Below the pieces are notes generated by a model that worked only from the letters and a program-made list of their open reading frames with translations, ran no database searches and was not told the DNA's origin. Below are positions 1 through 64,000 of a stretch of 64,000 nucleotides of DNA, one piece after another; position 1 is the first letter of the stretch, and every line of letters begins with the position of its first letter. This DNA is from Peptococcaceae bacterium (GTDB lineage Bacteria > Bacillota > Desulfotomaculia > Desulfotomaculales > JACDOK01): positions 64,205-128,204 of the forward strand of contig JACDOK010000001.1 in assembly GCA_017656185.1 (NCBI GenBank), in the 5' to 3' direction. Position numbers and translations under genes: made by a program.

Positions 1-66
1 TACTCACTGTTTCCCGCTTACTGCTCACTGATTACTGTTTCCTGACTACTGTTTACTGATTAACTG
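1..66 (-). repeat. Tandem heptamer tract (minus-strand CAGTAAN, plus-strand TTACTGN), about 9 units, truncated by the window edge
   Basis: ACTG recurs at 6, 20, 27, 34, 48, 55 and 63, with spacing of 7 or 14 nt. The tract includes the last codons and the TAA stop (53-55) of the 53..1204 gene. The same consensus occurs at 44778-44819. Confidence 0.6.
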
Positions 67-1204
67 ATGGTGGTACGACGGGCTTGCCGTAATCATAGTA
101 CCGGTAGTTAATGGCAATCATATCCTTCACACTGCGTCCTGTCCACACGTCTTGAAAATACATCCAGACCTTTAAATCCTTTTCCTTAATTAGTTTGCTG
201 TTCTCATCAAGATAAAACTTATATGAAATAGTAATATTATCATAGAAAGAGCTCAAAAGACTGATGACTTTCTTCCATTCGCCCGGGTCTTTACCGTCAC
301 CAATTCTTTTTAACAGTTCGAGAGTTTGTTCTTTATTTAAATTAATCTCTATCACTACAAGGCCTTCTTCCGCAGATTTGTCAGACTTGAAACGCGAGCG
401 CACCCCCGGAACCTGTAAAACCTGTTCAATATCCTGTTCACCGGATAATGATGCCGTGCCGGTCAGGCTGCCGGCAGGTAGTTCGGCTGAAGTTTCCTCG
501 GAGGTCTTCTTAACCCACGTATCCCCCTTCTTGATAAACAGGTTATCACCATCCAGGTACATTACCTGTGCCTCCGCATCTTCCCCATTAAGAGGTTTGA
601 TCGCGGCATAAACCTTCCCACCGGCCTGAGCCCATCCCGAGACTTCCTGTTTACGGCCCGATATATTAAGTTCAGGCCCGTTATCAATCTGCGTCAAAGA
701 CTCCACTGTACCGGTAAAATATACCGTATCAAACGTCTTAACGGCCTCCATGGCCTCCCTTAAAAATACCTCGGAGCCATCATCGGGCGTGATAACGGCT
801 ACCGTGTGCGAAGCAGGCAACCATTTTACAGAACAGCCCAGGCTTTCAGCTACAAAGCGCAGAGGTACGAAAGTTCTGTTATTCTTAACGCGGGGCGGGA
901 CTCGCAGCGGGACCTCCCGGTCTCCTACCACAGCCGTTGTTGAGCCGATTTGCAGCGTAACCTGCTCCCCACCGTAACCAGTTATACTTACCTTTTTTTC
1001 CTTCCCGTCCCAAGATACATATGTTCCCAAGGCTTCGGCAATAATACGGTACGGTACCATGGTAGTCCCCTGCTCAATGTAGGGCGGTTCATCACATTGC
1101 AGCTCCGCCCCGTCCAGAGTTAAAGTCAAAGGTGCCGCTCCATAGGCGAAGCTTATTGTCATAAACACCAAACACAGCGCCACTAATACGCACCGCAGCT
1201 GCAC
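53..1204 (-). CDS. Secreted protein with a copper-amine-oxidase N-terminal-like (stalk) domain
   Basis: The ORF track starts at 1366. A GTG at 1204 sits 7 nt after AAGGAGG and opens a signal-peptide-like segment (VQLRCVLVALCLVFMTISFAYGAAP). The motif ...VPYRIIAEALG...VSWD...RTFVPLRFVAESLG is typical of that domain. A terminator hairpin at 1340-1373 lies inside the longer ORF version. Confidence 0.6.
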   Translation of the reverse strand: MQLRCVLVALCLVFMTISFAYGAAPLTLTLDGAELQCDEPPYIEQGTTMVPYRIIAEALGTYVSWDGKEKKVSITGYGGEQVTLQIGSTTAVVGDREVPLRVPPRVKNNRTFVPLRFVAESLGCSVKWLPASHTVAVITPDDGSEVFLREAMEAVKTFDTVYFTGTVESLTQIDNGPELNISGRKQEVSGWAQAGGKVYAAIKPLNGEDAEAQVMYLDGDNLFIKKGDTWVKKTSEETSAELPAGSLTGTASLSGEQDIEQVLQVPGVRSRFKSDKSAEEGLVVIEINLNKEQTLELLKRIGDGKDPGEWKKVISLLSSFYDNITISYKFYLDENSKLIKEKDLKVWMYFQDVWTGRSVKDMIAINYRYYDYGKPVVPPSVNQ

Positions 1205-1339
1205 GGCAGCGCCTCCTTTTCCCAACCAGGAAACAGTAAAGATTTCTTTTGGTAGACTTCGCCAAACTTTTTGAAATCCCTGCCGTATCCTTGTCGTATC
1301 AACCCCTTTCAAATTACATAGGAAAAGCAGGACCGGAAA

Positions 1340-1373
1340 ACATAAAAGGGGTGGCACGAAGACCACCCCTTTT
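1340..1373 (-). terminator. Intrinsic terminator downstream of opuAC (hairpin usable in both directions)
   Basis: Stem GGGGTGG (1348-1354) pairs with CCACCCC (1363-1369). On the minus strand it is followed by TTTTATGTTTT. Confidence 0.6.
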
Positions 1374-1398
1374 AATGCGGTGTAGTGTATGCTGTTAC

Positions 1399-2301
1399 TT
1401 ACTGGGCCATATCCTCAATGGAATCAATGGTAACGTACTTCGGCACAACCAAACCGATTCTGGTGCCTTCGAGGTTCGGCCCGAGGTTCTCAACCTTATC
1501 CTTTACCTTTTCGTAATAGTCTTTGTGTGTGGTAGGCAGCCAAGCCGCCACGATGGCGTCAAAGGAACCCGCGCCGATACCCTGCCACATTACGCCAGCG
1601 TCAACGGCTTGCAGTTCAACATCATAACCCATCTTCATTAAAACGTGCTTGACGACGTGCGTGCTGGCGATTTCAGAATCCCATTCCACGTAACCGAGGA
1701 CAATCTTGTCTTTGCCTTTTTCAACACCTTCCGGGATCCACTCATTTACCATGTCCTGGTGCTCTTTGATGAATTTCTCCGCCGCAGCATCTGGGTCCAT
1801 TTCATTTACATTGATGTCCAGCATTACAGCTTCCATGTCAGACGGTTTCCAGTAGAAGTTGTCCAGCATCTGGTAAGCTGCCGGCGCCTCGTCCTTCAGT
1901 GTCGGGGTTACAATGGTATCTATTTCCTCTTCGCCACCGTAAATACCCTTAGGATCTTCCAGGTATTTAAGGTCCCACTTGGCAAATTTCCAGTGCGGGG
2001 TCCACCCGGTTACAACGATCCATTCCTTATCATTGATCGCCTTTTTGAGGGCCGCGACCATACCGGCACTGGAACTGTCCTGCAGTTCATAACCTTCCAA
2101 ACCGTACTCCTTAATCGCCTTTTCAGTCGCTTTCATGATACCGGCGCCCGGCTCGATACCCACAATCCTGCCGCCAAACTTGTCCCTTACACTCGCCTGA
2201 TCATCGCCAGCATTTTCCGTTCCGCCGCCGCAACCGGCCACAAATGCTCCCAGCATCACTACCGCAGCGATTACGGCTAAAACTTTCGACCATCTCAACA
2301 A
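1399..2301 (-). CDS. opuAC: Glycine betaine/proline betaine ABC transporter substrate-binding lipoprotein
   Basis: Lipobox signal (LGAFVAGCGG). Periplasmic betaine-binding-type sequence. Sits in an operon with the permease and ATPase. Confidence 0.85.
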   Translation of the reverse strand: MLRWSKVLAVIAAVVMLGAFVAGCGGGTENAGDDQASVRDKFGGRIVGIEPGAGIMKATEKAIKEYGLEGYELQDSSSAGMVAALKKAINDKEWIVVTGWTPHWKFAKWDLKYLEDPKGIYGGEEEIDTIVTPTLKDEAPAAYQMLDNFYWKPSDMEAVMLDINVNEMDPDAAAEKFIKEHQDMVNEWIPEGVEKGKDKIVLGYVEWDSEIASTHVVKHVLMKMGYDVELQAVDAGVMWQGIGAGSFDAIVAAWLPTTHKDYYEKVKDKVENLGPNLEGTRIGLVVPKYVTIDSIEDMAQ

Positions 2302-2414
2302 AAATATCCCTCCTCTTAAAATTGTACTATTTTATGAAAAAGTTACCGGTTAACAAAGGTTACCGCGTAACCTTTTCAACTCTCATCCACTTTTCTGCCA
2401 CCAAACCAAAATCC

Positions 2415-3260
2415 TTAGGTAGTTTCTTTCTTCTGCTTGCCCTTCAAGTTTTGCGTGATACGGTCCAGAATAATGGCTACAATTACAATGGCGAGCCCGC
2501 TTTCAAATCCTCGCGGGACGTCTAAACGCTGCAAACCACGCAGCACCTCTCCCCCAAGTCCACCGGCCCCGATCATTGCCGCGATGACCACCATGGAAAG
2601 CGCCAGCATAATACACTGGTTGACACCGGCCATAATAGTCGGCAAAGCCAGGGGAAGCTGCACCTTGACAAGCATCTGGTTTCTTGTAGAACCGAATGCC
2701 TTGGCAGCCTCAATCAATTCCGCAGGCACCTGGCGGATGCCCAGCCCGGTCAACCTGATCACAGGCGGCATGGCAAAAATGATGGTGGCCACAAGGGCCG
2801 GTACCTCTCCGATGTCGAATAATAGTACTGCTGGTACAAGGTATACGAACGGCGGCATAGTCTGCATAAAATCGAGAATGGGGCGTACAATCCTATCGAC
2901 TATGTCACTCCAGGCCGTAAGAATACCAATAGGAATACCCACAATCAATGCCAGAAAAGCGGAGGACAAAACCAGGGCCAGCGTGCTCATTCCCGGGTCC
3001 CACATGTCGAGGTTGAGGATCAAAAGCAACCCCACACCCGTCCACAACGCAATTTTTCTATTGGCTAATAACCACACCAGAGCCATAAGTATTGCTATCA
3101 ATACCACCGGAGGCGGAAACAACAAGGCATTAGTAAAAGCTTGAATAACAGCCTCAATAACGTCACTCACAAATTCAAAGAACCCGCCGAAATAAGCGTC
3201 CAGAAACTCAACAAACGCCTCAACCCAGTCACCAATTGGAATTTTGGGGATTGCATCCAC
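2415..3260 (-). CDS. opuAB: Glycine betaine ABC transporter permease
   Basis: Multi-TM BPD-type permease. Its start overlaps the stop of the ATPase gene at 3260. Confidence 0.9.
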   Translation of the reverse strand: MDAIPKIPIGDWVEAFVEFLDAYFGGFFEFVSDVIEAVIQAFTNALLFPPPVVLIAILMALVWLLANRKIALWTGVGLLLILNLDMWDPGMSTLALVLSSAFLALIVGIPIGILTAWSDIVDRIVRPILDFMQTMPPFVYLVPAVLLFDIGEVPALVATIIFAMPPVIRLTGLGIRQVPAELIEAAKAFGSTRNQMLVKVQLPLALPTIMAGVNQCIMLALSMVVIAAMIGAGGLGGEVLRGLQRLDVPRGFESGLAIVIVAIILDRITQNLKGKQKKETT

Positions 3261-4519
3261 TATTCCTCATCCCCCTTTCTAACCATTCCGGCCAACAGGG
3301 CGCCACGCACGATAACACCAAGCAGTTTGTTATCGTCATTGACAACGGCTACGGGAAACTTGGATTCCGCCAGCACGGGAATAAGATCACTTACCGGCGT
3401 ATCCGGTTTTGCCGTGGGAACGTCAGTAATCAATATTTTGGACAAATCTTTCTCACCGCGTTCACGTGCTTCATAGGCGTCGTCGGCCGTGACGATGCCG
3501 GCCAGCTTCCGTTCCCGCGTTACCACAAAAATACTGGAGATCCCAGCCTCCCGCATCGCGCGTAAAGCCACCCGTGGACCCTCTTTAAGCGCTACCGTCT
3601 CCACGGGCGCTTTCATGACACCTTCGGCCACGAGAACTTTGGTCATATCCACGTCTTCCACAAACTTGCGGACATACTTGTTGGCCGGGTTGGTCAGGAT
3701 TTCTTCCGGCGTACCGATCTGGACGATATGCCCGTCCTTCATCAAAGCGATGCGGTCTCCGATGCGCAATGCCTCATCCAGGTCGTGGGTAACAAAGATG
3801 ATAGTCTTGTTAACCTTACTTTGGAGACTAAGCAGCTCGTTCTGCATTTCGCGGCGAATTAACGGGTCAAGCGCGCTAAAGGCCTCGTCCATCAGAAGAA
3901 TATCGGGGTCGTTTGCCAGTGCCCGCGCCAATCCCACGCGCTGCTGCATACCACCGCTGAGTTGGTCGGGAAGCGAGTTTTCCCATTGCTTGAGGCCTAC
4001 CATCTCCAATACTTTGCGTGCTCTTTCCAATCGTTCCTTTTCGTCGATACCTTGGATTTCCAAGCCAAAGGCGACATTATTGATTACCGTGCGGTGTGGG
4101 AAAAGAGCAAACCGCTGAAACACCATGCTGGCCTTTTTGCGCCGCAGTTCCAACAGGCCTTCCTCATCCAGGTCCACCACATTTTTACCGTCAATCAGGA
4201 TTTCACCGCTGGTAGGTTCAATCAAACGGTTTAGACAGCGCATTAAAGTGGACTTGCCACTACCCGACAGGCCCATTAAGACAAAAATCTCACCCTCGTC
4301 AACTTCGAAGCTGGCATTAGAAACCCCAACAGTCTGTCCGGTTTTCTCAAGGATCTCTTCTTTGGAGCACCCTTCCTCAATCAGTTTTAACGCCTTTTCA
4401 GGATGATCACCGAATATTTTGCTCAGGTTTCTAACAACAATCTTTTTTTGCACATTCTTACCTTTATCTGCTGACCTTTCTCCGGGGTGATCCAACCGTT
4501 CCTTATCTTGCTCTACCAT
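3260..4519 (-). CDS. opuAA: Glycine betaine ABC transporter ATP-binding protein with C-terminal tandem CBS domains
   Basis: Walker A GLSGSGKST, signature LSGGMQQR, Walker B ILLMDEAFS. The CBS pair lies in the last ~120 aa. Confidence 0.9.
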   Translation of the reverse strand: MVEQDKERLDHPGERSADKGKNVQKKIVVRNLSKIFGDHPEKALKLIEEGCSKEEILEKTGQTVGVSNASFEVDEGEIFVLMGLSGSGKSTLMRCLNRLIEPTSGEILIDGKNVVDLDEEGLLELRRKKASMVFQRFALFPHRTVINNVAFGLEIQGIDEKERLERARKVLEMVGLKQWENSLPDQLSGGMQQRVGLARALANDPDILLMDEAFSALDPLIRREMQNELLSLQSKVNKTIIFVTHDLDEALRIGDRIALMKDGHIVQIGTPEEILTNPANKYVRKFVEDVDMTKVLVAEGVMKAPVETVALKEGPRVALRAMREAGISSIFVVTRERKLAGIVTADDAYEARERGEKDLSKILITDVPTAKPDTPVSDLIPVLAESKFPVAVVNDDNKLLGVIVRGALLAGMVRKGDEE

Positions 4520-4575
4520 AACATTTCCCTTCTTCCCTAATTAATGCCTCAAAAAATCATATCCTAAAATGACAT

Positions 4576-4605
4576 AAAAAAACCCGAGGGTAGGCTCCCG
4601 GGTTT
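4576..4605 (-). terminator. Intrinsic terminator forming the expression platform of the c-di-AMP riboswitch
   Basis: Minus strand reads AAACCCGGGAGCCTACCCTCGGGTTTTTTTAT: a GC-rich hairpin plus a 7-T run, between the aptamer and the opuAA start. Confidence 0.7.
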
Positions 4606-4619
4606 AGCCTGCACCCTCA

Positions 4620-4740
4620 CCAACGCTTACGAGGTTAGCTGACGGGCTCGGGCTGGAAAGTAGCCCTACCTGCTAGCACAAGCTGGATTCGCCCCACAGA
4701 TTGGTTCCCCCGCTCCCTCCAGTGAGAGACTCAGCGTATA
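4620..4740 (-). promoter_or_regulatory. c-di-AMP riboswitch (ydaO-yuaA class)
   Basis: Minus strand reads ACGCTGAGTC...GGAGGGAGCGGGGGAACCAATCTGTGGGGCGAATCC...GGTAGGGC...CCCGAGCCCGTCAGCTAACCTCGTAAGCGT. These blocks match the conserved ydaO blocks as I recall them from the B. subtilis element (GAGCGGGGGACCCA / GGGGUGAAUCC / GGUAGGGC / CCCGAACCCGUCAGCUAACCUCGUAAGCGU). Confidence 0.8.
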
Positions 4741-4923
4741 GATGCTAACTAATTATTCCACTTGTTTTTAAAGATCATGATATTATATGGCGGTTGTCTA
4801 ATATTTAAATGGTATCATATCCCAATTTACGTCGTCAAATCGCATCAGAAAAATTCAGCTTATTTTTACTTCAATAGATTTCGTCAGGCCCGTATCACAG
4901 CAAGTGCGATAGCACGCACGTAC

Positions 4924-5424
4924 TTAATTCCCCTTCTTTTCCACCGGCAGCCTGATTTCACTCTCCATTGCCTCGGGTGGTGTTTGAGTCGGATCTTTAA
5001 GATATTCTTCCTCCGCTGGCCCGGTGAGACGATAACCGTCACTAATCATACGGCTGAAGAGACTTTGGTATGTGGCTACCAGGTCGTCCCTTCCCGCGTG
5101 ATACTCACAGGCCAGAACCTGTCGTACCGGTACTTGTTTAATGCCGGGTGTGGTATCAGTTTCAGGTATTTCCGCGACATTATCACTATCAATTGCTATA
5201 AATATTTCCCATTCCGACTGCTCCGGCGGTACACCAAGGGGACTGGAATGATATACCACCGTGGGAAAACCCAAAGGCGTATAACCATTTTCCCGAATCC
5301 ATAATGCCAATTGTTCCAAGACCTGGGGCATTTGGTCGTAAGGGCCCTTGCCCATTTTAAAGACCACCGTTTTGGCAGGTACTTTTTTTAGTTTAACTTG
5401 AGACACCTTACCCTCTCCCTTCAC
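4924..5424 (-). CDS. GyrI-like small-molecule-binding domain protein
   Basis: 166 aa. Two-repeat layout with the pattern ...VVFKMGKGPYDQ...ALWIRENGY...EWEIFIAI..., typical of AraC-effector/GyrI-like domains. Recognised by eye only. Confidence 0.5.
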   Translation of the reverse strand: MKGEGKVSQVKLKKVPAKTVVFKMGKGPYDQMPQVLEQLALWIRENGYTPLGFPTVVYHSSPLGVPPEQSEWEIFIAIDSDNVAEIPETDTTPGIKQVPVRQVLACEYHAGRDDLVATYQSLFSRMISDGYRLTGPAEEEYLKDPTQTPPEAMESEIRLPVEKKGN

Positions 5425-5489
5425 TTACGTTAGCTTCGCCACTATACCGGAAAAAACCTTTCTATTATATTTCCTGTCACAACCTCTTT

Positions 5490-5528
5490 TAAAATTTTAA
5501 AACAGCAGGCGGGTTGCAAACCCGCCTG
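5490..5528 (-). terminator. Intrinsic terminator after the 5553..6044 gene
   Basis: Stem CAGGCGGGT (5506-5514) pairs with ACCCGCCTG (5520-5528). On the minus strand it is followed by CTGTTTTAAAATTTT. Confidence 0.55.
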
Positions 5529-5552
5529 GTACCATATTCAAGACTAATTCAT

Positions 5553-6044
5553 CTAAATCTTCCCCTTCATAACAGTGTCTTCCGGAAAAATGACCTTCTT
5601 CGTGTAATCCTGCTGGTCAAAACGGTACCTGCTGTTTACCACAATTACATTGCTGAAGAGGTCTTGGTATTTGGTTTCTACAATGATCTTATGAGGTCCG
5701 GAAAGAGTTTTATCTTGGGCTTGGAGCTCAATCTCAATCTTCTCGCCCGGGCCGAAGAAGGGAATATGATAATCTACCGTAAAATCACCACGGCATGTTA
5801 TATCAATATCCAGGGCCGGTCCGGGACCCACGTTCCGCAGTAAAATACACGGTACGGATGACTGCCCCTTACATGAAAATTTTTTAATCACCGGATGCAA
5901 TAACGGCCTGAACTGGGCCAACCTGTTTTCGTACATTTCCCGGGCCATTGCCCTCGATGAGCGTACGGAAAAATAGGTTAACAATGCCAGTATTGTTGTT
6001 CCACAGGCTGAAAGGACGGGTCCGTATTTCAGCAAAAATTCCAA
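5553..6044 (-). CDS. Hypothetical N-terminally membrane-anchored protein
   Basis: 163-aa ORF with one N-terminal TM segment and its own terminator. No recognisable family. Confidence 0.4.
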   Translation of the reverse strand: MEFLLKYGPVLSACGTTILALLTYFSVRSSRAMAREMYENRLAQFRPLLHPVIKKFSCKGQSSVPCILLRNVGPGPALDIDITCRGDFTVDYHIPFFGPGEKIEIELQAQDKTLSGPHKIIVETKYQDLFSNVIVVNSRYRFDQQDYTKKVIFPEDTVMKGKI

Positions 6045-6139
6045 CTGATATCACCTGTATTTTGACTTGAATGGTATGTCATTTTAAATGCTATGGTAAA
6101 ATATACATGTATTTTTTCCGACTGTTCCGGGAGGTATGT

Positions 6140-7213
6140 ATGTCCACATTTACTCGCCACATTCCCAATCAGGTTGCCATACTGGGGCGAACCCTCACCA
6201 GCGTTCTACCGGAGGTGGAGCGCCAGTTGGCCCGCTGGAAACAAAAAATCAATACCGGGCCTACCCATCACGAGTTGGCCCGGCAGGCCAGGGCCAGTAT
6301 CAGTTCCAAACGTTTTCACGCCCAAGGAGGCAGCGTATACGCCCTCTGCTATGGTACTTTTCGCCACGACTTGGTACGTCTCATCGTGGCTTTACAGATC
6401 ATCAGTGATTATCTCGACAATCTTTGTGACCAGGCCGGCTGTGAGGACGGCAAAGCCTTTCGGCAGCTGCACCAGTCTATGTTATGTGCCGTAAACCGAA
6501 ATGCAGCACCCCAGGATTTCTACCGTTACTATCCCTATAAAGACGACGGCGGATATCTTGACGCCCTTGTTTATGAGTGCCGGGAGATCATCGGCAGCCT
6601 GCCTTCCTATGATGTGGTTGAAGACCGGATCACATTTTTGGTACGCCTCTATACCGACCTGCAGGTTTATAAACATACCAGGCGCGACCGGCGTGAATCA
6701 TTGCTTCAATCTTGGTTCGCCACATACGAAAAAGACTATCCTATGCTGTACTGGTGGGAGTTTGCAGCCGCCGCCGGTTCAACGTTGGCGATGTTCGCCC
6801 TTTTTGCTGCTTCCGCCAGGCCCAACCTTACCCGCAAAGAGGTGGAGGATATCTTTAGCGCCTATTTCCCCTGGATTTGCGGGCTGCATATTTTACTGGA
6901 TTACTTTATTGACCAGGAAGAGGATCGTTGCGGTGGCGACTTAAATTTTGTTTTTTACTATCCCGACGAAGCAACCTGCCAACGCCGCCTGCTCCTGTTC
7001 CAGGAGGAGGCTTTGAACCGCGCGTCTTCCCTTCACCGTTCTTTTTTCCACCGTACCATTGTTAAGGGGCTTCCAGCTTTATACCTTTCGGATCCCAAGG
7101 TAAAATCTCAGAATTTGGAGGCCATTGCCCCGTTATTTTTCAAAGTCGCAGGTTGGGACGCCGCATTAATCCACTGGCTGTGCAAGGGATTACGAAGACT
7201 GCGGATGATTTAG
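6140..7213 (+). CDS. ytpB: DUF2600 family protein (tetraprenyl-beta-curcumene synthase YtpB-like)
   Basis: ATG at 6140 follows GGGAGGT; the ORF-track start at 6071 lacks an RBS. Motifs ISDYLDNLCDQ and DYFIDQEEDRCGGDLNF resemble the Asp-rich motifs of this family as I remember them. Confidence 0.55.
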   Translation: MSTFTRHIPNQVAILGRTLTSVLPEVERQLARWKQKINTGPTHHELARQARASISSKRFHAQGGSVYALCYGTFRHDLVRLIVALQIISDYLDNLCDQAGCEDGKAFRQLHQSMLCAVNRNAAPQDFYRYYPYKDDGGYLDALVYECREIIGSLPSYDVVEDRITFLVRLYTDLQVYKHTRRDRRESLLQSWFATYEKDYPMLYWWEFAAAAGSTLAMFALFAASARPNLTRKEVEDIFSAYFPWICGLHILLDYFIDQEEDRCGGDLNFVFYYPDEATCQRRLLLFQEEALNRASSLHRSFFHRTIVKGLPALYLSDPKVKSQNLEAIAPLFFKVAGWDAALIHWLCKGLRRLRMI

Positions 7214-7289
7214 GGTTTCATTCCTAAATTTAACGAAAACCAAGAGCAACTCTCACACGTCTTAATGGTAAGTGAGAGGATGATATCTT

Positions 7290-7745
7290 ATGGTTAGTAC
7301 AATCGGTAGTTTTTTTGCCAGCATTACTGCCCGATCCTGGTGGCAAATTGCCCTGGCCACTTTGGGCTGTCTTATGGTAGGAGGCCTCATTATTCTTGGG
7401 CTGCAGTCCTGGCAGGACCCAGATACCATCGCCCGTCACTTCACCGCACACTTGAAAGCGGGTAACGGACGAGCCTGGAACTATCTGGCACCTGCCGCAA
7501 AAGAGACCGTTTCGCCCTTTGACACCACATCGCTTTCCAAGCTCCTGAATACCATCGATAACAGTACCGCCGTTCCATCCCGCTCCACTAATGGATTCTT
7601 TAAACAAACGGTAGATGTGCCGCTTAAGGAGCTGGCAAACCGGTCTCAAAACAACCATGGTGTTCCTGAAAACCGGGTTTTGAGACTCTATTTCACCCGT
7701 ACCCTGGCGGGATGGAAAATATACCATATTGAACAAATCCCCTGA
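7290..7745 (+). CDS. Hypothetical membrane-anchored protein
   Basis: 151-aa ORF with an N-terminal TM segment, directly upstream of the ECF sigma gene. Confidence 0.4.
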   Translation: MVSTIGSFFASITARSWWQIALATLGCLMVGGLIILGLQSWQDPDTIARHFTAHLKAGNGRAWNYLAPAAKETVSPFDTTSLSKLLNTIDNSTAVPSRSTNGFFKQTVDVPLKELANRSQNNHGVPENRVLRLYFTRTLAGWKIYHIEQIP

Positions 7746-7791
7746 CCGTAAAATATGACCCGTCCACCCATTTACCGTTTGAAGAAAGGAA

Positions 7792-8394
7792 TTGTCACAA
7801 CCGGAAAAGAACTACACGGTAGATGGGTGGGTGAAAGCCTTGAGGTACCCCAACAAAAAAGTCGCTCATGACGTGGGTGCGCTGGAAATGCTTTTTAAGC
7901 TTTTCCATAAATCGGTATACCTAACAGCTTATTTTATCACCAAGGACCACAACCTTGCGGAAGACGTCGTGCAGGATACCTTTCTGCGCGCTTACGATAA
8001 ATTGGACCAGCTGCAGGATCATTCCAAGGTAGAAACATGGCTTCACCGCATCGCAAGCAACTTGGCTATTGACGTACTTCGCCGGAACAAGAAACTAGTA
8101 TCAACTCCCCCGGCAGAAACAGATCTTAAAACAGTCGACCCTGCAGCACAACCAGAAAGCAGCCTTTTGGTAAAAGAAGAAAGAGACAATGTAGTATCCG
8201 CTCTTGAGAATCTTCCCCCGGAGTACCAAGAAGTAATACTGCTAAGATACTACCGGGAAATGACCATTAAAGAAATTAGCGCCTTTTTGACCATTCCTGA
8301 AGGAACAGTGAAGACCCGACTGCGAAAAGCCCGTATTTTAATATCCCAGGTGCTGAATCATCCCCGGCAGGGCGCGGCAGAAACGGGGAGGTAG
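7792..8394 (+). CDS. RNA polymerase ECF-type sigma-70 factor
   Basis: Region 2 (DVVQDTFLRAY) and region 4 HTH (MTIKEISAFLTIPEGTVKTRLRKAR). TTG start. Confidence 0.8.
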   Translation: MSQPEKNYTVDGWVKALRYPNKKVAHDVGALEMLFKLFHKSVYLTAYFITKDHNLAEDVVQDTFLRAYDKLDQLQDHSKVETWLHRIASNLAIDVLRRNKKLVSTPPAETDLKTVDPAAQPESSLLVKEERDNVVSALENLPPEYQEVILLRYYREMTIKEISAFLTIPEGTVKTRLRKARILISQVLNHPRQGAAETGR

Positions 8395-8401
8395 GAATAA
8401 T

Positions 8402-9313
8402 ATGCCCAAGTATACCGACGAACAGATCGACAATATAATTCGCGAGATTATTCAGGAACGGATGAAAAACGCCGACCCGCCACCGGCTGAGGAGGCCTGG
8501 CAGCGCTTCCAACAGCGCTTAATGGAGCGCGAAAAGGCCAAGAACCGCATACATCTGGGCCCGTTTCATATGACCAAGAGAGCCCTGGTTGCTTGCATTT
8601 TGTTATTCTTTGCCGCCTCTCTGTCCATCGCCTATCCCGAACGGTTGACAGCAATCGGAAACAGCATCTATTACACCGTACGTACCGTCACCGTTCGCGA
8701 CGATAACACAGTGAATATTGCCATCGGGCGCTACAAAGACAACCCGCCGCCAGGTATTACCGAAAAGATGCGCCAAACTAAACTGCCACCTGCTACCGGC
8801 CATCCGCCGCCACCGCCACCTGATACCGAAAGCGGTTTCACCAGCGGAGTAAGCATAACTTCTACCGGGCCGGAAACGGGGGAAGCGGCTAAAGTGGTGG
8901 AGTTATCTACCCCTTCGCCGCGAAAAGGCCTTTCGCTCGAAGAAGTACGCGCCATAGCCCCCTTCATGGTCCGAGCACCTGGATACGTACCGGCAAGATT
9001 CAAGCTTAAAGATATTACCTACCGTCCCTACAGCGATTTGGCCGGCGAAGTTACTTTTGAATACCGCACTGCCAGCGGCGATCACATTTTGATCAGCCAG
9101 CAATTCGCTACCGGTGACGTCGGCATGGGACTGGGCTTTGACCGGGATGACACGGTAGTAAAAGAGGTAGATATAAAGGGTAATGAGGGGCTATTGCTCG
9201 AGCACAAAGGTGGAAAATACTGCAGTTTGCACTGGTTTGACAACGCCAGCCATTTCCGCGTGAGTGGTCGTCTCAGCCCTGAAGAAATACTCAAAGTAGC
9301 CCGCTCTATGTAG
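8402..9313 (+). CDS. Putative anti-sigma factor / membrane protein with a Pro-rich linker
   Basis: Starts 8 nt after the sigma gene. Has a single TM (ALVACILLFFAASLSIAY), a PPPPPP linker and an extracytoplasmic C-terminal domain (DUF4367-like by eye). Confidence 0.45.
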   Translation: MPKYTDEQIDNIIREIIQERMKNADPPPAEEAWQRFQQRLMEREKAKNRIHLGPFHMTKRALVACILLFFAASLSIAYPERLTAIGNSIYYTVRTVTVRDDNTVNIAIGRYKDNPPPGITEKMRQTKLPPATGHPPPPPPDTESGFTSGVSITSTGPETGEAAKVVELSTPSPRKGLSLEEVRAIAPFMVRAPGYVPARFKLKDITYRPYSDLAGEVTFEYRTASGDHILISQQFATGDVGMGLGFDRDDTVVKEVDIKGNEGLLLEHKGGKYCSLHWFDNASHFRVSGRLSPEEILKVARSM

Positions 9314-9329
9314 GGGGCTGCTCTTTTTA
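9296..9329 (+). terminator. Intrinsic terminator after the sigma/anti-sigma pair
   Basis: GTAGCCC (9296-9302) pairs with GGGCTGC (9315-9321), followed by TCTTTTTAT. Confidence 0.5.
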
Positions 9330-9433
9330 TCCTTAACATAAATTTATCAAAAAATTTTTACAATTGGGCAGGATTTACCACCCAGGTTATCCAAGCATAA
9401 ACTAAGGCAGCAGATTGGGAGTGGGGGGTTAAA

Positions 9434-10033
9434 GTGTTACTGGGCACGCACGCCTTGATTGGCGCGTCAATTTACAGTATTTTACGCCGCTGGCCGTTTG
9501 TTATTGTGGCAGTGGTGGTAATAGCTTCCCATTTTGTCCTGGACTCCATTCCCCATTCCGACCTGTCATCTTTCATAGGACTACCTTCTTATACTTACTG
9601 GAAGATTTACCGCTTAATCATTAATATAGGAACCATCGGCTTCTTAACCTGGCTGACGATACAAACTAACAATTTCAGACCCATTACGTATGGCGTTTTG
9701 GCCACCATACCCGACTTTTTTCTGCATATCCCCTTAGTGGCAAGACTTCACGCCGCCTTCAACAACCAGGTGGACTGGGCCCAGGGACTTTACGCCTACT
9801 TTGGTTCTTCCCGCAGCATCAGCCCCGACACCCCTGCCTACCGGGCCATAGTGCCAGCAAGTCAACTGCAGGAAACCCCTTGGTTCTGGATCGGGCAAAC
9901 CGCCATGCTTCTCTGTGAACTGTCCGTTATTTTAATTGGAATATCCCTTTTGATGAGTTTTTTGGCGTGGTCCAACAAGCACCGTGCCAAGTTCGTTTCC
10001 CGTGCCACTATGGCGCGTTATAAGGAACATTGA
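9434..10033 (+). CDS. Polytopic membrane protein (possibly YdjM/DUF457-like metal-dependent hydrolase)
   Basis: 199 aa with 4-5 TM segments. N-terminal LGTHALIG and His-containing helices. The family assignment is weak. Confidence 0.4.
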   Translation: MLLGTHALIGASIYSILRRWPFVIVAVVVIASHFVLDSIPHSDLSSFIGLPSYTYWKIYRLIINIGTIGFLTWLTIQTNNFRPITYGVLATIPDFFLHIPLVARLHAAFNNQVDWAQGLYAYFGSSRSISPDTPAYRAIVPASQLQETPWFWIGQTAMLLCELSVILIGISLLMSFLAWSNKHRAKFVSRATMARYKEH

Positions 10034-10132
10034 CGAACATTAACGGTCTCAAAACCCCCGGATTAGGTTCTATCTTTGATAAACTATATATAATCATTTA
10101 ACTGGTACGGCTCAGTGCCGGAGGTGAGAACT

Positions 10133-10219
10133 ATGGAGTTTACTGATATCGTTACCACGGTGGCCGTGGCCGCTGTGATATTGTTTATAATCCGGAAAAT
10201 AGCCCGTGGCGGCGGCTGA
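10133..10219 (+). CDS. Candidate 28-aa hydrophobic micropeptide
   Basis: GGAGGTG lies 6 nt before the ATG. Sequence MEFTDIVTTVAVAAVILFIIRKIARGGG has a single TM and a basic tail. Too short for any independent support. Confidence 0.25.
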   Translation: MEFTDIVTTVAVAAVILFIIRKIARGGG

Positions 10220-10302
10220 TGTTAACGGTAAGATGCCGGTACGGCATCACACGAATTGCGCTTTGAAAAATACGGCGTGCGGAGGACATCTTTGACAGGC
10301 AC

Positions 10303-10602
10303 TTAATGAATAGTGCCGTCCTCCTCTTCCTCATCGTGTTCGGGAAATTCCTCATCCAACAGCTGCGTATACCTGGAGGGGATTTCTACCTCCCGCTCGG
10401 GACCTTCTTTCAGCTTAAAGCGCAGCACGTACCCGTCACCCGTATCTTTCCTGCGCGGCCTCCAGTACTCCAATACCGTTCCTTCTTCCTCACTATAGGA
10501 TAACACTGTTTCCTCACACCATTTAAAAAATTCTTCTCTGATTTGGTTATTCTTTTCAAACACCGCTATACCCCCTCTCTTGTGTACAAGCCGCTTACCC
10601 AT
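10303..10602 (-). CDS. Hypothetical acidic protein
   Basis: 99-aa ORF with no recognisable domain. Confidence 0.35.
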   Translation of the reverse strand: MGKRLVHKRGGIAVFEKNNQIREEFFKWCEETVLSYSEEEGTVLEYWRPRRKDTGDGYVLRFKLKEGPEREVEIPSRYTQLLDEEFPEHDEEEEDGTIH

Positions 10603-10683
10603 ATGTTACCACATTTTGGACTTATGTAACCACATACTTACTCCCTGAAGGGAAATAATACCGTTACTGAAAGACGGGTAGGG

Positions 10684-11133
10684 GTGATTATGGATATAGC
10701 CCACTGGGAGATAGCGATAAGGCTGGCAGGGTCGTTCCTGCTGGGTGTTTTGATCGGATACGAACGGGAACGCCGGCACAAACCGGCAGGTTTAAGAACC
10801 CACGCCTTGGTCTGCCTAGGAGCGGCGTTTTTCACTTACATCAGTATTTATGGTTTTCCACGGGTGGAAGTAACGCCCGGTATGGGAGACCCTGCCCGTG
10901 TCGCCGCCCAGATTGTCACCGGGGTCGGCTTCATCGGCGGCGGCATTATCTTCAAAGACCGGGACCGCATTAGAGGCATAACCACCGCCGCCAGCATCTG
11001 GCTGGCGGCCGCCATCGGAATGGGCATGGGCACGGGCCTCTACGTCCCTACCATTCTGGCGGCGGGTATAGCACTGGCTGGCCTGCGTCTTGACCGTATT
11101 CTCCGCCGTTTAGACCACGACGACGGCGATTAA
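10684..11133 (+). CDS. MgtC/SapB family membrane protein
   Basis: N-terminal RLAGSFLLGVLIGYERERRHKPAGLRTHALVCLGAA is the MgtC family signature. Confidence 0.8.
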   Translation: MIMDIAHWEIAIRLAGSFLLGVLIGYERERRHKPAGLRTHALVCLGAAFFTYISIYGFPRVEVTPGMGDPARVAAQIVTGVGFIGGGIIFKDRDRIRGITTAASIWLAAAIGMGMGTGLYVPTILAAGIALAGLRLDRILRRLDHDDGD

Positions 11134-11216
11134 GCCAAACAAAAGCTATTTTATCTTTTCCCCCCCCCTGTGATAAGATGATAGTATGGTTATGCTTGGA
11201 CTGGGGGGGGAAAGTA

Positions 11217-11996
11217 ATGCAGAGTAAAATCGCAGAAGCCTTGTGCTTGCGGTACAATCCGGTAGCAGTATTGTGGACCAATGAAAAACCTACCGGTGCC
11301 CTTCAATTCAAAGAGGGAAGGTGGGGTTGTGTCGTAGCCATGCTCGTGGCTGCCGCTAAGGGGCAAGTTGCCGTTTTCGACCGCAAGACGTTTGGCTGCT
11401 TGGGAGGGGGTACCGGCCTGGGTTTCGGCAACCAGTATGTAAATTTCCCCGGCGGTATCGAGTATTTTCTTTCCACAGGTAATCAGGAATTTGCAAAAAC
11501 TCAAGAAGGGCAAAAGATGGTTAGAAATACTCCTGCCCTGCAGCATGGTGAAAGATACATTAAAAATCCTCAACTAGCTAAAAAATTTGTAGACTCGCTT
11601 CCTATGATAGATGTACCTACAGAGTTTATTGTTTTAAAGCCGTTACAGAACGTCACCGAAGATGAAAAACCTAAGGGGGTCGTTTTCCTGGTCACTCCTG
11701 ACCAGCTCTCGGCCTTGGTGGTATTGGCACACTACGCACGCGGAACCAACTACAACGTCGTGGCCCCCTTTGGCGCCGGATGCCAGACATGCGGTATCTT
11801 CGCTTATAAAGAAAGCGAGTCGGATCAACCGCGAGCTATTATCGGGTTAACCGACATCTCTGTTAGAAACAAGGTTGACCGGGATATCCTCTCATTTACG
11901 GTCCCTTATAAAATGTATCTCGAAATGGAAGATAATGTCGAAGGAAGCTTCCTGGAATTAGCTACCTGGCGTAAAGTTATTACACGAAATACTTGA
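11217..11996 (+). CDS. DUF169 domain protein
   Basis: ATG at 11217 follows a G-rich RBS. MQSKIAEALCLRYNPVAVLW...WGCV is typical of DUF169. Confidence 0.65.
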   Translation: MQSKIAEALCLRYNPVAVLWTNEKPTGALQFKEGRWGCVVAMLVAAAKGQVAVFDRKTFGCLGGGTGLGFGNQYVNFPGGIEYFLSTGNQEFAKTQEGQKMVRNTPALQHGERYIKNPQLAKKFVDSLPMIDVPTEFIVLKPLQNVTEDEKPKGVVFLVTPDQLSALVVLAHYARGTNYNVVAPFGAGCQTCGIFAYKESESDQPRAIIGLTDISVRNKVDRDILSFTVPYKMYLEMEDNVEGSFLELATWRKVITRNT

Positions 11997-12058
11997 GGTA
12001 CGGCCCGGCTTCCTGGCCGGGCTTCTTCCCGGCTTCGCCGACAAGAGCCAGTTTTGCC

Positions 12059-13471
12059 TTATGCTTTCAACTGTGCGCCCGGCAAAGCCCGTTTCGGGCA
12101 TACATCACCGCACCGCAAACAAGTGATACACTCGCTGCTGTCTATAACCGGTAAGTTCGTTCCAGAGTCAACGTACCTAATGGCATTCATAGCACACGAG
12201 CCACGGGTGCAGAGCCCGCATCCCATGCACTTATGAGCATCCGGGCTGATTTTGCGCAGTGCTGTTTTGGACGTTAGAACGAGAACCGCCCCAAGAGGAC
12301 ACGCGTACCTGCAGAAAGGCCGTTCAATAAGCAGTGAAAATAAAAGCGTTGCGAGCAGAATAATGGTGGCAACAGCTGTACCTCGGAAATTAAAAAGCAC
12401 TTTAAAGGGTTCATAATCACCCCAGATATAAGTTCCGGTTGCCAGTGTAAGATAGCCAAATACTATAAGAACCACAAACTTAAGGTATTTCAGATATCTA
12501 TCCGCCTTATCGGGAACCCTTATGCGAAGTTTTCCGACATGAATGAACTCCTGTACAGCACCAAGCGGGCAGGTCCACCCGCAGAATACCCTTCCCCATA
12601 AAATGGAAATGGCCACCGGAATAATAAACAACCCTACCGCATTACCTAAAAACATACTGAATACGGCACCTACCGGGCCGGGACACCCTCCCAGATAAAA
12701 GCCCAAGACCATAACACTTAAAATTAACAGTGGTTTCCGCAGCTGTTCCAGCTTCAAAAGATAGAGGATTAGACCGGTAAGGATAAAACCGTACCACAAA
12801 TTGAAGTGTAAAGAGGTCGGGAAGATTTTTTCAAGCCGCGACTGGCCGGCCGCAGCAGCGCGCTCCATTTCGCCGGGCGGCACGCTCTCTGCCCTTTCAC
12901 CGTCAGTTGGAGGATTATACGAACTGCCGGGAATGTTACCTGGTGAGACGGGTGCAGGCGGGGCACCGCGCCTGTAGCCTCTCCGCCCTTTTCCCTTGGA
13001 GGCGTCACCTGCTTCATTTTCAGATCGTTCCTGCGTAGCAGGTTGTTTTTCTGATTCCGCTATCTGGGGCGAGGGTACGACTTCCGTTTGGCCCGAGGTC
13101 CCGTCCTGAGCAGCAAGAACGGTGCCTTTAGCCTCTATAACCATCAGGCCTTCCTTGTCACAATACCGCTCAACATGTACAACTGCTTCACCAGGATCGG
13201 TAAACTGCACCGTAAAGTTTAGAATGTCGGGATTCCCGGTTTGCCACGTACCGCGATCGGTAATTTCTCCACCGGTTACCTTTATGGATGTATCTTCCAA
13301 GGGTACGTCACACCGGCGGTGGGTTTGATACCTTTCCAGCTTAAAGGTAATTGTTTCATCTTTATCCACGGTAAAGGTACTTGGCGTTAATTCCATTTCA
13401 CATGCCAGCACTTTTCCGGGGGAAATAATGAAAAAAAGACATACCGCAAGCAATATAACGCCCTTTTTCAT
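12059..13471 (-). CDS. Membrane polyferredoxin-like 4Fe-4S binding protein with an extracytoplasmic N-terminal domain
   Basis: ATG at 13471 follows GAGGTG. Has a signal peptide, a low-complexity Gly/Pro/Arg linker, about 5 TM segments with CxxxCP motifs, and a C-terminal 2x[4Fe-4S] motif (CMGCGLCTRGSC ... CITCLRCGDVCP). Confidence 0.6.
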   Translation of the reverse strand: MKKGVILLAVCLFFIISPGKVLACEMELTPSTFTVDKDETITFKLERYQTHRRCDVPLEDTSIKVTGGEITDRGTWQTGNPDILNFTVQFTDPGEAVVHVERYCDKEGLMVIEAKGTVLAAQDGTSGQTEVVPSPQIAESEKQPATQERSENEAGDASKGKGRRGYRRGAPPAPVSPGNIPGSSYNPPTDGERAESVPPGEMERAAAAGQSRLEKIFPTSLHFNLWYGFILTGLILYLLKLEQLRKPLLILSVMVLGFYLGGCPGPVGAVFSMFLGNAVGLFIIPVAISILWGRVFCGWTCPLGAVQEFIHVGKLRIRVPDKADRYLKYLKFVVLIVFGYLTLATGTYIWGDYEPFKVLFNFRGTAVATIILLATLLFSLLIERPFCRYACPLGAVLVLTSKTALRKISPDAHKCMGCGLCTRGSCAMNAIRYVDSGTNLPVIDSSECITCLRCGDVCPKRALPGAQLKA

Positions 13472-13572
13472 CACAGCACCTCGCTGAAGTCCTCGGGGTT
13501 CTCCCATACATAGTACCGCAAAAATGTGTCCAAATAGTGAACAAGGCTGAAAAGTTTTTGACAAAACTTGTC

Positions 13573-13600
13573 TTGACGCCTTGTTGGAAGATTATATAAT
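13573..13600 (+). promoter_or_regulatory. Sigma-70-type promoter candidate (TTGACG-16 nt-TATAAT)
   Basis: TTGACG at 13573-13578 and TATAAT at 13595-13600. It lies about 370 nt upstream of the inositol-3-phosphate synthase start. Confidence 0.45.
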
Positions 13601-13655
13601 AAAATTAAAGAGGTATCGGATTGGTATTATCACCTTTTTGATTCTACGTTAAGTA

Positions 13656-13780
13656 GGGAGTGTTTATATTAAAGTAGGACAAAAACAGCAGATACTCATG
13701 TTGTCGTTGGCCAAGTTGTTCTTGTAATGGCTAAAGTCGGTAACACTCCCGATGAAAATATCGGGAGTTTTTCATTTTTT
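13656..13780 (+). promoter_or_regulatory. Leader with mutually exclusive antiterminator/terminator structures upstream of the DIP operon
   Basis: Terminator: ACTCCCGAT (13745-13753), 6-nt loop, ATCGGGAGT (13760-13768), then TTTTCATTTTTT. Upstream GGGAGTGTT (13656-13664) is perfectly complementary to AACACTCCC (13742-13750), which is the 5' arm of the terminator. Confidence 0.55.
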
Positions 13781-13968
13781 CAACACAATAGAAAGGGGGG
13801 ATCCACACAACCTGGACAACTGCCCGGAAACTTTCCTTTTGCCTTGCTCCAAGCTGTTTAATTTTAGCGGCCTGCAACCGTGGGCCCAACCTTCCATCAA
13901 CCCTACCGGCTTTACCTACAACATTTTCTACCATTTTTTAACTACAACTTAACAGAGGAGGGAACAAC

Positions 13969-15060
13969 ATGGGTAAAATAAACCTGGCCATTGCGGGTGT
14001 AGGTAACTGTGCCAGTGCGCTGCTCCAAGGCATTGAAATGTACAAAAACTCACCTGAGAATACCATCGGGCTGATGCACTATAACCTGGGCGGGTATACA
14101 CCCGGCGATATCAATGTCGTTGCTGCCTTCGACGTGGACAAGCGCAAAGTAGGGAAACCTCTTAAAGAGGCAATATTTGCCAAGCCGAACTGCACAAAGA
14201 TCTTCTACGAAAATTTACCGGACTATCCCGTCACCGTGCAAATGGGATCTGTTCTGGACGGCGTGTCTGAACACATGAGTGATTATGATGAAGACAAAAC
14301 ATTTATGGTCGCCGACCAAGAGCCCTGCGATGTAGTAAAAATACTTAAGGAAAGCGGTGCAGAAATCTTAATCAACTACCTGCCGGTGGGATCGGAAAAG
14401 GCGGCCCGGTTCTACGCCGAAGCGTGTCTGGAAGCCAATGTGGGCTTTATTAACGCCATGCCGGTCTTTATAGCCTCCGATGAGGAATGGGCCGAAAAGT
14501 TCCGGCGGAAAAACATTCCCATTATCGGTGACGATGTAAAAAGCCAGGTAGGAGCAACCATTGTCCACCGCACGCTGGCCAAGCTGTTTGAAAACCGTGG
14601 TGTTGTTCTCGATCGTACTTACCAGTTAAACTTCGGTGGGAACACTGACTTTTTGAATATGCTCAACCGCAGCCGGCTGAAATCCAAGAAAAAGTCAAAA
14701 ACCCAGGCCGTGCAGGCCGAACTGGAAACCCCGCTGGCTGCCGAAAACATCTATATCGGTCCCAGCGATTACGTGCCCTGGCTCAATGACAACAAAATCT
14801 GCCACATCCGGATGGAAGGAAGGGGCTTCGGCAACGTTCCACTGACACTGGATGTCAAGCTTTCCGTCGAGGACTCACCCAATAGCGGAGGCGTAACCAT
14901 CGACGCCATCCGGTGCATGAAGCTGGCTCTAGACCGGAAAATCGGTGGTGTACTCACCTCAATATCCGCCTATACTATGAAATCACCGCCCGTACAGTAT
15001 ACCGATACCGAAGCCAAGAAAATGGTAGAAGAATTCATCGCCGGCAGGAGGGAGAGGTAG
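13969..15060 (+). CDS. ino1: myo-Inositol-1-phosphate (inositol-3-phosphate) synthase
   Basis: 363 aa of the prokaryotic short type. N-terminal NAD-binding GKINLAIAGVGNCASALLQG. RBS GAGGAGGG. Confidence 0.85.
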   Translation: MGKINLAIAGVGNCASALLQGIEMYKNSPENTIGLMHYNLGGYTPGDINVVAAFDVDKRKVGKPLKEAIFAKPNCTKIFYENLPDYPVTVQMGSVLDGVSEHMSDYDEDKTFMVADQEPCDVVKILKESGAEILINYLPVGSEKAARFYAEACLEANVGFINAMPVFIASDEEWAEKFRRKNIPIIGDDVKSQVGATIVHRTLAKLFENRGVVLDRTYQLNFGGNTDFLNMLNRSRLKSKKKSKTQAVQAELETPLAAENIYIGPSDYVPWLNDNKICHIRMEGRGFGNVPLTLDVKLSVEDSPNSGGVTIDAIRCMKLALDRKIGGVLTSISAYTMKSPPVQYTDTEAKKMVEEFIAGRRER

Positions 15061-16391
15061 TGCGCGCGGTCATCCTCGCTGCCGGCGAAGGTAGGAGGCT
15101 AAGCCCGCACTTCAGCGGGCCCAAGCCTCTTGTCTCATTATTAGGCCTTTCTTTAATTGAGCGAAATATCCTTTCTTTGCGGGAATGCGGTATCAAAACC
15201 TTTACCATTATCACCGGCTGCTGCTCCGGTGAAATAGAAAGCTACCTGGGAGACGGAAGCAAGTACGGAGTAAATATCACCTACCTGCATAACTCCGACT
15301 GGAAACTGGGCAACGGCGTATCGGCATTTACCTTCCACAAAGATTACCGCGACGGAGAAAAATTTATTTTGACAATGTCCGACCATATTTTTGAACTCGA
15401 TGTCCTTAAATCCTTCCTAAAAAGCGCAGAAAATATAACAGAAGACGAAATTTTATTAGCTGCCGATACACGCCTGCAGGATGTTTTTGATTTAGCTGAG
15501 TGTACGAAAATAAAAGCAGAACAAGACCGTGCCGTTATACTCGGTAAAAACCTAAAGGACTTTAACGCCGTCGACTGTGGCCTTTTCGCCGGTACCAAAG
15601 CACTTTTACAAGCTCTTTCGGAAGCAATTTCCCAATCCCGCTACGCTCTTACCGACACCGTGAATATCCTGGCCGCCCGGCGCCGGGTGAAACTGCACTT
15701 TATAGACGGTTTTTGGGTTGATGTGGACGATCTTCCCAGTTACCGGTATGCCGAAAAAGTTCTCCTTAAGTCCCTGGTACCACCCAAAGACGGTATCGTC
15801 TCCCGTGTCTTAAACCGGAAGGTTTCACTTAAAATAACAAAGGTTTTAGCCCGTACCGGCATTACACCCAATCAGGTAACCTTCTTGTCTTTTTTAATTT
15901 CCTCAGTCTCAGCGGCCCTGTTCGCCGCCGCGTACCCGCTGCTTGGGGGGCTTTTAGCCCAGCTGAGTTCGATTATCGACGGGGTAGATGGCGAAATTGC
16001 CCGTCTCAAATTCCAAAAAAGCAATTACGGAGCGCTCTTTGATGCCATTTTGGACCGCTATGCCGATTTTTTGATCGTTTTGGGCATGGCCTATGCCTGG
16101 TATTCGGCGGCACCAAGTCTTCCCGTCCTGCTGGTATGCGCGGCCGCGCTGACCGGGCTGCCCTTATCCATGCTGCTCAAAGAAAAATTCCATGCCCTGA
16201 CCGGCAGGCCCTTTATACCCGAATCCCACGACGGCATCTTTCGCTACCTGCCGGCCAACCGCGACGGGCGACTGTTCATTATCATGCTGGGCGGTATTTT
16301 CAATTTGATACCCCTCACCCTTATTGTCCTTGGCGCAATCACGCACATCCAGGCCCTGGTACGCCTTTATAACGCCCGTAAATTAATGTAA
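15060..16391 (+). CDS. Bifunctional CTP:inositol-1-phosphate cytidylyltransferase / di-myo-inositol-phosphate-phosphate synthase (IPCT/DIPPS)
   Basis: GTG at 15060 overlaps the ino1 TAG by 1 nt. N-terminal nucleotidyltransferase motif AVILAAGEGRRL. The C-terminal half has about 6 TM segments and an exact CDP-alcohol phosphotransferase signature, DGEIAR-x8-G-x3-D-x3-D (DGVDGEIARLKFQKSNYGALFDAILDRYAD). Confidence 0.75.
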   Translation: MRAVILAAGEGRRLSPHFSGPKPLVSLLGLSLIERNILSLRECGIKTFTIITGCCSGEIESYLGDGSKYGVNITYLHNSDWKLGNGVSAFTFHKDYRDGEKFILTMSDHIFELDVLKSFLKSAENITEDEILLAADTRLQDVFDLAECTKIKAEQDRAVILGKNLKDFNAVDCGLFAGTKALLQALSEAISQSRYALTDTVNILAARRRVKLHFIDGFWVDVDDLPSYRYAEKVLLKSLVPPKDGIVSRVLNRKVSLKITKVLARTGITPNQVTFLSFLISSVSAALFAAAYPLLGGLLAQLSSIIDGVDGEIARLKFQKSNYGALFDAILDRYADFLIVLGMAYAWYSAAPSLPVLLVCAAALTGLPLSMLLKEKFHALTGRPFIPESHDGIFRYLPANRDGRLFIIMLGGIFNLIPLTLIVLGAITHIQALVRLYNARKLM

Positions 16392-16395
16392 AACA

Positions 16396-17295
16396 TCATC
16401 CCACCGCGCCTCCTCCGCCGGTACCACTACCGGCACTCTCGACGCAGGGTACAGCGCGTCTTTTGGTAAAAACATGGTTGCACAAGCCAAACTCCTCCAG
16501 CAAGGCCAGGGCCTCATCAATATGGTCTCCCAAATCCTCCGGGGAGTGCGCGTCGGAGCCGACAGTGAAAATCGTAACTCCTGCTTCTACCGCCAGGGAA
16601 ATTATTTCCCGCGAAGGGTGAAACTCCTTTACCCCCCTGCGCAAACTGGAGGTGTTTATCTCCAGCCCCATATTCCTTCGCGCCATCTCCTTTAAAATGG
16701 GCTCGATAACCCCGCGGTGAACGGTTAAAATTTCCGAGCCGTAGTGCTTTATCCCGTATCTCTTGTAAAGGTCCAGGTGGGCTATACAATCAAAAAAGCC
16801 GGTATTAACGGCCTCCCGGAGGGTAGTAAAGTAATCCTCCCGAACTTCAGCCGGGCTCCGGGAGGCAAAATACTGCGGGCTTTCCATCATGGAAGATATT
16901 GCAATGTGGTCGAGACAATGTATGGCTCCCAGTACGAAATCAAAAGGATAATCCTTTAAAACTCTTTCGATCTCTCTTTCTAGGCCGATATCATACCCGA
17001 CTTCTATGCCGGCTTTCACCTTTAAACCCGTATCCTTAAACTCCCGCTGTGCATCCTCAATTTCTTTAAAATAAGCCTCAAGCCACATCAGGTCGTGGGC
17101 CGGATGCCTTTTACCGTCAAGGATGACAAAATTATCTATGTCGCGCCGCACGGGGTCAAATTCAAAGTGAGTCGTAAAACAAATCTCCCTAAGCCCCAAC
17201 TCAACCGCCCGGCGGCAGTAATCCCTTATTTCAACCGGAGAAGCATCTATGGAATAACCCGGGTGCACGTGGTAGTCGGTCCTTACGGATTTCAC
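16396..17295 (-). CDS. PHP-domain phosphatase, histidinol-phosphatase (HisJ) family
   Basis: N-terminal DYHVHPGYSIDA, with further His/Asp metal ligands (HCLDH, AHLD, GSDAH). Confidence 0.7.
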   Translation of the reverse strand: MKSVRTDYHVHPGYSIDASPVEIRDYCRRAVELGLREICFTTHFEFDPVRRDIDNFVILDGKRHPAHDLMWLEAYFKEIEDAQREFKDTGLKVKAGIEVGYDIGLEREIERVLKDYPFDFVLGAIHCLDHIAISSMMESPQYFASRSPAEVREDYFTTLREAVNTGFFDCIAHLDLYKRYGIKHYGSEILTVHRGVIEPILKEMARRNMGLEINTSSLRRGVKEFHPSREIISLAVEAGVTIFTVGSDAHSPEDLGDHIDEALALLEEFGLCNHVFTKRRAVPCVESAGSGTGGGGAVG

Positions 17296-17550
17296 AGTTC
17301 TTTTTACTCCTTTGAAAAACCCCTCTGAAAAAACAATATTAATATAAAGAACACAAAAAGATCAACAGCCCCAAAATGCCATTTTTAGATCTTTATGTTG
17401 CTAAACACAAGACTGGTAATCCTTATAAACAGGCTGTAAAATGCCAAAGATAAATAATGCGCTGCTCCTGCAGTGCTTTTTAGCACTTTTAGCCCCCTTT
17501 TCCTAGGGGCAACATCAAAATACGATAGAATTTGAAATGCACTCTTCCCT

Positions 17551-18328
17551 CTTTCAGTCCCCTATTTATCGGGTCACTAGCTGAAACGGGACGATGGCCT
17601 GCCGGGGCCCCGCCGTTTGGGTACCTTTCAGTCCCCTATTTATCGGGTCATTAGCTGAAACTATGAATGTCCTAATTGTGGCTTTGACAGTCTTGACGTC
17701 TTTCAGTCCCCTATTTATCGGGTCATTAGCTGAAACCGCCCTCTCCACCGACGCAGGCCGCGAGATACTGGAGCCTTTCAGTCCCCTATTTATCGGGTCA
17801 TTAGCTGAAACCACGACCGTAAAAGGTTGAAAAGATGGTATAATGATACTTTCAGTCCCCTATTTATCGGGTCATTAGCTGAAACGTAAAACGGAAGTGC
17901 TTACTTTAGCCAGCGACATGGACTTTCAGTCCCCTATTTATCGGGTCATTAGCTGAAACTAAACCTCCACGCGTGTACAAGTTGAACTTCCTTTCTTTCA
18001 GTCCCCTATTTATCGGGTCATTAGCTGAAACCAAGGTTTGGAAATTGAAATTTGTGGTAGCTGGATTTCTTTCAGTCCCCTATTTATCGGGTCATTAGCT
18101 GAAACCTTGGTTTAGGCGTATTGTGGTTTATTTCAGTAGTGTCTTTCAGTCCCCTATTTATCGGGTCATTAGCTGAAACGGCGATACTCCAGATAAAGTA
18201 CCCGCCGAAATTAAACCTTTCAGTCCCCTATTTATCGGGTCATTAGCTGAAACGAAAAAGAAACAGAAAGAAACAGCTTCAACAATAGATACTTTCAGTC
18301 CCCTATTTATCGGGTCATTAGCTGAAAC
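17551..18328. CRISPR. CRISPR array: 11 repeats of 37 bp and 10 spacers of 35-38 bp
   Basis: Repeat CTTTCAGTCCCCTATTTATCGGGTCATTAGCTGAAAC starts at 17551, 17625, 17700, 17775, 17849, 17923, 17995, 18069, 18143, 18217 and 18292. Only the first copy varies (T>C at 17577). All spacers are unique. The transcribed strand is unresolved (see findings). Confidence 0.97.
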
Positions 18329-18342
18329 AGACCGCGATGGCC

Positions 18343-18370
18343 GAGAAAAAACCCTTGAACGATAAGGGTT
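18343..18370 (-). terminator. Intrinsic terminator ending the cas operon, 15 nt from the last CRISPR repeat
   Basis: Minus strand reads AACCCTT-ATCGTTC-AAGGGTT followed by TTTTCT. Confidence 0.55.
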
Positions 18371-18652
18371 GGCAGGGTTGGTATAACCAAATGAACTGCC
18401 CATTTTTTCGAAGACACGTTTTCTGCATCAAAACCCCCTTCTTTTGCGAAGCTATAAAAAACTTCTGCAAACCAACAACCATAAATGTTTTGCTGGCCCT
18501 ACCCGTTCAGAAGGACATAGGGTAATAGAGAGTTTGGATGGTCTTCCCAAATCCATTTGCGAAATTCTATGTAATTTTCCATATAATCTTGGCTATTAAG
18601 ATATTTTTGCTAGTGTTTCCTTAATTCCTGTCTGGTAGACCAACTTTTCAAC

Positions 18653-19573
18653 TTAGCTATGGCAGTGGGAATAGCAGTAACAATTTGCCGGGCACTGCTC
18701 CGGTGTCCCTGGGTCAATTTCTTCATATATCATACGCGCTTTATCATCCCGGGCCTCGATAAACCACTGGCGCAGCTCGTCGTCAATAACATGTAGGTCT
18801 TTTTTAATTATCAGCCTGTTGTCCTGAAACTTGGCGTATACGAGACAACCAATATTGACTGGAAACTCGTAGATCGCTTCCATTACCATCGCGTAACCGG
18901 TAGTGCATAACCGGTGAAAGTCTTTGGGTTCACCGAACTTTAGATCCATAATCATAGGCTCGCAGAACGTAAAAGCATCGGTACTAAGATTGCTGCTCAA
19001 ACCCAGAAAACTGCCGTCCAGACGCTGCTCAACGACAACAGGAACGGCTAAGTTCACCAGGGAGTCCTCACCAATATACGGCTGCTTGATTAAGATTTCC
19101 TGAATACGAGACACAATGCGCGAAGTTTCGAAGTCGGTTACAATCTGCACTTTTTCTTTTAGATCATTAACGTCATCCTCGGCTAGGTCCCGGGCATATG
19201 GCTCTAAAGATAGCGACTCCAACTCCTGTAAAGCTTGGCAGATCTTAGTATAATTATTTACGCCCTCAGTGTAAATAAGACGTTTGGCCGAAACCAGTAC
19301 ATGCACCATTGCGGCGTGCAGTATCTTACCCCGCACCATAGCCGGGCTCGGTTCAGGCCGCACCTTCTGCACGCGACGCAAGTAAAGGTCGCGATTAGTA
19401 GGACAGTAGCCATTGGCCACCTCGTAAATGGCCAGAACGGTATCGTAAACCGGTTCCAGCGGCGGCTGGTGCCAGTTCCACCCGCGCAGTTCCTCGGCGA
19501 CACCACGCTCCCGGGCTTTAGGCAAATACCCCCGTAACAACTGTTTTCTTTCTTCGTCAGTTAGAAAATACAT
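18653..19573 (-). CDS. csa1: Csa1-like (Cas4-related RecB-family) CRISPR-associated protein
   Basis: 306 aa, immediately downstream of cas4. C-terminal Cys cluster CPANCYCYSHC. Size and position fit Csa1; the family call is from memory. Confidence 0.55.
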   Translation of the reverse strand: MYFLTDEERKQLLRGYLPKARERGVAEELRGWNWHQPPLEPVYDTVLAIYEVANGYCPTNRDLYLRRVQKVRPEPSPAMVRGKILHAAMVHVLVSAKRLIYTEGVNNYTKICQALQELESLSLEPYARDLAEDDVNDLKEKVQIVTDFETSRIVSRIQEILIKQPYIGEDSLVNLAVPVVVEQRLDGSFLGLSSNLSTDAFTFCEPMIMDLKFGEPKDFHRLCTTGYAMVMEAIYEFPVNIGCLVYAKFQDNRLIIKKDLHVIDDELRQWFIEARDDKARMIYEEIDPGTPEQCPANCYCYSHCHS

Positions 19574-19575
19574 GG

Positions 19576-20145
19576 TTACACATCCCCACAGTAGAGTTTA
19601 AATTCGCACTCCTGGCAGCGACCGGGGCGTCTTCGCAGCATAGGGAAATGTTCACCGGTAACCAGCCGTCTAATCTGAGTAAGCAGCCGCTTTACGTATA
19701 AACGGGCATTGGGCGTAATATCGAGAGCGTATACCTTTTTTGTCATGATCATATAAAGATAACCGCAACGTACGGGCTTTTGATATAGGTCTTCCAGAAG
19801 CATTGCATAGGCTACCAACTGATACTTGTGGTTTAAAGCGGGTTTGCAGGAGGTATATTTGCATTCTACAGGAAAGCAACCCTGTAATGTAACAATATGC
19901 ATATCCAAGACGCCTTCTAATCCCAGACGCTCACTCACCAGGCGGGTACGAAACCGCCGCTCACCTTCCTGTAACTTGTACGACTTTAGGCGGCGCCTTT
20001 TTTCCAAGCGTTCAAACTCAATGTGTTCTTCCTTACCGTGGATCATTTTGCGTGTGATTTTCTTATCCACTGGTATGACGTAGGTAAAGTAGATGATGCG
20101 GGGACAGTAGAGAAACTGTTTAATATCGCTGACTTTGAGCATCAT
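19576..20145 (-). CDS. cas4: CRISPR-associated exonuclease Cas4
   Basis: N-terminal FLYCPRIIYF and C-terminal CQECEFKLYC (the four-Cys Fe-S ligands), with a RecB-type core. Confidence 0.85.
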   Translation of the reverse strand: MMLKVSDIKQFLYCPRIIYFTYVIPVDKKITRKMIHGKEEHIEFERLEKRRRLKSYKLQEGERRFRTRLVSERLGLEGVLDMHIVTLQGCFPVECKYTSCKPALNHKYQLVAYAMLLEDLYQKPVRCGYLYMIMTKKVYALDITPNARLYVKRLLTQIRRLVTGEHFPMLRRRPGRCQECEFKLYCGDV

Positions 20146-20486
20146 ACCACAAGGACCTCTCCCCTTTTAGGAACGTAGGCAGCATACGGAGCCGGTGCTT
20201 CCGCAGCTTCCTCCGTCTTAGCAGGTTTAATATTTATCTCTTTGAGCAGGCGAATATCCTTGTCACAGACCGGGCAGATCACAATATTTCCTTCTTTGGA
20301 GCCAAGGATCTTTCTTAACCGCTGGTAAAGTTCTTCTCGCCGGTTCTGCGTCAGATCTCCGAAAAAAGCTGAATACTGGATATGTGTTAAACCATAATCC
20401 TTACAGGCGTTAAAAACTTTATTACGGATCTTATCCTCGACAATATCGTAAAACACGAAGGTTTTCACATTACCATCCCCCCACAA
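20142..20486 (-). CDS. cas2: CRISPR-associated endoribonuclease Cas2
   Basis: VFYDIVEDKIRNKV...YGLTHIQYSAFFGDL is a Cas2 ferredoxin-fold pattern. The start is either ATG 20486 (overlapping cas1) or GTG 20468. Confidence 0.85.
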   Translation of the reverse strand: MWGDGNVKTFVFYDIVEDKIRNKVFNACKDYGLTHIQYSAFFGDLTQNRREELYQRLRKILGSKEGNIVICPVCDKDIRLLKEINIKPAKTEEAAEAPAPYAAYVPKRGEVLVV

Positions 20487-21477
20487 AGGGCTTGTACTTT
20501 GTCTCGCCCCTTAGGAAGGAGGCAATGCGCCGGGCCTGCATCTGGATAACAGCTTGAAGCTTGTACTTCTTACCATTGTAGCTTTCTTCCGCGTTCAGCC
20601 GTTCCATAACGCGTTTAGCTATCTCCCGCCGTGTTTCCTGGCTAAGCCCGTTGTCATCGACTTCAAGAGCAATTCCTTTGTTAGTCATCGCCACAACGAC
20701 GCGGTCTACAATAATGGGGCGGAATTCTTCCACAAGATCCAACACAAGAGAAGGTTTTCCCGGCCGGTCGCTGTGCAGGTAACCGGCAAAAGCATCAAGA
20801 CCGGCCAGGTTTATTGCTCCCCAAATCTGGTTATATAGGATGCCGTAACCATAGTTGAGTGTGGAATTGAACGGGTCTAAGGCACCGCGACGTTCACGCC
20901 CTTCGAAATCGATATGGTCCGCAACTAAAATCTTTAGCCCGTCCCAGTAATGCTGAGCAGCCCGTCCCTCGACAGCCAACAACTGCCCTCGAATTTCTTC
21001 GATGCGGGGGGCATCTAAGGATGATAATTGGCTGCGAACCCTGTCAATCTCGCCAACTAAACGGGAAATATCTTGATATGTTTCTGGATTTTTTGCCCGG
21101 CGATACTTGGCAAAATACTTCAAAATATTGGCCTGGTTCTTGATCTTACCTTCCACAAAAGCCTTGGCCAACTCAACCCCACGGTGGTCGGCGTAAGCCA
21201 GGATCTGTTCACGGCGGGTGATGACCGTACCAGTGAGATTGGGTGACGATAGCTTAGCGTATGGCTTGCCGGAAAAGGAAAGGAAGTTTATCTGGATGCC
21301 GTATTCTACACACTCCCGGATCACATCGGTGGATAATGATACGCCCTTACTGACAATAGTGATTTGTTCAATATCTCGGAAAGGAGCTTCACCAATGACC
21401 GCACCCTTTTGTCGTAATAATAACCGTTCACTCTTCTTCCCTAAGGAAATTCCAAAATCTGACACGACAATATGCAT
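20470..21477 (-). CDS. cas1: CRISPR-associated endonuclease Cas1
   Basis: ATG at 21477 follows GGGGAGGTG. The Cas1 catalytic region is HSDRPGKPSLVLDLVEEFRP. Confidence 0.9.
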   Translation of the reverse strand: MHIVVSDFGISLGKKSERLLLRQKGAVIGEAPFRDIEQITIVSKGVSLSTDVIRECVEYGIQINFLSFSGKPYAKLSSPNLTGTVITRREQILAYADHRGVELAKAFVEGKIKNQANILKYFAKYRRAKNPETYQDISRLVGEIDRVRSQLSSLDAPRIEEIRGQLLAVEGRAAQHYWDGLKILVADHIDFEGRERRGALDPFNSTLNYGYGILYNQIWGAINLAGLDAFAGYLHSDRPGKPSLVLDLVEEFRPIIVDRVVVAMTNKGIALEVDDNGLSQETRREIAKRVMERLNAEESYNGKKYKLQAVIQMQARRIASFLRGETKYKPFVGGW

Positions 21478-21542
21478 CGGAAATTGGCACCTCCCCGTGC
21501 AAGATATGTCGGTGGAGGTATAGTTTACCATGCACATTGTCG

Positions 21543-21606
21543 TTTGTTCAATAAAACGGCGATATTAGTGGGATTTCAGCAGGATAAGTGGGGATTCGCT
21601 TCTATT
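21543..21606 (-). repeat. Degenerate CRISPR-repeat-like element in the cas3'-cas1 intergenic region
   Basis: Minus strand reads GAATCCCCACTTATCCTGCTGAAAT. It shares colinear blocks TCCCC / TTATC / GCTGAAA with the array repeat, with about 9 nt deleted from the centre. TTGAACAAA follows at 21551-21543. Confidence 0.35.
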
Positions 21607-21673
21607 GTCGCCCACCATATAAGTATTCATATGGAGGCAAGTTTGCCAAGATACTTTGCCCGCACAAACGGTA

Positions 21674-23353
21674 TTACTCGTCCGCCGCCCAGAACCGTAC
21701 GATACAGTTCCGTCCGCTGCCGAGTCGCCCATATTCCTTATCACCGATCCGTAAGCAAATGTTGTCATCTTCTTCTAGTGGGCTGGTTTCCGGGCTTATT
21801 TCCAACACAGTCCAATACGTCCCGAAGCCTTTGAAGTCTATCTTTGCGAGTAGATAGGTGGTCCTATCCACTTTCTTCTGCCAAGCGCAGGACTTTACCT
21901 CGCCCATTACAGGTAGACGACGGGGGGCAAAGTAGTAGCGTTCTAAACTTGGTACACCTTCCACCTTACCGTTCCGCAGTCTCAGTTGCTTGCGGAACAG
22001 CGTGCGGTAGTTGATGTATTCGCCGCTCTCGTAGCGCGTGAAGGGCGTCAAGCCGCGAAAAGCGAACAGGCGGTCAACGCCTTTCGTCTCAAGGAGTTGG
22101 CATAGCGCCAAGTCGTCGCCTGTGACAAAGTCGGGAGCGTCCCATAACTTGTAATAACAATACGCCGCCAACCCATTCAATAACTCGCTCGGCTCGCGCA
22201 AGGGGAACTGCTGCCGCAGTAGTTCTAGAAACTCGCACCGTTCATACGTTGCCTTGAGCGTATCACGTTGACTGTAGAGTGTACTGCTGTAACATAGCAC
22301 AAATGCCGGTTTCCCTGACCGGGCTGCTCGCCCGAACCGCTGCAAGAAACTCTCGGCGTAGGTCTCCTCGATGACTAGATTCGCCGCATCGAAATCTACT
22401 CCCGCCTCAATCGCGGGCGAACCCATCAAGCAGTACGCCTTGGGGTTTCCCTCGAAACGGCGGAAGTTGGCAAGTCGCTGCCTTTCGGACATCTTGTCTT
22501 GTCCTACAAAGACCATCTCGCTGGCGCGGTGGGCGTCCAGGCATCGCGCTATCTGCCACGCTTTAAACGCGGAGTTGAAGATGCCGACCACGTTGGTAGT
22601 GATGCCCAACTCGCGCAAGTCGGTGGCGATGTTCTCTGCGTTCTCTTTGTTTGGCTTTAGATGCAGCGTGACGTCGCCCGTGAAAGAAACACCTTCAATT
22701 CTATCGTCATCGTTCATGCCCAGTTCGGTTTGCAACAACGTCCACAAATCTTCAGGAAACGTGGCGGACAAAAAGTAAAAGCGACTGTCGCGCGTACCCG
22801 TTCCCGACTGCCAGTATTTCACCGTGCGGATGAAGTAGCGTAACGACGATTGCATAAGCGCGTTATAGCAGTGCACCTCGTCGAACACGAAGTTATATTT
22901 GCTGAGAATAGTCATCGCTGCTGCGCGCCCCGCTCTGCTGCCGTCCAGCAACGCAATCAATTTGTCTGGTGTGATGAGCACGTAAGGTCTGGTCACTGCT
23001 TGGGCGATGTCGCTCTCTGACACACCGCCCCAGAGTCGATAAAAATCATTCTCTGTCAGCCCGAAAAGAGACCCATAGCGCACCAGTTGATTCGTCTGGT
23101 CCAACACTAACGCGCGAAATGGGTACACGAAGACAGCGGGCGTCAAATTCTCAAACAATGGCGCCGCGATGGCCAACGTCTTTCCGGAAGCCGTTGGCGC
23201 CACTAATGCCAGATGGCGCCCTGCCTTGACCTTCGTATACGTCTCCGATTGGAGCGGCGCGAACAGCGTTGGATACCTTCGTCGAAATGCCGCGCACGGC
23301 GAAGGATTTGGAACGGACGCAGGCCTCTCGCCACGTATCGTAATATTATCCAT
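21674..23353 (-). CDS. cas3: Cas3' helicase (DExH) lacking an HD nuclease domain
   Basis: Motif I LVAPTASGKT and motif II FDEVHCYN. At 559 aa there is no room for, and no H/HD motif of, an N-terminal HD domain. Confidence 0.8.
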   Translation of the reverse strand: MDNITIRGERPASVPNPSPCAAFRRRYPTLFAPLQSETYTKVKAGRHLALVAPTASGKTLAIAAPLFENLTPAVFVYPFRALVLDQTNQLVRYGSLFGLTENDFYRLWGGVSESDIAQAVTRPYVLITPDKLIALLDGSRAGRAAAMTILSKYNFVFDEVHCYNALMQSSLRYFIRTVKYWQSGTGTRDSRFYFLSATFPEDLWTLLQTELGMNDDDRIEGVSFTGDVTLHLKPNKENAENIATDLRELGITTNVVGIFNSAFKAWQIARCLDAHRASEMVFVGQDKMSERQRLANFRRFEGNPKAYCLMGSPAIEAGVDFDAANLVIEETYAESFLQRFGRAARSGKPAFVLCYSSTLYSQRDTLKATYERCEFLELLRQQFPLREPSELLNGLAAYCYYKLWDAPDFVTGDDLALCQLLETKGVDRLFAFRGLTPFTRYESGEYINYRTLFRKQLRLRNGKVEGVPSLERYYFAPRRLPVMGEVKSCAWQKKVDRTTYLLAKIDFKGFGTYWTVLEISPETSPLEEDDNICLRIGDKEYGRLGSGRNCIVRFWAADE

Positions 23354-23365
23354 TCGTTTCCCACC

Positions 23366-23971
23366 TCAACCTACCAGAGGCACGACATAATCGCCCACCT
23401 TCAATCGCCTCATACGCGGTAGGATCGGCACAGCAACGATAAGGTAACGACCTGTAGCTGCAATGGGGCGATAGGCAGGCAGTTTAACCAAGTCGGACAC
23501 AGTCACTTGCACAGGTAACACAACGGGCGCGCTGTTAATGGTGTCGGGTTCCACGTCGTCCTCGATGTGGCAAGCGGTGATAACGGCAGCCGCCCGCTTC
23601 TTGCCAATGAGAAACACCTGCCCCACCTGTAACGACGGCACTTCCCCCCACGCGACAAAGCGAAACCGCGAACCGGGCAAGAGGAGTTCCTGTCTGCCAA
23701 ATCGCAATAGCCCTGCCTTCGGATCATCTCCCGCCTTGTAAATCACTTCGGTTGTTCGCACCTCTATGGCCTCGGCGGGCGTGCAATCGAACGGAAACGT
23801 CAATGGTTGATATTCCTCGCGTTTGTCCCGTTGCAGAACTTCCGCATAGGTAATCGCGCTGGCAACCGCCTCTTTTGTAAAGAACTTATGCGTGCGTGCG
23901 CGACTCGCGTAGAACTCACGTACGTTCATCGTGGATGACTCCAGCATGAACTCTACATAAGCGGCTTGCAC
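23366..23971 (-). CDS. cas5: Putative Cas5-family (Csc1-like) RAMP protein
   Basis: GTG at 23971 lies 6 nt after AGGAGG, which overlaps the upstream stop. About 201 aa. Called from its position between the cas7-like gene and cas3'. No strong motif seen by eye. Confidence 0.4.
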   Translation of the reverse strand: MQAAYVEFMLESSTMNVREFYASRARTHKFFTKEAVASAITYAEVLQRDKREEYQPLTFPFDCTPAEAIEVRTTEVIYKAGDDPKAGLLRFGRQELLLPGSRFRFVAWGEVPSLQVGQVFLIGKKRAAAVITACHIEDDVEPDTINSAPVVLPVQVTVSDLVKLPAYRPIAATGRYLIVAVPILPRMRRLKVGDYVVPLVG

Positions 23972-23981
23972 GACGCACCTC

Positions 23982-24818
23982 CTATTCTTCCTGCACTGTT
24001 TCCTTCTGGGCATCAACACTTTGGAATTTCGTTGACAACTGGTTGATGGCTTCAAATAGATCATCGCCCGTCAAAACATCCTCCGCCGTCACACCGACAG
24101 CTGCCTGGGCGAACTCTTCGATCTGCTTAGCCAGGGATTTCTCACTCGAAAGCAACCTGTAAACAGACAGATGTGCAAAACCGTTTGCCATCAGCAGCCA
24201 ATCGGTGGTCGCGTTCCCACGCAGTTTCGAGTAGTTACCGTACCCCAGTCCATCCGCCAACTGGTTACCATGCAGAAATAGCATGAGATCGCGCTGACTA
24301 GGCTTAATGAGCCGCACAATGAAGGGAAATTCCGTGCCAGGCGGAACAATGACCTCCTGAAACGGCGTCGGGTTGGCGTTTGGTTCATCGGGAAGTCGTA
24401 CGCGAAACTTTTCGTCGTACTCATAGGGCTGAACAGAGATGAGGTCTTGCACCTTTAGCCGCGAAAACAGCGACTTGTTATTGTCTGTGCTCAAGCCTCC
24501 TAGCAACCCACATACTTCACACGCAACGCAAGGCTTGTCTACAGTGCAGTTATTCACGTTGAGTTTTGCCAACAGGACGCGACGCAACACGCCATTGTAT
24601 TTGCGCGCCAGCCACCAGTACCGTTCCTTGCCCGCGAACTCCACCTTCGCCGTCTCGCGTAACGTGCCAATGCCTTCGCTCGACACAAACAGTGCTTCGC
24701 TTTCCAGTCGCTTGATACCCACCAACGTCAAGACTCCCTCACGCATGAGGTTGATGCGCGTGGCGTCGAAGGCCTCTGGTACGCCCCACTTTACAGGCAA
24801 CCGGTCAATGAAATTCAT
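23982..24818 (-). CDS. cas7: Putative Cas7-family backbone protein (Csc2-like / type III-like RAMP)
   Basis: 278 aa. ATGA start/stop overlap with the upstream gene. CVACEVCGLLGG resembles the CxxCxxFG-type loop of Csm3/Cmr4-like Cas7 proteins. Confidence 0.5.
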   Translation of the reverse strand: MNFIDRLPVKWGVPEAFDATRINLMREGVLTLVGIKRLESEALFVSSEGIGTLRETAKVEFAGKERYWWLARKYNGVLRRVLLAKLNVNNCTVDKPCVACEVCGLLGGLSTDNNKSLFSRLKVQDLISVQPYEYDEKFRVRLPDEPNANPTPFQEVIVPPGTEFPFIVRLIKPSQRDLMLFLHGNQLADGLGYGNYSKLRGNATTDWLLMANGFAHLSVYRLLSSEKSLAKQIEEFAQAAVGVTAEDVLTGDDLFEAINQLSTKFQSVDAQKETVQEE

Positions 24819-27415
24819 TCTGACTCGCCTCCTTTGTAGTGGTTATAGTAGAACAGCAAATAGAGGTCCATATCGGCAATGGTGCGCGAGAAGTCCCCCA
24901 AAGGACAGCCTTCCCTCTCGCAAGTGGAGATAATCTCTTCCACAAGCTCAAGCACCTGCTTAACCAACTCTTGGTTCGCTCCGCGTTCATGTTCACGACG
25001 ATAGGCATTAAGCAAGCGAGTACCCCATGATCGCGCTGAATCGGCATCGCGCACCATTTTGATGCTTTGGATCCACTTAACCAGCTCGACGCCTGTATAC
25101 TGCTCCTGCTGCGTCTTCCAAAAACCCTTGGCACGAGGACACCATCCGTTCTCAACCAACAACCTTACAATCTTTAACCCCAACTGAAACTTCCAATCGC
25201 CCTGGGTAGCGATTTGCTCCGCCACGTCAATCACCTCCTTCACTTTGTCCGCTCCTGGTGAGAAGCTGTCCCGATGTTTCTTGCGCCATATCAAAGTGAC
25301 TGCGCGACGCGGGTTGTTCAGCAACTCAAGGAACAATCCTTGATTGAGCACGTAACTTTTCTTCGTCTTGCGTCTATTAGCGTCAGCTATACGGTAAGCG
25401 AGCGACGCGCGGCGCATTTCGTCCAACGTAACTTCTTCGCCGAACACTGAAAATTGATAATCAGTGGGCGTGACGTAATGAAGAGAGCCTCCCGTCAGGC
25501 GATAGAAGTCATACATCGTCGCTTTGATGAGTTCACGTTTAACGGCGCCACTTATGCCTTCTTCGCCTACCAATCGTTCGACAGGTATGCGCACCCCCAC
25601 GATGCTGCTAATGCGGTTCAGCGTCGGTAACGCAAAGCCTTTCAGTTGCGATAATCGCTTTCTGCTCCGCCCATAGACAGACAGCATATCAGCACCGATG
25701 TCCTCACCAATAAGAGCTTGTAGACCTGTCAGTTCCGCTGTGACAGAAGTCATCTCACTGTCTTGCTCTGATATCTCTGTCGCCTCGTGGCTTTCCTCTT
25801 CGATTTCCTCTACCGTTGCCGCGTGTGCAACGACATCAATCAACTTTTGCAGTCGCTCTTTAGCGAGCGGGCTATTGATGAGCAAATATTCACGCTGTTT
25901 GTTGACGCTCTGTCCTCTTGGTTTCGTAACCCTGGCGATAGGTAGGTCCATATAACCTGCTGTGAAACACCATTGGCAAACACGAATCATAGAGTGAGTT
26001 TTACGGTGAGTTTGGAACACACTGTCCGTCTTTGGGCTGCCCGTGATAAGACCCTGCCCTTGTATCTGCTGCGGGAAACAACGACAGATAGGACAAAGAG
26101 ATTTATTACGTAGGCTACGTCGTCCCGTGACGTGCGAACCGTTCAGCAAAGCAAACTCAGCAACCTGTAAGTTGTAAACACCACTTTGAACGTCCTCTTC
26201 CATACGTCGCAACTCCAAAACGACGTTTGTCAGCGAACGGTAACCATTCGATGAATAATCGAATAACTTGAGCAGTTCTTGCAAATCTTTCTGCGTTTTC
26301 CTGTCGAGTTCCTTTGGCGCTTTCAGGTACTCTGCCAATTTCTCCCCACGCTGAATACCTGCTGGCACGACATGGGTGGGTAACTTCAGGGACCTTCCTT
26401 GAGACGCAACCTTCTCACGCACCTTTTGCCAGAGAGACTTAATACCGTTCTCTAAACCATCCCTAAAGATTTCGGCCGCTTGTTCAATCGTATCCGACAA
26501 ATCATATCGTTCCAGTATCTCTCGAATACTTCTGCGACCGTAAAGTGCAGTGGCTAACTTGATAGCGATGGCTTCGTTGACAAGGAGATACTTCACGCTG
26601 GAAACCTCTAGTTCAGGCGGCAGTCCTGACAATATCGTGTCGAAGATTTTCTCATTAAACAATGCCTCATAGAGCATCTTAGGATTGACCGTCAGCCCTG
26701 TCAGCGCTTCCCGCACTTGCGATTCGTCGCCAACCACCCACAAAGTTCCGCGCTTTTGAAGAAGGATATCTAGGCCCCGTTCTATCAGTTCGGGTGCGAG
26801 TTGCTGAAATATCATGTTTGCCAACAGCACGTCCTCAACGGAGTGCGCGGGCAGATCGATGCGATGTATACACCCGCTTAACCCTTCTGTGAAACCCAAG
26901 GAGTGGGTCAATTCCATGTTTATTTGTGTATAAGGGTTTGATGCCAGCAGCAATTGGATGTTGCCGACGAATCCCCTTTCTAGGCAAGAGGCAATGACAT
27001 CCGCAATAGATACCAGAATCGCCGCCTTATACTCGACTAACAGCGATGGGCAGCAAGAATGATGTTCCTCTGCGATCTTCAGGAGGATACGCCTATCTGC
27101 ATCTAGGTTGATGCCATTGTCTTGCAGCAACATACGAAATCGTTGATCATCAAGCAAATCATCGAGATACTTTGACGAGTAGGAGCTATGGACCCACTGG
27201 TCACCTCGGACGTCCTGTTCAATCTTACCGACATCGTGGGTTAGCGCTCCGACACGCACGATATCGGCTTGATCGCCGACCATTTCCATATTCTTTGTAA
27301 TTAGATATTCAGCAACCTGGAACACATCATTGGAGTGCTCGAAGATGCTTAATCGCGGTTGGGTTTTTCCTGTGTAAGTGATGTACTTGTCGTAGGTGGT
27401 AAGTTCATGGGTCAT
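24815..27415 (-). CDS. CRISPR large subunit with an N-terminal Cas3''-type HD nuclease domain (Cas10d-like)
   Basis: 866 aa. HD motifs FEHS...GALTHDVGK...AEEHHSCC. Central CPICRC...CQWC zinc-finger-like pairs. No GGDD cyclase motif. Helical C-terminal region. Confidence 0.6.
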   Translation of the reverse strand: MTHELTTYDKYITYTGKTQPRLSIFEHSNDVFQVAEYLITKNMEMVGDQADIVRVGALTHDVGKIEQDVRGDQWVHSSYSSKYLDDLLDDQRFRMLLQDNGINLDADRRILLKIAEEHHSCCPSLLVEYKAAILVSIADVIASCLERGFVGNIQLLLASNPYTQINMELTHSLGFTEGLSGCIHRIDLPAHSVEDVLLANMIFQQLAPELIERGLDILLQKRGTLWVVGDESQVREALTGLTVNPKMLYEALFNEKIFDTILSGLPPELEVSSVKYLLVNEAIAIKLATALYGRRSIREILERYDLSDTIEQAAEIFRDGLENGIKSLWQKVREKVASQGRSLKLPTHVVPAGIQRGEKLAEYLKAPKELDRKTQKDLQELLKLFDYSSNGYRSLTNVVLELRRMEEDVQSGVYNLQVAEFALLNGSHVTGRRSLRNKSLCPICRCFPQQIQGQGLITGSPKTDSVFQTHRKTHSMIRVCQWCFTAGYMDLPIARVTKPRGQSVNKQREYLLINSPLAKERLQKLIDVVAHAATVEEIEEESHEATEISEQDSEMTSVTAELTGLQALIGEDIGADMLSVYGRSRKRLSQLKGFALPTLNRISSIVGVRIPVERLVGEEGISGAVKRELIKATMYDFYRLTGGSLHYVTPTDYQFSVFGEEVTLDEMRRASLAYRIADANRRKTKKSYVLNQGLFLELLNNPRRAVTLIWRKKHRDSFSPGADKVKEVIDVAEQIATQGDWKFQLGLKIVRLLVENGWCPRAKGFWKTQQEQYTGVELVKWIQSIKMVRDADSARSWGTRLLNAYRREHERGANQELVKQVLELVEEIISTCEREGCPLGDFSRTIADMDLYLLFYYNHYKGGESE

Positions 27416-27433
27416 TATCTCTATCCTCTCCCA

Positions 27434-28420
27434 TTATTTAGTAAACCCTATCTCATATCTCCCCATCCCGAACACGGCGCCCTTGCCGACGTGGATGAGC
27501 TCGCCTAAAGCCAATAAAGGTAAGAATTCATCCAAGTTATTGCCACGGTAGGTGACTTCACCCATTAAGCCGCCTAGGTTGACGCGGCCGTCCTGGCGGT
27601 GTGAGTAGCGCGCCCAGTCGACCCACCGGGTATTTTCCTTAACTGTTGTAACCTGTTCTGCCCGCTCGATAAGTCCTTTGTAATCAACCCGGAGTTCACG
27701 TTCGTGATGGAAGTAGCTCAAGGACGAAATGCGGCGCAGCAGCCCGCGGATTAAAACGTGAAACGGTAAGGACCGCACGAAGTGATTGTCGTGTTTGAGC
27801 CGTGTCACGGTCAGCAGGCGAATACTGATCTCATTACGACCTAAGTATTGCGCTTGAGCCCGCTCCCAAACTTTTTCGCCCGCTATCACAATATCAATGT
27901 TTTTCACGATACGGTCCCGGGCGTTATAGATTTCCGTCGCGGTATCTTCTACATCCAGAGCAGAAATACGGGCCAGTTGATAAGGTTTGCGCCCCTTGCC
28001 GATCCCTACCCGGCCCAGTTCTTCGAAGCAAATAATAAAATAAGGTAGATATCTAACGGCCTTGCCGAACAAGGCCAGGCCAAAGGCCAATTCCTCGCCG
28101 GGTGCATACTCGGTCTTCGTCTCTAAGGGTGGTTCTAAAACAAAAGGGCGCGAGATATTTTCCAAATTGCGCAGCACCTGGCTCCCTTCCGGCGGAGAAG
28201 TTTCGAAGATGTATGCATATGGACAGGTCTCCTTTAGGACACATTCCTTACATTCTCCCTGCCGTTGAGCGCAAGCAACCCGCCGGAAGACACGCCCGAA
28301 CCCGCCGCGCAGGGTAGAGCCCTTATAGGGTGGTAAGACGAGGCCCTGCTCTCCGGTACGGATCACGACCTCATACTTGGCAATCCGAAAAGCGGTAAGT
28401 TCTTGAGCAAGTGTGTTCAT
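27434..28420 (-). CDS. cas6: Cas6-family crRNA endoribonuclease (long form with a Cys-rich insert)
   Basis: C-terminal glycine-rich loop HVGKGAVFGMGRYE. N-terminal YKGSTLRGGFG. First gene of the interference operon. Confidence 0.75.
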   Translation of the reverse strand: MNTLAQELTAFRIAKYEVVIRTGEQGLVLPPYKGSTLRGGFGRVFRRVACAQRQGECKECVLKETCPYAYIFETSPPEGSQVLRNLENISRPFVLEPPLETKTEYAPGEELAFGLALFGKAVRYLPYFIICFEELGRVGIGKGRKPYQLARISALDVEDTATEIYNARDRIVKNIDIVIAGEKVWERAQAQYLGRNEISIRLLTVTRLKHDNHFVRSLPFHVLIRGLLRRISSLSYFHHERELRVDYKGLIERAEQVTTVKENTRWVDWARYSHRQDGRVNLGGLMGEVTYRGNNLDEFLPLLALGELIHVGKGAVFGMGRYEIGFTK

Positions 28421-28457
28421 CCCGAAGACCCCTTTTCATCGGGTTAATTATTGTTTC
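28421..28457 (+). repeat. Degenerate CRISPR repeat copy abutting the cas6 start codon
   Basis: CCCGAAGACCCCTTTTCATCGGGTTAATTATTGTTTC matches the array repeat at 22/37 positions ungapped. The core CCCCTTTTCATCGGGT matches CCCCTATTTATCGGGT at 14/16. Its minus-strand complement contains the cas6 RBS (AAGGGG). Confidence 0.55.
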
Positions 28458-28583
28458 TTTTGAACAAAGGCTATTTTCGATACCCAACCGTATTTTTCCT
28501 GCTTTGGCAAAGCATGTGACATTTGTCGTCGAATTTCGACAGCCACTCGAAATAGGAGGTGTGACAGGTCTTACAGTACCACG

Positions 28584-28592
28584 GGGTTTTCT
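28584..28592 (+). promoter_or_regulatory. Extended -10 promoter candidate (TGcTATAAT)
   Basis: TGCTATAAT at 28584-28592, upstream of the small ORF and the khtT-like gene. No good -35 element. Confidence 0.35.
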
Positions 28593-28641
28593 CTGCTATA
28601 ATGGCCGACGGGTGAACCTGAATAGCGGAGGATGTAGTGTA

Positions 28642-28848
28642 ATGCAGTGGGATAAAGAGGCTCAAGCCCGCATTAATAAAGTGCCGTTTTTTGTGCGCAA
28701 GATGGCGAAAATTTTACGGAGCCATTTTCCGACATCATCTTTTTCCACGGGTAGATTTTCCATTCCTGCCTTCTTATTCAAATCTATGCAAGCTTTTCGA
28801 AAAATGTATGATTATTTGCACGAAAGGATAACAGATAGGCGTGTTTAA
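28642..28848 (+). CDS. Small ORF with a PCP_red-like N-terminal motif, possibly degenerate
   Basis: MQWDKEAQARINKVPFFVRKMAK resembles the protochlorophyllide-reductase-57kD-like small-domain motif. The remaining sequence is low quality and does not resemble the family. Confidence 0.25.
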   Translation: MQWDKEAQARINKVPFFVRKMAKILRSHFPTSSFSTGRFSIPAFLFKSMQAFRKMYDYLHERITDRRV

Positions 28849-28888
28849 ATATTATAGAAGTAACTCCCTGTAATGGAGGTAAGGAATC

Positions 28889-29362
28889 ATGTCTTATTTC
28901 AGGGAAGCGGAACTTCCCGGCGTAGGAATGAAATATAGCCTTAATACTTACAGCAAAGAAAAATTGAGTTTAATCATCCACCACGACGGTAAGAGAGAGT
29001 TTTACATAATGGACCAGGAGGACGAACCCGTAGCCAGCGTCACGTTACAGGATGACGAAGCCAGGCAGTTGGGGGCCATAATGTCGGGTGCCTTTTTCAA
29101 ACCCCGGGCGGTAGAGGAATTGGAAGTCGCCATTGAGGGGCTGCGTATTGAATGGTTTAAAGTCGACCCCGATTCCCCGATTATCGGTAAAAGCATTAAA
29201 GACCTGGCCATACGCAAAAAAACCGGCGTCTCGATTATCGCCGTAATACATGGTGACGACAGCATTCCCTCTCCCGATCCCGATTACGTGATCAGAGACG
29301 GCGACACCCTGGTCGCGCTGGGCAAAAGTTTTAAGGAATTTCGAAAATTCATCCGCCCTTAA
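28889..29362 (+). CDS. khtT: K+/H+ antiporter regulatory subunit, KhtT-like (TrkA-C domain)
   Basis: N-terminal MSYFREAELPGVGMKY and a C-terminal TrkA-C/RCK_C domain (GKSIKDLAIRKKTGVSIIAV...GDTLVALG). Confidence 0.7.
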   Translation: MSYFREAELPGVGMKYSLNTYSKEKLSLIIHHDGKREFYIMDQEDEPVASVTLQDDEARQLGAIMSGAFFKPRAVEELEVAIEGLRIEWFKVDPDSPIIGKSIKDLAIRKKTGVSIIAVIHGDDSIPSPDPDYVIRDGDTLVALGKSFKEFRKFIRP

Positions 29363-29393
29363 TTAAGCCTCAATTAAGGAGCGAAATCCGTAG

Positions 29394-31034
29394 ATGGAGC
29401 ATAACACAAATCTGCTTCTGGCACTGGGAGCCGTTTTGTGCTCCGGTTTTGTCGGCGCCTACCTGGCCCGCCGTATCGGCCAGTCGGTAATCGTCGGCTA
29501 CATTTTACTGGGTATGCTGGTCGGCCCTAATGCGCTTAACCTTATTGGTGATGCCGACCTCATTCACAAGCTGGCCGAGCTTGGTGTGGTCTTTTTGATG
29601 TTTTTCCTGGGTCTGGAATTTTCGGTACGGCGTTTCATGCAGATCAAAAATGCCGCCATGATGATCGGGTCCACCAAGATGCTGGCCCAGGCAGCCGGCG
29701 CTTTCCTTATCGGCTTCGCATTGGGCTGGGCTCCTATCGACCGGCTTTTCCTGGCCGGTATTGTCGCCATCAGTTCCAGCGGCGTAACGGCCAAGCTCCT
29801 CTTTGACCTGCGCAAGACGGCCTCGCGTCACGCCGAAGTCCTGATGGGCGTAATGATTTTCGAGGATTTCGTCGCTATCGTTATGATGGGCGTCCTGATG
29901 GGCATCGCCACTACCGGCATAGTGCAGACCGATGTGGTAAGTGTGGCGACACTGAAGGCTGTTCTCTTTTATGCCTTTTTCATCTTCGTAGTGGCACGCT
30001 TTTTTCCGCGTGTGGTCAGTTGGTTGGAGAAAATAGACTCGGACGAGATGTTTGTAACGATAGTCTGCGGCGGGATACTTTTGGCCGGTGCGGGCGCCGT
30101 TTATCTGGGCCTACCTTCGGCGGCCGGCGCTTTTGTCCTGGGGATGGTCGTTAACCACAAGGATCTCGAAGAACGTATTCACATCAAAGTCGCGCCCTTC
30201 CGGGACGCCTTCTTGGTGGTTTTCTTCCTGGCCTTCGGTATGCTCATTGATCCCCGGATGATTCCCGGAGTCCTTGGGTTACTCCTGATCATCTTACCCC
30301 TTTCCCTGTTCGTGGAACTCGTTATCAGCTCTTCGGCTGCCTTTTTCACCGGTCTTTCAGCCAAGGCGGCGGTAGCCCTCGGTACCGGCCTTGTTTCACG
30401 AGGGGAGTATGCTATGATTTATGCCACCCTGGGTCACCAGTCGGGGGTCATCTCGCCGGATCTTTACCAGTTGACCGGCGTATACGTCTTTTCCATGACG
30501 CTGTTAGCGCCCTTGATGATGCGCAATGCCGGGTCAATCAAAAATTGGTATAGCCGGTTGGTACCGCCGTTTTTGAAATACGGCAGTAAACTTCTTTCCA
30601 AATCTCTGGCCCCCCTAATGTACCCTGATTATTACGGCCTTGAACCCCCGCGCAACAGGTTTTTATTCGTGGGGCTCTTTATGCTTTATGTAGGGTTGGT
30701 AGCCGAGGCCTTTGCCTCGCACGATATACGCTTTGCCCCGGTATACCTGCTGGCGGGGTCCGTGTTAATCTGGTGGCTGCGCTCGATTCTGGCCTCCGGT
30801 TTTCGCCTTGTGTACCGTGAAGTAGATGAACTGTTGGAACATCAAATCTTGGAACCACAAGTAGTTATCCATTTTGTGATCAAGCTCATTACAGCGCTCC
30901 TTTTTACCATCCTGGTCACCGGTGTGGTATGGAATGTTTTAGAATACTGGAGCCTCACCTGCCTGCTCCTGTTTGTAGCTTATGTCGCCATGGCCTGCTA
31001 CCGCGTCAACTGTATCGCTTTAAAAGTCAATTAG
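29394..31034 (+). CDS. khtU: Cation:proton antiporter (CPA2, KhtU/Kef-like) with an extra C-terminal TM region
   Basis: About 13 TM segments of the Na_H_Exchanger type (GYILLGMLVGPNALNLI). Paired with the KhtT-like gene. Confidence 0.75.
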   Translation: MEHNTNLLLALGAVLCSGFVGAYLARRIGQSVIVGYILLGMLVGPNALNLIGDADLIHKLAELGVVFLMFFLGLEFSVRRFMQIKNAAMMIGSTKMLAQAAGAFLIGFALGWAPIDRLFLAGIVAISSSGVTAKLLFDLRKTASRHAEVLMGVMIFEDFVAIVMMGVLMGIATTGIVQTDVVSVATLKAVLFYAFFIFVVARFFPRVVSWLEKIDSDEMFVTIVCGGILLAGAGAVYLGLPSAAGAFVLGMVVNHKDLEERIHIKVAPFRDAFLVVFFLAFGMLIDPRMIPGVLGLLLIILPLSLFVELVISSSAAFFTGLSAKAAVALGTGLVSRGEYAMIYATLGHQSGVISPDLYQLTGVYVFSMTLLAPLMMRNAGSIKNWYSRLVPPFLKYGSKLLSKSLAPLMYPDYYGLEPPRNRFLFVGLFMLYVGLVAEAFASHDIRFAPVYLLAGSVLIWWLRSILASGFRLVYREVDELLEHQILEPQVVIHFVIKLITALLFTILVTGVVWNVLEYWSLTCLLLFVAYVAMACYRVNCIALKVN

Positions 31035-31058
31035 ATAGCCCATGCAGACACGGCTCAA

Positions 31059-32504
31059 TTACCCTTCCCGAATGATACGTTCCGCTACGCGTTCGGCCAG
31101 GGCGGCAATTGTTAAGGCAGGGTTTACACCGAGGGAAGTAGGTACGATAGACCCGTCGGCAACATAAAGCCCCGGCTGACCGTAAACGGCACCACCATCA
31201 TCCACTACCCCGTACTGCGGGGAGTCTGCCATACGGCACCCGCCCAGCGGGTGTACCGTAATCAGCTTGCGCGCCAGTGACCAGGCCGGCATGAACACTG
31301 CCTGGCCTCCTAAAGCCGCTGCCAGTTCTTGCACACATCGTTCCATGGCCTTAAAAAGAGGTAGGCTGTTAGTATAAGACCACTCCAGAGTTAATTTCTG
31401 CCGCCGCCCCGTCAACCTCAAAAGCCCGTCGGCGGCATCCCGACCCATCATCAACAGGGGTAGAGCGTTAAAGGACGGTAACCACCCGTTCAGTTTCAGT
31501 GTTACCACCGGGGGCAACCCGCCGTCCTCGATGAGAAAATGTTCCTCGGGGTAGTTAATGGAAGCTGTAATGGTGGGACCGGTGGTGAAACTTACCTCCG
31601 GTGCTATTCCTATTAACGTCGCCTGAATGTCACCGTTGCCCGAAAATCCCCGCCCCAGGGCAGGGCTTACAGGACCCAGCGTGCGGTACTTATAAACCGC
31701 CTTGAGGAGAATTTCAGTCGACCCCAGTGTCCCGGCCGCTAGAACCACCCGGGAGGCGCATACCTTCCCTTCTTCTGGCACCGGCCGGCTGCGGTCAAGA
31801 TAATAAACGGTAAACTCATTCCCCTCCCGGGCGATAGTGACAACCTCGTGCAGCGGGCGGCACTCCGCGCCGTTTCGCAAGGCCAGGGCGATATAATTCA
31901 GGTCCAGTGAATTCTTGGCCCTGATGGGGCATCCCGTTACACATTCGGCCAAATCCGCGCAGCCGGTTTGTGACGTACCGAAACCGTACGGGTCCGGGTG
32001 CGGTACCCCCGGTTGCCCCCAGTAGACACCCAGGTCCGGCAGTTTAAAGTTTTCCCGGCGCCCGGTCAACTCTGCCGCCTGGTACATCACCCTGGTCTTT
32101 GTACGGGACCAAGCGCGAGGATACGGCATGGGATGCAGCATCTCGCGCACCCGCTGGTAATAAGGAGCCAGCACTGACAGCGTTATTGCTGCCGGCCAGC
32201 CTGTTGCAAACACGTCAGCCGGCGGTACGATCAACACATTGGCGTATACCAGGGAACCCCCGCCTACCCCCGAGGCCACCACCACGTCCATATCCTCAAA
32301 GTAATGGTATTGGTATAACCCCGTACTCCATCCCGTCCAAAGCCAGGCCCTGGGATCGTCGTTGTGAAGTGGGAATTCTTGCGGAGACCACCAGCGCCCC
32401 CGTTCCAGAATGCAAACGCGCATTCCCGCCTGTACCAAACGGCAGGCCGCCACAGCCCCGCCGAACCCGGACCCAACCACCACAGCATCATAATGCACCC
32501 GCAT
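31059..32504 (-). CDS. GMC-family FAD-dependent oxidoreductase (cholesterol-oxidase-like)
   Basis: ATG at 32504 follows AAGGAGGAAG. FAD motif YDAVVVGSGFGGAVAA. C-terminal DGSIVPTSLGVNPALTIAALAER. Confidence 0.7.
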   Translation of the reverse strand: MRVHYDAVVVGSGFGGAVAACRLVQAGMRVCILERGRWWSPQEFPLHNDDPRAWLWTGWSTGLYQYHYFEDMDVVVASGVGGGSLVYANVLIVPPADVFATGWPAAITLSVLAPYYQRVREMLHPMPYPRAWSRTKTRVMYQAAELTGRRENFKLPDLGVYWGQPGVPHPDPYGFGTSQTGCADLAECVTGCPIRAKNSLDLNYIALALRNGAECRPLHEVVTIAREGNEFTVYYLDRSRPVPEEGKVCASRVVLAAGTLGSTEILLKAVYKYRTLGPVSPALGRGFSGNGDIQATLIGIAPEVSFTTGPTITASINYPEEHFLIEDGGLPPVVTLKLNGWLPSFNALPLLMMGRDAADGLLRLTGRRQKLTLEWSYTNSLPLFKAMERCVQELAAALGGQAVFMPAWSLARKLITVHPLGGCRMADSPQYGVVDDGGAVYGQPGLYVADGSIVPTSLGVNPALTIAALAERVAERIIREG

Positions 32505-32616
32505 CGTTCTTCCTCCTTTATACATTTTACGGAGAGAAGAACAGCCGGTGCAGAAACGGGCAAATAAAAAGAGCTTTGCAAACAAAAGAGGACAGCCCGG
32601 GAGGGGAAACTTCAGA

Positions 32617-33015
32617 TTATTCCGGGCTGAGCTTCGCCCGAGATTTTTCCACAAATCGCTCGGTAGTTACCACATAACGATCATGGTGACCGGTGGCCAC
32701 TGTTTCCCGCTCATCTCGTGCCGTAACCTCAAAGGTCAGGCTGCGACCGTTCAGCCCGGTAAGTTTGGCGACGGCCTCAACCTTCATTCCCACCGGAGTC
32801 GCCGCAATATGACGTATGTCGACGCGCGTTCCGACCGTCGTTTTCCCATCGGGAAGCCGGCCCTTTAGACAGTCAATGGCGGCAGCCTCCATCAGGGCTA
32901 CCACACGTGGGGTAGCCAGTACCGGCACCCCCCCGCTCCCCTGCGCCGCGGCGGTATCGTTTTCGCCCACTACCATGACGGCATGACCTTCAAGCCCGGT
33001 TTCCAGTTCCATCAT
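32617..33015 (-). CDS. Hotdog-fold thioesterase (FlK-like)
   Basis: 132 aa. VLATPRVVALMEAAA...GTRVDIRHIAATPVG is the pattern of this thioesterase family. Confidence 0.6.
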   Translation of the reverse strand: MMELETGLEGHAVMVVGENDTAAAQGSGGVPVLATPRVVALMEAAAIDCLKGRLPDGKTTVGTRVDIRHIAATPVGMKVEAVAKLTGLNGRSLTFEVTARDERETVATGHHDRYVVTTERFVEKSRAKLSPE

Positions 33016-33230
33016 TACCTTCCTTTCTTAAGGGAGATATTCTCTATCGATCTTAAATTAACTTTAGCGCTCTTATGAATGCTTATTCGCCCTACGTTCT
33101 ATATGAGTTACTTAGTGGTGATATAGGGGGGCCTTTGCAAGACTCCCGCAGGCCATAAAGGAATACCCTCTAACTGAATGCATGGCGGGTACAGAGACCC
33201 GCCCCTGCGCTTTATATAAGTTTATCTTAT

Positions 33231-33869
33231 TTAAACCACGGGAAACACGATCTCATAATCCACCTTGTGTTCCAAGAACTCGCTGAGCTGCCCGACCGTA
33301 TAAATCTGCCTTGTTTCCAGAATTGTGAACAGCCTTAATAAGAGCTGGGCCGTGAGCCGAGCATCACCCAGCGCCGAATGGCGCCCCACGGCATCGATAC
33401 CGTGAATATGCAGGAGAGCATCCAGGGAATGCGAACCAAGAGTGGGATAAAGCCTCCTGGCAATGGCCCATGTGTCAAAAACGGGATTTTTTAGTCTCAG
33501 CCCGTATAGTTGTTCCAACTTGTAATTAACAAAATCAAGATCAAAGCCGATATAATGCCCCGCCAAACAGTCCCCACCAAGAAAGGAGAGAAAATCCCGC
33601 AGGGCAGGAACAACGCCGGATTTCCCACTGACGCATTCTTCACAAATCCCCGTCAGCTTGGTGATGTGCGGCGGAATGGGGCGCCCCGGATTTACCAGGC
33701 GATCGAAAACCCGGTCGGGACAAAGTTTTCTATTTTCAATCACTACGGCCCCGATGGCGATGATTTCATCCCCGTCCCGGGGATGAAAGCCCGTGGTCTC
33801 GAGGTCCGCAACCACCAAGCGCAGATTACGTAACGGGGTATCCGGGCTTGGAAACCATCTTACATCCAT
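33231..33869 (-). CDS. DEDDh 3'-5' exonuclease (DnaQ/epsilon-like)
   Basis: ExoI VVADLETTG, ExoII GHYIGFDLDF, ExoIII HSALGDARL. Confidence 0.75.
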   Translation of the reverse strand: MDVRWFPSPDTPLRNLRLVVADLETTGFHPRDGDEIIAIGAVVIENRKLCPDRVFDRLVNPGRPIPPHITKLTGICEECVSGKSGVVPALRDFLSFLGGDCLAGHYIGFDLDFVNYKLEQLYGLRLKNPVFDTWAIARRLYPTLGSHSLDALLHIHGIDAVGRHSALGDARLTAQLLLRLFTILETRQIYTVGQLSEFLEHKVDYEIVFPVV

Positions 33870-33888
33870 CTCCGCTGCTCCTCTACCA

Positions 33889-35817
33889 TCATGAAGGTAA
33901 GTAAAGCCGCCAAAACTCGCCGAACTCCCCGGCAGTGCGTTTTTGCAGGCGCGGGATTACCGAAAAGGCATCCTTCAAAACAGCCTGTTCCCTCTTACTC
34001 AGTTCGAAGGGATTGATATAATCATCAGGCGTTTCATTCCTGTCCAGCTTGGCCAGGTTCGACCGGATACGAAACATCATTAAGGTTTCATAAGCGGCTT
34101 CAATAAACTCTATGTCATCACGGGGCATAGCGCCCATACCCGCCAGCAACCGCAACCTTCCCAGCGTCGAGGTCTCGGTCAGGCCGTACTTCAGCGCAAA
34201 AATCCTAACACAGTTGACGATCGGGAGGCAGGCCGCAGTTTTAAGGTTGATCTGGTTCTTGTGTTTACCCGACCGCTCGGTAACAAACCCCCCGAACAAA
34301 CTCAACGGCGGTCTCAGGTGAACATCATCGCCGGCCATAAAGTGAGGCGCCCCGCCGCGGGCTTTCAGTGTTTGGAAAACAGCGCGCCATAATTTTTCCG
34401 CCAGTGTTTCCGTGCCGTAAACAAGACGGAAATCCAGTAAAATAGTTAACATCCTAACGTCCTCCGGCTCCCCACGGAAAATCCAGCGCTGTACTCTTTC
34501 TTTCCACTGGGCCAGGGACTGGCACCATTCGGGGTAGGCAGACATAACGCCCCCCGGGCACTCGGCAAACCCGCACCGGACAAGTGCATCGGTGATTTTT
34601 ATGCCCAACCTGTGAAAGTAGTCCGCCGCCTCAACCGTTTCGGCATCTTCCGGATCGTCATAAATAATGGCGTTGTCCTGGTCGGTGCGCAGGGTCTGCT
34701 CCCGCCGCCCGGCACTCCCCATGGTGACCCAACAGTAGTCAACGGGCGGCGGCCCGTACCGCTCGCGCATTTCCTGTTCACAAAGCGCGATAACGCGACG
34801 CGTGAGGGCGTCGTTTAACTCGGACATGATATCCATGATTTCCCGGGCGCCGGCCTTCTCGGCAACCAGGGCGTTAAGGAAATTATCCACCTCGCGGCCG
34901 ACTTCGGATAACCCCGCAATGGTCTGCTGGGACTCAATGCGGTGCGCCACCCAAAAGGTACCCGTACCACGAGCCTTCACAAGATCAACCACGCTGATGA
35001 TGCCGGCCAGCCGCCCGTCCTCCATTACGGCCAGGTGTTTGACACCGTACTTGATCATCTTGAGGAGTGCTTCGTGCAGATAAACCGAAGCCGCTATGGT
35101 GACCAGCTCGGGCTTCATTACCGTTTCCACGCGGCATTCTTCCACCTTTTTTACCGGACGGGCAATCAACTCGGCTACCAGATCACGTTCCGTAACAATC
35201 CCTACCGGTCGACCGTCCCCGTCAACCACAATTACGGCGCTGATGTTTCGGTCTGCCATGACGCGGGCGACCCTGCTGACAGGATCGCCCAGCCGGCACG
35301 TAATCACGGGAGAAGACATCAATTCTTTGACGCGGCGGCGGAACAATGCCTCCGCCCCGCGGCCGTGTACGGCATGCGCCTGCTCCGCCACGATTTCCTC
35401 ATAGAGTGTCCGCATGCGGTCAAGAAGTACCCGGCTGAAAAAGTCGGCCACGTCCGGGTAATGGTGCATCAGGCGCTCAAAGATTTTCCGGGGTACTACC
35501 AGGCAAGTCAGGTCCTCTTTAGCCCGTACCGAACCGGGATATTTCTGATCGGTAAGCACTACGGTTTCACCAAAGAAGTCATTTTTGCGCCGGTAACCCA
35601 CCACAGTTTCCATACCCCTGCCACTGCGTACCGTAACTTCCGCCGTCCCCTCTATCACGATGTAGAGGAGGTTTTGGCTGGGATCCCCCTGGCGGAACAC
35701 GTAGACGCCCGCCGGGAACTCTTTAAAGTACATTTCGGTCCCGACTTCCCGGAGTACCGCTTCGTCCAAAGAGCGGAACGGGACAATCGATTTCAGAAGC
35801 CTTATTACTTTTTCCAT
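33889..35817 (-). CDS. cNMP-binding / tandem CBS / DUF294 nucleotidyltransferase-domain protein
   Basis: cNMP-binding segment FRQGDPSQNLLYIVIEGTAEV, two CBS domains, and a nucleotidyltransferase motif GSAGRREQTLRTDQDNAIIYDD. Confidence 0.75.
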   Translation of the reverse strand: MEKVIRLLKSIVPFRSLDEAVLREVGTEMYFKEFPAGVYVFRQGDPSQNLLYIVIEGTAEVTVRSGRGMETVVGYRRKNDFFGETVVLTDQKYPGSVRAKEDLTCLVVPRKIFERLMHHYPDVADFFSRVLLDRMRTLYEEIVAEQAHAVHGRGAEALFRRRVKELMSSPVITCRLGDPVSRVARVMADRNISAVIVVDGDGRPVGIVTERDLVAELIARPVKKVEECRVETVMKPELVTIAASVYLHEALLKMIKYGVKHLAVMEDGRLAGIISVVDLVKARGTGTFWVAHRIESQQTIAGLSEVGREVDNFLNALVAEKAGAREIMDIMSELNDALTRRVIALCEQEMRERYGPPPVDYCWVTMGSAGRREQTLRTDQDNAIIYDDPEDAETVEAADYFHRLGIKITDALVRCGFAECPGGVMSAYPEWCQSLAQWKERVQRWIFRGEPEDVRMLTILLDFRLVYGTETLAEKLWRAVFQTLKARGGAPHFMAGDDVHLRPPLSLFGGFVTERSGKHKNQINLKTAACLPIVNCVRIFALKYGLTETSTLGRLRLLAGMGAMPRDDIEFIEAAYETLMMFRIRSNLAKLDRNETPDDYINPFELSKREQAVLKDAFSVIPRLQKRTAGEFGEFWRLYLPS

Positions 35818-35854
35818 GCTTTTTCACCCGGTTCAAGAACAACAATGTCATCCA

Positions 35855-35935
35855 TCAAGCGTACATTCCGAATAACACCGTAAAAACAATTATGAAACCC
35901 ACGGCAATAACAAGCGCGAAGTCTTCACTCTTCAT
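35855..35935 (-). CDS. Candidate 26-aa membrane micropeptide downstream of the SSF symporter
   Basis: GGAGGGAAATAAAG precedes the ATG at 35935. MKSEDFALVIAVGFIIVFTVLFGMYA has a single TM. Lies 33 nt after the symporter stop. Confidence 0.3.
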   Translation of the reverse strand: MKSEDFALVIAVGFIIVFTVLFGMYA

Positions 35936-35968
35936 CTTTATTTCCCTCCTGACCACCGTCATCTTTAT

Positions 35969-37813
35969 TTACACCTTAACATCGGAAACCATTTCCTGCT
36001 GTTTGCGGGGAGTTTCCACCGTTTCGAAAACAACCGGTTTGAGTTCCTTTTCGGCCCGGGCAATTTGTTCCTCCGTACAGGTGGCCAGACCGGCTTTGAA
36101 GCAGAGAGCCCACATCATGATAATGCCGAGTACCCACCAAACAAGCTGCCAGGCCCAGGCATGCGGGAAGCCCAGGAAACTGAACGCGTTATTGCCCAGT
36201 ACCGCAAACGGGCCGATGGCAAAAAGGAACCAGACGGGAACAACCACCCACATCACCTTGCGCCAGGCCTTTTGTGAAGGAGTGGGAGCATCGATATCAT
36301 TCAGCCAGTTACGAATTTCCCGGCGCCGTTCTTTGATCTCTTCCGGCTCGCTGTCCGCCGTAAAGTAACTGACCAGCAAACCAACGGCCAGCGCGGTGAA
36401 AATCCCCCAGCCGGCACAGTGGATTGTGAGCGGGTATTTGAAGGCCGGTATTTGATAGGTAAGAAATACGGCCACAATACCGGCTATAAGTCCCGACAGC
36501 ACACCCGCTCCTGTAATTCTCAGACCGTAAATCACACCTAAAAGAGGCAGCCACATCAAGGTACCCAGGGAGGTGGCCAGCGCACCGAGCATCACAAGCG
36601 CCGCTTTTGACGTAAAGGCGATAATCATAGCCACCGCGGTAATCACTACCGCCAGGGTGCGTGACGTCCATATCTGTTCCTTATGGCTGGCACGCGGGCG
36701 GATGTATCTAAAGAACACGTCACGACAGATAATAGTCGACCCTGTACCGATATAGGGTGAGGCCGTGGACTGCATTGCGGCGATCGCCCCGATTGTTACC
36801 AAGGCCAGCACTCCTGCCGGCAGGAATTCGTGCATAAGCATTGGAACCACATCTGCGTCGGACGCAATATTAAGAACATCACCAAGAATTCTGGCGCCCA
36901 TACCCTGGATACCGGTAAAAAAGAACATGGCAAACCCGACTAGAGCCGTGGACATAAAGACCTGCTGCCAGGCAAAGGGCCTGGGGTTCTTATTGGAAAA
37001 CGACCACATCGTAAAGGCCGGGGACGACTGAATGCCCATAAGGGCAAACATGTAGGTCATAATCATGACTCCGGTCCAATGCGTCTCACCTGCCGTGAAT
37101 TTGATGACACCAGGGATTTTAAGATACTTAGTGTCCAGTAAGGCGAGCTGTTGGCTCATAACAGACCAACCGCCTACGGCCTTAAGGGTAAAGGCACCCA
37201 GAACAATGATACCCACGATGAGCAGGATGCACTGGAGGCAGTCGACCCAGGCCACGCTTCTAAGTCCCCCGGCAGCCACGTAGAACACCACCACCGCAGC
37301 AAGTAAGATGGAACCCACAACCACCGGCACACCCGTAACCCAGTGGAACAGAGCACCGGCGGCCATAAGCTGCACCGCCGAGTAGAAAGCGCTGTAAAGA
37401 AAGGCAACAAGAACAACCAGCCACCGCATTCCCTCAGTACCGAAATAATAGGCGTACATGTCACCCGGAGTAACAAACCCGTATCTTTTCCCCAACAGCC
37501 ACTGCCTTTTGGCAAAAAAAGCACCCGTAAGGGGAATAGTCAGAGCATAAAAGGAAGCAAAAGCATACGCCAAACCGTGCTGCCAAATCGAGCCCGGGTG
37601 ACCGACAAATGTCCAGCCGCTGAAGGAGGTCGCGGTGGCCGCCAGCAGGAATACCCACATGGGCAGCTGCCGCCCGGCAATCATGTATTGCCCTGCCGTT
37701 TTGGAAACACGCGCGCCCTTAATTCCGCAGTAGATACAGTAAATCCAGTACGCACCTACAGCTATCCATACCCACATTACATTTTCTGACAACCCGATTA
37801 CCCTCCCTTTCAA
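35969..37813 (-). CDS. Sodium:solute symporter family transporter (probable monocarboxylate/acetate uptake)
   Basis: About 14 TM segments. SSF motif GGLRSVAWVDCLQ. Adjacent to acs. The start is uncertain: TTG 37813, TTG 37792 (8 nt after GGGAGGG) or ATG 37777. Confidence 0.8.
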   Translation of the reverse strand: MKGRVIGLSENVMWVWIAVGAYWIYCIYCGIKGARVSKTAGQYMIAGRQLPMWVFLLAATATSFSGWTFVGHPGSIWQHGLAYAFASFYALTIPLTGAFFAKRQWLLGKRYGFVTPGDMYAYYFGTEGMRWLVVLVAFLYSAFYSAVQLMAAGALFHWVTGVPVVVGSILLAAVVVFYVAAGGLRSVAWVDCLQCILLIVGIIVLGAFTLKAVGGWSVMSQQLALLDTKYLKIPGVIKFTAGETHWTGVMIMTYMFALMGIQSSPAFTMWSFSNKNPRPFAWQQVFMSTALVGFAMFFFTGIQGMGARILGDVLNIASDADVVPMLMHEFLPAGVLALVTIGAIAAMQSTASPYIGTGSTIICRDVFFRYIRPRASHKEQIWTSRTLAVVITAVAMIIAFTSKAALVMLGALATSLGTLMWLPLLGVIYGLRITGAGVLSGLIAGIVAVFLTYQIPAFKYPLTIHCAGWGIFTALAVGLLVSYFTADSEPEEIKERRREIRNWLNDIDAPTPSQKAWRKVMWVVVPVWFLFAIGPFAVLGNNAFSFLGFPHAWAWQLVWWVLGIIMMWALCFKAGLATCTEEQIARAEKELKPVVFETVETPRKQQEMVSDVKV

Positions 37814-38122
37814 AATTTTATGAAAATTGTATGAAAGGCAGCTAAGGAAGGAAAGGAATCGGGGCTAAACGGCTAATTAACGCGCTCTAACAGGTTTTAA
37901 TCAACCGGAGCCATACCGGATTTTTGCCGGGACCTAATAAGCCGGAGATATAACCGGTCAGGAGGAACTTTTGACCGTTGGGACCTGCACAACCGTTGCG
38001 CCCGTAAGGCAGCAAATGATATGCATCCTGTATACCCCGCTGAGATACTACTGCCGACAGTTCGGCTGGAATTTCGCCCAGCACTCAGCCAATAATTAAG
38101 TGCTTTCAGGGAAGAAACCAAT

Positions 38123-38153
38123 AAAAAAAACCGTAATGCTTTTAGCATTACGG
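38123..38153 (-). terminator. Intrinsic terminator after acs
   Basis: Minus strand reads CCGTAATGC-TAAAA-GCATTACGG followed by TTTTTTTT. Confidence 0.75.
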
Positions 38154-38203
38154 TAACGGTAACCAGAGAAACCGCCCATCAATATGTGTATAGGGGGGTC
38201 AAA

Positions 38204-40189
38204 TTATGATTCTTTGCCCTCATATTGAGCCTTTAGCTTGGCAATAACCGCAGGGTCTGCCAGGGTCGTCGTGTCACCCAGGGCGCGGCCCTCAGCCACG
38301 TCCCTTAACAAGCGGCGCATGATCTTACCGCTTCTCGTTTTCGGCAATTCCGCCGTAAAGAAGACATCTTCAGGCCTGGCAATGGCCCCGATCTTTTTCA
38401 CTACGTGCGCCTTAAGCGCCTTCTGTAGCTCCTTCCTGTCCATATCCCCATTCCGGATTTCCTGCCAGACGTGCTCCTTCAGGGTCACAAACGCCGAGAT
38501 AGCCTGCCCTTTTATTTCGTGGCTCTTGCCGATCACAGCGGCCTCGGCCACAGCCTGGTGGTCGACCAGGGCACTTTCTACTTCCATAGTGCTCAGCCGG
38601 TGTCCCGAAACGTTGATCACATCGTCCACGCGGCCCAAAATCCAGTGATAGTTATCGTAATCCCGCCGGACGCCGTCACCGGCGAAATACCACCAGCGAT
38701 CCCCGAAATGACTCCAGTACTGGTCAATAAAGCGCTGGTCATCACCGTAGATCGTCCGCAGCATAGCCGGCCACGGTTCTTTTATGACCAGGTAACCGCC
38801 TTTACCCAATTCCACCGAATTGCCCTGCTTATCGACAACGTCGATGTTAATGCCGGGAAACGGCACAGTAGCGGAACCTGGCTTGAGCGGGGTAATACCA
38901 GGCAGGGGGCTGATCATGATCTGCCCGGTTTCGGTCTGCCACCAGGTATCAACAATCGGACAACGGCCCCCACCGATATTTTTGTAATACCATATCCAGG
39001 CCTCGGGGTTAATGGGTTCACCCACCGTCCCCAAGAGGCGGAGGCTGGAAAGATCATGCTGTTCGGGCCACTTACGGCCCCACTTCATAAAGGCGCGAAT
39101 GGCCGTCGGTGCGGTGTAAAACACCGTTACTTTGTGGCGTTCAATGATATCCCAGAAACGGTCCTGCTGCGGCCAGTCGGGGGCACCTTCAAACATAAGT
39201 GTGGTAGCGCCGTTGGCCAGCGGCCCGTAAATGACATAGCTGTGCCCGGTAATCCACCCGATATCCGCCGTGCACCAGTATATGTCATCCTCTTTGTGGT
39301 CAAAAATAATACGGTGCGTGGTCGAAGTTCCCACCAGGTATCCCCCCGTAGTGTGCACCACGCCTTTGGGTTTCCCGGTAGTACCGCTGGTATAAAGAAT
39401 AAACAACATATCCTCACTGTCGGTTTCCTCACACGGACACTCGGCCGCCGCCCTTTCCATAAGCTCGTGATACCAGTAGTCCCGACCTTCAATCATCGGT
39501 ACTTCCTGGCCCGTACGCCGCACAACGACAACGCTTTCGATACTGGGACATTCCGCGACCGCATCGTCGGCATTGTGCTTCAGCGGCACAATCTTGCCTC
39601 TCCGCCAACCACCGTCGGCCGTAATTAATAATTTAGCGGCAGCATCGTTAATGCGATCGCGCAAAGATTCGGGGCTGAAGCCCCCGAAAACAATACTGTG
39701 CGGAGCACCAAGGCGGGCACATGCCAGCATTGCAATCGCGAGCTCGGGTATCATCGGCATATAAATGGCAACGCGGTCTCCCCGAGATACGCCAAGGCCC
39801 TTAAGCACATTGGCAAACCGCATCACTTCGCGCTGCAGCTCTTCGTAAGTTAGGGTTCGAATGTCCCCGGGTTCCCCTTCAAAGATAATGGCCGGCTTGG
39901 TCCGCCGCGAGGTCAAAACATGGCGATCCACACAGTTGTAACAGGCATTAATTTTTCCGTTAACGAACCATTTAGCGAAAGGCGGGTTATCCCAATCCAA
40001 CACCCGGTCCCATTTTTGAAACCAATCCAAATTCTCCGCCTGTTTGGCCCAAAAACCTTGCGTATCGGCCCGTGCCTCGTCATAAATAGCGCGATCATTT
40101 ACATTGGCCCGTGCTACAAATTCTTTATCAGGATAAAAGATGCGGTTTTCCTCAAGCAAGGTATCTAAGGTTTCCCTATTTACCGCCAC
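38204..40189 (-). CDS. acs: Acetyl-CoA synthetase (AMP-forming)
   Basis: 661 aa. AMP-binding motif [11 protein letters not shown]. Acs-typical N-terminus and C-terminal [11 protein letters not shown]. Confidence 0.95.
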
Positions 40190-40348
40190 ACATACCCCTC
40201 CTGTATGAATTTTGCAAATTATTTAATAATTCCAGTTGGTATCATTCTATTGGAGGGGTCTATGATCGGGAAAGGAAATAACCGTGAAAGGTATTAAGAT
40301 GACGTCCAACGGAAATATACCCCGGGTTAGCGGTGGATACCTACCTTA

Positions 40349-41284
40349 TCAAGATACTTTCGTGTTTAAGCGGGTAATGTAATTCTTGGCACTGAGAGCC
40401 GCCAATGCACCATCGCTTACAGCCGTTACGATATCCCTCAGCATCTTGCGCCGTACGTCCCCCGCCGCATAAAGTCCCGGCACGTTAGTGCACATATTTT
40501 CGTCCGTGATGATAAACCCGTTCTGGTCCAATTCTACTAAACCTTCTACCGGCTGCGTCAGCGGCTGGTTTCCGACGTACACCACCAGAGCCTGTACCGG
40601 TAAAATCCTTTGGGCACCCGTCTGAACGTTCTTAATCGCGATGCCTTTTACCTGTTGATCACCCAGTACTTTTTCAACTACAGAATGCCATACAAAGGAC
40701 AGGCGGTCGTTAGCAAAAGCCTCCTCCTGCAAAGCTTGAGTCGCCCGCAGTTCACCCCGGCGGTGAATAACAACGACCGAACGGGCATAACCGGTAAGAT
40801 AAATAGCCTCCTTAACGGCGGAATCTCCCCCACCGACCACGGCAACATCTTTACCCCGAAAATTTTCGGCATCACAAACGGCACAGTAGGAGACACCCTT
40901 ACCGGCAAGGCGCTTTTCTCCCTCCACCCCCAGCGGCCGGGGGCCGGTACCGCTGGCGATAATTACCGCCCGCGTTTTTAAACGCCCCTCCGGGCCCTCA
41001 AGTATAAAATAGTCATCGTCGTCTCTAACAATCGATTGGACAGTAAACCTGTCAATGGAAACCCCTAATTTCTCAACCTGGCGGCGCATTTGCCGCACCA
41101 GTTCCGGTCCGGTTATACAATCAGGAAAACCGGGATAATTGCAAATACTTTCGGTAACGCGCATCTTCCCCCCCGGGGCACCTCTTTCAACCACCAAGGT
41201 GTGCAACCCTGCCCGGCTGGCATATATTGCCGCGGAAAGCCCTGCCGGGCCACTACCAACGATAACTATATCCTGCGCAGTCAC
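40349..41284 (-). CDS. trxB: Thioredoxin-disulfide reductase
   Basis: FAD motif VIVGSGPAGLSAA, redox-active CAVCDA, NADPH motif VVGGGDSA. Confidence 0.85.
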   Translation of the reverse strand: MTAQDIVIVGSGPAGLSAAIYASRAGLHTLVVERGAPGGKMRVTESICNYPGFPDCITGPELVRQMRRQVEKLGVSIDRFTVQSIVRDDDDYFILEGPEGRLKTRAVIIASGTGPRPLGVEGEKRLAGKGVSYCAVCDAENFRGKDVAVVGGGDSAVKEAIYLTGYARSVVVIHRRGELRATQALQEEAFANDRLSFVWHSVVEKVLGDQQVKGIAIKNVQTGAQRILPVQALVVYVGNQPLTQPVEGLVELDQNGFIITDENMCTNVPGLYAAGDVRRKMLRDIVTAVSDGALAALSAKNYITRLNTKVS

Positions 41285-41610
41285 CCTGCCACCTCCGGAT
41301 TACCAGATTAATTGGCAAATACTATAGCATTTTATACCTAAAATGACCATAACTTTCCTTTAACATATTCACAACATAGGTCTTTCGTGCTTCTGTTTTC
41401 AAGTAATTACACCTGTATGCTTTCATTTTTATTCCATAAAAATAGCATAACATAATTGCCGCAATACCATATACCATTCACCAGCATAATTTTATAGAGA
41501 CACCATTATTTTTTAGACATCCGGCAGGAAAATGGCCCTTCAGTACGAAAACGAAACGAAATGCAGATTAATTTCCGGTAATAAATCACTTGCATTGGAG
41601 TTGATGGCCG

Positions 41611-42912
41611 TTGATATGGGACACAACTGAAACCCTGCCGCGTGAAGAAATCCGGCGCCTGCAGCTGGAACGCCTGAAAAAGGTCGTACGGCGTGTTTAT
41701 AACAAGGTGCCTTTTTACCGTAAACAGTTTGAAAAGTACAGCATCAAACCGTCCGACATTAAAACCCTGGAAGATATCGCCAAGCTCCCGTTTACCACCA
41801 AAGACGACCTGCGTGAAAATTACCCTTACGGCCTTTTTGCGGTACCTTTGGACAAGCTGGTACGCATACATGCATCATCAGGGACGACCGGCCTGCCTAC
41901 CGTCGTCGGTTACACTAAAAAGGATCTCCATACCTGGTCCGACCTGGTGGCCCGTATCGTGGTACAGGCCGGGGTTACCTCACGGGACGTGGTTCAGATT
42001 TGCTTTACCTATGGCCTTTTTACCGGTGGTTTCGGGCTGCACTACGGGCTGGAAAGGGTGGGAGCAACCGTTGTTCCTGCTTCCAGCGGCAATACTAAAA
42101 GACAGATCCAGCTAATGAAAGACTTTCATACCTCAGTCCTTGTCAGTACGCCCTCTTATGCTTTATACATTGCCGAAGTAGCCGAGGAAATGGGAGTTAA
42201 CCCGCGCGAACTCGGCCTGCGCGTGGGACTTTTCGGCTCGGAGCCGTGGTCGGAAGCAATGCGGGAGGAACTGCAAAAACGGTGGGGGCTTTTAGCCACC
42301 GACAACTACGGTATGAGCGAGCTAATCGGGCCCGGCGTGGCCGGTGAATGTGAACGTCAAAACGGCCTGCACATCTCGGAAGATCATTTTCTTGCCGAAA
42401 TTATCAACCCCAAAACCGGTGAACCCCTGCCTCCCGGTTCCAAAGGTGAACTGGTTATTACGACCCTAACCAAAGAAGGTCTGCCCCTGCTAAGGTATCG
42501 TACCCGTGATTTGACCAGTATTGACGAAAGTCCTTGTCTTTGCGGTCGCACGACTGCGCGTCTTGCCCGCATATCCGGTCGCACCGATGACATGTTAATT
42601 ATTCGGGGAGTTAACATCTTCCCGTCGCAGGTCGAGGAAGTCCTGTCTGAAATTAAGGGAGTCGGCCCCGAGTACCTTATCGTTGTGGATCGCAAGGACT
42701 ATCTTGACCAGCTCGAGATACAGGTCGAACTGGCATCTGATTATTTTACCGGTAAATACCGCGATCTCGAAGACCTGGAGGCAACCGTAAAATCGAAACT
42801 TCAAAGCGTACTGAACGTTACCCCGCGGGTAAAACTGGTCGAGTACAAATCCTTGGAACGAACGGCGGGCAAAGCCAAAAGAGTTATCGATCGCCGTAAA
42901 GAACGTAAATAA
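41611..42912 (+). CDS. paaK: Phenylacetate-CoA ligase family protein (paralog 1)
   Basis: TTG start. [13 protein letters not shown]-binding motif. The N-terminal ...[14 protein letters not shown]... and C-terminal [10 protein letters not shown] are typical of PaaK/F390-synthetase-like enzymes. Confidence 0.85.
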
Positions 42913-42938
42913 TAAGTCAAGATTTAAGGAGGATCAAT

Positions 42939-44243
42939 ATGTACTGGAACCGGGAAATGGAATGTATGCCCCCGGAGCAGAAGAAAAAGCTGCAGCTTGA
43001 ACGTTTACAGCAACTGGTACAGAGAGTTTATGAAACGGTACCTCATTACCAGAGGATCCTGCGGGAAATGGGGGTCAAACCGCACGATATCCGGTCGCTT
43101 GACGATCTTGCCAAGCTACCTTTTACCACCAAGGACGATTTGCGCCGTGCCTACCCGTTCAACCTGTTTGCCCGCCCCATGAAGGACATTGTACGCGTAC
43201 ACGCCTCATCCGGTACAACAGGAAAGCCCACAGTGGTCGGGTATACCGCCGAGGACATCGCCGTTTGGTCCGAAGTCTGCGCGCGGTCCCTGGCCTGCGC
43301 CGGCGTTACGGATAACGACATTATACAAATTGCCTATGGCTACGGGCTCTTTACCGGCGGGTTGGGCATACACTACGGCGCCGAAAAACTCGGAGCAACC
43401 GTGGTACCCATCTCAACAGGCAACACCAAGCGGCAAATAATGCTGATGCAGGATTTTGGCACTACCGTAATCGCCTGTACTCCTTCATACGCCCTGCACC
43501 TGGCTGAAGTCATGGAAGAAATGGAGGTCGACCCCGTCCGGTTACGCCTGCGCATCGGCATATTCGGCGCGGAGCCCTGGTCCAAGAACCTGGGGCGTGA
43601 AATCGAGCAAAAACTGAACATCCTGGCGGTGGACATTTACGGTCTCAGTGAAATTATGGGGCCCGGAGTAGCAATGGAATGCCCGTATGACATGGGCCTG
43701 CATATTTTCGACGATCACTTTCTGCCCGAAATTATCGACCCTGAAACCGGGGAACAGCTTCCTTACGGGGAAAAAGGGGAACTTGTCATTACCACCCTCT
43801 CCAAGCAGGGTTTCCCGCTTTTACGCTACCGCACGCGTGACGTTACGATACTGCACGAAGAACCCTGTCCCTGCGGGCGCACCCACGTGCGGATGTCCCG
43901 GGTCATGGGTCGCACGGACGACATGCTCATTATTCGCGGTGTCAACGTCTTTCCGTCTCAAGTTGAAAGCGCCCTGCTGGAAAGCGGCCAAGCTGAGCCG
44001 CATTACCTGCTGGTGGTCGACCGGAAAGGCCCCCTCGATATCCTGGAGGTATGGGTCGAGGTGTCTGAAAAGGTGTTCGCCGACGAGGTCCGCCGCCTGG
44101 AAACACTGGAAAAGAAGCTGCAGCACAGTATCGAAAGCACCCTCGGTATATCCGCCAAAGTCAAGCTGGTGGAGCCCAAAACCATTGAGCGCAGCCAAGG
44201 TAAAGCCAAGCGCGTTATCGATAAGAGGGATTTATATAAGTAA
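42939..44243 (+). CDS. paaK: Phenylacetate-CoA ligase family protein (paralog 2)
   Basis: Collinear with paralog 1 ([20 protein letters not shown]) but clearly diverged. Confidence 0.85.
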
Positions 44244-44276
44244 CGCTTATCCGAATCAATTCAGGAGGGAAAAGCT

Positions 44277-44708
44277 ATGTGGGTAAAACAAATCTCTATC
44301 TTCCTGGAAAATAAGTCCGGCCGGCTGGCCTCGGTCTGCCGTATTCTGGCCGACAACGACATCAACATCCGGGCGCTCTCCATAGCCGACACCTCGGATT
44401 TCGGCATTTTACGCTTGATCGTCAACCAACCGGAAAAAGCTTACCAGGTACTCAAGGAACAAGGATTCACCGTTAGCGAAACCGATGTGGTGGCCGTCGA
44501 AATACCCGATGCGCCCGGCGGCCTGGCACAGGTTCTTGAAATTCTGGCCCAGAAAGAAATTAATATCGAATACCTGTACGCCTTTGTCTCCAAATCAGCG
44601 GGAAACGCCCTGGTGATGTTAAAAGTGGAAGACCTGGAAAGCGCCGTTGAAGTTCTTACCCAGAACGGCATACGCGTTCCCAGCACAGGTGAGATTTATC
44701 GGATATAG
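44277..44708 (+). CDS. ACT domain protein
   Basis: 143 aa with two ACT-like repeats (ISIFLENKSGRLASVCRILADNDINIRAL ... PGGLAQVLEILAQKEINIEYLY). A common partner of paaK-type ligases. Confidence 0.8.
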   Translation: MWVKQISIFLENKSGRLASVCRILADNDINIRALSIADTSDFGILRLIVNQPEKAYQVLKEQGFTVSETDVVAVEIPDAPGGLAQVLEILAQKEINIEYLYAFVSKSAGNALVMLKVEDLESAVEVLTQNGIRVPSTGEIYRI

Positions 44709-44733
44709 ATATAGTTTGGGTAATTAATAATTA

Positions 44734-44764
44734 TTTAGGGGAGGGTCACAGACCCTCCCCTAAA
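44734..44764. terminator. Bidirectional terminator hairpin between the ACT gene and fdhE
   Basis: Perfect 14-bp inverted repeat TTTAGGGGAGGGTC-ACA-GACCCTCCCCTAAA with T-rich flanks. Confidence 0.7.
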
Positions 44765-44777
44765 TTCTTTCCCTTAA

Positions 44778-44819
44778 TTACTAATTTCTGTTTACTGTTT
44801 ACTCCTTACTGCTTAGGTC
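44778..44819 (-). repeat. Tandem heptamer tract (minus-strand CAGTAAN, plus-strand TTACTGN), 6 units, spanning the fdhE stop codon
   Basis: TTACTAA|TTTCTGT|TTACTGT|TTACTCC|TTACTGC|TTAGGTC. The fdhE TAA stop is the TTA of the fifth unit (44806-44808). Confidence 0.6.
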
Positions 44820-45633
44820 CGGCCGCCAAGGCCTGGTTAACAAACCCTTCCCTTACCGCCAGGATGTCCAGATGGACCGTTTTAATATCCTCCCAGAAAA
44901 GTTCTACTTTTTCATCCGCTTTACTTTCATCGACCGTCTTAAGATATCCTTTGCAGTCATCGCAAATATAGACCCGGTAGAGCGGCTGCCCTTCTACGCT
45001 GAAATAACGAACCTTACCCTTATTTCCGGTATCGCAATACGGGCATCCCATGCGATTATACAGCCACTCAGTGTTGCACTGGTTACAGTACAAATAGCGG
45101 CGCCCCACGGTCTTAGTAAGCTTAGCAAAGGTAGGCTTGCCCCCACAAACCGGACAAATGCCTTTAAGCCACCGGTCCAAATCAAGATACTCGCGTACTT
45201 TCTCAGCATAAACCCGCAAAAAGGGCCGGAAAGTATGCGTAATCAAGATGCCCACGGCATCCATCGGAATACGGCTGTTCGTAACTAGGTTACTCACCCA
45301 GCTGGTTTCCCCGCGTAAAACACTCTTTACAAATTCTTCCCGTTCTCCGGCATCTTCGGGCATGGCGGCATAAGCCCTGTCCAAATCACCGGCAGCCTCC
45401 GGCTGGTGTTTTTGCAAAATATCCCTGACCTGTCCCATCACGGCAAAGAAATCGGCAACATCGACTTGAGGGAAATGCAGCTTCAGCATGGGCATACCCT
45501 GCTTCCACACTTCCAAGAGATCATCTCCCGGCACATCAACTTTTACGGCATCGCCGGCAGGTTCAGCATCAAGCAGATCATTATACAAATCTACCAGGTT
45601 GGGCGGTATGAACTGCATTCCGATTTCGTTCAT
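44806..45633 (-). CDS. fdhE: Formate dehydrogenase accessory protein FdhE
   Basis: Four CxxC pairs (CPVCGG, CNQCNTEW, CPYCD, CDDCKGYLK) in the FdhE arrangement. Confidence 0.85.
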   Translation of the reverse strand: MNEIGMQFIPPNLVDLYNDLLDAEPAGDAVKVDVPGDDLLEVWKQGMPMLKLHFPQVDVADFFAVMGQVRDILQKHQPEAAGDLDRAYAAMPEDAGEREEFVKSVLRGETSWVSNLVTNSRIPMDAVGILITHTFRPFLRVYAEKVREYLDLDRWLKGICPVCGGKPTFAKLTKTVGRRYLYCNQCNTEWLYNRMGCPYCDTGNKGKVRYFSVEGQPLYRVYICDDCKGYLKTVDESKADEKVELFWEDIKTVHLDILAVREGFVNQALAAGPKQ

Positions 45634-45675
45634 AACATCAGCTCCTAACTAACTACCCATTTAACCGTATCATAG

Positions 45676-45704
45676 CAAAAGAAAAGGGCGGAAATCAATC
45701 CGCC
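45676..45704 (-). terminator. Intrinsic terminator after fdh operon copy 1
   Basis: Minus strand reads GGGCGGA-TTGATT-TCCGCCC followed by TTTTCTTTT. Confidence 0.7.
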
Positions 45705-45725
45705 CCCTTACATACCGGGCACCAT

Positions 45726-46928
45726 TTAGGCTTGAACCGGAGCGCCACCGTCGGCAACGGCACGCGCTTTTTCTTTCTTGAGCTTGGCCTTATAGGCTTC
45801 CTGGTCTTCGTGGAAGATATTGAAATTCTCAACCACGAAGCAGTATACCAGGATACCGGCTGAGATCAAGCCAATGGTAAGCGACCATTCCATCCAGGAC
45901 GGGAAGTAGTGCCCGCCGGCGGCATCCGCCATACCGGTAAACACGACGTTCATCCTGTTGAAGACGACGCCGACAACCACCAGAATCGAGGTGGTTACCA
46001 AGCCGCCCACCGAGTTGCGCACACTCGGAATCAGGAACAGCACGAGCGGCAGCAGGATAAAGCCCAGTATTTCCACAAGGAACATGTTCGCTTCGAAGGA
46101 ACCGTTGAAGACGTATCCCCACGCGTCGCGATAAGTCAGGTCGATGCACTTCAGGACGAAGTAGAAGGCCAAAAGCCACGCCGTTACTTTCCACAAGCTG
46201 GTCAGCACCGGCATTTCGGCCTGGAAGTTGCGGCCGTAAGCCTTTGAAGCCAGCCAGCCTTCAAAGGTTACCATCGCCGGGCCCACAAAGACCGCCGAGG
46301 TCAGGAAGAAGACCGGAATAATCATCGACCACCAGGTCGGGTAAAGCCGGTCCACGGTGATGATGTACAGGGAACCCAGCGAGGACTGGTGCAAGGTGGG
46401 CAGCATTACGCCGATGATAAACAGCCCCGGAAGCATCCAGTCAAACAGTTTCTTGAGCGGTTCACTCTTGATACGTTCAAACAAGATATGCCCAAACTCG
46501 AGCACCTGGACAGTGGTGTACAACGACACACACCAGAAGACTTCAAACAACACCGAATGGTGACCCCAGTAGAAGAACGGGCGCCAGAAGTTGTACCAGC
46601 GACCGATATCGAAGAACAGCCCGCCCATCACCAGCAGGTAACCGATCAGCGAGGTAAGAAGGGCGGCACGGGCAATACTGTGGTACTTCTTCTTGTGCAG
46701 AATGTGGATGATAAAGCACGTACTAAAACCACCGCCGGCCAGGGCAACGCCGGTCAGAACGTCAAACCCAATCCACAGACCCCAGGGCCATTCGTCGTTA
46801 AGGTTAGTGGCGGCCCCGAGCCCGAACAACAGACGGTAAGTAGCCACACCTACCATCAACAAAGTCAGGGCGATTAGAACGACTCTATACGGGGTCATCC
46901 GGAAAGTCCATCTTGTATACTGATCCAT
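45726..46928 (-). CDS. NrfD/PsrC-family integral membrane subunit of formate dehydrogenase (copy 1)
   Basis: 400 aa, about 10 TM segments, downstream of the Fe-S subunit. Confidence 0.8.
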   Translation of the reverse strand: MDQYTRWTFRMTPYRVVLIALTLLMVGVATYRLLFGLGAATNLNDEWPWGLWIGFDVLTGVALAGGGFSTCFIIHILHKKKYHSIARAALLTSLIGYLLVMGGLFFDIGRWYNFWRPFFYWGHHSVLFEVFWCVSLYTTVQVLEFGHILFERIKSEPLKKLFDWMLPGLFIIGVMLPTLHQSSLGSLYIITVDRLYPTWWSMIIPVFFLTSAVFVGPAMVTFEGWLASKAYGRNFQAEMPVLTSLWKVTAWLLAFYFVLKCIDLTYRDAWGYVFNGSFEANMFLVEILGFILLPLVLFLIPSVRNSVGGLVTTSILVVVGVVFNRMNVVFTGMADAAGGHYFPSWMEWSLTIGLISAGILVYCFVVENFNIFHEDQEAYKAKLKKEKARAVADGGAPVQA

Positions 46929-46967
46929 ACAGGCGTACCTCCTTTTACCTTAATCTTCCGCACCGGT

Positions 46968-47747
46968 TCAATGTCCGTCTTCCTCTTCGACATCCGCACG
47001 CCGCTTGGTGTACATATACAGGGCCGTCAATATGGCCGTCCAACCGATGGCAATGTGCGGCGTCCACTTGAGGACACTCCAGGTATACTGCGGGATACCC
47101 TTTGTCGTAATGTCAGTGCGGAAGCCGAGTTTTTCAAACGGGACATCAGACAGGTACAGTACCGAGGTGCCTCCGACTTCTTTCTCCCCGTATACGTGGT
47201 CGATGTATTTGCCGGGATTATTCTTGATGCGCCTCTTGGCTTCGGCCAATAACTCTTCACGATCGCCGAAGATATTGGCACCCGTCGGGCAGGCCGTCGT
47301 GCAGGCCGGCTCCATACCTTCCTGCAGGCGATCGTAGCACATCCGGCATTTGCGTACCAGCGGGAAAGCCTTATCCCACTCGTACTTCGGCACCTGGAAC
47401 GGGCAGGCCAGCATGCAGTAACGGCAGCCAACACACAGGTTTTCTTTGTAAACGACCGGACCTTCCGGTGTCTTTACAAAAGCGTGTACGAAGCACGCCG
47501 ATTCGCAGGCCGGCTCGTTACAGTGCATGCACTGTCTCTTGGCAAAGCGCCACTGCACTTGGTCGCCGTCTTCAAGAAGGTGGAAACCCACCCGGGTCCA
47601 GTTATAAGCGTTCAATTCCGGGGGGTTGGACCAGTCGTTACTGAAAGAGGTTGAGACCGCGGGCAGGTCGTTCCACTGCTTACACGCGGTCTGACATGCC
47701 CGGCAGCCGATACACTTCGTAATATCTATGAGCATTCCTTTACTCAC
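46968..47747 (-). CDS. Formate dehydrogenase 4Fe-4S ferredoxin-type beta subunit (copy 1)
   Basis: Four Cys clusters (CIGCRACQTAC, CMHCNEPACESAC, CVGCRYCMLACP, CRMC...CTTACP) and a C-terminal TM anchor. Confidence 0.85.
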   Translation of the reverse strand: MSKGMLIDITKCIGCRACQTACKQWNDLPAVSTSFSNDWSNPPELNAYNWTRVGFHLLEDGDQVQWRFAKRQCMHCNEPACESACFVHAFVKTPEGPVVYKENLCVGCRYCMLACPFQVPKYEWDKAFPLVRKCRMCYDRLQEGMEPACTTACPTGANIFGDREELLAEAKRRIKNNPGKYIDHVYGEKEVGGTSVLYLSDVPFEKLGFRTDITTKGIPQYTWSVLKWTPHIAIGWTAILTALYMYTKRRADVEEEDGH

Positions 47748-47793
47748 TTATTGCCACCTCCGCTTTAAAAAGTCCGTAGCCATCTCCGGCCGG

Positions 47794-50700
47794 TTATACC
47801 TTCCTGATGTTGCAGAGGAATGCCTTGTACTCTGGAATTTCGGTGTTCGGGTCTCCAAGACTGGGTGTGAGATCGTTAGCCGAAGCACCCGGAGCCAGGC
47901 CCTGGTAACCCCAATGCCACGGCATACCAACAATTTCAACTAATTTACCGTTGATTTCCAGTGGCTTCATAATGGGTGAAACACAAGCTTTGCACTTGAT
48001 CTCACCCCGTGCCGAGGAGACAATAACCTCGTCACCGGGTTTAATGCCCAGTTGATCGGCCAAAGTCTTGGAAATCTCCACGAACATCTCCGGCATTAAC
48101 TCGACGAGGTACGGGCAGTTTCTTGTCAGCGCCCCGCTCTGGTAGTGCTCGATCAAACGGTGCGTCGTGGCGACATACGGGAATTCAGGACTGCCCTCCT
48201 TCGCCACTTTGGCAAAATCTCCCGAGCGGAATTTCACCAACGGGTTATACTGCCGTCCCGACATAAGGTTCACCGTCGGACTTTCCACCGGTTCATAGTG
48301 TTCGGGGAACGGCATATCCTTCAACCCGTTGGCAAACAACCGGCCATGTCCCTCAGGAAGCATAATGAAAGGCGCCTTCGCTGTTTCTTCCGGTGGTTTA
48401 GCCGCTGCAAAGTCAGGTACGTCATTCATTTCCCATTCTGTTCCCGTCCACCTGAATACCGGAGTTTCGGGATCCCAAGGCTTGCCGCTCGGGTCACACG
48501 AACACCGGTTATAGATAATACGCCGGTTAAGAGGCCAAGCGAATGACCAGCCGAGGTGGCTGCCGATACCCTCCGTTTCGCGTTCACGGGATTGACAGGC
48601 CGGGATACTCTGATCCTTAGCGTACTTGTTGGGAGCCCAGTATCCCGTATAAATCCACATACCGCAGGCAGTCGACCCGTCGTCTTTGAGCTGGCCGAAG
48701 CTGGACAACACCTGACCGTCCGCCACGTTATAGCCGTTCAACTCAATGGCGACTTTTTCGATATCGGGCTCGTCATGACCCGGTTTATCGTAATCCCACT
48801 TCATCTTCAGAATGGGATCGGGGAATACGCCGCCTTTCTCGTACTCTTTCCGGATAGCCTTGAACAGCCTGTCAGCGATCCAGAGATCGCTCTTGGCATC
48901 GCCCAGCGGCTCAATGGCTTTCCAGCGCCATTGGATCCAGCGGCCGCTGTTGGTGACGGTACCCTCTTTTTCGTACGGCCCGCAGGCCGGCAGGAAAAAT
49001 ACCTCGGTACCAATGGTCTTCGGGTCAACACCGGGAGCCTTCCAGAAAGCTGCCGTCTCAGTCTCCACCAGGTCGATGGCCACCAGCCAATCCAAATTCT
49101 CCAGCGCCTTCCGCTCAAAGTGGGATGACGGGCCACCCACAACCGGGTTCTGGCCCCAGGCGAAAAAGCCCTTAATCTCACCCTTGGCCATATGCTCAAA
49201 GGCATCCATGTGAGAGTGTTCACCAGCCGGTAATTTGGGTAAGTAATCATAGCAGAAGTCGTTTTCGGGCGTCGCTGCATCGCCCCAGAAGGCTTTCAGC
49301 AGGCTAATGAGGAACTTGGGCTTGTTCTTCCAGTAGCCGCTCGCCGGAGTGGCCTTATCAATGTAATCCTTCAGCGTGGGATGAGTAGCGGCCCTGGGCA
49401 TCCCGAGATATCCCGGTAGAATATGATACATCATCGCCAAGTCGGTGGAACCCTGCACGTTGGACTCACCGCGCTGGGCATTTACACCACCGCCGGCCAG
49501 GCCGATATTACCCAGCAGTAGCTGGAGCATGGCGAGCGAACGCACGTTGTTGGCCCCCACCGTATGCTGGGTAAGACCCATGGCGTATACCACAGTGCCT
49601 ACCTTGCCGGGTATTCCGGTAGCACAGTACGTCTCGCAGATTTTCAGGTACAGATCTTCCGGGACACCCGTGATCCGGGAAACGGTCTTGGGATCATAAC
49701 GGGACACGTGTTTTTTCAAGAGCTGGAAGACACAGTTGGGATCCTGCAGTGTCAGGTCCCGTTTTACTTGGCCGTTTTCATCCTTCTGGTACTGCCAGGA
49801 GGACTTGTCATAGCCCTTTTCACTGAAACCGGAAAATACCCCGTCGTTATCTCCGGGGAGCTTGAAGGACGGATCGATCAAATAGGAAGCATTGGTGTAA
49901 TTAACCACGTACTCGTGGTGATAGAGGTTATTTTGGATGGCATAATTCATCATACCCAGGAGGAAAGCAATATCGGTACCCGGTCTGTGGCGAGCGAAAA
50001 GATCCGCCTGGGCCGCAGTCTTGGTAAACCTGGGATCGACTACAATCAACTTGGCACCGTGATGTTCCCTGGCCCTGGTGATCCACTTAAAGGCCATCGG
50101 GTGGTTCTCCGCCGGGTTAGCACCAATGACTAGAAAAGCATCGGCGTGCTGGTAGTCAATCCAGTGATTGGTCATAGCTCCTCTACCGAATGTATTGGCC
50201 AGACCGGCCACGGTAGTGGAGTGTCAGAGACGGGCGTGGTGATCAATATGATAAAGCCCTAACGCCCGGCAGAGCTTATGCATCAAGTAGTTTTCCTCGT
50301 TGTCAATCGACGCGCTGCCGAGCTCGAAGATTGCCGGGGTACGGTTGACGGTAACGCCGTTTTCATCAACGGTTTCAAAAGTGGCATCACGCGTCTTTTT
50401 CACCCTTTTAGCAATCTCAGCGAGTGCCCAGTCCCAGTCTTTTTCCTCCCAGTGGTCGGAATGCGGTGCCCGGTAAAGAACCTTGGTCATCCTCTGTTTG
50501 CTGGGAACACGATTTCTTTTCCGGTTGACAACATAGGTCAGATCGGAAACCGACATTCCTTTCGGACAAAGAGCCCCTTCGTTGATCGGGTGGTCCGGGT
50601 CCCCTTGAATGTTGATGACCTTGCCGTCCCGGGTGTGAACAAGTAAACCGCAACCACAGGCACAGAAAGGACAGATACTCGCGGTTTCTTCGGCGTACTG

Positions 50701-50832
50701 AAGTTTGAACGGTCCCAGCTTAATGGGAGACTCTGATGCTTCAGCCGGTATGCCCGCAGCATCTAATAATGAAACCCCGGCTGCGCCCAGTCCGAGAGCT
50801 TTGAGAAATTCCCGCCTACTAAGTTTCCTCAT
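47794..50832 (-). CDS. fdhA: Selenocysteine-containing formate dehydrogenase catalytic (molybdopterin) subunit, Tat-exported
   Basis: The two ORF-track pieces (50224..50832 and 47794..50211) are in one frame, joined by an in-frame TGA at 50226-50224, reading HHARL-U-HSTTVAGLANTFGRGAMTNHW (the conserved Sec site). Twin-arginine signal SRREFLK. N-terminal CxxCxxC Fe-S motif. Confidence 0.9.
50183..50216 (-). promoter_or_regulatory. SECIS-like hairpin 7 nt downstream of the UGA
   Basis: Lower stem CTACCG (50216-50211) pairs with CGGTAG (50188-50183). Upper stem GGCC/GGCC with apical loop GGTCT. Confidence 0.6.
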
Positions 50833-51112
50833 GTTGCTTTACTGACCCCCTTTGTACAATATTCCGTTCATCACCAGCTTAACTAGCTACCTAACCGCTA
50901 ATTTCCCTCCTTTCTTTTTTTGATGCAGAAGACCGCCTATAATCCTTATGATCTCTTAAACTTTCCTATGCGTTTAAAAAAACTCATACCGAAAGCATGT
51001 TTAAAACGTTCGTTTAATGCTTAACTAATTTTTCTACCTAAGAGGGAAATTCCCTTTCAAGATTAATATAAAATTTTTAAATAATAATAAAATTGTTTAT
51101 CTTTCTATTTAC

Positions 51113-51145
51113 TAAAATAAAAAGGGGCGGAAATTAATCCGCCCC
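51113..51145 (-). terminator. Intrinsic terminator after fdh operon copy 2
   Basis: Minus strand reads GGGGCGGA-TTAATT-TCCGCCCC followed by TTTTTATTTT. Homologous to the copy-1 terminator. Confidence 0.7.
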
Positions 51146-51162
51146 TTGGTTCACTCCGGTTG

Positions 51163-52365
51163 TTAAGCCTGAACCGGTGTACCTCCGCCGGCAACGGCAC
51201 GCGCCTTTTCTTTCTTGAGTTTGGCCTTATAGGCTTCCTGGTCTTCGTGGAAGATATTGAAATTCTCAACCACGAAGCAGTATACCAGGATACCGGCTGA
51301 GATCAAGCCAATGGTAAGCGACCATTCCATCCAGGACGGGAAGTAGTGCCCGCCGGCGGCATCCGCCATACCGGTAAACACGACGTTCATCCTGTTGAAG
51401 ACGACGCCGACAACCACCAGAATCGAGGTGGTTACCAAGCCGCCCACCGAGTTGCGCACACTCGGAATCAGGAACAGCACGAGCGGCAGCAGGATAAAGC
51501 CCAGTATTTCCACAAGGAACATGTTCGCTTCGAAGGAACCGTTGAAGACGTATCCCCACGCGTCGCGATAAGTCAGGTCGATGCACTTCAGGACGAAGTA
51601 GAAGGCCAAAAGCCACGCCGTTACTTTCCACAAGCTGGTCAGCACCGGCATTTCGGCCTGGAAGTTGCGGCCGTAAGCCTTTGAAGCCAGCCAGCCTTCA
51701 AAGGTTACCATCGCCGGGCCCACAAAGACCGCCGAGGTCAGGAAGAAGACCGGAATAATCATCGACCACCAGGTCGGGTAAAGCCGGTCCACGGTGATGA
51801 TGTACAGGGAACCCAGCGAGGACTGGTGCAAGGTGGGCAGCATTACGCCGATGATAAACAGCCCCGGAAGCATCCAGTCAAACAGTTTCTTGAGCGGTTC
51901 ACTCTTGATACGTTCAAACAAGATATGCCCAAACTCGAGCACCTGGACAGTGGTGTACAACGACACACACCAGAAGACTTCAAACAACACCGAATGGTGA
52001 CCCCAGTAGAAGAACGGGCGCCAGAAGTTGTACCAGCGACCGATATCGAAGAACAGCCCGCCCATCACCAGCAGGTAACCGATCAGCGAGGTAAGAAGGG
52101 CGGCACGGGCAATACTGTGGTACTTCTTCTTGTGCAGAATGTGGATGATAAAGCACGTACTAAAACCACCGCCGGCCAGGGCAACGCCGGTCAGAACGTC
52201 AAACCCAATCCACAGACCCCAGGGCCATTCGTCGTTAAGGTTAGTGGCGGCCCCGAGCCCGAACAACAGACGGTAAGTAGCCACACCTACCATCAACAAA
52301 GTCAGGGCGATTAGCACAACCCTATACGGGGTCATCCGGAAAGTCCATCTTGTATACTGATCCAT
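51163..52365 (-). CDS. NrfD/PsrC-family membrane subunit (copy 2)
   Basis: The protein is identical to copy 1 except for two residues near the C-terminus (AVADGGAPVQA versus AVAGGGTPVQA). The DNA is essentially identical over most of the gene. Confidence 0.8.
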   Translation of the reverse strand: MDQYTRWTFRMTPYRVVLIALTLLMVGVATYRLLFGLGAATNLNDEWPWGLWIGFDVLTGVALAGGGFSTCFIIHILHKKKYHSIARAALLTSLIGYLLVMGGLFFDIGRWYNFWRPFFYWGHHSVLFEVFWCVSLYTTVQVLEFGHILFERIKSEPLKKLFDWMLPGLFIIGVMLPTLHQSSLGSLYIITVDRLYPTWWSMIIPVFFLTSAVFVGPAMVTFEGWLASKAYGRNFQAEMPVLTSLWKVTAWLLAFYFVLKCIDLTYRDAWGYVFNGSFEANMFLVEILGFILLPLVLFLIPSVRNSVGGLVTTSILVVVGVVFNRMNVVFTGMADAAGGHYFPSWMEWSLTIGLISAGILVYCFVVENFNIFHEDQEAYKAKLKKEKARAVAGGGTPVQA

Positions 52366-52403
52366 ACAGGTGTACCTCCTTTTACCTTAATCTTCCGTAC
52401 GGT

Positions 52404-53183
52404 TTAATGTTCATCTTCCTCGTCGGCGTCCACACGCCGCTTGGTGTACATATACAGGGCCGTCAATACAGCCGTCCAGCCAATGGCAATGTGTGGCGTC
52501 CACTTGAGGACACTCCAGGTATACTGCGGGATACCCCTGGTAGTGACGTCCGTACGGAAGCCGAGTTCCTCGAACGGGATATCAGACAGGTACAGTACCG
52601 AGGTACCTCCGACCTCTTTCTCCCCGTATACGTGGTCGATGTATTTGTCGGGATTATTCTTGATGCGATTCTTGGCTTCGGCCAGCAATTCGTCACGATC
52701 GCCGAAGATATTGGCACCCGTCGGGCAGGCCGTCGTGCAGGCCGGCTCCATACCTTCCTGCAGGCGATCGTAGCACATCCGGCATTTGCGTACCAGCGGG
52801 AAAGCCTTATCCCACTCGTACTTCGGCACCTGGAACGGGCAGGCCAGCATGCAGTAACGGCAGCCAACACACAGGTTTTCTTTGTAAACGACCGGACCTT
52901 CCGGTGTCTTTACAAAAGCGTGTACGAAGCACGCCGATTCGCAGGCCGGCTCGTTACAGTGCATGCACTGTCTCTTGGCAAAGCGCCACTGCACTTTACC
53001 GTTTATTTCAACCTTATGGAAACCCACCCGGGTCCAGTTGTAGGCATCCGTTTCAAGGGAATCGAATGTGCCCTCTTGGGAAGGTGTCGGGAGCACGGGC
53101 AGGTCGTTCCACTGCTTACAGGCGTTCTGACATGCCCGGCAGCCGATACACTTCGTAATATCTATGAGCATCCCTTTACTCAC
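52404..53183 (-). CDS. 4Fe-4S ferredoxin-type beta subunit (copy 2)
   Basis: Same length and Cys clusters as copy 1. Central part identical, residues ~20-60 strongly diverged. Confidence 0.8.
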   Translation of the reverse strand: MSKGMLIDITKCIGCRACQNACKQWNDLPVLPTPSQEGTFDSLETDAYNWTRVGFHKVEINGKVQWRFAKRQCMHCNEPACESACFVHAFVKTPEGPVVYKENLCVGCRYCMLACPFQVPKYEWDKAFPLVRKCRMCYDRLQEGMEPACTTACPTGANIFGDRDELLAEAKNRIKNNPDKYIDHVYGEKEVGGTSVLYLSDIPFEELGFRTDVTTRGIPQYTWSVLKWTPHIAIGWTAVLTALYMYTKRRVDADEEDEH

Positions 53184-53220
53184 TTAATTGCCACCTCCGC
53201 TTTAAAAAGTCCGTAGCAGG

Positions 53221-53731
53221 CTACGGCACGTGGCGCCCGGAAGCAGCCCCTGGCAACCCCCGAACCAGGACAACCCGGTAAGTCATACCACCCGGCTTGT
53301 CCCTTATGTTTCCAGTGGCTCCTGAATGGGCGAAGCAACCCTTACGCTTGTTATCTCCCTGTCGTTCCGAAACCGGCAAGCTGAACAGCACCGTGCTGTT
53401 CGCATTGACTATTTGGCTAGCTAAAAAATGTTTCCGACATCCGGATTCACCGTGAACCCGTTTGCCACTAACTTCATTATCCCCCGGAACCGGAAGAAAC
53501 AGCGTTCCCGTACGATTAGGAGTCCCCATCCTCGCGATGTTTACCGGCAGTATCAGGCGATGTAATACCTGTTTCGGACAATGTCTCTTCGGCATACTTA
53601 ATTTTAATGGTTCCTATCTTAACGGACGGCAGCTTGCTGCCAGCCGGCACCTCAGCGGCATTTAGCAAGGAGATCTTCTCCGTACCAAAACCAAGAGCCT
53701 TTAGAAAGTCACGCCTGCTGAGTTTTTTCAT
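53221..53731 (-). pseudogene. Decayed remnant of a second formate dehydrogenase catalytic subunit gene
   Basis: 53731-53516 encodes MKKLSRRDFLKALGFG...KIKYAEET, homologous to the Tat signal and first ~45 aa of FdhA, then loses the Cys cluster and stops. 53221-53430 retains a frame homologous to the FdhA C-terminus (VSERQGDNKRKGC... versus VSSARGEIKCKAC...). About 0.5 kb remains where the intact gene is 3.0 kb. Confidence 0.75.
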
Positions 53732-53967
53732 CGCTCTTTTTTTGCCCCCCTATAATTAACCTTCGTTGCATATTTTAACTGGCTGTCCGGCTGGCCATCC
53801 CTCCTTTCATGTCCAGGTAATAACCACCTACTGCATATTGGATAACCCATTTATGACCAGGGTCAATACCTTGTTTGCTCCAGTTACGGCCACAGGTTGT
53901 GCATGTAACATTAATGCATATATAGTACGTTAATTCGTTTCCGATTGCCCAATATCCTTCAAACAAT

Positions 53968-54471
53968 TTAATTATCCTGGTTCTCTAACCGGGTGGCATG
54001 ATCGCCGAGGGCTGCCCAGGTCAATTCAACGGCATCCCCGGCGGTTGCGACTTCCCGATACCCAGACAACAATCTATCTTGAACCGGTTTCAGGCGCCAC
54101 GTGTGCAGCCCCACTACAGGCTTTCCCATTTTTAAAGCCAGGCCTATTTCCGATAAAGTACCATATCCCCCGCTTACGGCAATCAAGGCGTCACAAGCCC
54201 GGGCAATAACGGCGTTACGCGCCTCCCCCAAACCGGTGGCGATACTGAAACTCAAATAAGGATTTCCTTCACTCCTGTCCCTTCCCGGCAGGATACCTAT
54301 GACCACACCACCAGCCTCACGGGCTCCCCGGGCGGCGGCTTCCATAACACCCCCGCGCCCTCCACAAATAAGGACGGCCCCGCGGGCGGCTATACCACGC
54401 CCTACTTCATAAGCTACGCGGGCAATTTCCTCTGAACATTCCGCCGCTCCAATGACGCCGATGTAATACAT
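53968..54471 (-). CDS. TIGR00725-like (LOG/SLOG Rossmann-fold) protein
   Basis: MYYIGVIGAAECSEE...LICGGRGGVMEAAARGA...GILPG...GGYGTLSE is the pattern of this family. Confidence 0.7.
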   Translation of the reverse strand: MYYIGVIGAAECSEEIARVAYEVGRGIAARGAVLICGGRGGVMEAAARGAREAGGVVIGILPGRDRSEGNPYLSFSIATGLGEARNAVIARACDALIAVSGGYGTLSEIGLALKMGKPVVGLHTWRLKPVQDRLLSGYREVATAGDAVELTWAALGDHATRLENQDN

Positions 54472-54583
54472 GAAACCACCCTCACAATGGAATATCCAGT
54501 AGAATATACAATGTCATTAGGCCTTCGGCCCTGTAATTAAAAATCTATAAATCCTTTGGATCCTGTTAATCCTGTCTTTTAAA

Positions 54584-54610
54584 TAAAAAACCGGGGTGGG
54601 AAACCCCGGT
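54584..54610 (-). terminator. Intrinsic terminator after rex
   Basis: Minus strand reads CCGGGG-TTTCCCA-CCCCGG followed by TTTTTTATTT. Confidence 0.7.
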
Positions 54611-54611
54611 A

Positions 54612-55259
54612 TTATAATACCGACTGTAAATCCCTGAAAACCAGGTTAAAGGTTAAAATCTCAAGCTTGACAGCCAGGTCCACATTACGTACCACCACAT
54701 GTTCCGGTACATCCAAAACTACCGGTCCAAACGTCAGCAGTGCTTCCACGCCGGCATCCACCAGTATGCTGGCGATATTTTGTACAGCACCTATGGGCAC
54801 GGCAATAATTCCGATTTTAACGTCGTGCTCCGCCACAACCGCCGGTATTTTTTCCAAAGGCATAACTTCAAGATCCTGGATCCGTTTGCCGATTTTAAGA
54901 AGGTCGTTATCAAAAACACCAACAATCTTGAAGCCCCTATCGGCAAAACCTTTATAGGCAGTCAAGGCCGTACCCAGGTTACCGGCTCCTACCAGCACTA
55001 CCGGCCAGGACTTGGTCAGACCTAAGATTTTTAAAATATAGTGAATTAAATCCTTAACGTTATACCCTACACCACGCGTGCCAAACTCACCGAAATAAGC
55101 CAAGTCTTTTCGAACCTGAGCGGGGCTTACTCCCACACCTCTTGCTATTTCCCCGGAGGATACCGTAATGACACCCTTCTTATCCAAACGCTCTAAAAAG
55201 CGTGAATATATCGACAACCGCTGAACCGTAGCCTCGGGTATCTTCAAAGCCTTCACCAT
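54612..55259 (-). CDS. rex: Redox-sensing transcriptional repressor Rex
   Basis: [19 protein letters not shown]...[36 protein letters not shown] plus a Rossmann GAGNLG. Confidence 0.9.
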
Positions 55260-55335
55260 ATAGCCCCCTTTAATATGTCAAACCAAACAATAAATCCCAA
55301 TGATTGTTCTTCTTTGCACATTGGACACATTTATG

Positions 55336-55364
55336 ATTATACCTGTTGATTTATACAAAATCAA
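55336..55364 (-). promoter_or_regulatory. Sigma-70-type promoter candidate for rex (TTGATT-17 nt-TATAAT)
   Basis: -35 at 55364-55359 (overlapping the rpe stop) and -10 at 55341-55336. The -35 lies within the inverted repeat TTGATTT-TGTAT-AAATCAA. Confidence 0.5.
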
Positions 55365-56047
55365 CGCTCTTTGTGACTTAAACTGTTATTTATGATATAA
55401 GCTGCCCTTTTCAAGGTTGCTAAAGCTTCTTTAGGGTTTTCGCTCCGGTAAATTGCCGACCCGGCTACAACGACATTGGCCCCCGCTCGTACCACTTCCG
55501 ATACCGTCTCGGGGTTTATGCCGCCGTCCACTTCGATATCAACTTCAAGTTCTTCTTGGATCAATAAACTGCGGAGCGCCTTTATCTTGGGAACTATTTC
55601 CTTTATGAAACGCTGGCCTCCAAAACCCGGGTTGACGGTCATTATCAATACCTGATCCACCAGCGGCAAGACATATTCAATAACGCTCAAGGGCGTAGCC
55701 GGGTTTAAAGCCACACCCGGTTTAACCCCACGTTCTTTGATAAACCGCAGGGTACGGTCGAGGTGAAGCGTCGCTTCGGCATGTACGGTCAGAATATCGG
55801 CGCCGGCCTCAATAAAGGAGGTCAGGTACCGGTCCGGGTTGTTAATCATAAGATGAACATCAAAAACCATTTTGCTGTGAGGACGCAGCGCCGCTACCAC
55901 CGGTGGTCCGATCGTAATATTGGGTACAAAATGACCGTCCATAACGTCAATGTGAAGGTAATCCGCCCCGGCTTCCTCGACCATCACCACATCACGCCGC
56001 AGGTAGGCAAAATCAGCCGACAGAATGGATGGTGCGATTTTAATCAC
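55361..56047 (-). CDS. rpe: Ribulose-phosphate 3-epimerase
   Basis: IAPSILSADF...HIDVMDGHFVPN...VDGGI motifs. Confidence 0.9.
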   Translation of the reverse strand: MIKIAPSILSADFAYLRRDVVMVEEAGADYLHIDVMDGHFVPNITIGPPVVAALRPHSKMVFDVHLMINNPDRYLTSFIEAGADILTVHAEATLHLDRTLRFIKERGVKPGVALNPATPLSVIEYVLPLVDQVLIMTVNPGFGGQRFIKEIVPKIKALRSLLIQEELEVDIEVDGGINPETVSEVVRAGANVVVAGSAIYRSENPKEALATLKRAAYIINNSLSHKER

Positions 56048-56930
56048 GCTTGAAGCTCCTTTCCACTGCCGTTAGCTCGTCCAAGAAAAGTAAGTAGTTC
56101 TGGTAACGATGGTCCGCAATGATCCCCTTGGAGACATCCTCCTTGACAGCACAGTCGGGTTCCTTATAGTGAAGGCAGCCGCTGAAACGACACAAGTGCC
56201 GCCTCACTTCCATTTCAGGAAAATATGCATCAAGCTCCTGGGATGGTATGGGAGGGAACTTCAAACTTGAAAACCCGGGGGCATCCGCCACCCAACCATC
56301 CTCCGATACCTGAAACAATTCTACATGACGGGTAACGTGGCGTCCTCTTTTAAGTTTGCGGCTGATGGTTCCCGTCTTAAGCCCCAACCCGGGTATCAGG
56401 GAATTTAGAAGGCTGGACTTTCCCACGCCGGAAGGGCCGGCCAGGACCGTTATGTGACCTGCCAACACCCGGCGTAAATTATCGATACCCTGCCCCGATA
56501 CCGCACTGGTCATTAACACCTGATAACCGGCATGCCGGTAAACATTTGGCCAGTCAGGCACGGCTTCATCGTCTCTTAATAAATCTGTTTTATTTACGCA
56601 CAATACCGCCGTCAGCTTTTCATAACTACAAAGTACCAGAATGCGATCCAGCAAGGTTAAAACGGGACTGGGCTGTTTCCATGCCAAAACAACAAGTACC
56701 TGGTCTACGTTGGCTATCGGGGGTCTTATCAATTGACTTCGACGGGGCAGCACCTCTTCCACTACGTACTGCCCTGAAGCAAGTGCGGCAAACCGCACCC
56801 GGTCGCCGACCAGGATTTCTCCCTGGCGCCTTAATTTGCCGCGCAGGGCGCATTCTCTTATGCGGTTTGCTTCCTGCTCCTGAACATAACCGTAGCCTCC
56901 GTAGGCCTTAACCACTATCCCTACAGGCAT
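56040..56930 (-). CDS. rsgA: Ribosome small subunit-dependent GTPase A
   Basis: Circularly permuted GTPase (NKTDL ... GPSGVGKSSL) with a C-terminal zinc cluster (CRFSGCLHYKEPDC). Confidence 0.9.
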   Translation of the reverse strand: MPVGIVVKAYGGYGYVQEQEANRIRECALRGKLRRQGEILVGDRVRFAALASGQYVVEEVLPRRSQLIRPPIANVDQVLVVLAWKQPSPVLTLLDRILVLCSYEKLTAVLCVNKTDLLRDDEAVPDWPNVYRHAGYQVLMTSAVSGQGIDNLRRVLAGHITVLAGPSGVGKSSLLNSLIPGLGLKTGTISRKLKRGRHVTRHVELFQVSEDGWVADAPGFSSLKFPPIPSQELDAYFPEMEVRRHLCRFSGCLHYKEPDCAVKEDVSKGIIADHRYQNYLLFLDELTAVERSFKRD

Positions 56931-56933
56931 CTG

Positions 56934-58751
56934 CTACTCAGCCTCACCCACGTGTTTGGTGTCGAACAGCTTGTCATCGAGATATACTTCGATGGTGGCG
57001 CGGCCATAAAACTGCACCGGTCTTACTACTCTCTGGCCCGTGTCGTAAGTACCGGAATACGCCTCTCTTCTTCCCCGGGAGTCATTGACAATTATAGAAA
57101 GGGTATGAGACTGTCCATCGTTGGGTATGTGGACATAAATGTTAGCAAAAGAAGCGTCGGGGCCGGGTCCCGCACTTAATGTCAAATGCACCTTTTCCCC
57201 TTCAGTCACCGGTACTCCGGGCAGAGGGTCCTGGGCCACCACCCTACCGGCAGGCCACTCTTCACTGCGTACACGGGGCATATCTTCTTCAAGTTGCAGT
57301 CCTGCCAGGGCGATTTCATTGCGAGCATCGGTCAGGGTAAGACCAATCAGATTGGGCATTGCATTCCAAGCAGGTGTGGCTCCTTGGCTGACATACAATG
57401 TAACCCGGGTATCTCTGGGGTGCCTGGTGTCCGGCTCGGGTTCCTGCCGCACCACCAAGCCCTCAGCTACCAGCTCACTGTAGACGTTTTTAACTTCCCC
57501 AACTTCAAAACCAGCGCGTTTAAGTATCGCCTCGGCGTCGGTAACAGGCTGGTTGGTAACATCGGGGACACGCAGCATCTCCGGCCCCTTGCTTACCGTC
57601 AAGAAGATGGTACGGCCCCGCTTGACAGTGCTCTCCGGCGGTATATCTTGATGAATCACGTGACCACGCTCTACGTCATTACTGTACTCTTCAGATACCG
57701 AAACACGTAAACCCCTGGCTTCCAACTTTTCACGGGCTTCCGCCAAAAGCATACCCTCCACATTGGGAACCGTTACGTCCGGCACGTTAACATAGTTTTG
57801 GAAGCCCAGAATACCTCCAATCATCAACCCGACCAGGGCTAGAATAACCCCAACAGCCAGTGTCGGCGTCAGCCACGGTTTGCGAGGTTTCACCGGTTTA
57901 AACACCTTCGTCTGAGATTCTTCCGCTTCAGGATCCTCGGGCAGCGCCAGTTCCAGGTCCAGCGCCATATCCCGTGCCGATGCATAACGCTCGTCCGGAT
58001 CTTTGCTCATAGCCTTTAACACTACTTTTTCCAAATCCTCCGAAATCGACGCATTGAATTCGGTAGGCGGCGGAGGTGAGTCCTGAATGTGTTTCAAAGC
58101 TACCGTTACGGGGTTGGCACCGGTGAACGGCACACGACCGGTAAGCATTTCATAAAGAACGACACCCAGGGAATAAAGATCGGATTTCGCGTCTGCAGTC
58201 TCACCCCGGGCCTGTTCCGGTGAGATGTAATGCACGGACCCCACCAGGGCGGACGTTTTCGCCAGGGTTGTTCCCGAGGTCTCACGAGCAATGCCAAAAT
58301 CGGCCAGTTTGGCCTGCCCGTCTTTGGTTATCAGGATATTGTGCGGTTTTACGTCACGGTGCACAATATTGTTACTGTGAGCATGTTCAAGAGCTTTGCA
58401 CACCTGACCGGCAATCTCCGCTGCCCGCGCCGGAGCAAATTTACCTTCTCTCCTGATGAGTGTTTTCAAGTCTTCCCCATCAACAAACTCCATTACCAGG
58501 TAATGTATGTCCTCTTCACTGCCCACGTCATAGACATTGACGATATTGGGATGGGAGAGACTGGCTACTGACTGCGCCTCGCGGTGAAAACGGCTTACAA
58601 ACTCTTCATCGGCGCTGAATTCAGACCGCAGTACTTTTACGGTTACCCAGCGCCGCAAAAGAGTGTCGCGGGCCTTATAAACGACAGCCATTCCCCCGCC
58701 ACCGAGTTTCTGAACTATTTCGTACCGTTTGCCAAGTATTTTGCCAATCAT
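56934..58751 (-). CDS. prkC: Ser/Thr protein kinase with PASTA repeats
   Basis: Kinase motifs GGGGMAVVYKA, HRDVKPHN, DFG. One TM segment and three PASTA-like repeats. Confidence 0.9.
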   Translation of the reverse strand: MIGKILGKRYEIVQKLGGGGMAVVYKARDTLLRRWVTVKVLRSEFSADEEFVSRFHREAQSVASLSHPNIVNVYDVGSEEDIHYLVMEFVDGEDLKTLIRREGKFAPARAAEIAGQVCKALEHAHSNNIVHRDVKPHNILITKDGQAKLADFGIARETSGTTLAKTSALVGSVHYISPEQARGETADAKSDLYSLGVVLYEMLTGRVPFTGANPVTVALKHIQDSPPPPTEFNASISEDLEKVVLKAMSKDPDERYASARDMALDLELALPEDPEAEESQTKVFKPVKPRKPWLTPTLAVGVILALVGLMIGGILGFQNYVNVPDVTVPNVEGMLLAEAREKLEARGLRVSVSEEYSNDVERGHVIHQDIPPESTVKRGRTIFLTVSKGPEMLRVPDVTNQPVTDAEAILKRAGFEVGEVKNVYSELVAEGLVVRQEPEPDTRHPRDTRVTLYVSQGATPAWNAMPNLIGLTLTDARNEIALAGLQLEEDMPRVRSEEWPAGRVVAQDPLPGVPVTEGEKVHLTLSAGPGPDASFANIYVHIPNDGQSHTLSIIVNDSRGRREAYSGTYDTGQRVVRPVQFYGRATIEVYLDDKLFDTKHVGEAE

Positions 58752-59476
58752 AACTCTTCAACCACCACAACAATAATAGTAATGTTGTCGATGCCTCCAC
58801 GTTCCAGCGCGGTCTCTACCAAGCCTTTAACGACAGGGTCGGGCAGTGCATAACGACAGGTAATATCACAAATTTCGCGGTCTGATACCAGGTTTGTCAA
58901 ACCATCGGTACATAAGATAATCCGGTCGCTATTCCGTAAAGGATACCTTACCGTATCCACTTTCAACAGTTCTTGCGTTCCCAACGCGCGGCTGAGTATG
59001 TTGCGGTAGGGATGGTGTTGGGCCTCTTCGTTATCGATTTTTCCTTCCCTGACAAGCTGCTGCACCAGGGAATGGTCTTCGGTCAGTTGGAAAATACGCC
59101 CGTCACGGACCAGGTATATTCTGCTGTCGCCCACGTGTGCCGTCAGCAGCTCTCTGTCCCTCACTACAGCGGCAGCCAGGGTGGTACCCATTCCCTCATA
59201 ATCTTTATTACGGCGGGAAGCGACAAAAACCTCGTTATTAGCAGCCATAACCCCGGCCACCAATGCCGCTTCTGCTTCATCACCTTGCATTAAACGGCCT
59301 TCCACTTCGCGGGAAAAGACTTCAAGGGCCATTTTACTGGCCACTTCACCGGCCACATGCCCTCCCATACCGTCGGCGACCGCAAATAGACCCAAATCAC
59401 CGTCGATATAGCAACTATCCTCGTTCTTGGGACGTACCAGCCCGGCTTCACTTGCATAAGCCCACCGCAACACCAT
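58748..59476 (-). CDS. prpC: PP2C-family Ser/Thr phosphatase
   Basis: The ATG at 59476 overlaps the rlmN TGA by 1 nt. Motifs NEDS, ADGMGGH, DGLT, DNITI. Confidence 0.85.
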   Translation of the reverse strand: MVLRWAYASEAGLVRPKNEDSCYIDGDLGLFAVADGMGGHVAGEVASKMALEVFSREVEGRLMQGDEAEAALVAGVMAANNEVFVASRRNKDYEGMGTTLAAAVVRDRELLTAHVGDSRIYLVRDGRIFQLTEDHSLVQQLVREGKIDNEEAQHHPYRNILSRALGTQELLKVDTVRYPLRNSDRIILCTDGLTNLVSDREICDITCRYALPDPVVKGLVETALERGGIDNITIIVVVVEEL

Positions 59477-60540
59477 CACTCTTTGTCTCCCTTCCGGTTC
59501 TTCCACCGTAATTGGCCGCAAGCGGCGTTAATGTCGGCCCCCATTTCTTTACGGATTGTTACAGGAATCCCGTGTTGCATCAGAATATTTTTGAAATATT
59601 GAATACGCTTACGCGAAGGCGGGTAAAAACCGCGCTCCGGCACAACGTTAACGGGAATAAGATTAACGTGACACAACCAGCCGCTGGACAGCTCGGCTAA
59701 TTGATGTGCCAGCTCAGGCCTGTCGTTGTATCCTCTCAGTAAGGCGTACTCCAGGCTTACCCGCCGCCCGGTCGCGGCGGCGTAATCACGGCAGGCCGGT
59801 ATCAATTCGCCTAACGGATAACGCCGGTTAACCGGGACCAGCCGGTTCCGCAATTCATCATTGGGAGCATGCAGCGATACCGCCAAGGTCAAACCCCGTC
59901 GTTCACCCGCGAGCCTGCGGATGGCCGGGACCAGCCCGCACGTAGAAAGCGTAATACGGCGGGGGCTGATCAGTAACCCGTAAGGTGCCGAAATGTTATC
60001 AATAAAACGCATGGTATGCTCATAATTATCAAGCGGTTCTCCGGTACCCATAACAACAATATGACTGATGCGACACCCTTCATCTTTTTGGATAGTTAAT
60101 ACCTGGTCATAAATTTCGCCCGCGGTAAGATTGCGTTCCCACCCGCCTAAAGCCGAAGCACAAAAAAGACAGCCCATCCGGCAGCCGACCTGGGTGGAAA
60201 CGCAGGCCGTCCGCCCGTAATTGTGCTTCATTAATACACCTTCGACCGCACCGCCGTCTGCCAGCCCGAAAAGATACTTAACAGTGTCGCCGGAATCGGA
60301 AACGAGCTTTTTCAACACGACCAGCCGTGTTATCTCGGCCTCATGCTGCAGCTGCGACCTGAAGTCTGCCGGCAGGTTCGTCATATCATCAAAATCGGTA
60401 ACACCTTTTTTAAATATCCATTCGGCCAGCTGGCGCCCCCGGTATCTAGGCTGTCCCCAGGCCACCACCTGTTTCTCCAAAGCAGCCAAATCAAGATCTT
60501 TCAAAGCCAGTTTGGACATGCCCCCAAAACCCCATTTCAC
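59476..60540 (-). CDS. rlmN: 23S rRNA/tRNA (adenine-C2)-methyltransferase RlmN (radical SAM)
   Basis: CVSTQVGCRMGCLFC radical-SAM cluster and a C-terminal GADINAACGQL. The start is GTG 60540 or ATG 60519. Confidence 0.9.
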   Translation of the reverse strand: MKWGFGGMSKLALKDLDLAALEKQVVAWGQPRYRGRQLAEWIFKKGVTDFDDMTNLPADFRSQLQHEAEITRLVVLKKLVSDSGDTVKYLFGLADGGAVEGVLMKHNYGRTACVSTQVGCRMGCLFCASALGGWERNLTAGEIYDQVLTIQKDEGCRISHIVVMGTGEPLDNYEHTMRFIDNISAPYGLLISPRRITLSTCGLVPAIRRLAGERRGLTLAVSLHAPNDELRNRLVPVNRRYPLGELIPACRDYAAATGRRVSLEYALLRGYNDRPELAHQLAELSSGWLCHVNLIPVNVVPERGFYPPSRKRIQYFKNILMQHGIPVTIRKEMGADINAACGQLRWKNRKGDKE

Positions 60541-61901
60541 TTCCGCCGGAGCCGGGCGATGAAAAAGCCGTCCGTCCCGTGCCGGTGCGGCAGCATTTGG
60601 ATATAGCCGCGGGCCAACTCCCGTGGTTCCGCCAAACCTGCCGGTAGAAACGGCCCCAGGTCTTCCAGGGCAAAATCACTGTGGGCAGCCAAAAAGTGTT
60701 CGACTTGCTGTTGGTTCTCTTCGCGCGTGATGGTACATGTACTGTATATTAACACGCCGCCCGGCCGCACACATTTTGCCGCTGCATTTAAAATTTCCTC
60801 CTGCAATCTAACCAGGCCGGGTATCTGACCCGGTTCCTTCCGCCACCGGGCATCGGGACGCCGCCGCAGCACCCCCAACCCGGAACAGGGGGCGTCCACG
60901 AGCACGCAATCCGCCCACTCGGTAAAACGCCCCGGCAAATCACGCGCATCACGCAGGGAAAGATCAACACTCCTAATTCCCAGACGCCGGCAGTTTTCCA
61001 AAACCAGGGCCAGTTTATGGGGATGAACGTCCAGGGCCACGATTTCTCCCTGGTCCGCCATTAACTGGGCCAGGTGGGTGGTTTTACCACCGGGAGCACT
61101 GCAGGTATCAAGGACTCGATCACCAGGTTGCGGTGCTGCCGCGTGTGCTACCAGCATCGAGCTTTCGTCCTGGTTCATAAAGAGGCCCTCTTGAAAGGAA
61201 GGCAGGTCCTGTAGCGAAAAAAATCCCTTTATCTCCAAACCTTCAGGTGCATATGTGGACTTCTTGACCTGCACACCCTCCTGTTCCAAGCGTTCTGCCA
61301 GAGCATTCCTGGTGATACGTAAAGTATTGGTGCGAATGGTATTGGGCGGAGAGATATTATTAGCCCGGCAAAGCGCTATCGTCTCATCTCGCCCGAATTC
61401 ATCCAACCACCGTTTGACCAGCCAGGTGGGGTGCGAGTATTTTAAGGCAATATGTGATACCAGGTCACTATCAATATCAGGAAAAATAATTTTGTCCTTC
61501 TGCCGGACCACATTACGCAGAACACCGTTGACAAATTTGGCCACTCCCGGCGATCCAAACTTCTTGGCCAATTCTACGGCTTCATTGCAGGCCGCGGCGG
61601 GCGGTACTTTATCCATATAAAAAATCTGGTAAACGCCCGTGCGCAGGATGTTTCTGATCCAGACACTTTGGGCTGCCAAGGGTTTCTGCAGAAACCGGGC
61701 AATAATCCAATCCAGCGTGTTCAAGCTGCGCAGCGAACCATATGCCAGCTCGGTAGCAAAAGCCCGGTCCAACTTTGATGGCTGGTGCTGCTTAAGAACC
61801 CGGTTCAATGCCAGGTTTGCGTACGCGCCGTCAGCTTCAACGGCTTTGAGTACCTGAAGGGCCATTTCTCTTGCCGTGATATTTTCCAATGTGCTTTTCA
61901 C
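60537..61901 (-). CDS. rsmB: 16S rRNA (cytosine967-C5)-methyltransferase RsmB
   Basis: NusB-like N-terminus plus the methyltransferase core (DTCSAPGGKT, DAPCSG, YSTCT). The start is uncertain: GTG 61901 or ATG 61865. The ORF-track start at 61985 overlaps fmt. Confidence 0.85.
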   Translation of the reverse strand: MKSTLENITAREMALQVLKAVEADGAYANLALNRVLKQHQPSKLDRAFATELAYGSLRSLNTLDWIIARFLQKPLAAQSVWIRNILRTGVYQIFYMDKVPPAAACNEAVELAKKFGSPGVAKFVNGVLRNVVRQKDKIIFPDIDSDLVSHIALKYSHPTWLVKRWLDEFGRDETIALCRANNISPPNTIRTNTLRITRNALAERLEQEGVQVKKSTYAPEGLEIKGFFSLQDLPSFQEGLFMNQDESSMLVAHAAAPQPGDRVLDTCSAPGGKTTHLAQLMADQGEIVALDVHPHKLALVLENCRRLGIRSVDLSLRDARDLPGRFTEWADCVLVDAPCSGLGVLRRRPDARWRKEPGQIPGLVRLQEEILNAAAKCVRPGGVLIYSTCTITREENQQQVEHFLAAHSDFALEDLGPFLPAGLAEPRELARGYIQMLPHRHGTDGFFIARLRRK

Positions 61902-61926
61902 TCCCAATAATGTGCGAACGTGTTTC

Positions 61927-62862
61927 TCACGCGCCAAGTACTGTACCGGGCTTGATACAATGCCCGCAGAGAAAGGCGGTCGCATCCAGGGGTCGTCCTC
62001 CCGCCGGTTGGACTTCCAGCAAACGTACGGCCCCGGATCCGGCCTGGACCATTATACCCTCTTTAGGACCGGCACAGATAACTGTCCCGGGACGGCCTGA
62101 AAATCGCCCCTTTACCTCTTCCACACGCCATATTTTTAACACACGCCCTTCCCACGTGGTGCGGGCACCCGGCCACGGGTTCATACCCCTCACGTGATTT
62201 TTGATTTCGACCGCCGTACGGTTCCAATCTATGATTTCGTCTTCCTTCTTTAACATCGGAGCATAGGTTGCCAGCCGGTCATCCTGCGGAATCCTCGGAG
62301 CCGTACCCTCTGTAATTTTCTGCAAAGTTTGGACCAGTAACTTGCCCCCCATTTCCGCCAGGCGGTCGTGTACCTGTCCCACTGTTTCTTCTTCACCTAT
62401 GGGGCAGGAGGCCTGCAGGATCATATCCCCGCTGTCCAATCCCCCGTCGATGTACATCGTAGTTACCCCGGTTTCTTTCTCCCCGCGCATAACCGCCCAG
62501 TGAATGGGTGCCGCGCCGCGGTACTTAGGCAGCAAGGAGGCATGCACGTTAACGCACCCTAAGGGCGGAAGGGACAAAATTTCACGGGGAAGGATCCGGC
62601 CGAAGGCTACCACTACGATAATATCCGGCGCCAGCCTGCGGAGTTCCCCAATAAATGCGGTATCCTTAATGATATCCGGCTGCAGTACTTCCAATCCATT
62701 TTCCAAAGCAAACGACTTGACGGGCGGGGGCGCCGGTTTCTTCCCCCGCCCGCGAGGACGGTCAGGCTGCGTAACCACCTTAAGGACAGGATAACCGGCG
62801 GCAAGCAACGACCGCAGTGAAACTACCGCATACTCGGGCGTCCCCATGAACACCAGCCGCAT
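61927..62862 (-). CDS. fmt: Methionyl-tRNA formyltransferase
   Basis: MRLVFMGTPEYAV...NVHASLLPKYRGAAPI motifs. Confidence 0.9.
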   Translation of the reverse strand: MRLVFMGTPEYAVVSLRSLLAAGYPVLKVVTQPDRPRGRGKKPAPPPVKSFALENGLEVLQPDIIKDTAFIGELRRLAPDIIVVVAFGRILPREILSLPPLGCVNVHASLLPKYRGAAPIHWAVMRGEKETGVTTMYIDGGLDSGDMILQASCPIGEEETVGQVHDRLAEMGGKLLVQTLQKITEGTAPRIPQDDRLATYAPMLKKEDEIIDWNRTAVEIKNHVRGMNPWPGARTTWEGRVLKIWRVEEVKGRFSGRPGTVICAGPKEGIMVQAGSGAVRLLEVQPAGGRPLDATAFLCGHCIKPGTVLGA

Positions 62863-62870
62863 ATCGACAC

Positions 62871-63329
62871 CTAACCTTTGTCTTCGTAAATATGGACGGC
62901 ACGATCAATAAACAGGATACCGTCCAAGTGGTCAATTTCATGCTGCAGAGCGCGGGCCAGGAAGCCTTCGGCGGAAATCACGACTTCTTTGCCGTTTCGG
63001 CTCAGGCCCTTTACCCGGACCCGCTGGGCGCGGTCAACTTCGCCCCAGTAACCGGGAATACTCAGACATCCCTCTTTGCCGCGCTCGCTGCCTTCTGTCT
63101 CAACTATTTCCGGATTGACAAGAGCTACCAGCCCTTCTCCGACATCAACGACAATTACCCGCTTGCTGACACCAATCTGGGGCGCGGCCAAACCTACCCC
63201 GTTATACGAGTACATGGTATCCGCCATATTATCGATCAGTTTCTCAATATGGGGTGTAATTTTTTTGACCCGTTCAGCCTTCTCCCGCAATACCGGATCA
63301 GGATGACAGACAATTTTAAAGACAGCCAA
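62871..63329 (-). CDS. def: Peptide deformylase
   Basis: [21 protein letters not shown] motifs. Confidence 0.92.
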
Positions 63330-63354
63330 AAAACATCCTCCCTATCTCGTCTTA

Positions 63355-64000
63355 CTACATTATAATTTCGGGATCCACGTCAACCGTAACAATAATGTTC
63401 TTTTGCCCGGGCAGGCTGTTAAAACCCTCGAGCGTTTCCCTCAATATCCGGCGCAGGCGACCATTTTGCCGGGCCTTTAGCACTATATGCCACCGGTAGT
63501 AATCCTTGATCTTGGGTACGGGCGCAGGCGCCGGACCCAGGATATCAATCTCATCCCCGGCCTTACACACCAGGTCGCCGCGCAGGCGTTCCGCGGCATT
63601 CCGCACCGCATTTTCCGTGCGTCCTCTCACAAGCACCCGTGCAATAAAAACGAACGGCGGGTATTTCATCTGCCGCCGTAAAGCCATTTCCTTGATAAAA
63701 AACTGCTCGTAGTCCTGATTTTTGGCGGCTTCGATACTGTAATGATCGGGGCAAAAGGTCTGTACAATTACTTCCCCTCTTTCAGTACCTCTACCGGCCC
63801 GGCCCGCGACTTGTACAATTAACTGAAAAGTCCGTTCCGCAGCACGAAAGTCCGGCAGCATCAAGGTTGTGTCTGCGTTAATAATACCAACAAGGGTCAC
63901 CGCGGGCAAGTCAAGTCCCTTGGCAATCATTTGCGTGCCGATTAAAATATCGGCCTTGCGGTCACGAAAAGCCTGGAGTATGCGCTCGTGTGACCTGCGT
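63355..64000 (-). CDS. priA: Primosomal protein N' (PriA), C-terminal part; the gene continues beyond the window
   Basis: Helicase C-terminal motifs GLDLPAVTLVGIINAD...QVAGRAGRG. The reading frame stays open to position 64000. Confidence 0.85.
   Translation of the reverse strand, partial: RRSHERILQAFRDRKADILIGTQMIAKGLDLPAVTLVGIINADTTLMLPDFRAAERTFQLIVQVAGRAGRGTERGEVIVQTFCPDHYSIEAAKNQDYEQFFIKEMALRRQMKYPPFVFIARVLVRGRTENAVRNAAERLRGDLVCKAGDEIDILGPAPAPVPKIKDYYRWHIVLKARQNGRLRRILRETLEGFNSLPGQKNIIVTVDVDPEIIM

Follow-up and report, generated by a model that had tools for sequence, protein, structure and literature searches.

A conserved terminator/antiterminator leader upstream of the ino1-IPCT/DIPPS operon in thermophilic Bacillota, and its possible response to heat

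Genes and RNA elements of the ino1 locus

The window (the whole stretch of DNA that was analysed, 64 kb) carries ino1 and, directly downstream of it, a fused IPCT/DIPPS gene (Table 1), an arrangement that was found at all related loci. A preliminary description of this DNA had assigned these genes to a compatible-solute operon for DIP (di-myo-inositol phosphate), and the Inos-1-P_synth domain of the first product, followed by the NTP_transferase plus CDP-OH_P_transf fusion of the second, bore this out. The ino1 product was 100% identical to a protein of a 'Peptococcaceae bacterium' MAG, and MIPS homologues of at least 83% identity number more than 120. Among hyperthermophiles, DIP is the hallmark solute of heat stress. 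Its build-up under heat and osmotic stress has been described (PMC4473059). Osmoprotectant uptake in the same window is under a c-di-AMP riboswitch, which thus places osmotic signalling elsewhere. A tRNA/tmRNA scan found none.

Table 1 Coordinates of the features at the ino1 locus (all on the forward strand)
Feature	Position	Strand	Basis or remark
Sigma-70-type promoter, TTGACG-16-TATAAT	13573-13600	+	11/12 consensus positions match; start site inferred near 13607
Weak 5' hairpin of the leader (AUCGGA..GGU...ACC..UUUGAU)	13615-13642	+	Minimum-energy and centroid folds
Antiterminator strand (seg2), GGGAGUGUU	13656-13664	+	Perfect complement of 13742-13750
Possible weak seg2-sequestering partner, AGAUACUC, with GAGUGUUU at 13658-13665	13690-13697	+	Full-length minimum-energy fold
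Type A mid-domain	13700-13744	+	RNAalifold consensus; adjoins the terminator
Shared target strand (seg3), AACACUCCC	13742-13750	+	Alternative partner of seg2 (antiterminator) or of the terminator 3' arm
Intrinsic terminator	13745-13780	+	Stem 13745-13754 with 13759-13768, loop AAAA, U-rich tail 13769-13780; terminator scan
Remainder of the ino1 5' UTR	13781-13968	+	No promoter-like site found
Purine box, AAAGGGGGGAU	13792-13802	+	Kept in type A loci
CU-rich CCUUCC in the ino1 5' UTR	13890-13895	+	
Shine-Dalgarno of ino1, GAGGAGGG	13955-13962	+	
ino1, myo-inositol-1-phosphate synthase	13969-15060	+	Pfam Inos-1-P_synth, E 6.8e-37; first regulated gene
Fused IPCT/DIPPS gene	15060-16391	+	Pfam NTP_transferase plus CDP-OH_P_transf; start inferred from 443-aa orthologues

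The same description had located a near-consensus promoter about 370 nt 5' of ino1, a strong terminator stem about 145 nt 3' of its -10 element with a T-run behind it, and an upstream 9-nt complement of the terminator 5' arm, and all of these were recovered. From the -10 element it is 145 nt to the terminator stem and 368 nt to the ino1 ATG (13969), and equivalent promoters (10-12/12) were found 265-560 nt 5' of ino1 at all related loci. The terminator, ACTCCCGATG / TATCGGGAGT at 13745-13768, has a stem of 10 pairs closed by a 4-nt loop; TTTTCATTTTTT follows, and the predicted stability is -13.9 kcal/mol at 37 °C. The gene upstream of the leader is on the minus strand; therefore, as the preliminary description had supposed, no upstream gene on the plus strand requires the terminator.

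GGGAGTGTT (13656-13664) and AACACTCCC (13742-13750) are exact reverse complements. Among leader shuffles, only 1023/200000 and 7/2000 contained an uninterrupted Watson-Crick match of 9 nt or more to the terminator 5' arm (~0.4-0.5%). In the terminator alternative, 13745-13754 pairs with 13759-13768. Between these strands lies the mid-domain, whose outer helix is formed by GUCGUUG (13703-13709) or GUUGUCG (13700-13706) with CGGUAAC (13738-13744) and whose inner hairpin is formed by AGUUGUU (13714-13720) with AAUGGCU (13726-13732); it overlaps the antiterminator target by 3 nt.

The remaining predicted structures are weak. The 5' hairpin, only loosely conserved in sequence among the closest relatives, was predicted at -6.5 kcal/mol at 37 °C and 0 by 60 °C, and the 13658-13665/13690-13697 helix at -5.3 kcal/mol at 37 °C and gone by 65 °C. 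The latter might sequester seg2; this partner is not clearly conserved, and we propose it with low confidence. Pairing of the ino1 Shine-Dalgarno region, known from folding prediction only, had a P of 0.94 at 37 °C and 0.57 at 70 °C. A small ORF after the purine box was rejected, the ATG being ATC in the window and in one relative (L161) and the distance to the G-run being 0-2 nt.

Conservation of the leader in related loci

Subsequently, the leader was compared across 17 distinct ino1 loci from thermophilic Bacillota, one of them from Caldalkalibacillus thermarum TA2.A1, where it lies around 448.9-449.2 kb of CP082237.1. Genome and metagenome scans with MIPS yielded only three close relatives, and the other loci came from exact-protein look-ups. 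Nearly all of the comparison loci are from metagenomes, their start sites are unmapped, and there are no expression data. The promoter, leader and terminator were present 5' of ino1 at 16/17 loci; L169 was without the leader element. The gene upstream of the leader varied from locus to locus, and the leader stayed with ino1 in the same orientation. Two forms of the leader were distinguished: in type A, to which the window belongs, a GU-rich stem-loop adjoins the terminator, and in type B an AU/GU-rich hairpin sequesters the antiterminator strand. Around seg2, the two types have diverged beyond alignment.

The antiterminator complementarity was kept at 15 of the 17 loci, spanning 7-14 pairs. 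At these loci the seg2 equivalent, GGRAGUG, can pair with the terminator arm, and where a G-C pair has become A-U, both strands have changed together (GGGAG/CUCCC to GGAAG/CUUCC), a double change that was never broken. The loci with GGAAG may be one single clade. Seg2 was the longest Watson-Crick complement of the terminator arm (p<0.025) at 12 of the 15 loci tested, and 79% of the antiterminator cells paired, vs 41-48% with slid partners. At L180, the promoter, the CIRCE, the mid-domain and the terminator were kept and only ~4 antiterminator pairs remained.

The terminator stem sequence ACUCCC/GGGAGU was kept across the loci, and the terminator pairing was above all shuffles (500/500). For the mid-domain, compared at 7 loci, 92.8% of the cells paired, vs 32-53% with slid partners; double changes occurred at four pairs, a level reached by 2/500 shuffles. 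In the column-shuffle test of antiterminator covariation, 121/500 shuffles reached the observed score; with a core that hardly varies, the test did not reach significance.

Furthermore, when seven related loci, the window excluded, were used to build a covariance model, this matched window positions 13650-13783 at 96 bits with E 9.8e-15, whereas nothing else fell below E 0.05 in 430 kb. The match spans model positions 1-135, the mid-domain included, and by it the window qualifies as a member of the ino1-leader type A family defined here. The pattern of seg2, seg3 and seg4 plus a T-run was confined to Bacillota ino1 leaders and occurred at 0/158 other MIPS loci.

The leader had been described as resembling no known riboswitch class, and the Rfam searches agreed. 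No family of Rfam 15 matched it at the gathering threshold in the whole-window scan; at E up to 10, positions 13400-14100 returned only noise (14-15 bits vs gathering scores of 55-78), and at E up to 1 the leaders of three relatives (L001, L081 and L082) matched nothing. No second element was found when the 64 kb were searched for other copies of GGGAGTG...CACTCCC or of the mid-domain motifs, so that nothing points to a regulon within this region.

Predicted heat-labile hairpins and CIRCE-like operators in the relatives

The type B relatives are entirely without the mid-domain. Their sequestering hairpins, which range from 8 bp to >100 nt of TTAA-like repeats, are paired almost entirely by AU and GU. 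On the sense strand they are richer by 2-11 G.U pairs than on the antisense strand and, because of these pairs, more stable by 6-26 kcal/mol; a DNA-level palindrome or operator was rejected as an explanation of the AT-rich repeats on this ground.

Folding predicted that most type B loci release the antiterminator strand at 65-75 °C. When transcripts ending before the terminator 3' arm were folded for L082, L165, L170, L001 and L081, the sequestered state was predicted with P 0.8-1.0 up to 45 °C, and in three of them still with P of at least 0.95 at 55 °C; the antiterminator state reached P 0.3-0.9 at 65-75 °C. The predicted thermal switch was absent from L174 and L176. The truncated transcript of the window was likewise predicted to show no such switch, the antiterminator being favoured at every temperature (P 0.90-0.99). 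The AU-rich hairpin 5' of seg2 is absent from the window, and the only candidate helices there are weak ones predicted to melt near 60-65 °C. At 65-75 °C, nearest-neighbour energies are extrapolations and only rough. In full-length transcripts, the energy gap between antiterminator and terminator shrank with temperature at every locus, and hence we judged it to be generic and uninformative.

Nine relatives, C. thermarum among them, have CIRCE-like operators (consensus TTAGCACTC-N9-GAGTGCTAA; PMC7464140) directly 3' of the -10 element; eight were detected by a scan allowing ≤4 mismatches and one (L180) by eye in the sequence. A search of the window that tolerated up to 3 mismatches detected no CIRCE, so that heat-shock operator control cannot be claimed for the window itself. 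The CIRCE at L069 was set aside as evidence for ino1 control, since it belongs to divergent groES/groEL-like genes. The earlier inference that the leader may be a sensor of heat or osmotic stress gains only indirect support, from the operators of the nine relatives and from the type B hairpins predicted to be heat-labile, and has not been demonstrated for the window.

Interpretation and relation to known systems

The layout of an intrinsic-terminator attenuator, namely a promoter, a GC-rich hairpin with a U-tract in the 5' UTR and then the gene, was met at 16/17 loci. A mutually exclusive, conserved antiterminator accompanied it, with L180 as the exception. Between the terminator and ino1, no sigma-70-like promoter was found at any of the 15 loci scanned, other sigma factors not being excluded. 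The lack of a downstream promoter and the invariant linkage to ino1 together indicate a cis-acting attenuator and not a free-standing sRNA. The preliminary description had left both possibilities standing; the leader is supported by the layout at 16 loci, the complementarity at 15 and the model match (E ~1e-14), and the sRNA is disfavoured by the missing promoter at 15 loci. We consider it quite probable that the window element is a conserved, uncatalogued cis-acting transcription attenuator, its regulated read-through being inferred.

In the mechanism we propose, transcription would start near 13607, as inferred from the promoter, and the RNA could adopt two mutually exclusive folds. In the OFF fold, the mid-domain would stack on the terminator hairpin (13745-13768 plus the U-tail), and RNA polymerase would halt ~190 nt 5' of ino1. 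In the ON fold, GGGAGUGUU would pair with AACACUCCC, removing the 5' arm of the terminator and permitting read-through into ino1. The signal is inferred to be heat. At normal temperature, weak helices may hold the antiterminator strand back; above the optimal temperature these helices would melt, and the GC-richer antiterminator would form before the terminator 3' arm is made. The candidates for such helices in the window are the 13658-65/13690-97 pairing and the GU-rich mid-domain.

We assign a probability of roughly 0.45 to the statement as a whole, that positions 13573-13780 comprise the promoter and a heat-responsive attenuating leader of the ino1-ipct/dipps operon. That the leader senses heat directly through its RNA is a tentative proposal, with the odds somewhat against it. 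It is doubtful whether the leader family is a natural RNA thermometer acting on transcription termination, in series with HrcA/CIRCE at the promoter. Were it so, heat would melt the AU/GU-rich helix holding the antiterminator strand, which would be the TTAA-like repeat hairpin in type B and the GU-rich mid-domain or other weak pairings in type A, and the freed strand would capture the terminator 5' arm so that the operon of the thermoprotectant DIP is read through.

The alternative that survives best, and which we still regard as unlikely, is a factor-dependent ON switch. Here a sensor domain including the mid-domain would be closed by seg2:seg3 as its P1 helix, and its stability would be raised or lowered by a metabolite or an RNA-binding protein, which would decide between antiterminator and terminator, much as in the pbuE adenine riboswitch or in protein-dependent antitermination; the signal could be osmotic or metabolic and not thermal. 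The type A mid-domain, with its almost invariant AGUUGUU strand and its fixed layout beside the terminator, would suit such a sensor, as would the window's lack of a predicted thermal switch. The antiterminator and the terminator of the window are about equal in predicted energy (-15.4 vs -13.9 kcal/mol), and a 4-bp toehold of the terminator (GAUG/UAUC) lies outside the antiterminator, so that a stabilising factor would make sense. However, there are very few conserved unpaired nucleotides beyond the helices, and the linker from seg2 to the mid-domain is A-rich, variable and 35-60 nt in length, unlike a metabolite pocket. Type B leaders, with repeat hairpins of such unequal length and no mid-domain at all, are also difficult to reconcile with this switch; moreover, no regulator gene is conserved beside the operon, and the search of Rfam, protein-binding leaders included, gave no match.

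It is improbable, in our estimation, that the hairpin is merely a constitutive damping terminator, with the upstream GGGAGUGUU left over from the duplication of one half of a terminator and the operon controlled only at the promoter (by HrcA/CIRCE in the relatives) or in translation. A U-rich tract follows seg2 at several loci, as it does the terminator 3' arm, L176 has three terminator-like hairpins in tandem, and L180 has lost the complementarity while keeping the terminator; the non-significant shuffle control of antiterminator covariation is compatible with a relic as well. Against this, seg2 is the best complement of the arm at 12/15 loci despite the divergence beyond alignment between the types, and it tracks the GGGAG/GGAAG change of the terminator. 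The conservation of the stem sequence would be unusual for a plain terminator, and, since the operon has no other promoter, a strong stop without any means of read-through would leave it silent.

Only a slim chance is left to an independent trans-acting sRNA of ~170 nt, with ino1 depending on a further promoter that has escaped recognition. A discrete unit is indeed bounded by the near-consensus promoter and the strong terminator, its fold is more stable than shuffles (z -2.5), and terminated leaders can double as sRNAs. Nevertheless, the sigma-70-like promoter that ino1 would need was found at 0/15 loci, the unit always lies directly 5' of ino1 and points the same way, regardless of which gene precedes it, and the window holds no second copy or target-like complement. 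Leader-peptide attenuation through the small ORF at 13699-13728 (MLSLAKLFL*) was rejected on its frame, stop codons and missing Shine-Dalgarno: one frame through the mid-domain of L161, L162 and L163 does give loosely similar Leu-rich peptides ending in LPI, but no Shine-Dalgarno precedes the window ATG, early stop codons occur in the window and L173, frame and length are not conserved, the TTGTT to CTCCC spacing of 22-25 nt is not a multiple of 3, and the G.U-preserving changes fit RNA pairing.

Bacterial regulation of DIP synthesis is essentially undescribed in the literature searched, in which nothing relevant was found on DIP with CIRCE, HrcA, riboswitch or Pelotomaculum, and the locus offers a concrete, conserved regulatory element for it. 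The heat-responsive attenuator, if true, would be the first natural thermosensor working through a transcription terminator, the known ones acting on translation (PMC4914106); it would also extend the HrcA heat-shock regulon to a compatible-solute pathway and make DIP synthesis doubly heat-gated. If the signal is a ligand or a protein, the leader would still be a new class absent from Rfam. The attenuator reading predicts that read-through rises with temperature and depends on the GGGAGUG strand, and C. thermarum TA2.A1 is a culturable test organism that carries both the CIRCE operator and the attenuator.

Classical attenuators follow either the 1:2 / 2:3 / 3:4 logic of the trp type or that of pbuE-type ON switches. 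Like these attenuators and riboswitch platforms, the DIP leader is a 5' leader in which the terminator 5' arm has an alternative upstream partner, and in type B a third strand sequesters the antiterminator, completing the three-helix logic. It differs from them in having no leader peptide, recognisable aptamer or known binding protein, and its sequestering element is free in length and AU/GU-rich.

The CIRCE/HrcA operons (groES, dnaK) are comparable in that the inverted repeat of the nine relatives overlaps the start of the ino1 transcript; the window differs in having no CIRCE. No compatible-solute operon is known as an HrcA target in the literature searched. In Bacillus subtilis glpF/glpT, an intrinsic terminator is controlled by the GlpP protein, and a thermometer acts on translation (PMC10573289). 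The window resembles these leaders in that the terminator is followed by a structured 5' UTR (13781-13968) predicted perhaps to hide the Shine-Dalgarno; however, its terminator is not known to be under a protein such as GlpP, the glp thermometer is translational, and there is no sequence similarity between the leaders.

Every natural RNA thermometer known by 2016 worked at the level of translation initiation, by hiding the Shine-Dalgarno or the AUG (PMC4914106), and no later natural thermometer on a transcription terminator was found in the literature searched, a search that was not exhaustive. By that definition the element at 13573-13780 is not a thermometer, as it lies ~190 nt 5' of the Shine-Dalgarno and overlaps the terminator. 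The type B leaders share with ROSE and fourU thermometers the A-U/G.U helices, here predicted to melt in the physiological range, and the association with heat-stress genes, whereas the labile helix of the DIP leader would govern a transcription terminator. Temperature-responsive transcription terminators have been engineered (Rossmanith, Weskamp and Narberhaus 2018, as far as its citation in PMC9611254 conveys). In these, too, temperature decides whether the terminator hairpin forms; they are synthetic, whereas the DIP leader would be natural and conserved and would work through an antiterminator relay.

Leader layout in the window and its relatives

The preliminary description had read a near-consensus promoter, a strong terminator and an upstream 9-nt perfect complement of the terminator 5' arm as an attenuator-type leader of ino1. 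All three elements were present (Table), and complements of at least the 9-nt class arose in only ~0.4-0.5% of leader shuffles (1023/200000; 7/2000). No plus-strand upstream gene needs the terminator, as had been stated, since the neighbouring Fer4 protein gene is divergent. Likewise, the leader region gave no Rfam family match even at E up to 10, in line with the view that it represents no known riboswitch class. The second gene downstream encodes a fused cytidylyltransferase/CDP-alcohol transferase (IPCT/DIPPS architecture). A gene for a PHP-domain protein lies convergent to ipct/dipps, likewise in the related loci L161, L162, L165, L167, L170 and L176; it might encode the DIP-phosphate phosphatase so far missing from the pathway, a function that is inferred. 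Elsewhere, a 28-mer that occurs twice in identical form on the minus strand points to gene duplication or a repeat element.

A 'Peptococcaceae bacterium' MAG encodes a protein identical to the window MIPS (Ino1), and >120 homologues with at least 83% identity to this MIPS were found, every one in Bacillota (Peptococcaceae, Desulfotomaculum, Syntrophomonadaceae, Thermacetogeniaceae, Zhaonellaceae and Caldalkalibacillus among others). Genome and metagenome scans (close loci L001, L081 and L082) and exact-protein look-ups (L161-L181) gave 17 distinct ino1 loci. A sigma-70-type promoter (10-12/12) 265-560 nt upstream of ino1 and, after it, an intrinsic terminator located 80-350 nt ahead of the ino1 start were observed in the same 16 of the 17; AT-rich L169 had a promoter and no terminator. 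The upstream neighbour varied (histidine kinase, tyrS, mechanosensitive channel, cation-efflux protein, peptidase, etc.), and only ino1-ipct/dipps and, usually, the convergent PHP-domain gene were constant.

Table. Positions of leader elements, neighbouring features and related sites
Feature	Locus	Position	Strand	Remarks
Promoter TTGACG-16-TATAAT	window	13573-13600	+	11/12 consensus positions
Antiterminator strand (seg2) GGGAGTGTT	window	13656-13664	+	exact complement of AACACTCCC, 13742-13750
Mid-domain outer helix	window	13700/13703-13709 with 13738-13744	+	encloses inner hairpin
Mid-domain inner hairpin	window	AGUUGUU 13714-13720 with AAUGGCU 13726-13732	+	
Terminator-like hairpin	window	13745-13768	+	10 pairs, 4-nt loop, then U-rich tail
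Purine box AAAGGGGGGAT	window	13792-13802	+	directly past terminator
CU-rich CCTTCC	window	13890-13895	+	potential pairing with ino1 Shine-Dalgarno (13955-13962)
ino1, myo-inositol-1-phosphate synthase	window	13969-15060	+	downstream of leader
PHP-domain protein gene	window	16396-17295	-	
c-di-AMP (ydaO-type) riboswitch	window	4609-4746	-	Rfam, 96 bits
OpuA-like osmoprotectant ABC transporter	window	3260-4519; 2415-3260	-	ATPase with two CBS domains; permease
28-mer TTCGATATCGGTCGCTGGTACAACTTCT	window	~46596; ~52033	-	~5.4 kb apart
CIRCE-like operator	L174 (C. thermarum TA2.A1)	2218-2244		
CIRCE-like operator	L180	668-694		near-perfect
CIRCE-like operators	L001; L082; L165; L167; L168; L170; L176	2712; 2733; 2256; 2150; 2266; 2184; 2196		
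Second type B hairpin CGTTTTGAAA...TTTCAAAACG	L001	~2924-2961		equivalent sites in L165, L168, L170
Three tandem terminator-like hairpins	L176-L179 (Zhaonellaceae)	~2244-2390		each 3' arm GGGAGU
CIRCE, 2 mismatches	L043 (Thermotogae MAG)	2472-2498		~415 nt upstream of MIPS, small ORF intervening
Tandem GGGGATTAGGGACTGG-like repeats	L069 (Fischerbacteria MAG)	~2650-2765		between groES/groEL-like divergent operon (perfect CIRCE at 2601) and MIPS

Antiterminator complementarity and two leader forms

In 15 loci, an upstream GGRAGUG (seg2) was complementary to the terminator 5' arm (seg3, ..CACUYCC..) over 7-14 contiguous pairs, and in 12 of 15 individually tested loci it was the longest Watson-Crick-only complement of the arm (p<0.025). 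In a curated alignment, 79% of the antiterminator cells were paired, versus 41-48% with the partners slid. One core position was G-C in 11 loci, A-U in 4 and broken in none; further changes were U-A to C-G in L163 and A-U to G.U in L178. Comparison of relatives, the check proposed earlier, thus upheld conservation of the complementarity and did not yield significant antiterminator covariation in the column-shuffle control (121/500 shuffles), because the core is nearly invariant. Hence, the structural claim leans mainly on the conserved complementarity and less on multiple independent compensatory changes. Terminator pairing was well supported (0/500 shuffles equalled the observed score), and the pattern of seg2, seg3, terminator 3' arm (seg4) and T-run matched these leaders only, with 0/158 more distant MIPS loci matching on either strand. 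L180 is exceptional in that promoter, mid-domain and terminator are kept and only ~4 antiterminator pairs remain. The first of the tandem Zhaonellaceae hairpins pairs a sequestering arm (seg1) with seg2 and is followed by a U-run.

In type B leaders (L001, L081, L082, L165, L168, L170 and L176), a hairpin with seg2 at its 3' end has a 5' arm that starts CUUCU and a body of TTAA/TTGA-like repeats, from 8 bp to >100 nt. Nearly all pairs are A-U or G.U, with 2-11 G.U pairs each, and the hairpins are far stabler as sense than as antisense RNA (e.g. -39.8/-13.7, -26.6/-9.4 and -18.2/-3.7 kcal/mol), which argues for an RNA helix and not a DNA operator. This hairpin completes the attenuator logic of sequestration (1:2), antiterminator (2:3) and terminator (3:4). 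Four type B leaders also carry a second conserved hairpin 30-40 nt before the ino1 Shine-Dalgarno.

Type A leaders (window, L161, L162, L173, L163, L167 and L180, with L174 as a short variant) lack the type B hairpin and instead have a conserved stem-loop, the mid-domain, between seg2 and the terminator. In the window, its outer helix adjoins the terminator and shares 3 nt with the antiterminator target. Across 7 loci, 92.8% of the mid-domain cells were paired versus 32-53% when slid, and double changes at 4 pairs were matched by 2/500 shuffles. A covariance model of 7 type A loci, window excluded, recovered window 13650-13783 (96 bits, E ~1e-14) with no other significant match in 430 kb, and the window element is thus a member of a conserved family. 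In type A loci and in L176, the purine box is conserved with the sequence AAGGAGGGAT or AAGGAGGTG. That a factor-dependent switch governs the type A leader is a serious rival to direct sensing by RNA: one mid-domain strand is almost invariant and the two competing helices of the window are about equally stable, although the linker is variable, conserved unpaired positions are few and the mid-domain is wholly absent from type B.

No sigma-70-like promoter site was found between terminator and ino1 in any of 15 loci scanned, and therefore the operon must be transcribed through the terminator. A constitutive terminator, with seg2 as a relic duplicate, is hard to reconcile with this lack of any other promoter and with the retention of seg2 although the surrounding leader has diverged past alignment. 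It is chiefly the requirement for read-through that favours a cis-acting leader over the free-standing sRNA that the preliminary description had allowed for, now unlikely. Leader-peptide control was rejected. Taken together, we consider the window leader to be a cis-acting attenuator with a probability of roughly 0.8. Pairing of the ino1 Shine-Dalgarno region in the window, predicted at P 0.94 at 37 °C and P 0.57 at 70 °C, may add a second, translational control layer.

Heat as a candidate signal

An inverted repeat resembling CIRCE, the HrcA operator (consensus TTAGCACTC-N9-GAGTGCTAA; PMC7464140), lies immediately 3' of the ino1 promoter's -10 element in nine relatives, alongside both leader types; eight (L001, L082, L165, L167, L168, L170, L174 and L176) matched at no more than 4 mismatches and L180 was the ninth. 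It was not found in the window, L161, L162, L173 or L163, a closest group that, judged by sequence, has lost it. These CIRCE-like sites, at which HrcA binding is inferred, suggest that thermophilic Bacillota include DIP synthesis in the HrcA heat-shock regulon; no literature linking the two was found. In the organisms studied, both heat and osmotic stress lead to DIP accumulation (PMC4473059). CIRCE sites were also seen at two loci outside this set, L043, where either MIPS or the small intervening ORF may be the target, and L069, where the site belongs to the divergent groES/groEL-like genes.

When transcripts ending just before the terminator 3' arm were folded, five type B leaders (L082, L165, L170, L001 and L081) were predicted to switch: seg2 stayed in the 1:2 hairpin up to 45 °C (P 0.8-1.0), in three of them still at 55 °C (P at least 0.95), and shifted to the antiterminator at 65-75 °C (P 0.3-0.9). 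The proposal of a thermosensing attenuator rests on CIRCE, the DIP stress response and this predicted switching. In the window, the antiterminator was predicted at every temperature, with no thermal switch; candidate sequestering helices (13658-65 with 13690-97; a 5' hairpin) were weak and poorly conserved, and the antiterminator/terminator energy gap narrowed with temperature, a generic trend. The suggested heat or osmotic sensor thus gained only indirect support from relatives and none from folding of the window, for which these predictions make the case weaker than for type B. Heat sensed directly by the RNA ranks first among the signals, if only tentatively, and a heat-sensing transcription attenuator, which in relatives would be coupled to HrcA control, is plausible and unproven.

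Relation to known RNA switches

In the window, a single hit reached its Rfam gathering score, namely a c-di-AMP riboswitch upstream of an OpuA-like transporter, and hence osmotic uptake here has a separate, different RNA switch. Every natural RNA thermometer described up to 2016 works at the level of translation (PMC4914106). Engineered temperature-responsive terminators exist, as cited in PMC9611254; no natural one was found in the literature searched. The ino1 leader resembles RNA thermometers in helix composition, whereas their defining feature, Shine-Dalgarno/AUG control, is not met by the element. Its nearest composite analogue is the Bacillus subtilis glpF/glpT leaders, in which a terminator under protein control is followed by a translational thermometer (PMC10573289). 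Functionally it is like terminator/antiterminator attenuators, whose sequence-level criteria it meets, and it belongs to no Rfam family. The ino1 leader is accordingly real, conserved and uncatalogued, a new family of a known mechanistic kind, and since the complete arrangement occurs in a culturable isolate (C. thermarum TA2.A1), the heat-sensing attenuator hypothesis is open to direct test.

Follow-up and report, generated by a model that had tools for sequence, protein, structure and literature searches.

Why does a degenerate copy of a CRISPR repeat lie flush with the start codon of cas6 in a Peptococcaceae (Bacillota) metagenome-assembled genome, 10.1 kb away from the CRISPR array of the same locus? 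The question has three parts: whether the resemblance to the repeat is more than chance, how a repeat came to be placed in front of cas6, and what it may do there. Here we report a computational analysis of this element in its window, the whole 64,000-nt stretch of DNA that was analysed, and in related cas6 loci, which are denoted below by L and a number. The initial annotation of the window had described an ungapped 22/37 match to the array repeat with a 14/16 core, abutting the cas6 ATG, containing an AAGGGG Shine-Dalgarno sequence and lying some 10 kb from the array, and all of these figures were reproduced.

The cas locus and the element upstream of cas6

The cas operon is located on the minus strand with cas6 (27434..28420) as its first gene. 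The Cas6 protein of 328 aa carries the domains AF_1859_N (PF27225) and CRISPR_Cas6 (PF10040). Its start, the ATG at 28420-28418, was set by alignment of homologues and is secure: 22 homologues start within a few residues of the same ATG, and an in-frame stop lies five codons upstream. The large subunit of 866 aa (24815-27415) has an HD domain at its N-terminus as its sole match, and the operon also holds a Cas7b-like protein and a Cas3' helicase, followed by cas1, cas2, cas4 and csa1. A protein of the operon with 201 aa as called (232 aa as an ORF), the presumed Cas5 (23366-23971), has no family match in Pfam, NCBIfam or PADLOC. Among the solved structures none is related to Cas6 or to the large subunit, and none of the subtype models passes its cut-off for this cas locus. 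With an HD domain on the large subunit and a separate helicase the locus resembles type I-D, and its subtype may be I-D-like or I-B-like.

The CRISPR array (17551..18328, minus strand) consists of 11 repeats of 37 nt, reading GTTTCAGCTAATGACCCGATAAATAGGGGACTGAAAG on the cas strand, with a presumed leader between csa1 and the array. A degenerate twelfth, terminal repeat (17486..17522, minus strand; 23/37, and 13.6 bits with the position weight matrix (PWM) described below) follows after a spacer of 28 nt, which is unusually short. On the cas strand this copy has the hairpin CCCC-TAGGAAAA-GGGG and the handle GCTAAAAG. The last regular repeat (17551-17587) has a CACTAG variant. Because this variant repeat and the degenerate copy are found at the cas-distal end, the array fits transcription on the cas strand. 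A period-74 row of TRF hinted at similar neighbouring spacers and was rejected, the pair being no more alike than other spacer pairs. In Rfam (Rfam 15) the array repeat family has no match even at E <= 5, and the element upstream of cas6 is also unmatched.

An independent Logan assembly (SRR13776093; L161) is identical to the window through cas6 and its leader, with the same 400 nt at the element. From locus position 20129 (window position 18291) its first repeat is joined straight to the last spacer, i.e. the array is collapsed, which could be an assembler artefact or heterogeneity of the array in the population.

The element, a solitary and degenerate CRISPR repeat (psi-repeat), occupies 28421..28457 on the minus strand. 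Its plus-strand sequence CCCGAAGACCCCTTTTCATCGGGTTAATTATTGTTTC agrees with the array repeat CTTTCAGTCCCCTATTTATCGGGTCATTAGCTGAAAC at 22/37 positions without gaps, with a core of CCCCTTTTCATCGGGT against CCCCTATTTATCGGGT (14/16), and on the cas6 strand it reads GAAACAATAATTAACCCGATGAAAAGGGGTCTTCGGG, directly followed by the ATG. The sole part still matching the repeat is the repeat-type hairpin core CCC-GATGAAAA-GGG(G) at 28429..28443 (minus strand), which has 13/15 identities to that of its own array, or 14/16 with the flanking A. Near identity over the full length was not found: outside the core, 5/13 positions of the 5' part and 3/8 of the tail agree with the array repeat, which is the chance level, and a local alignment comprises 16 matches across 19 nt. 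The loop end and the 3' arm of the hairpin form the Shine-Dalgarno sequence AAGGGG (28429..28434), read directly 8 nt before the ATG. The tail of 8 nt that completes the element, TCTTCGGG (28421..28428), stands in place of the crRNA 5' handle ACTGAAAG.

The rest of the 222-nt intergenic region (28458..28642), presumably with the cas6 promoter, extends to a divergent plus-strand ORF of 68 aa with a PCP_red domain (PF08369; 28643-28848), which is followed by TrkA_C/KhtT-like and Na+/H+ exchanger genes unrelated to CRISPR. A promoter scan of the cas6 strand of the intergenic region returned no sigma-70-like site. Within 480 nt upstream of the element there is no second psi-repeat (PWM maximum 6.3) and no array spacing, comparison with the leader and trailer of the array gave no likeness (scores 17-18 against a shuffle mean of 17), and upstream of cas6 the window contains no array, leader remnant or second copy.

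The minimum free energy (MFE) structure predicted for the leader has a different stem, in which CCCGA (28439-28443) would pair with UCGGG (28421-25), with the Shine-Dalgarno sequence in the loop and the stem ending at the AUG; its energy is unremarkable (z 0.27 and -1.3). This stem is an alternative to the repeat-type hairpin and is particular to this locus.

Recurrence of the element at cas6 starts

The match of 22/37, on which the initial annotation had relied, does not serve as a statistical basis. Under iid and Markov-1 models, a window is expected to contain 1.09 and 1.05 matches of this quality, respectively, when both strands are counted, and one was present in 65% of the simulated windows; the window itself has a single 22/37 match beside a 23/37 match, which is the terminal repeat at 17486-17522. 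The raw count is thus at chance level and was set aside as evidence. The 14/16 core match is expected 0.033 times per window, a value that applies to a core picked post hoc.

A PWM of 21 columns was derived from array repeats in 17 related loci, the element itself not being used. With this matrix the element scores 18.4 bits (P = 3.0e-7 per position), which is expected 0.039 times per window and 1.2e-5 times in the 40 nt before cas6, and all other non-array sites in the window reach at most 13.8 bits. At the first 17 PWM positions, 16 nucleotides of the element equal the family consensus GACCCGATGAAAAGGGG. An Infernal repeat model (cmsearch) places the element at 28429-28457 with 15.8 bits and E = 1.9, a weak hit by itself.

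The family has 866 homologues at E<=1e-10. For comparison, 160 loci with Cas6 relatives at 41-60% identity were fetched from genomes and metagenomes; removal of near-duplicates left 136 non-redundant cas6 loci with 3.24 M positions. These loci contain 91 non-array PWM sites of at least 12 bits. Nine of these sites, on the sense strand, end at most 40 nt ahead of the cas6 start, where 0.16 would be expected (P 1e-13, and 8e-12 without this window). The pattern is present in the genome set and in the independent metagenome set. Other long ORFs have such sites at a rate of 5/1470, compared to 9/136 at cas6 (Fisher P 2.4e-7), and the enrichment is therefore not a general effect of G-rich ribosome-binding sites. 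Three of the five sites at other ORFs fall just downstream of cas6; in L084 the site is still part of the cas6 ORF, at its 3' end, with about 40 nt left to the next gene. The covariance model (cmsearch) also finds copies at cas6 starts, in L061 (27.4 bits), L006 and L064, and about 17-19 loci have a copy when those recognised by eye or in a shifted register (L004, L020, L037, L091, L097, L102) are counted. Every locus with a recognised copy derives from an uncultivated MAG or a metagenome contig.

The loci with the element make up about 12-14% of the family and are scattered on the Cas6 tree, which makes the element dispensable. Conservation in related loci, the check that the initial annotation had proposed, is of two kinds: the closest known relatives (57-60% Cas6 identity: L001-L003, L002/L026) are without the element, an outcome that the initial annotation had named as counting against its reading, whereas it is strongly enriched across the wider family. 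The genes next to cas6 differ among the loci that carry it. In L072 (Chloroflexota, 7794-9946) Cas6 comes after type III-like RAMP-superfamily and SAVED-domain genes and before an array, from which it follows that the Cas6 family serves several effector types, and in L084 the element-bearing cas6 adjoins a Csa2-type Cas7. Both loci argue that the element tracks cas6, not one effector type.

A resemblance by accident would consist of a G-rich ribosome-binding site with a small complementary C-run upstream of it. This would agree with the expectation of about one 22/37 match per window, with the cmsearch E value of 1.9 and with the Shine-Dalgarno-like look of the G-run of the repeat. It is nevertheless very unlikely, to the point of being scarcely credible, given the low PWM expectations, the enrichment particular to cas6 and the near full-length copies at the same place in L061, L097 and L102. 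We are confident that the element is real and derived from a repeat. The arrangement is a recurrent one in this Cas6 family and previously undescribed.

Origin and conservation of the hairpin

In arrays adjoining the cas6 homologues the 3' two-thirds of the repeat are common, (G)ACCCGATGAAnAGGGGAyTGAAAs, and the 5' third is variable. A stem of 3-4 bp is backed by covariation in the array repeats (at pair 17-26, 10 loci have CG and 6 have UA), and the 8 bases 3' of the stem are at the usual position of the Cas6 5' handle. Invariant in the 17 array repeats are G28, G29, A30, T32 and A36. The element has the hairpin of the family, with a C/G stem of 3-4 bp and a GAT-rich loop of 8 nt; 3' of the stem it keeps the invariant T32, and the invariant A30 is replaced by T. 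Its loop equals the family consensus GATGAAAA and not the GATAAATA of its own array, whose repeat ranks 11th among the 38 family repeats as a match to the element.

The initial annotation had considered a relic terminal repeat of a lost second array, and relatives with arrays or single repeats at the same junction bear this reading out. In L102 a normal array, oriented like cas6, adjoins this gene on its 5' side, and the slightly degenerate repeat that closes the array stops 19 nt short of the ATG. The cas6 of L097 is preceded by five degenerate repeats, the last of which ends GGGGATGAGCC|ATG. L072 and L106 have the same upstream gene end and junction as L097, but a single repeat. A terminal array repeat beside cas6, in some loci the only copy left, is therefore observed in this series, and it is nearly certain that the element is such a solo terminal repeat. 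The series from L102 through L097 to L072 illustrates how an array adjoining cas6 shrinks to a single repeat or, in the other direction, expands from one. Throughout the family loci arrays very often adjoin cas6 directly, on one side or the other. For the copies of L102, L097, L061, L072 and L037 the repeat of their own array is the best match among the 38 family repeats, and these copies are the young ones.

The units of L097 (about 7372-7791) have a conserved 3' part of 24 nt, comprising hairpin and handle, with 5' halves and spacing that vary. They are unlike the normal product of spacer acquisition, and a canonical array is found downstream at 9304-10172.

The hairpin has been conserved selectively. 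Between loci, the 17-nt cores are 13-16/17 identical with 40-nt upstream flanks at background (17-mer background identity 7.4 +/- 2.0; 99.9th percentile 12), and this excess of the core over the flank includes sister pairs at only 72-73% Cas6 identity. The sister loci L006 and L016 have a common psi-hairpin that is unlike either of their own array repeats. Stem pairs are kept in the psi-repeats with compensation from CG to UA, which is weak and partly circular evidence because detection by PWM favours intact stems. In psi-repeats at cas6 starts the last half of the 5' handle is lost (TCTTCGGG, GTTTTTTC, ATGAGCC and others); the handle is largely intact after the psi-hairpin in L061, L012 and L037, and two-repeat mini-arrays downstream of cas6 in relatives have kept it as ACTGAAA[AG]. 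A lost handle with a kept hairpin is as predicted for a site of Cas6 only, which needs the hairpin, not for an effector guide, whose loading depends on the handle. From these comparisons of sequences, and from the presence of the element at cas6 across effector types, we argue that the hairpin may be kept by selection, and it would probably survive because Cas6 still recognises it in the leader of the cas6 mRNA.

Proposed Cas6 feedback, its alternatives and related systems

Cas6 enzymes cut at the 3' base of the repeat hairpin, leaving the 8-nt handle. By analogy, Cas6 would cut the element between 28429 and 28428. The distance from the stem end to the start codon is 7-8 nt in this window and in L012, L084, L037, L097, L072, L106 and L091, and therefore the cas6 ORF starts at the position of a spacer and the G-run of the stem is the only possible ribosome-binding site. 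As the 3' arm of the hairpin would double as the Shine-Dalgarno sequence, a cut by Cas6 would be expected between this sequence and the AUG. Binding of Cas6 alone would cover the ribosome-binding site, and cleavage would sever it from the start codon. Negative feedback on cas6 translation is therefore the simplest model: pre-crRNA repeats would compete with the cas6 leader for Cas6, and Cas6 synthesis would be matched to the amount of free Cas6.

The spacing is 13-27 nt in L006, L016, L064, L041, L125, L061 and L102, which have a separate ribosome-binding site past the presumed cut, so that no single mechanism applies to all loci; in these loci 5'-end processing may occur instead of repression. 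In L102 and L097 cas6 must be transcribed via the array, as the interval from repeat to ATG is too short for a promoter. L084 (11015-11035) and L102 (2831-2851) have a second repeat-like hairpin where cas6 ends, a short distance ahead of the next gene, and in these two loci cas6 is therefore bracketed by repeat hairpins in the manner of a spacer.

A Cas6 binding or cleavage site that overlaps the ribosome-binding site and gives negative feedback is the reading we put forward for the element, with a confidence close to, and not above, an even balance. Such autoregulation would fit both the selective survival of the hairpin and its recurrence. It implies that the leader is transcribed through the element and that Cas6 binds or cuts it, and these steps, like the direction of the effect, are what we infer from the arrangement. 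Points against a Cas6 site are the other stem in the MFE structure, the promoter scan without a sigma-70-like site, the nearest relatives without the element and its patchiness. Cleavage may fail even with binding because A30 is T and the tail matches the handle at only 3/8 positions. More tentatively, the proposal may be widened to an arrangement, in a widespread Cas6 family, in which the cas6 ORF takes the position of a spacer, with a repeat hairpin fused to its start and in some loci a second one after its end. With the reaction that makes crRNA, Cas6 would cut out or silence the mRNA that encodes it, independently of the effector, across type I and type III systems and coupled to the load of pre-crRNA, as a natural autogenous feedback through mimicry of the repeat.

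The main rival is a decaying relic or recombination scar without a function of its own, left by collapse of an array 5' of cas6, in which only the G-run was kept, co-opted as a Shine-Dalgarno sequence. Arrays directly 5' of cas6 do occur, the junction shared by L097 and L072 records collapse or expansion, the flanks of the element are at chance identity, the nearest relatives are without it and its distribution is patchy, and many single repeat units were judged spurious or remnants by Shmakov et al. (PMC10120712). We consider this rival somewhat unlikely: use as a ribosome-binding site accounts for the GGGG only, not for the CCC arm and the GAT...A loop, and the cores are 13-16/17 identical between loci with randomised flanks. 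The psi-hairpin of L006 and L016 is unlike both own array repeats, and the core of the element is nearer to the family consensus than to its own repeat, which is unexpected under neutral decay of a copy of that repeat.

The analogy of the initial annotation with crRNA-like cas regulators of the CreR/CreA type, where a guide would send the effector to a cas promoter or a complex would assemble on the 5' end of the cas6 mRNA, found no support. Although such mini-CRISPR regulators are widespread in type I systems, including upstream of I-B cas6 (PMC10120712; 10.1101/2023.03.10.532045), and although relatives have two-repeat mini-arrays downstream of cas6 and largely intact handles in L061, L012 and L037, it is quite improbable here. 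The element is a single copy without a second psi-repeat within 480 nt, its handle is reduced to 3/8 with A30 lost, the seeds of the flanking would-be spacers have 3-4 nine-mer matches in the cas locus against about 2.5 expected by chance, and the element tracks cas6 across effector types. A role at the level of DNA, in which the solo repeat is a recombination or integration site for gain, loss or re-seeding of arrays beside cas6, would account for five repeats in L097 and one in L072 and L106 at one junction and for the frequent arrays on either side of cas6; recombination was also proposed for single repeat units (PMC10120712). This role has little to recommend it, as the 15-16 nt of repeat that are kept are too short for homologous recombination or for recognition by Cas1-Cas2, no leader-like sequence lies upstream, the heterogeneous 5' halves of the L097 psi-repeats are unlike products of spacer acquisition, and the fixed spacing to the start codon is left unexplained.

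The feedback reading places the element near several known systems. Cas loci are known to contain single repeat units and mini-arrays, which are conserved in some clades and enriched near cas6 in 27% of I-B loci (PMC10120712). Shmakov et al. 2023 required at least 16 bp of BLASTN match with the repeat for single repeat units, read the near-cas6 elements as two-repeat mini-arrays that target promoters and left the function of single repeat units open (PMC10120712). The element fits the looser category of a single repeat unit, being derived from a repeat, intergenic in a cas locus (in the 222-nt region), outside the array at a distance of 10 kb, and conserved in 9/136 loci against 0.16 expected, with the nearest relatives lacking it. 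It differs in being single and fused to the cas6 start codon, with only the hairpin left and a ribosome-binding site in the 3' arm.

CreR/CreA have two psi-repeats, keep the 5' handle intact and are complementary in part to a PAM-flanked DNA target, through which Cascade acts on transcription (10.1101/2023.03.10.532045; PMC8501985). They share with the element the degenerate repeats in a cas locus, and they autoregulate cas expression and sense the crRNA load, whereas the second psi-repeat, the 5' handle and the promoter target are all missing from the element of the window. Paired repeat-like hairpins with an intact ACTGAAA[AG] handle occur 0-130 nt past the cas6 stop in L004, L005, L012, L014, L015 and L017. 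The hairpins of a pair are separated by 50-110 nt (mostly 50-60) and occur on either strand in the interval that leads from cas6 to the following cas gene; further hits, on the minus strand, are present in L002, L026, L008 and L031. The pairs look like mini-CRISPRs of the CreA/CreR type. Because cas6 and the large-subunit gene overlap, the window has no room for such a mini-array.

Racrs, solitary repeat units of phages that serve as RNA anti-CRISPRs (PMC10651486), are likewise lone repeat hairpins that work through binding of Cas6 or another Cas protein and not by guiding, but they are phage decoys that form aberrant complexes, whereas the element is encoded by the host and belongs, in cis, to the leader of cas6. 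Cas6f/Csy4 hairpins that were engineered into mRNA leaders regulate translation (PMC13478208), which speaks for the feasibility of the proposed feedback. As described there, a Cas6 hairpin beside a ribosome-binding site makes translation or processing dependent on Cas6; these devices are synthetic constructs, whereas the element is natural. In the literature, of which our coverage was incomplete, we found no natural Cas6 hairpin that controls cas6 itself.

Autogenous control by target mimicry is known from the operators of ribosomal proteins and from the thrS leader. In these systems an RNA-binding protein represses its own mRNA via a leader that mimics its substrate and overlaps the ribosome-binding site. 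The element has the same layout, the 3' arm of the target mimic being the Shine-Dalgarno sequence 8 nt before the ATG of cas6 itself, but the protein belongs to another family and for Cas6 the mechanism would follow by inference only. In the known RNA-based self-regulation of CRISPR systems, guide-like RNAs direct the effector to cas promoters (tracr-L, CreR/CreA, mini-arrays). If the proposed feedback is true, a repeat hairpin acting in cis through Cas6 would represent a second, simpler logic, in which the amount of the enzyme is titrated by the enzyme itself against the RNA that it processes. Synthetic biology would gain a precedent from nature for its Cas6/Csy4 leader devices, and such a hairpin would give single repeat units a concrete, testable role.

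Follow-up and report, generated by a model that had tools for sequence, protein, structure and literature searches.

Behind the fdhE gene of a Peptococcaceae MAG lies a short run of near-identical heptamers, and the question raised by this locus is whether the run is a site for an RNA-binding protein, some other working part of the mRNA 3' end, or repeat DNA of little consequence. A first-pass annotation of the region had noticed NAG triplets every 7 nt in this run and had read it as a possible site for a ring-shaped antiterminator of the HutP type. We examined the run (tract A) within the 64,000-nt stretch of contig that contains it, here called the window, and compared it with further arrays of the same organism, with homologous loci in relatives and with similar arrays in collections of genomes and viral contigs.

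Anatomy of the tract behind fdhE

Read on the minus strand from 44812 to 44778, tract A runs G-CAGTAA G-GAGTAA A-CAGTAA A-CAGAAA T-TAGTAA. It is a short, partly decayed array with the unit NCAGTAA on the transcribed strand and TTACTGN on the other strand. The CAGUAAN heptamers and NAG triplets previously described on the minus strand are real and can be read directly in the sequence, with five in-phase NAG triplets between 44810 and 44781. The features of the locus are the following.

44778..44811, minus strand: tract A, five heptamer units (sequence reading, TRF, pattern matches, unit tally)
44806..45633, minus strand: fdhE, 275 aa (ORF; Pfam FdhE_central/FdhE_C), with its native C-terminal Gln-stop as repeat unit 1
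44277-44708, plus strand: convergent ACT-domain gene, sharing the bidirectional hairpin with fdhE
44733..44765, both strands: bidirectional intrinsic-terminator-like hairpin, ATTTAGGGGAGGGTC-NNN-GACCCTCCCCTAAAT (terminator scan; fold z = -4.1)
44722..44786, no strand assigned: outer AT-rich extension of the hairpin (inverted-repeat search; the predicted fold pairs its arms)

The protein encoded at 44806-45633 is named FdhE by NCBI, and unit 1 of tract A consists of its last codon, CAG (44811-44809), and its stop codon, TAA (44808-44806). The tract thus begins, as had been claimed, at the last sense codon and stop of the 275-aa FdhE ORF (CAG TAA, 44811-44806); the start given for it earlier, 44819, takes in seven extra coding bases, GACCTAA. 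We could also confirm that the period of 7 puts TAA in all three frames, since TAA occurs at offsets 5, 12 and 19, and the three frames are covered within 21 nt of the fdhE stop codon.

At its other end the tract stops just short of the bidirectional terminator hairpin, again in agreement with the earlier description, with a gap of 12 nt. The hairpin at 44733-44765 has a perfect stem of 15 bp and a terminator-like score on both strands, and on the plus strand it is followed by the U-rich complement of tract A (TCTTTCCCTT..., TCTTTCCCTTAATTACTAATTTCTGTTTACTG...). Over 12 nt, the last unit of the tract (44775-44786; plus strand, TAATTACTAATT) matches the complement of 44722-44733 at 92%. No array accompanies at least eight further terminator hairpins of the window, which indicates that an array is not needed for termination.

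A chance origin of tract A is excluded. TRF reported a period of 7 at 44788-44815 (4.0 copies) and at 18-68 (7.1 copies), the latter in a second array described below as tract B. The pattern AGTAANNAGTAANNAGTAA, with up to three mismatches allowed, matched the window 13 times, with 1.0 match expected, and 11 of the 13 matches fell in tracts A and B. Runs of five AG dinucleotides in phase at 7-nt spacing were found three times (0.04 expected), all of them in the same two tracts.

The hexamer CAGTAA forms the end of three of the 58 long ORFs in the window. The gene of an OpuAC substrate-binding protein (1399-2301, minus strand) also ends in CAG TAA (1399-1404); GTAACAG comes next, with no in-phase array behind it. 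The hexamer is further included in a 9-nt tandem repeat, CAGTAAATA, of 2.6 copies at 37728-37750, which sits antisense within the 5' end of an SSF-family transporter gene.

Recurrence of the array in the same organism

The first-pass annotation had pointed out that the motif recurs at positions 1-66 of the window behind an unrelated gene. This proved correct: the second array (tract B) follows the CAG TAA (53-58) of a gene with a Cu_amine_oxidN1 domain.

1..58, minus strand: tract B, CAGTAA-A CAGTAG-T CAGGAA-A CAGTAA-T CAGTGA-G CAGTAA-G CGGGAA-A CAGTGA... (sequence, TRF, pattern matches)
53..1204, minus strand: Cu_amine_oxidN1-domain gene, 383 aa (domain search), whose Gln-stop begins tract B

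Tract B begins at the stop at 53-58 and runs off the window edge, and a degenerate unit, TCAGTTAA (59-66), is found upstream of it within the coding end. The sequence past the edge was supplied by the Logan contig L002, which overlaps the window without a difference. In L002 the complete tract B occupies positions 4591-4671 and comprises about eight clean units followed by purine-rich heptads (GTAGGTG AGGAGTG AGGAGGA ...). It has a higher-order period of 14/28 nt with 82% matches, which indicates block duplications within the repeat array.

Past tract B in L002 we found a second terminator-like hairpin, GGGAGCC-TTACAAA-GGCTCCC, and then CTGTTTACTGTTTACT, which is the same heptamer on the opposite strand. 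This third array (tract C) is inverted relative to tract B and lies beyond the terminator, 8 nt past the TAG stop of a convergent hydrolase gene, so that this tract too occupies the 3' UTR of its gene on the sense strand. Together with tract B it makes up an inverted pair, the two being 89% complementary over 19 nt across the terminator, and the complement of tract C places a U-rich tail on the Cu_amine_oxidN1 transcript. The predicted fold of the 206-nt B-C region was no better than that of shuffled sequences (z = -0.77).

Altogether about 77 kb of the organism contain three tracts, all on the sense strand, at or near a stop codon and facing a terminator. Tracts A and B lie on the minus strand and tract C on the plus strand, so that orientation tracks the genes and not the chromosome strand. 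An identical 16-mer is common to tracts A and C; the matches of tract B to them are confined to short heptamer stretches. A dispersed or mobile element was considered and rejected: blastn-short searches of the window and L002 with both regions returned only the 16-nt heptamer match and no flanks common to the three tracts, which are thus not copies of a dispersed element. That the recurrence speaks against coincidence, as had been argued, is supported by the counts of the pattern and of the AG runs, both far above expectation.

Conservation within the units

We tallied 16 units and found positions 1-6 to be C13 A15 G16 T12 A14 A15, with position 7 free (A7 T5 G4). The best-conserved dinucleotide is AG (15/16 and 16/16 units), and TAA is kept about as well as NAG. 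Conservation thus covers six of the seven positions (CAGTAA), not NAG alone, as is characteristic of a tandem DNA repeat. The stop is lost in four of the seven variant units (CAGGAA twice, CGGGAA and CAGAAA); selection for stops or for NAG within the units was set aside, as 16 units are too few.

Further candidates were rejected. One was a small ORF behind the Shine-Dalgarno-like AAGGAG/AGGAGG of the tracts; tract A has no start codon suitably spaced for it, and in tract B an ATG directly follows AGGAGGA and opens an ORF of eight codons, which we judged from reading the sequence to be due to chance. A CsrA sponge in the GGA-rich tail of tract B was supported by no model.

Comparison with HutP sites

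HutP binds two XAG-rich sites, each with three triplets separated by 4-nt spacers, which flank a GC-rich terminator segment with a linker of 12-17 nt, and its binding opens the terminator ahead of the hut structural genes (PMC2425495). Tract A resembles the first of these sites in the B. subtilis hut terminator, where at least three XAG triplets with 4-nt spacers lie 5' of a GC-rich stem (PMC2425495), in that its five in-phase NAG triplets are likewise spaced and placed 5' of the terminator stem. In the hut system, however, a second XAG-rich site lies past the GC stem, the leader stands ahead of the regulated genes, the protein is encoded in the same operon and the spacers are unconserved (PMC2425495). 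Here no AG is present in GACCCUCCCCUAAAUAAUUAUUAAUUACCCAAACUAUAUCUAUAUCC, the 3' half of the hairpin with its tail. The terminator is located between the convergent fdhE and ACT-domain genes and not before genes to be switched on, so that read-through would give only antisense RNA into the ACT gene. Finally, instead of XAG alone, positions 1-6 are kept in 12-16 of the 16 units, and position 7 alone is free. The missing second site, the missing downstream gene and the conservation of six positions speak against a HutP-type site.

The first-pass annotation had also proposed a search for HutP- or TRAP-like proteins. With tblastn none was found within the 77 kb formed by the window, L001 and L002, the best E-value being 0.26; of the two queries, B. 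subtilis HutP and TRAP, the former was verified against PDB 1VEA. In Rfam 15, searched with the whole window and, for the tract, also at E-values up to 10, no match over the tract reached the gathering threshold, and the best matches there scored 13.7-19.5 bits, compared with thresholds of 44-100. The match to PrrB/RsmZ (13.7 bits vs a gathering score of 44; E = 0.4) was regarded as noise that reflects only GGA-rich purine sequence.

We conclude that a sequence-specific ring protein is probably not involved here. Of the earlier interpretation, the part that holds is that the tracts are not coincidental and not randomly placed (sense strand, stop codon, before a terminator), whereas the HutP mechanism is not supported. 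For annotators this means that NAG-N4 periodicity by itself does not signal a HutP site.

The fdhE locus in relatives

The nearest FdhE homologue has 52% identity and is encoded at two loci (L123 and L124, both encoding P0002), which show the same synteny as here: an fdh operon, fdhE, then convergent ACT and AMP-binding genes. At both loci fdhE ends ...AAT CAG TAG with no repeat behind it, and in about 45 kb of sequence from relatives (L123-L129, with synteny partly the same) no CAGTAA-like array was found. The check on related genomes that had been suggested thus showed absence of the tract from the nearest fdhE loci, at 52% identity of FdhE. In the protein alignment the two closest homologues (P0002 and P0003) end in Q at the same position as our FdhE, which indicates that the array did not truncate fdhE and that unit 1 is the native gene end.

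A scan of JGI metagenomes for the fdhE-end junction gave 0 matches. The strain comparison comprised one strain, in which the Logan contigs were identical to the window.

Arrays of the same unit in other genomes and phages

We carried out a census of arrays with three perfect units (CAGTAANCAGTAANCAGTAA) in 185,579 species genomes (GTDB). At least 120 loci with three or more perfect units were found, against about 17 matches estimated by chance for 18 specified bases in 596 Gb under the assumption of uniform base composition. IMG/VR likewise contained at least 120 such loci, compared with 55 and 14 loci for control heptamers of the same composition. The genome matches listed came mostly from Cyanobacteria (Microcystis, seven loci of one Spirulina genome, and Nostocales), Bacteroidota, Chloroflexota, Acidobacteriota, Planctomycetota, Verrucomicrobiota and Desulfobacterota, and a few came from Bacillota.

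Gene maps for the 126 genomic arrays among the matches listed were crude and consisted of the longest ORFs of at least 100 aa. Among these matches, 36 of 61 sense (CAGTAA) arrays overlapped the stop of a same-strand ORF or lay at most 16 nt from it, compared with 5 of 48 antisense arrays (Fisher p = 1e-7). Where a listed ORF ended inside the array, its stop came from unit 1, 2 or 3 in 6, 5 and 8 cases, that is about equally often, as expected if the frame is irrelevant. All 14 arrays located inside ORFs among the matches listed were antisense, because the sense strand carries stops in every frame.

An inverted (TTACTGN)2 partner within 250 nt was found downstream in 37 cases and upstream in 4 (binomial p = 1e-7; among the matches listed), with a background of 2% per 250-nt window. 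In viral contigs the stop bias and the downstream-partner bias were both replicated among the matches listed, also when array-dense contigs were set aside, and the ratio of downstream to upstream partners in the phage contigs listed was 123:3. Several inverted partners precede T-runs or enclose a GC hairpin (L024, L070, L053, L033), and the spacers between inverted arrays are unrelated from genome to genome.

The arrays reach 8 to 24 units. Orthologous arrays of two Microcystis species vary in copy number on both arms (4 units in L011 vs 3 in L046, with partner arrays of 27 vs 41 nt), a length change that is typical of simple-sequence repeats. In Microcystis (L011, L046) and in Nostocales including Halotia (L053), CAGTAAA arrays pair with TAACTGA arrays across a spacer or a perfect GC hairpin, TAACTGA not being the exact complement of CAGTAAA.

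Some phage contigs of about 60% GC are rich in such arrays (L165, i.e. IMGVR_UViG_3300038416_000315, and L160, L134, L136, L141, L144, L151 and L171). In the mapped contigs L165, L160 and L134, most intergenic regions consist of a (CAGTRRN)n array and an inverted (NYYACTG)n array with a short A-rich loop between them, and for L136, L141, L144, L151 and L171 the same layout is suggested solely by the many matches. The intergenic arrays of L165 were predicted to form hairpins of -39 to -121 kcal/mol; Pfam domains of this contig include those of structural genes, namely a head-tail connector, head completion, the Gp77 adaptor and a tail protein.

Tracts A, B and C obey all placement rules of the census. 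The rules seen here (stop codon, sense orientation, inverted partner downstream) are those seen in Cyanobacteria, Bacteroidota, Chloroflexota and phages, and their strength (p about 1e-7, replicated in a second collection) merits a study at genome scale of whether they reflect tolerance or a role at the mRNA 3' end.

Origin and possible function of the tract

With tract A the organism has at least three such arrays, and the tract is a member of a cross-phylum class of intergenic heptameric repeats. In our opinion it is probably a neutral or nearly neutral heptanucleotide simple-sequence repeat that arose by slippage and was nucleated on the native CAG-TAA. Replication slippage would have grown an array that started from, or aligned on, the terminal CAG-TAA of fdhE and came to fill the A-rich stretch between the stop codon and the bidirectional intrinsic terminator. 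Such an array may persist where its stops do no harm, at or after a stop codon and in the TAA orientation, since with TAA in all three frames an array of this orientation would survive only there. It could then serve as the A-rich 5' arm beside the hairpin while its complement forms the U-rich tail of the convergent ACT transcript, often with an inverted partner array past the hairpin, as for tracts B and C. Because an A-rich strand 5' of a hairpin gives the convergent transcript a U-rich tail through its complement, there may be a simple reason why the order is A-arm, hairpin, U-arm and not the reverse. Any function would be generic, the tract acting as an unstructured, stop-rich spacer and as an extension or flank of the terminator stem.

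The anatomy of the tract, its recurrence, the placement rules of the class and the lack of an array at the nearest homologous loci are directly supported, while the origin by slippage and the lack of a dedicated binding partner are inferred; against recent slippage at this locus, position 7 varies freely between neighbouring units and the units are imperfect. The strong placement rules and the excess over control heptamers could also mean selection for function instead of mere tolerance. For the fdhE locus itself little is at stake, with a native Gln-stop, an intact terminator and most genes of the window terminating without such a tract.

The array may instead be a working part of the 3' end, in which a CAGUAAN arm and an inverted NUUACUG arm form an extended terminator or an mRNA-stabilising stem and the complement of the array supplies the U-rich tail for termination of the convergent gene. 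We consider this rather unlikely, although the U-rich complement that follows the hairpin on the plus strand leaves room for a role in termination or 3'-end stability. The excess of downstream inverted partners among the matches listed (37:4, and 123:3 in phage contigs), the 89% complementarity of tracts B and C across the terminator and the pairing of the last unit of tract A into the predicted extended stem all point in this direction, as do the phage contigs in some of which every intergenic region is such a predicted hairpin (-39 to -121 kcal/mol) and the finding that in Xanthomonas G4-forming heptamer repeats coincide more often than control repeats with the start or the stop of transcripts (PMC4692102). 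Most terminators of the window, however, lack arrays, the partner of tract A is weak, and the B-C region folds no better than shuffled sequence. A wider reading, by which (CAGUAAN)n and inverted (NUUACUG)n would be selected 3'-end modules shared across phyla and possibly read by a conserved protein, their stop-rich A arms and U arms building or extending bidirectional terminators or mRNA-stabilising hairpins, seems to us unlikely. If true, it would take its extreme form in the phages with such a hairpin in every intergenic region, and the fdhE tract would be a functional 3'-UTR element and not neutral repeat DNA.

It is quite improbable that an oligomeric protein of HutP-like, TRAP-like or S1/Csp/CsrA type, contacting one triplet per 7 nt, uses the tract as a cis-acting RNA site. 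Such a site would fit the spacing of the five NAG triplets, which is that of HutP (PMC2425495), the conservation of AG, the sense orientation of all three tracts and the S1, Csp or CsrA binding on which MacGregor speculated for the related TAACTGA repeats (PMC4679880), but it is opposed by the lack of a HutP site II and of a downstream gene, by the lack of a HutP/TRAP homologue within 77 kb and of any Rfam match above noise, and by TAA being conserved about as well as NAG. The same arrays are moreover found in phyla and phages in which HutP is not known to occur. A fail-safe translation stop cassette, in which the three-frame TAA would free read-through or frameshifted ribosomes before the hairpin or the mRNA end, agrees with all three frames being stopped within 21 nt of the stop codon and with the class-wide location of sense arrays at stop codons; we regard it as very improbable, as four of seven variant units here have lost the stop, three units would be enough whereas arrays run to 8-24, and most genes of the window have no such cassette. 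Inverted arrays resemble terminal inverted repeats and the plus strand has TTAC every 7 nt, as might be expected if a mobile element (MITE, REP or IS) had left a remnant or one of its ends here, or if the tract were a DNA-level iteron array for a DNA-binding protein. This explanation is very improbable as well, as the copies have heptamers in common but neither a body nor a target duplication, the inverted arrays of different genomes enclose unrelated spacers, and orientation follows the genes and not the chromosome strand (A and B minus, C plus).

Other features of the window

The formate dehydrogenase operon is apparently present in two copies (46968-50832 and about 52350-53600), which have the same 12-nt repeat and matching sequences at 47282/52718 and 47409/52845. 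In the complete copy an in-frame TGA splits the catalytic subunit into ORFs at 50224-50832 (Molybdop_Fe4S4) and 47794-50211 (Molybdopterin); the TGA most likely encodes selenocysteine. In the relative L123 the gene call is split in the same way.

A CRISPR array at 17622-18336 holds at least ten copies of a repeat of about 37 nt (CTTTCAGTCCCCTATTTATCGGGTCATTAGCTGAAAC) with a period of about 74 and adjoins a type I-like cas locus (18653-28420, minus strand) with Csa1, Cas4, Cas2, Cas1, a Cas3-type helicase and Cas6. An OpuA-type glycine-betaine ABC transporter operon (1399-4519, minus strand) is preceded by a c-di-AMP riboswitch (RF00379, 95.9 bits; 4609-4746, minus strand). Downstream of the ORF at 10684-11133, at about 11160-11230 on the plus strand, nine C are followed about 45 nt further on by eight G (CCCCCCCCC...GGGGGGGG), which could form a long-loop hairpin just before the next ORF.

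Relation to known heptameric repeats

In many prokaryotes, long simple-sequence repeats most often have heptanucleotide units, for which polymerase slippage has been proposed as the cause (Mrazek et al. 2007, as reported in PMC4679880), and stop-codon bias, coding-strand bias and inverted pairs are known for other heptameric repeats (PMC4692102, PMC4679880). The tracts described here have the properties of this class: at least three tandem 7-nt units, above chance, at several unrelated loci with unrelated flanks. They are also placed as the class is, with A and B beginning at CAG TAA, C located 8 nt past a TAG stop, and B and C inverted. The first-pass annotation had named membership of a known repetitive element as an outcome that would overturn its proposal, and in spirit this is what we found, the tract falling into the class of intergenic heptanucleotide simple-sequence repeats.

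The TAACTGA repeats described by MacGregor (2015) in marine Beggiatoaceae, Cyanobacteria and Bacteroidetes (PMC4679880) have a 7-nt tandem unit that is one base off our complement when N = T (TTACTGA), and their phyla match those of the CAGTAAN census. Like ours, they have stops in all three frames of one orientation and extend over upstream stop codons, by about two units at most, with two to six copies being typical (PMC4679880). In BOGUAY, however, most sets lie just upstream of start codons, in place of a ribosome-binding site (PMC4679880), whereas our tracts are located in the 3' UTRs of convergent genes, before terminators and without a downstream start codon. The stop-rich strand is TAACTGA itself there and the complement, CAGTAAN, here, and position 7 is free only in our arrays. 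We therefore do not assign the tracts to the TAACTGA repeat network, their unit being CAGTAAN/TTACTGN and all three lying in 3' UTRs before terminators.

The heptameric repeats GGGAATC of Xanthomonas and GGGGAYT of Nostoc, described by Rehm et al. (2015) (PMC4692102), resemble ours as intergenic 7-nt tandem arrays of about four units with inverted pairs able to form stem-loops (PMC4692102). They are G-rich and quadruplex-forming, whereas ours are A-rich and unstructured, and the host here is a Peptococcaceae MAG (Bacillota).

The short tandemly repeated repetitive (STRR) heptanucleotides of the cyanobacteria Calothrix and Nostoc have the units CCCCAGT, TTGGTCA and CAACAGT. They too form intergenic heptamer tandem arrays, and by sequence resemblance alone two of the three units have the CAGT core, CAACAGT being one base off our AAACAGT phase. 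To our knowledge, STRR have been described only in heterocystous cyanobacteria. A Nostoc preprint describes regulatory effects of other heptamer repeats near promoters, and a report on a heptanucleotide repeat of Calothrix is cited in PMC4692102.

The kind of element and its placement biases were thus already known, and what is new here is the unit CAGTAAN, the fact that a Peptococcaceae MAG carries it, and a downstream-partner rule that has been quantified. An A-rich heptamer repeat that is close kin of the TAACTGA and STRR repeats is present also in the MAG of an anaerobic member of the Bacillota.
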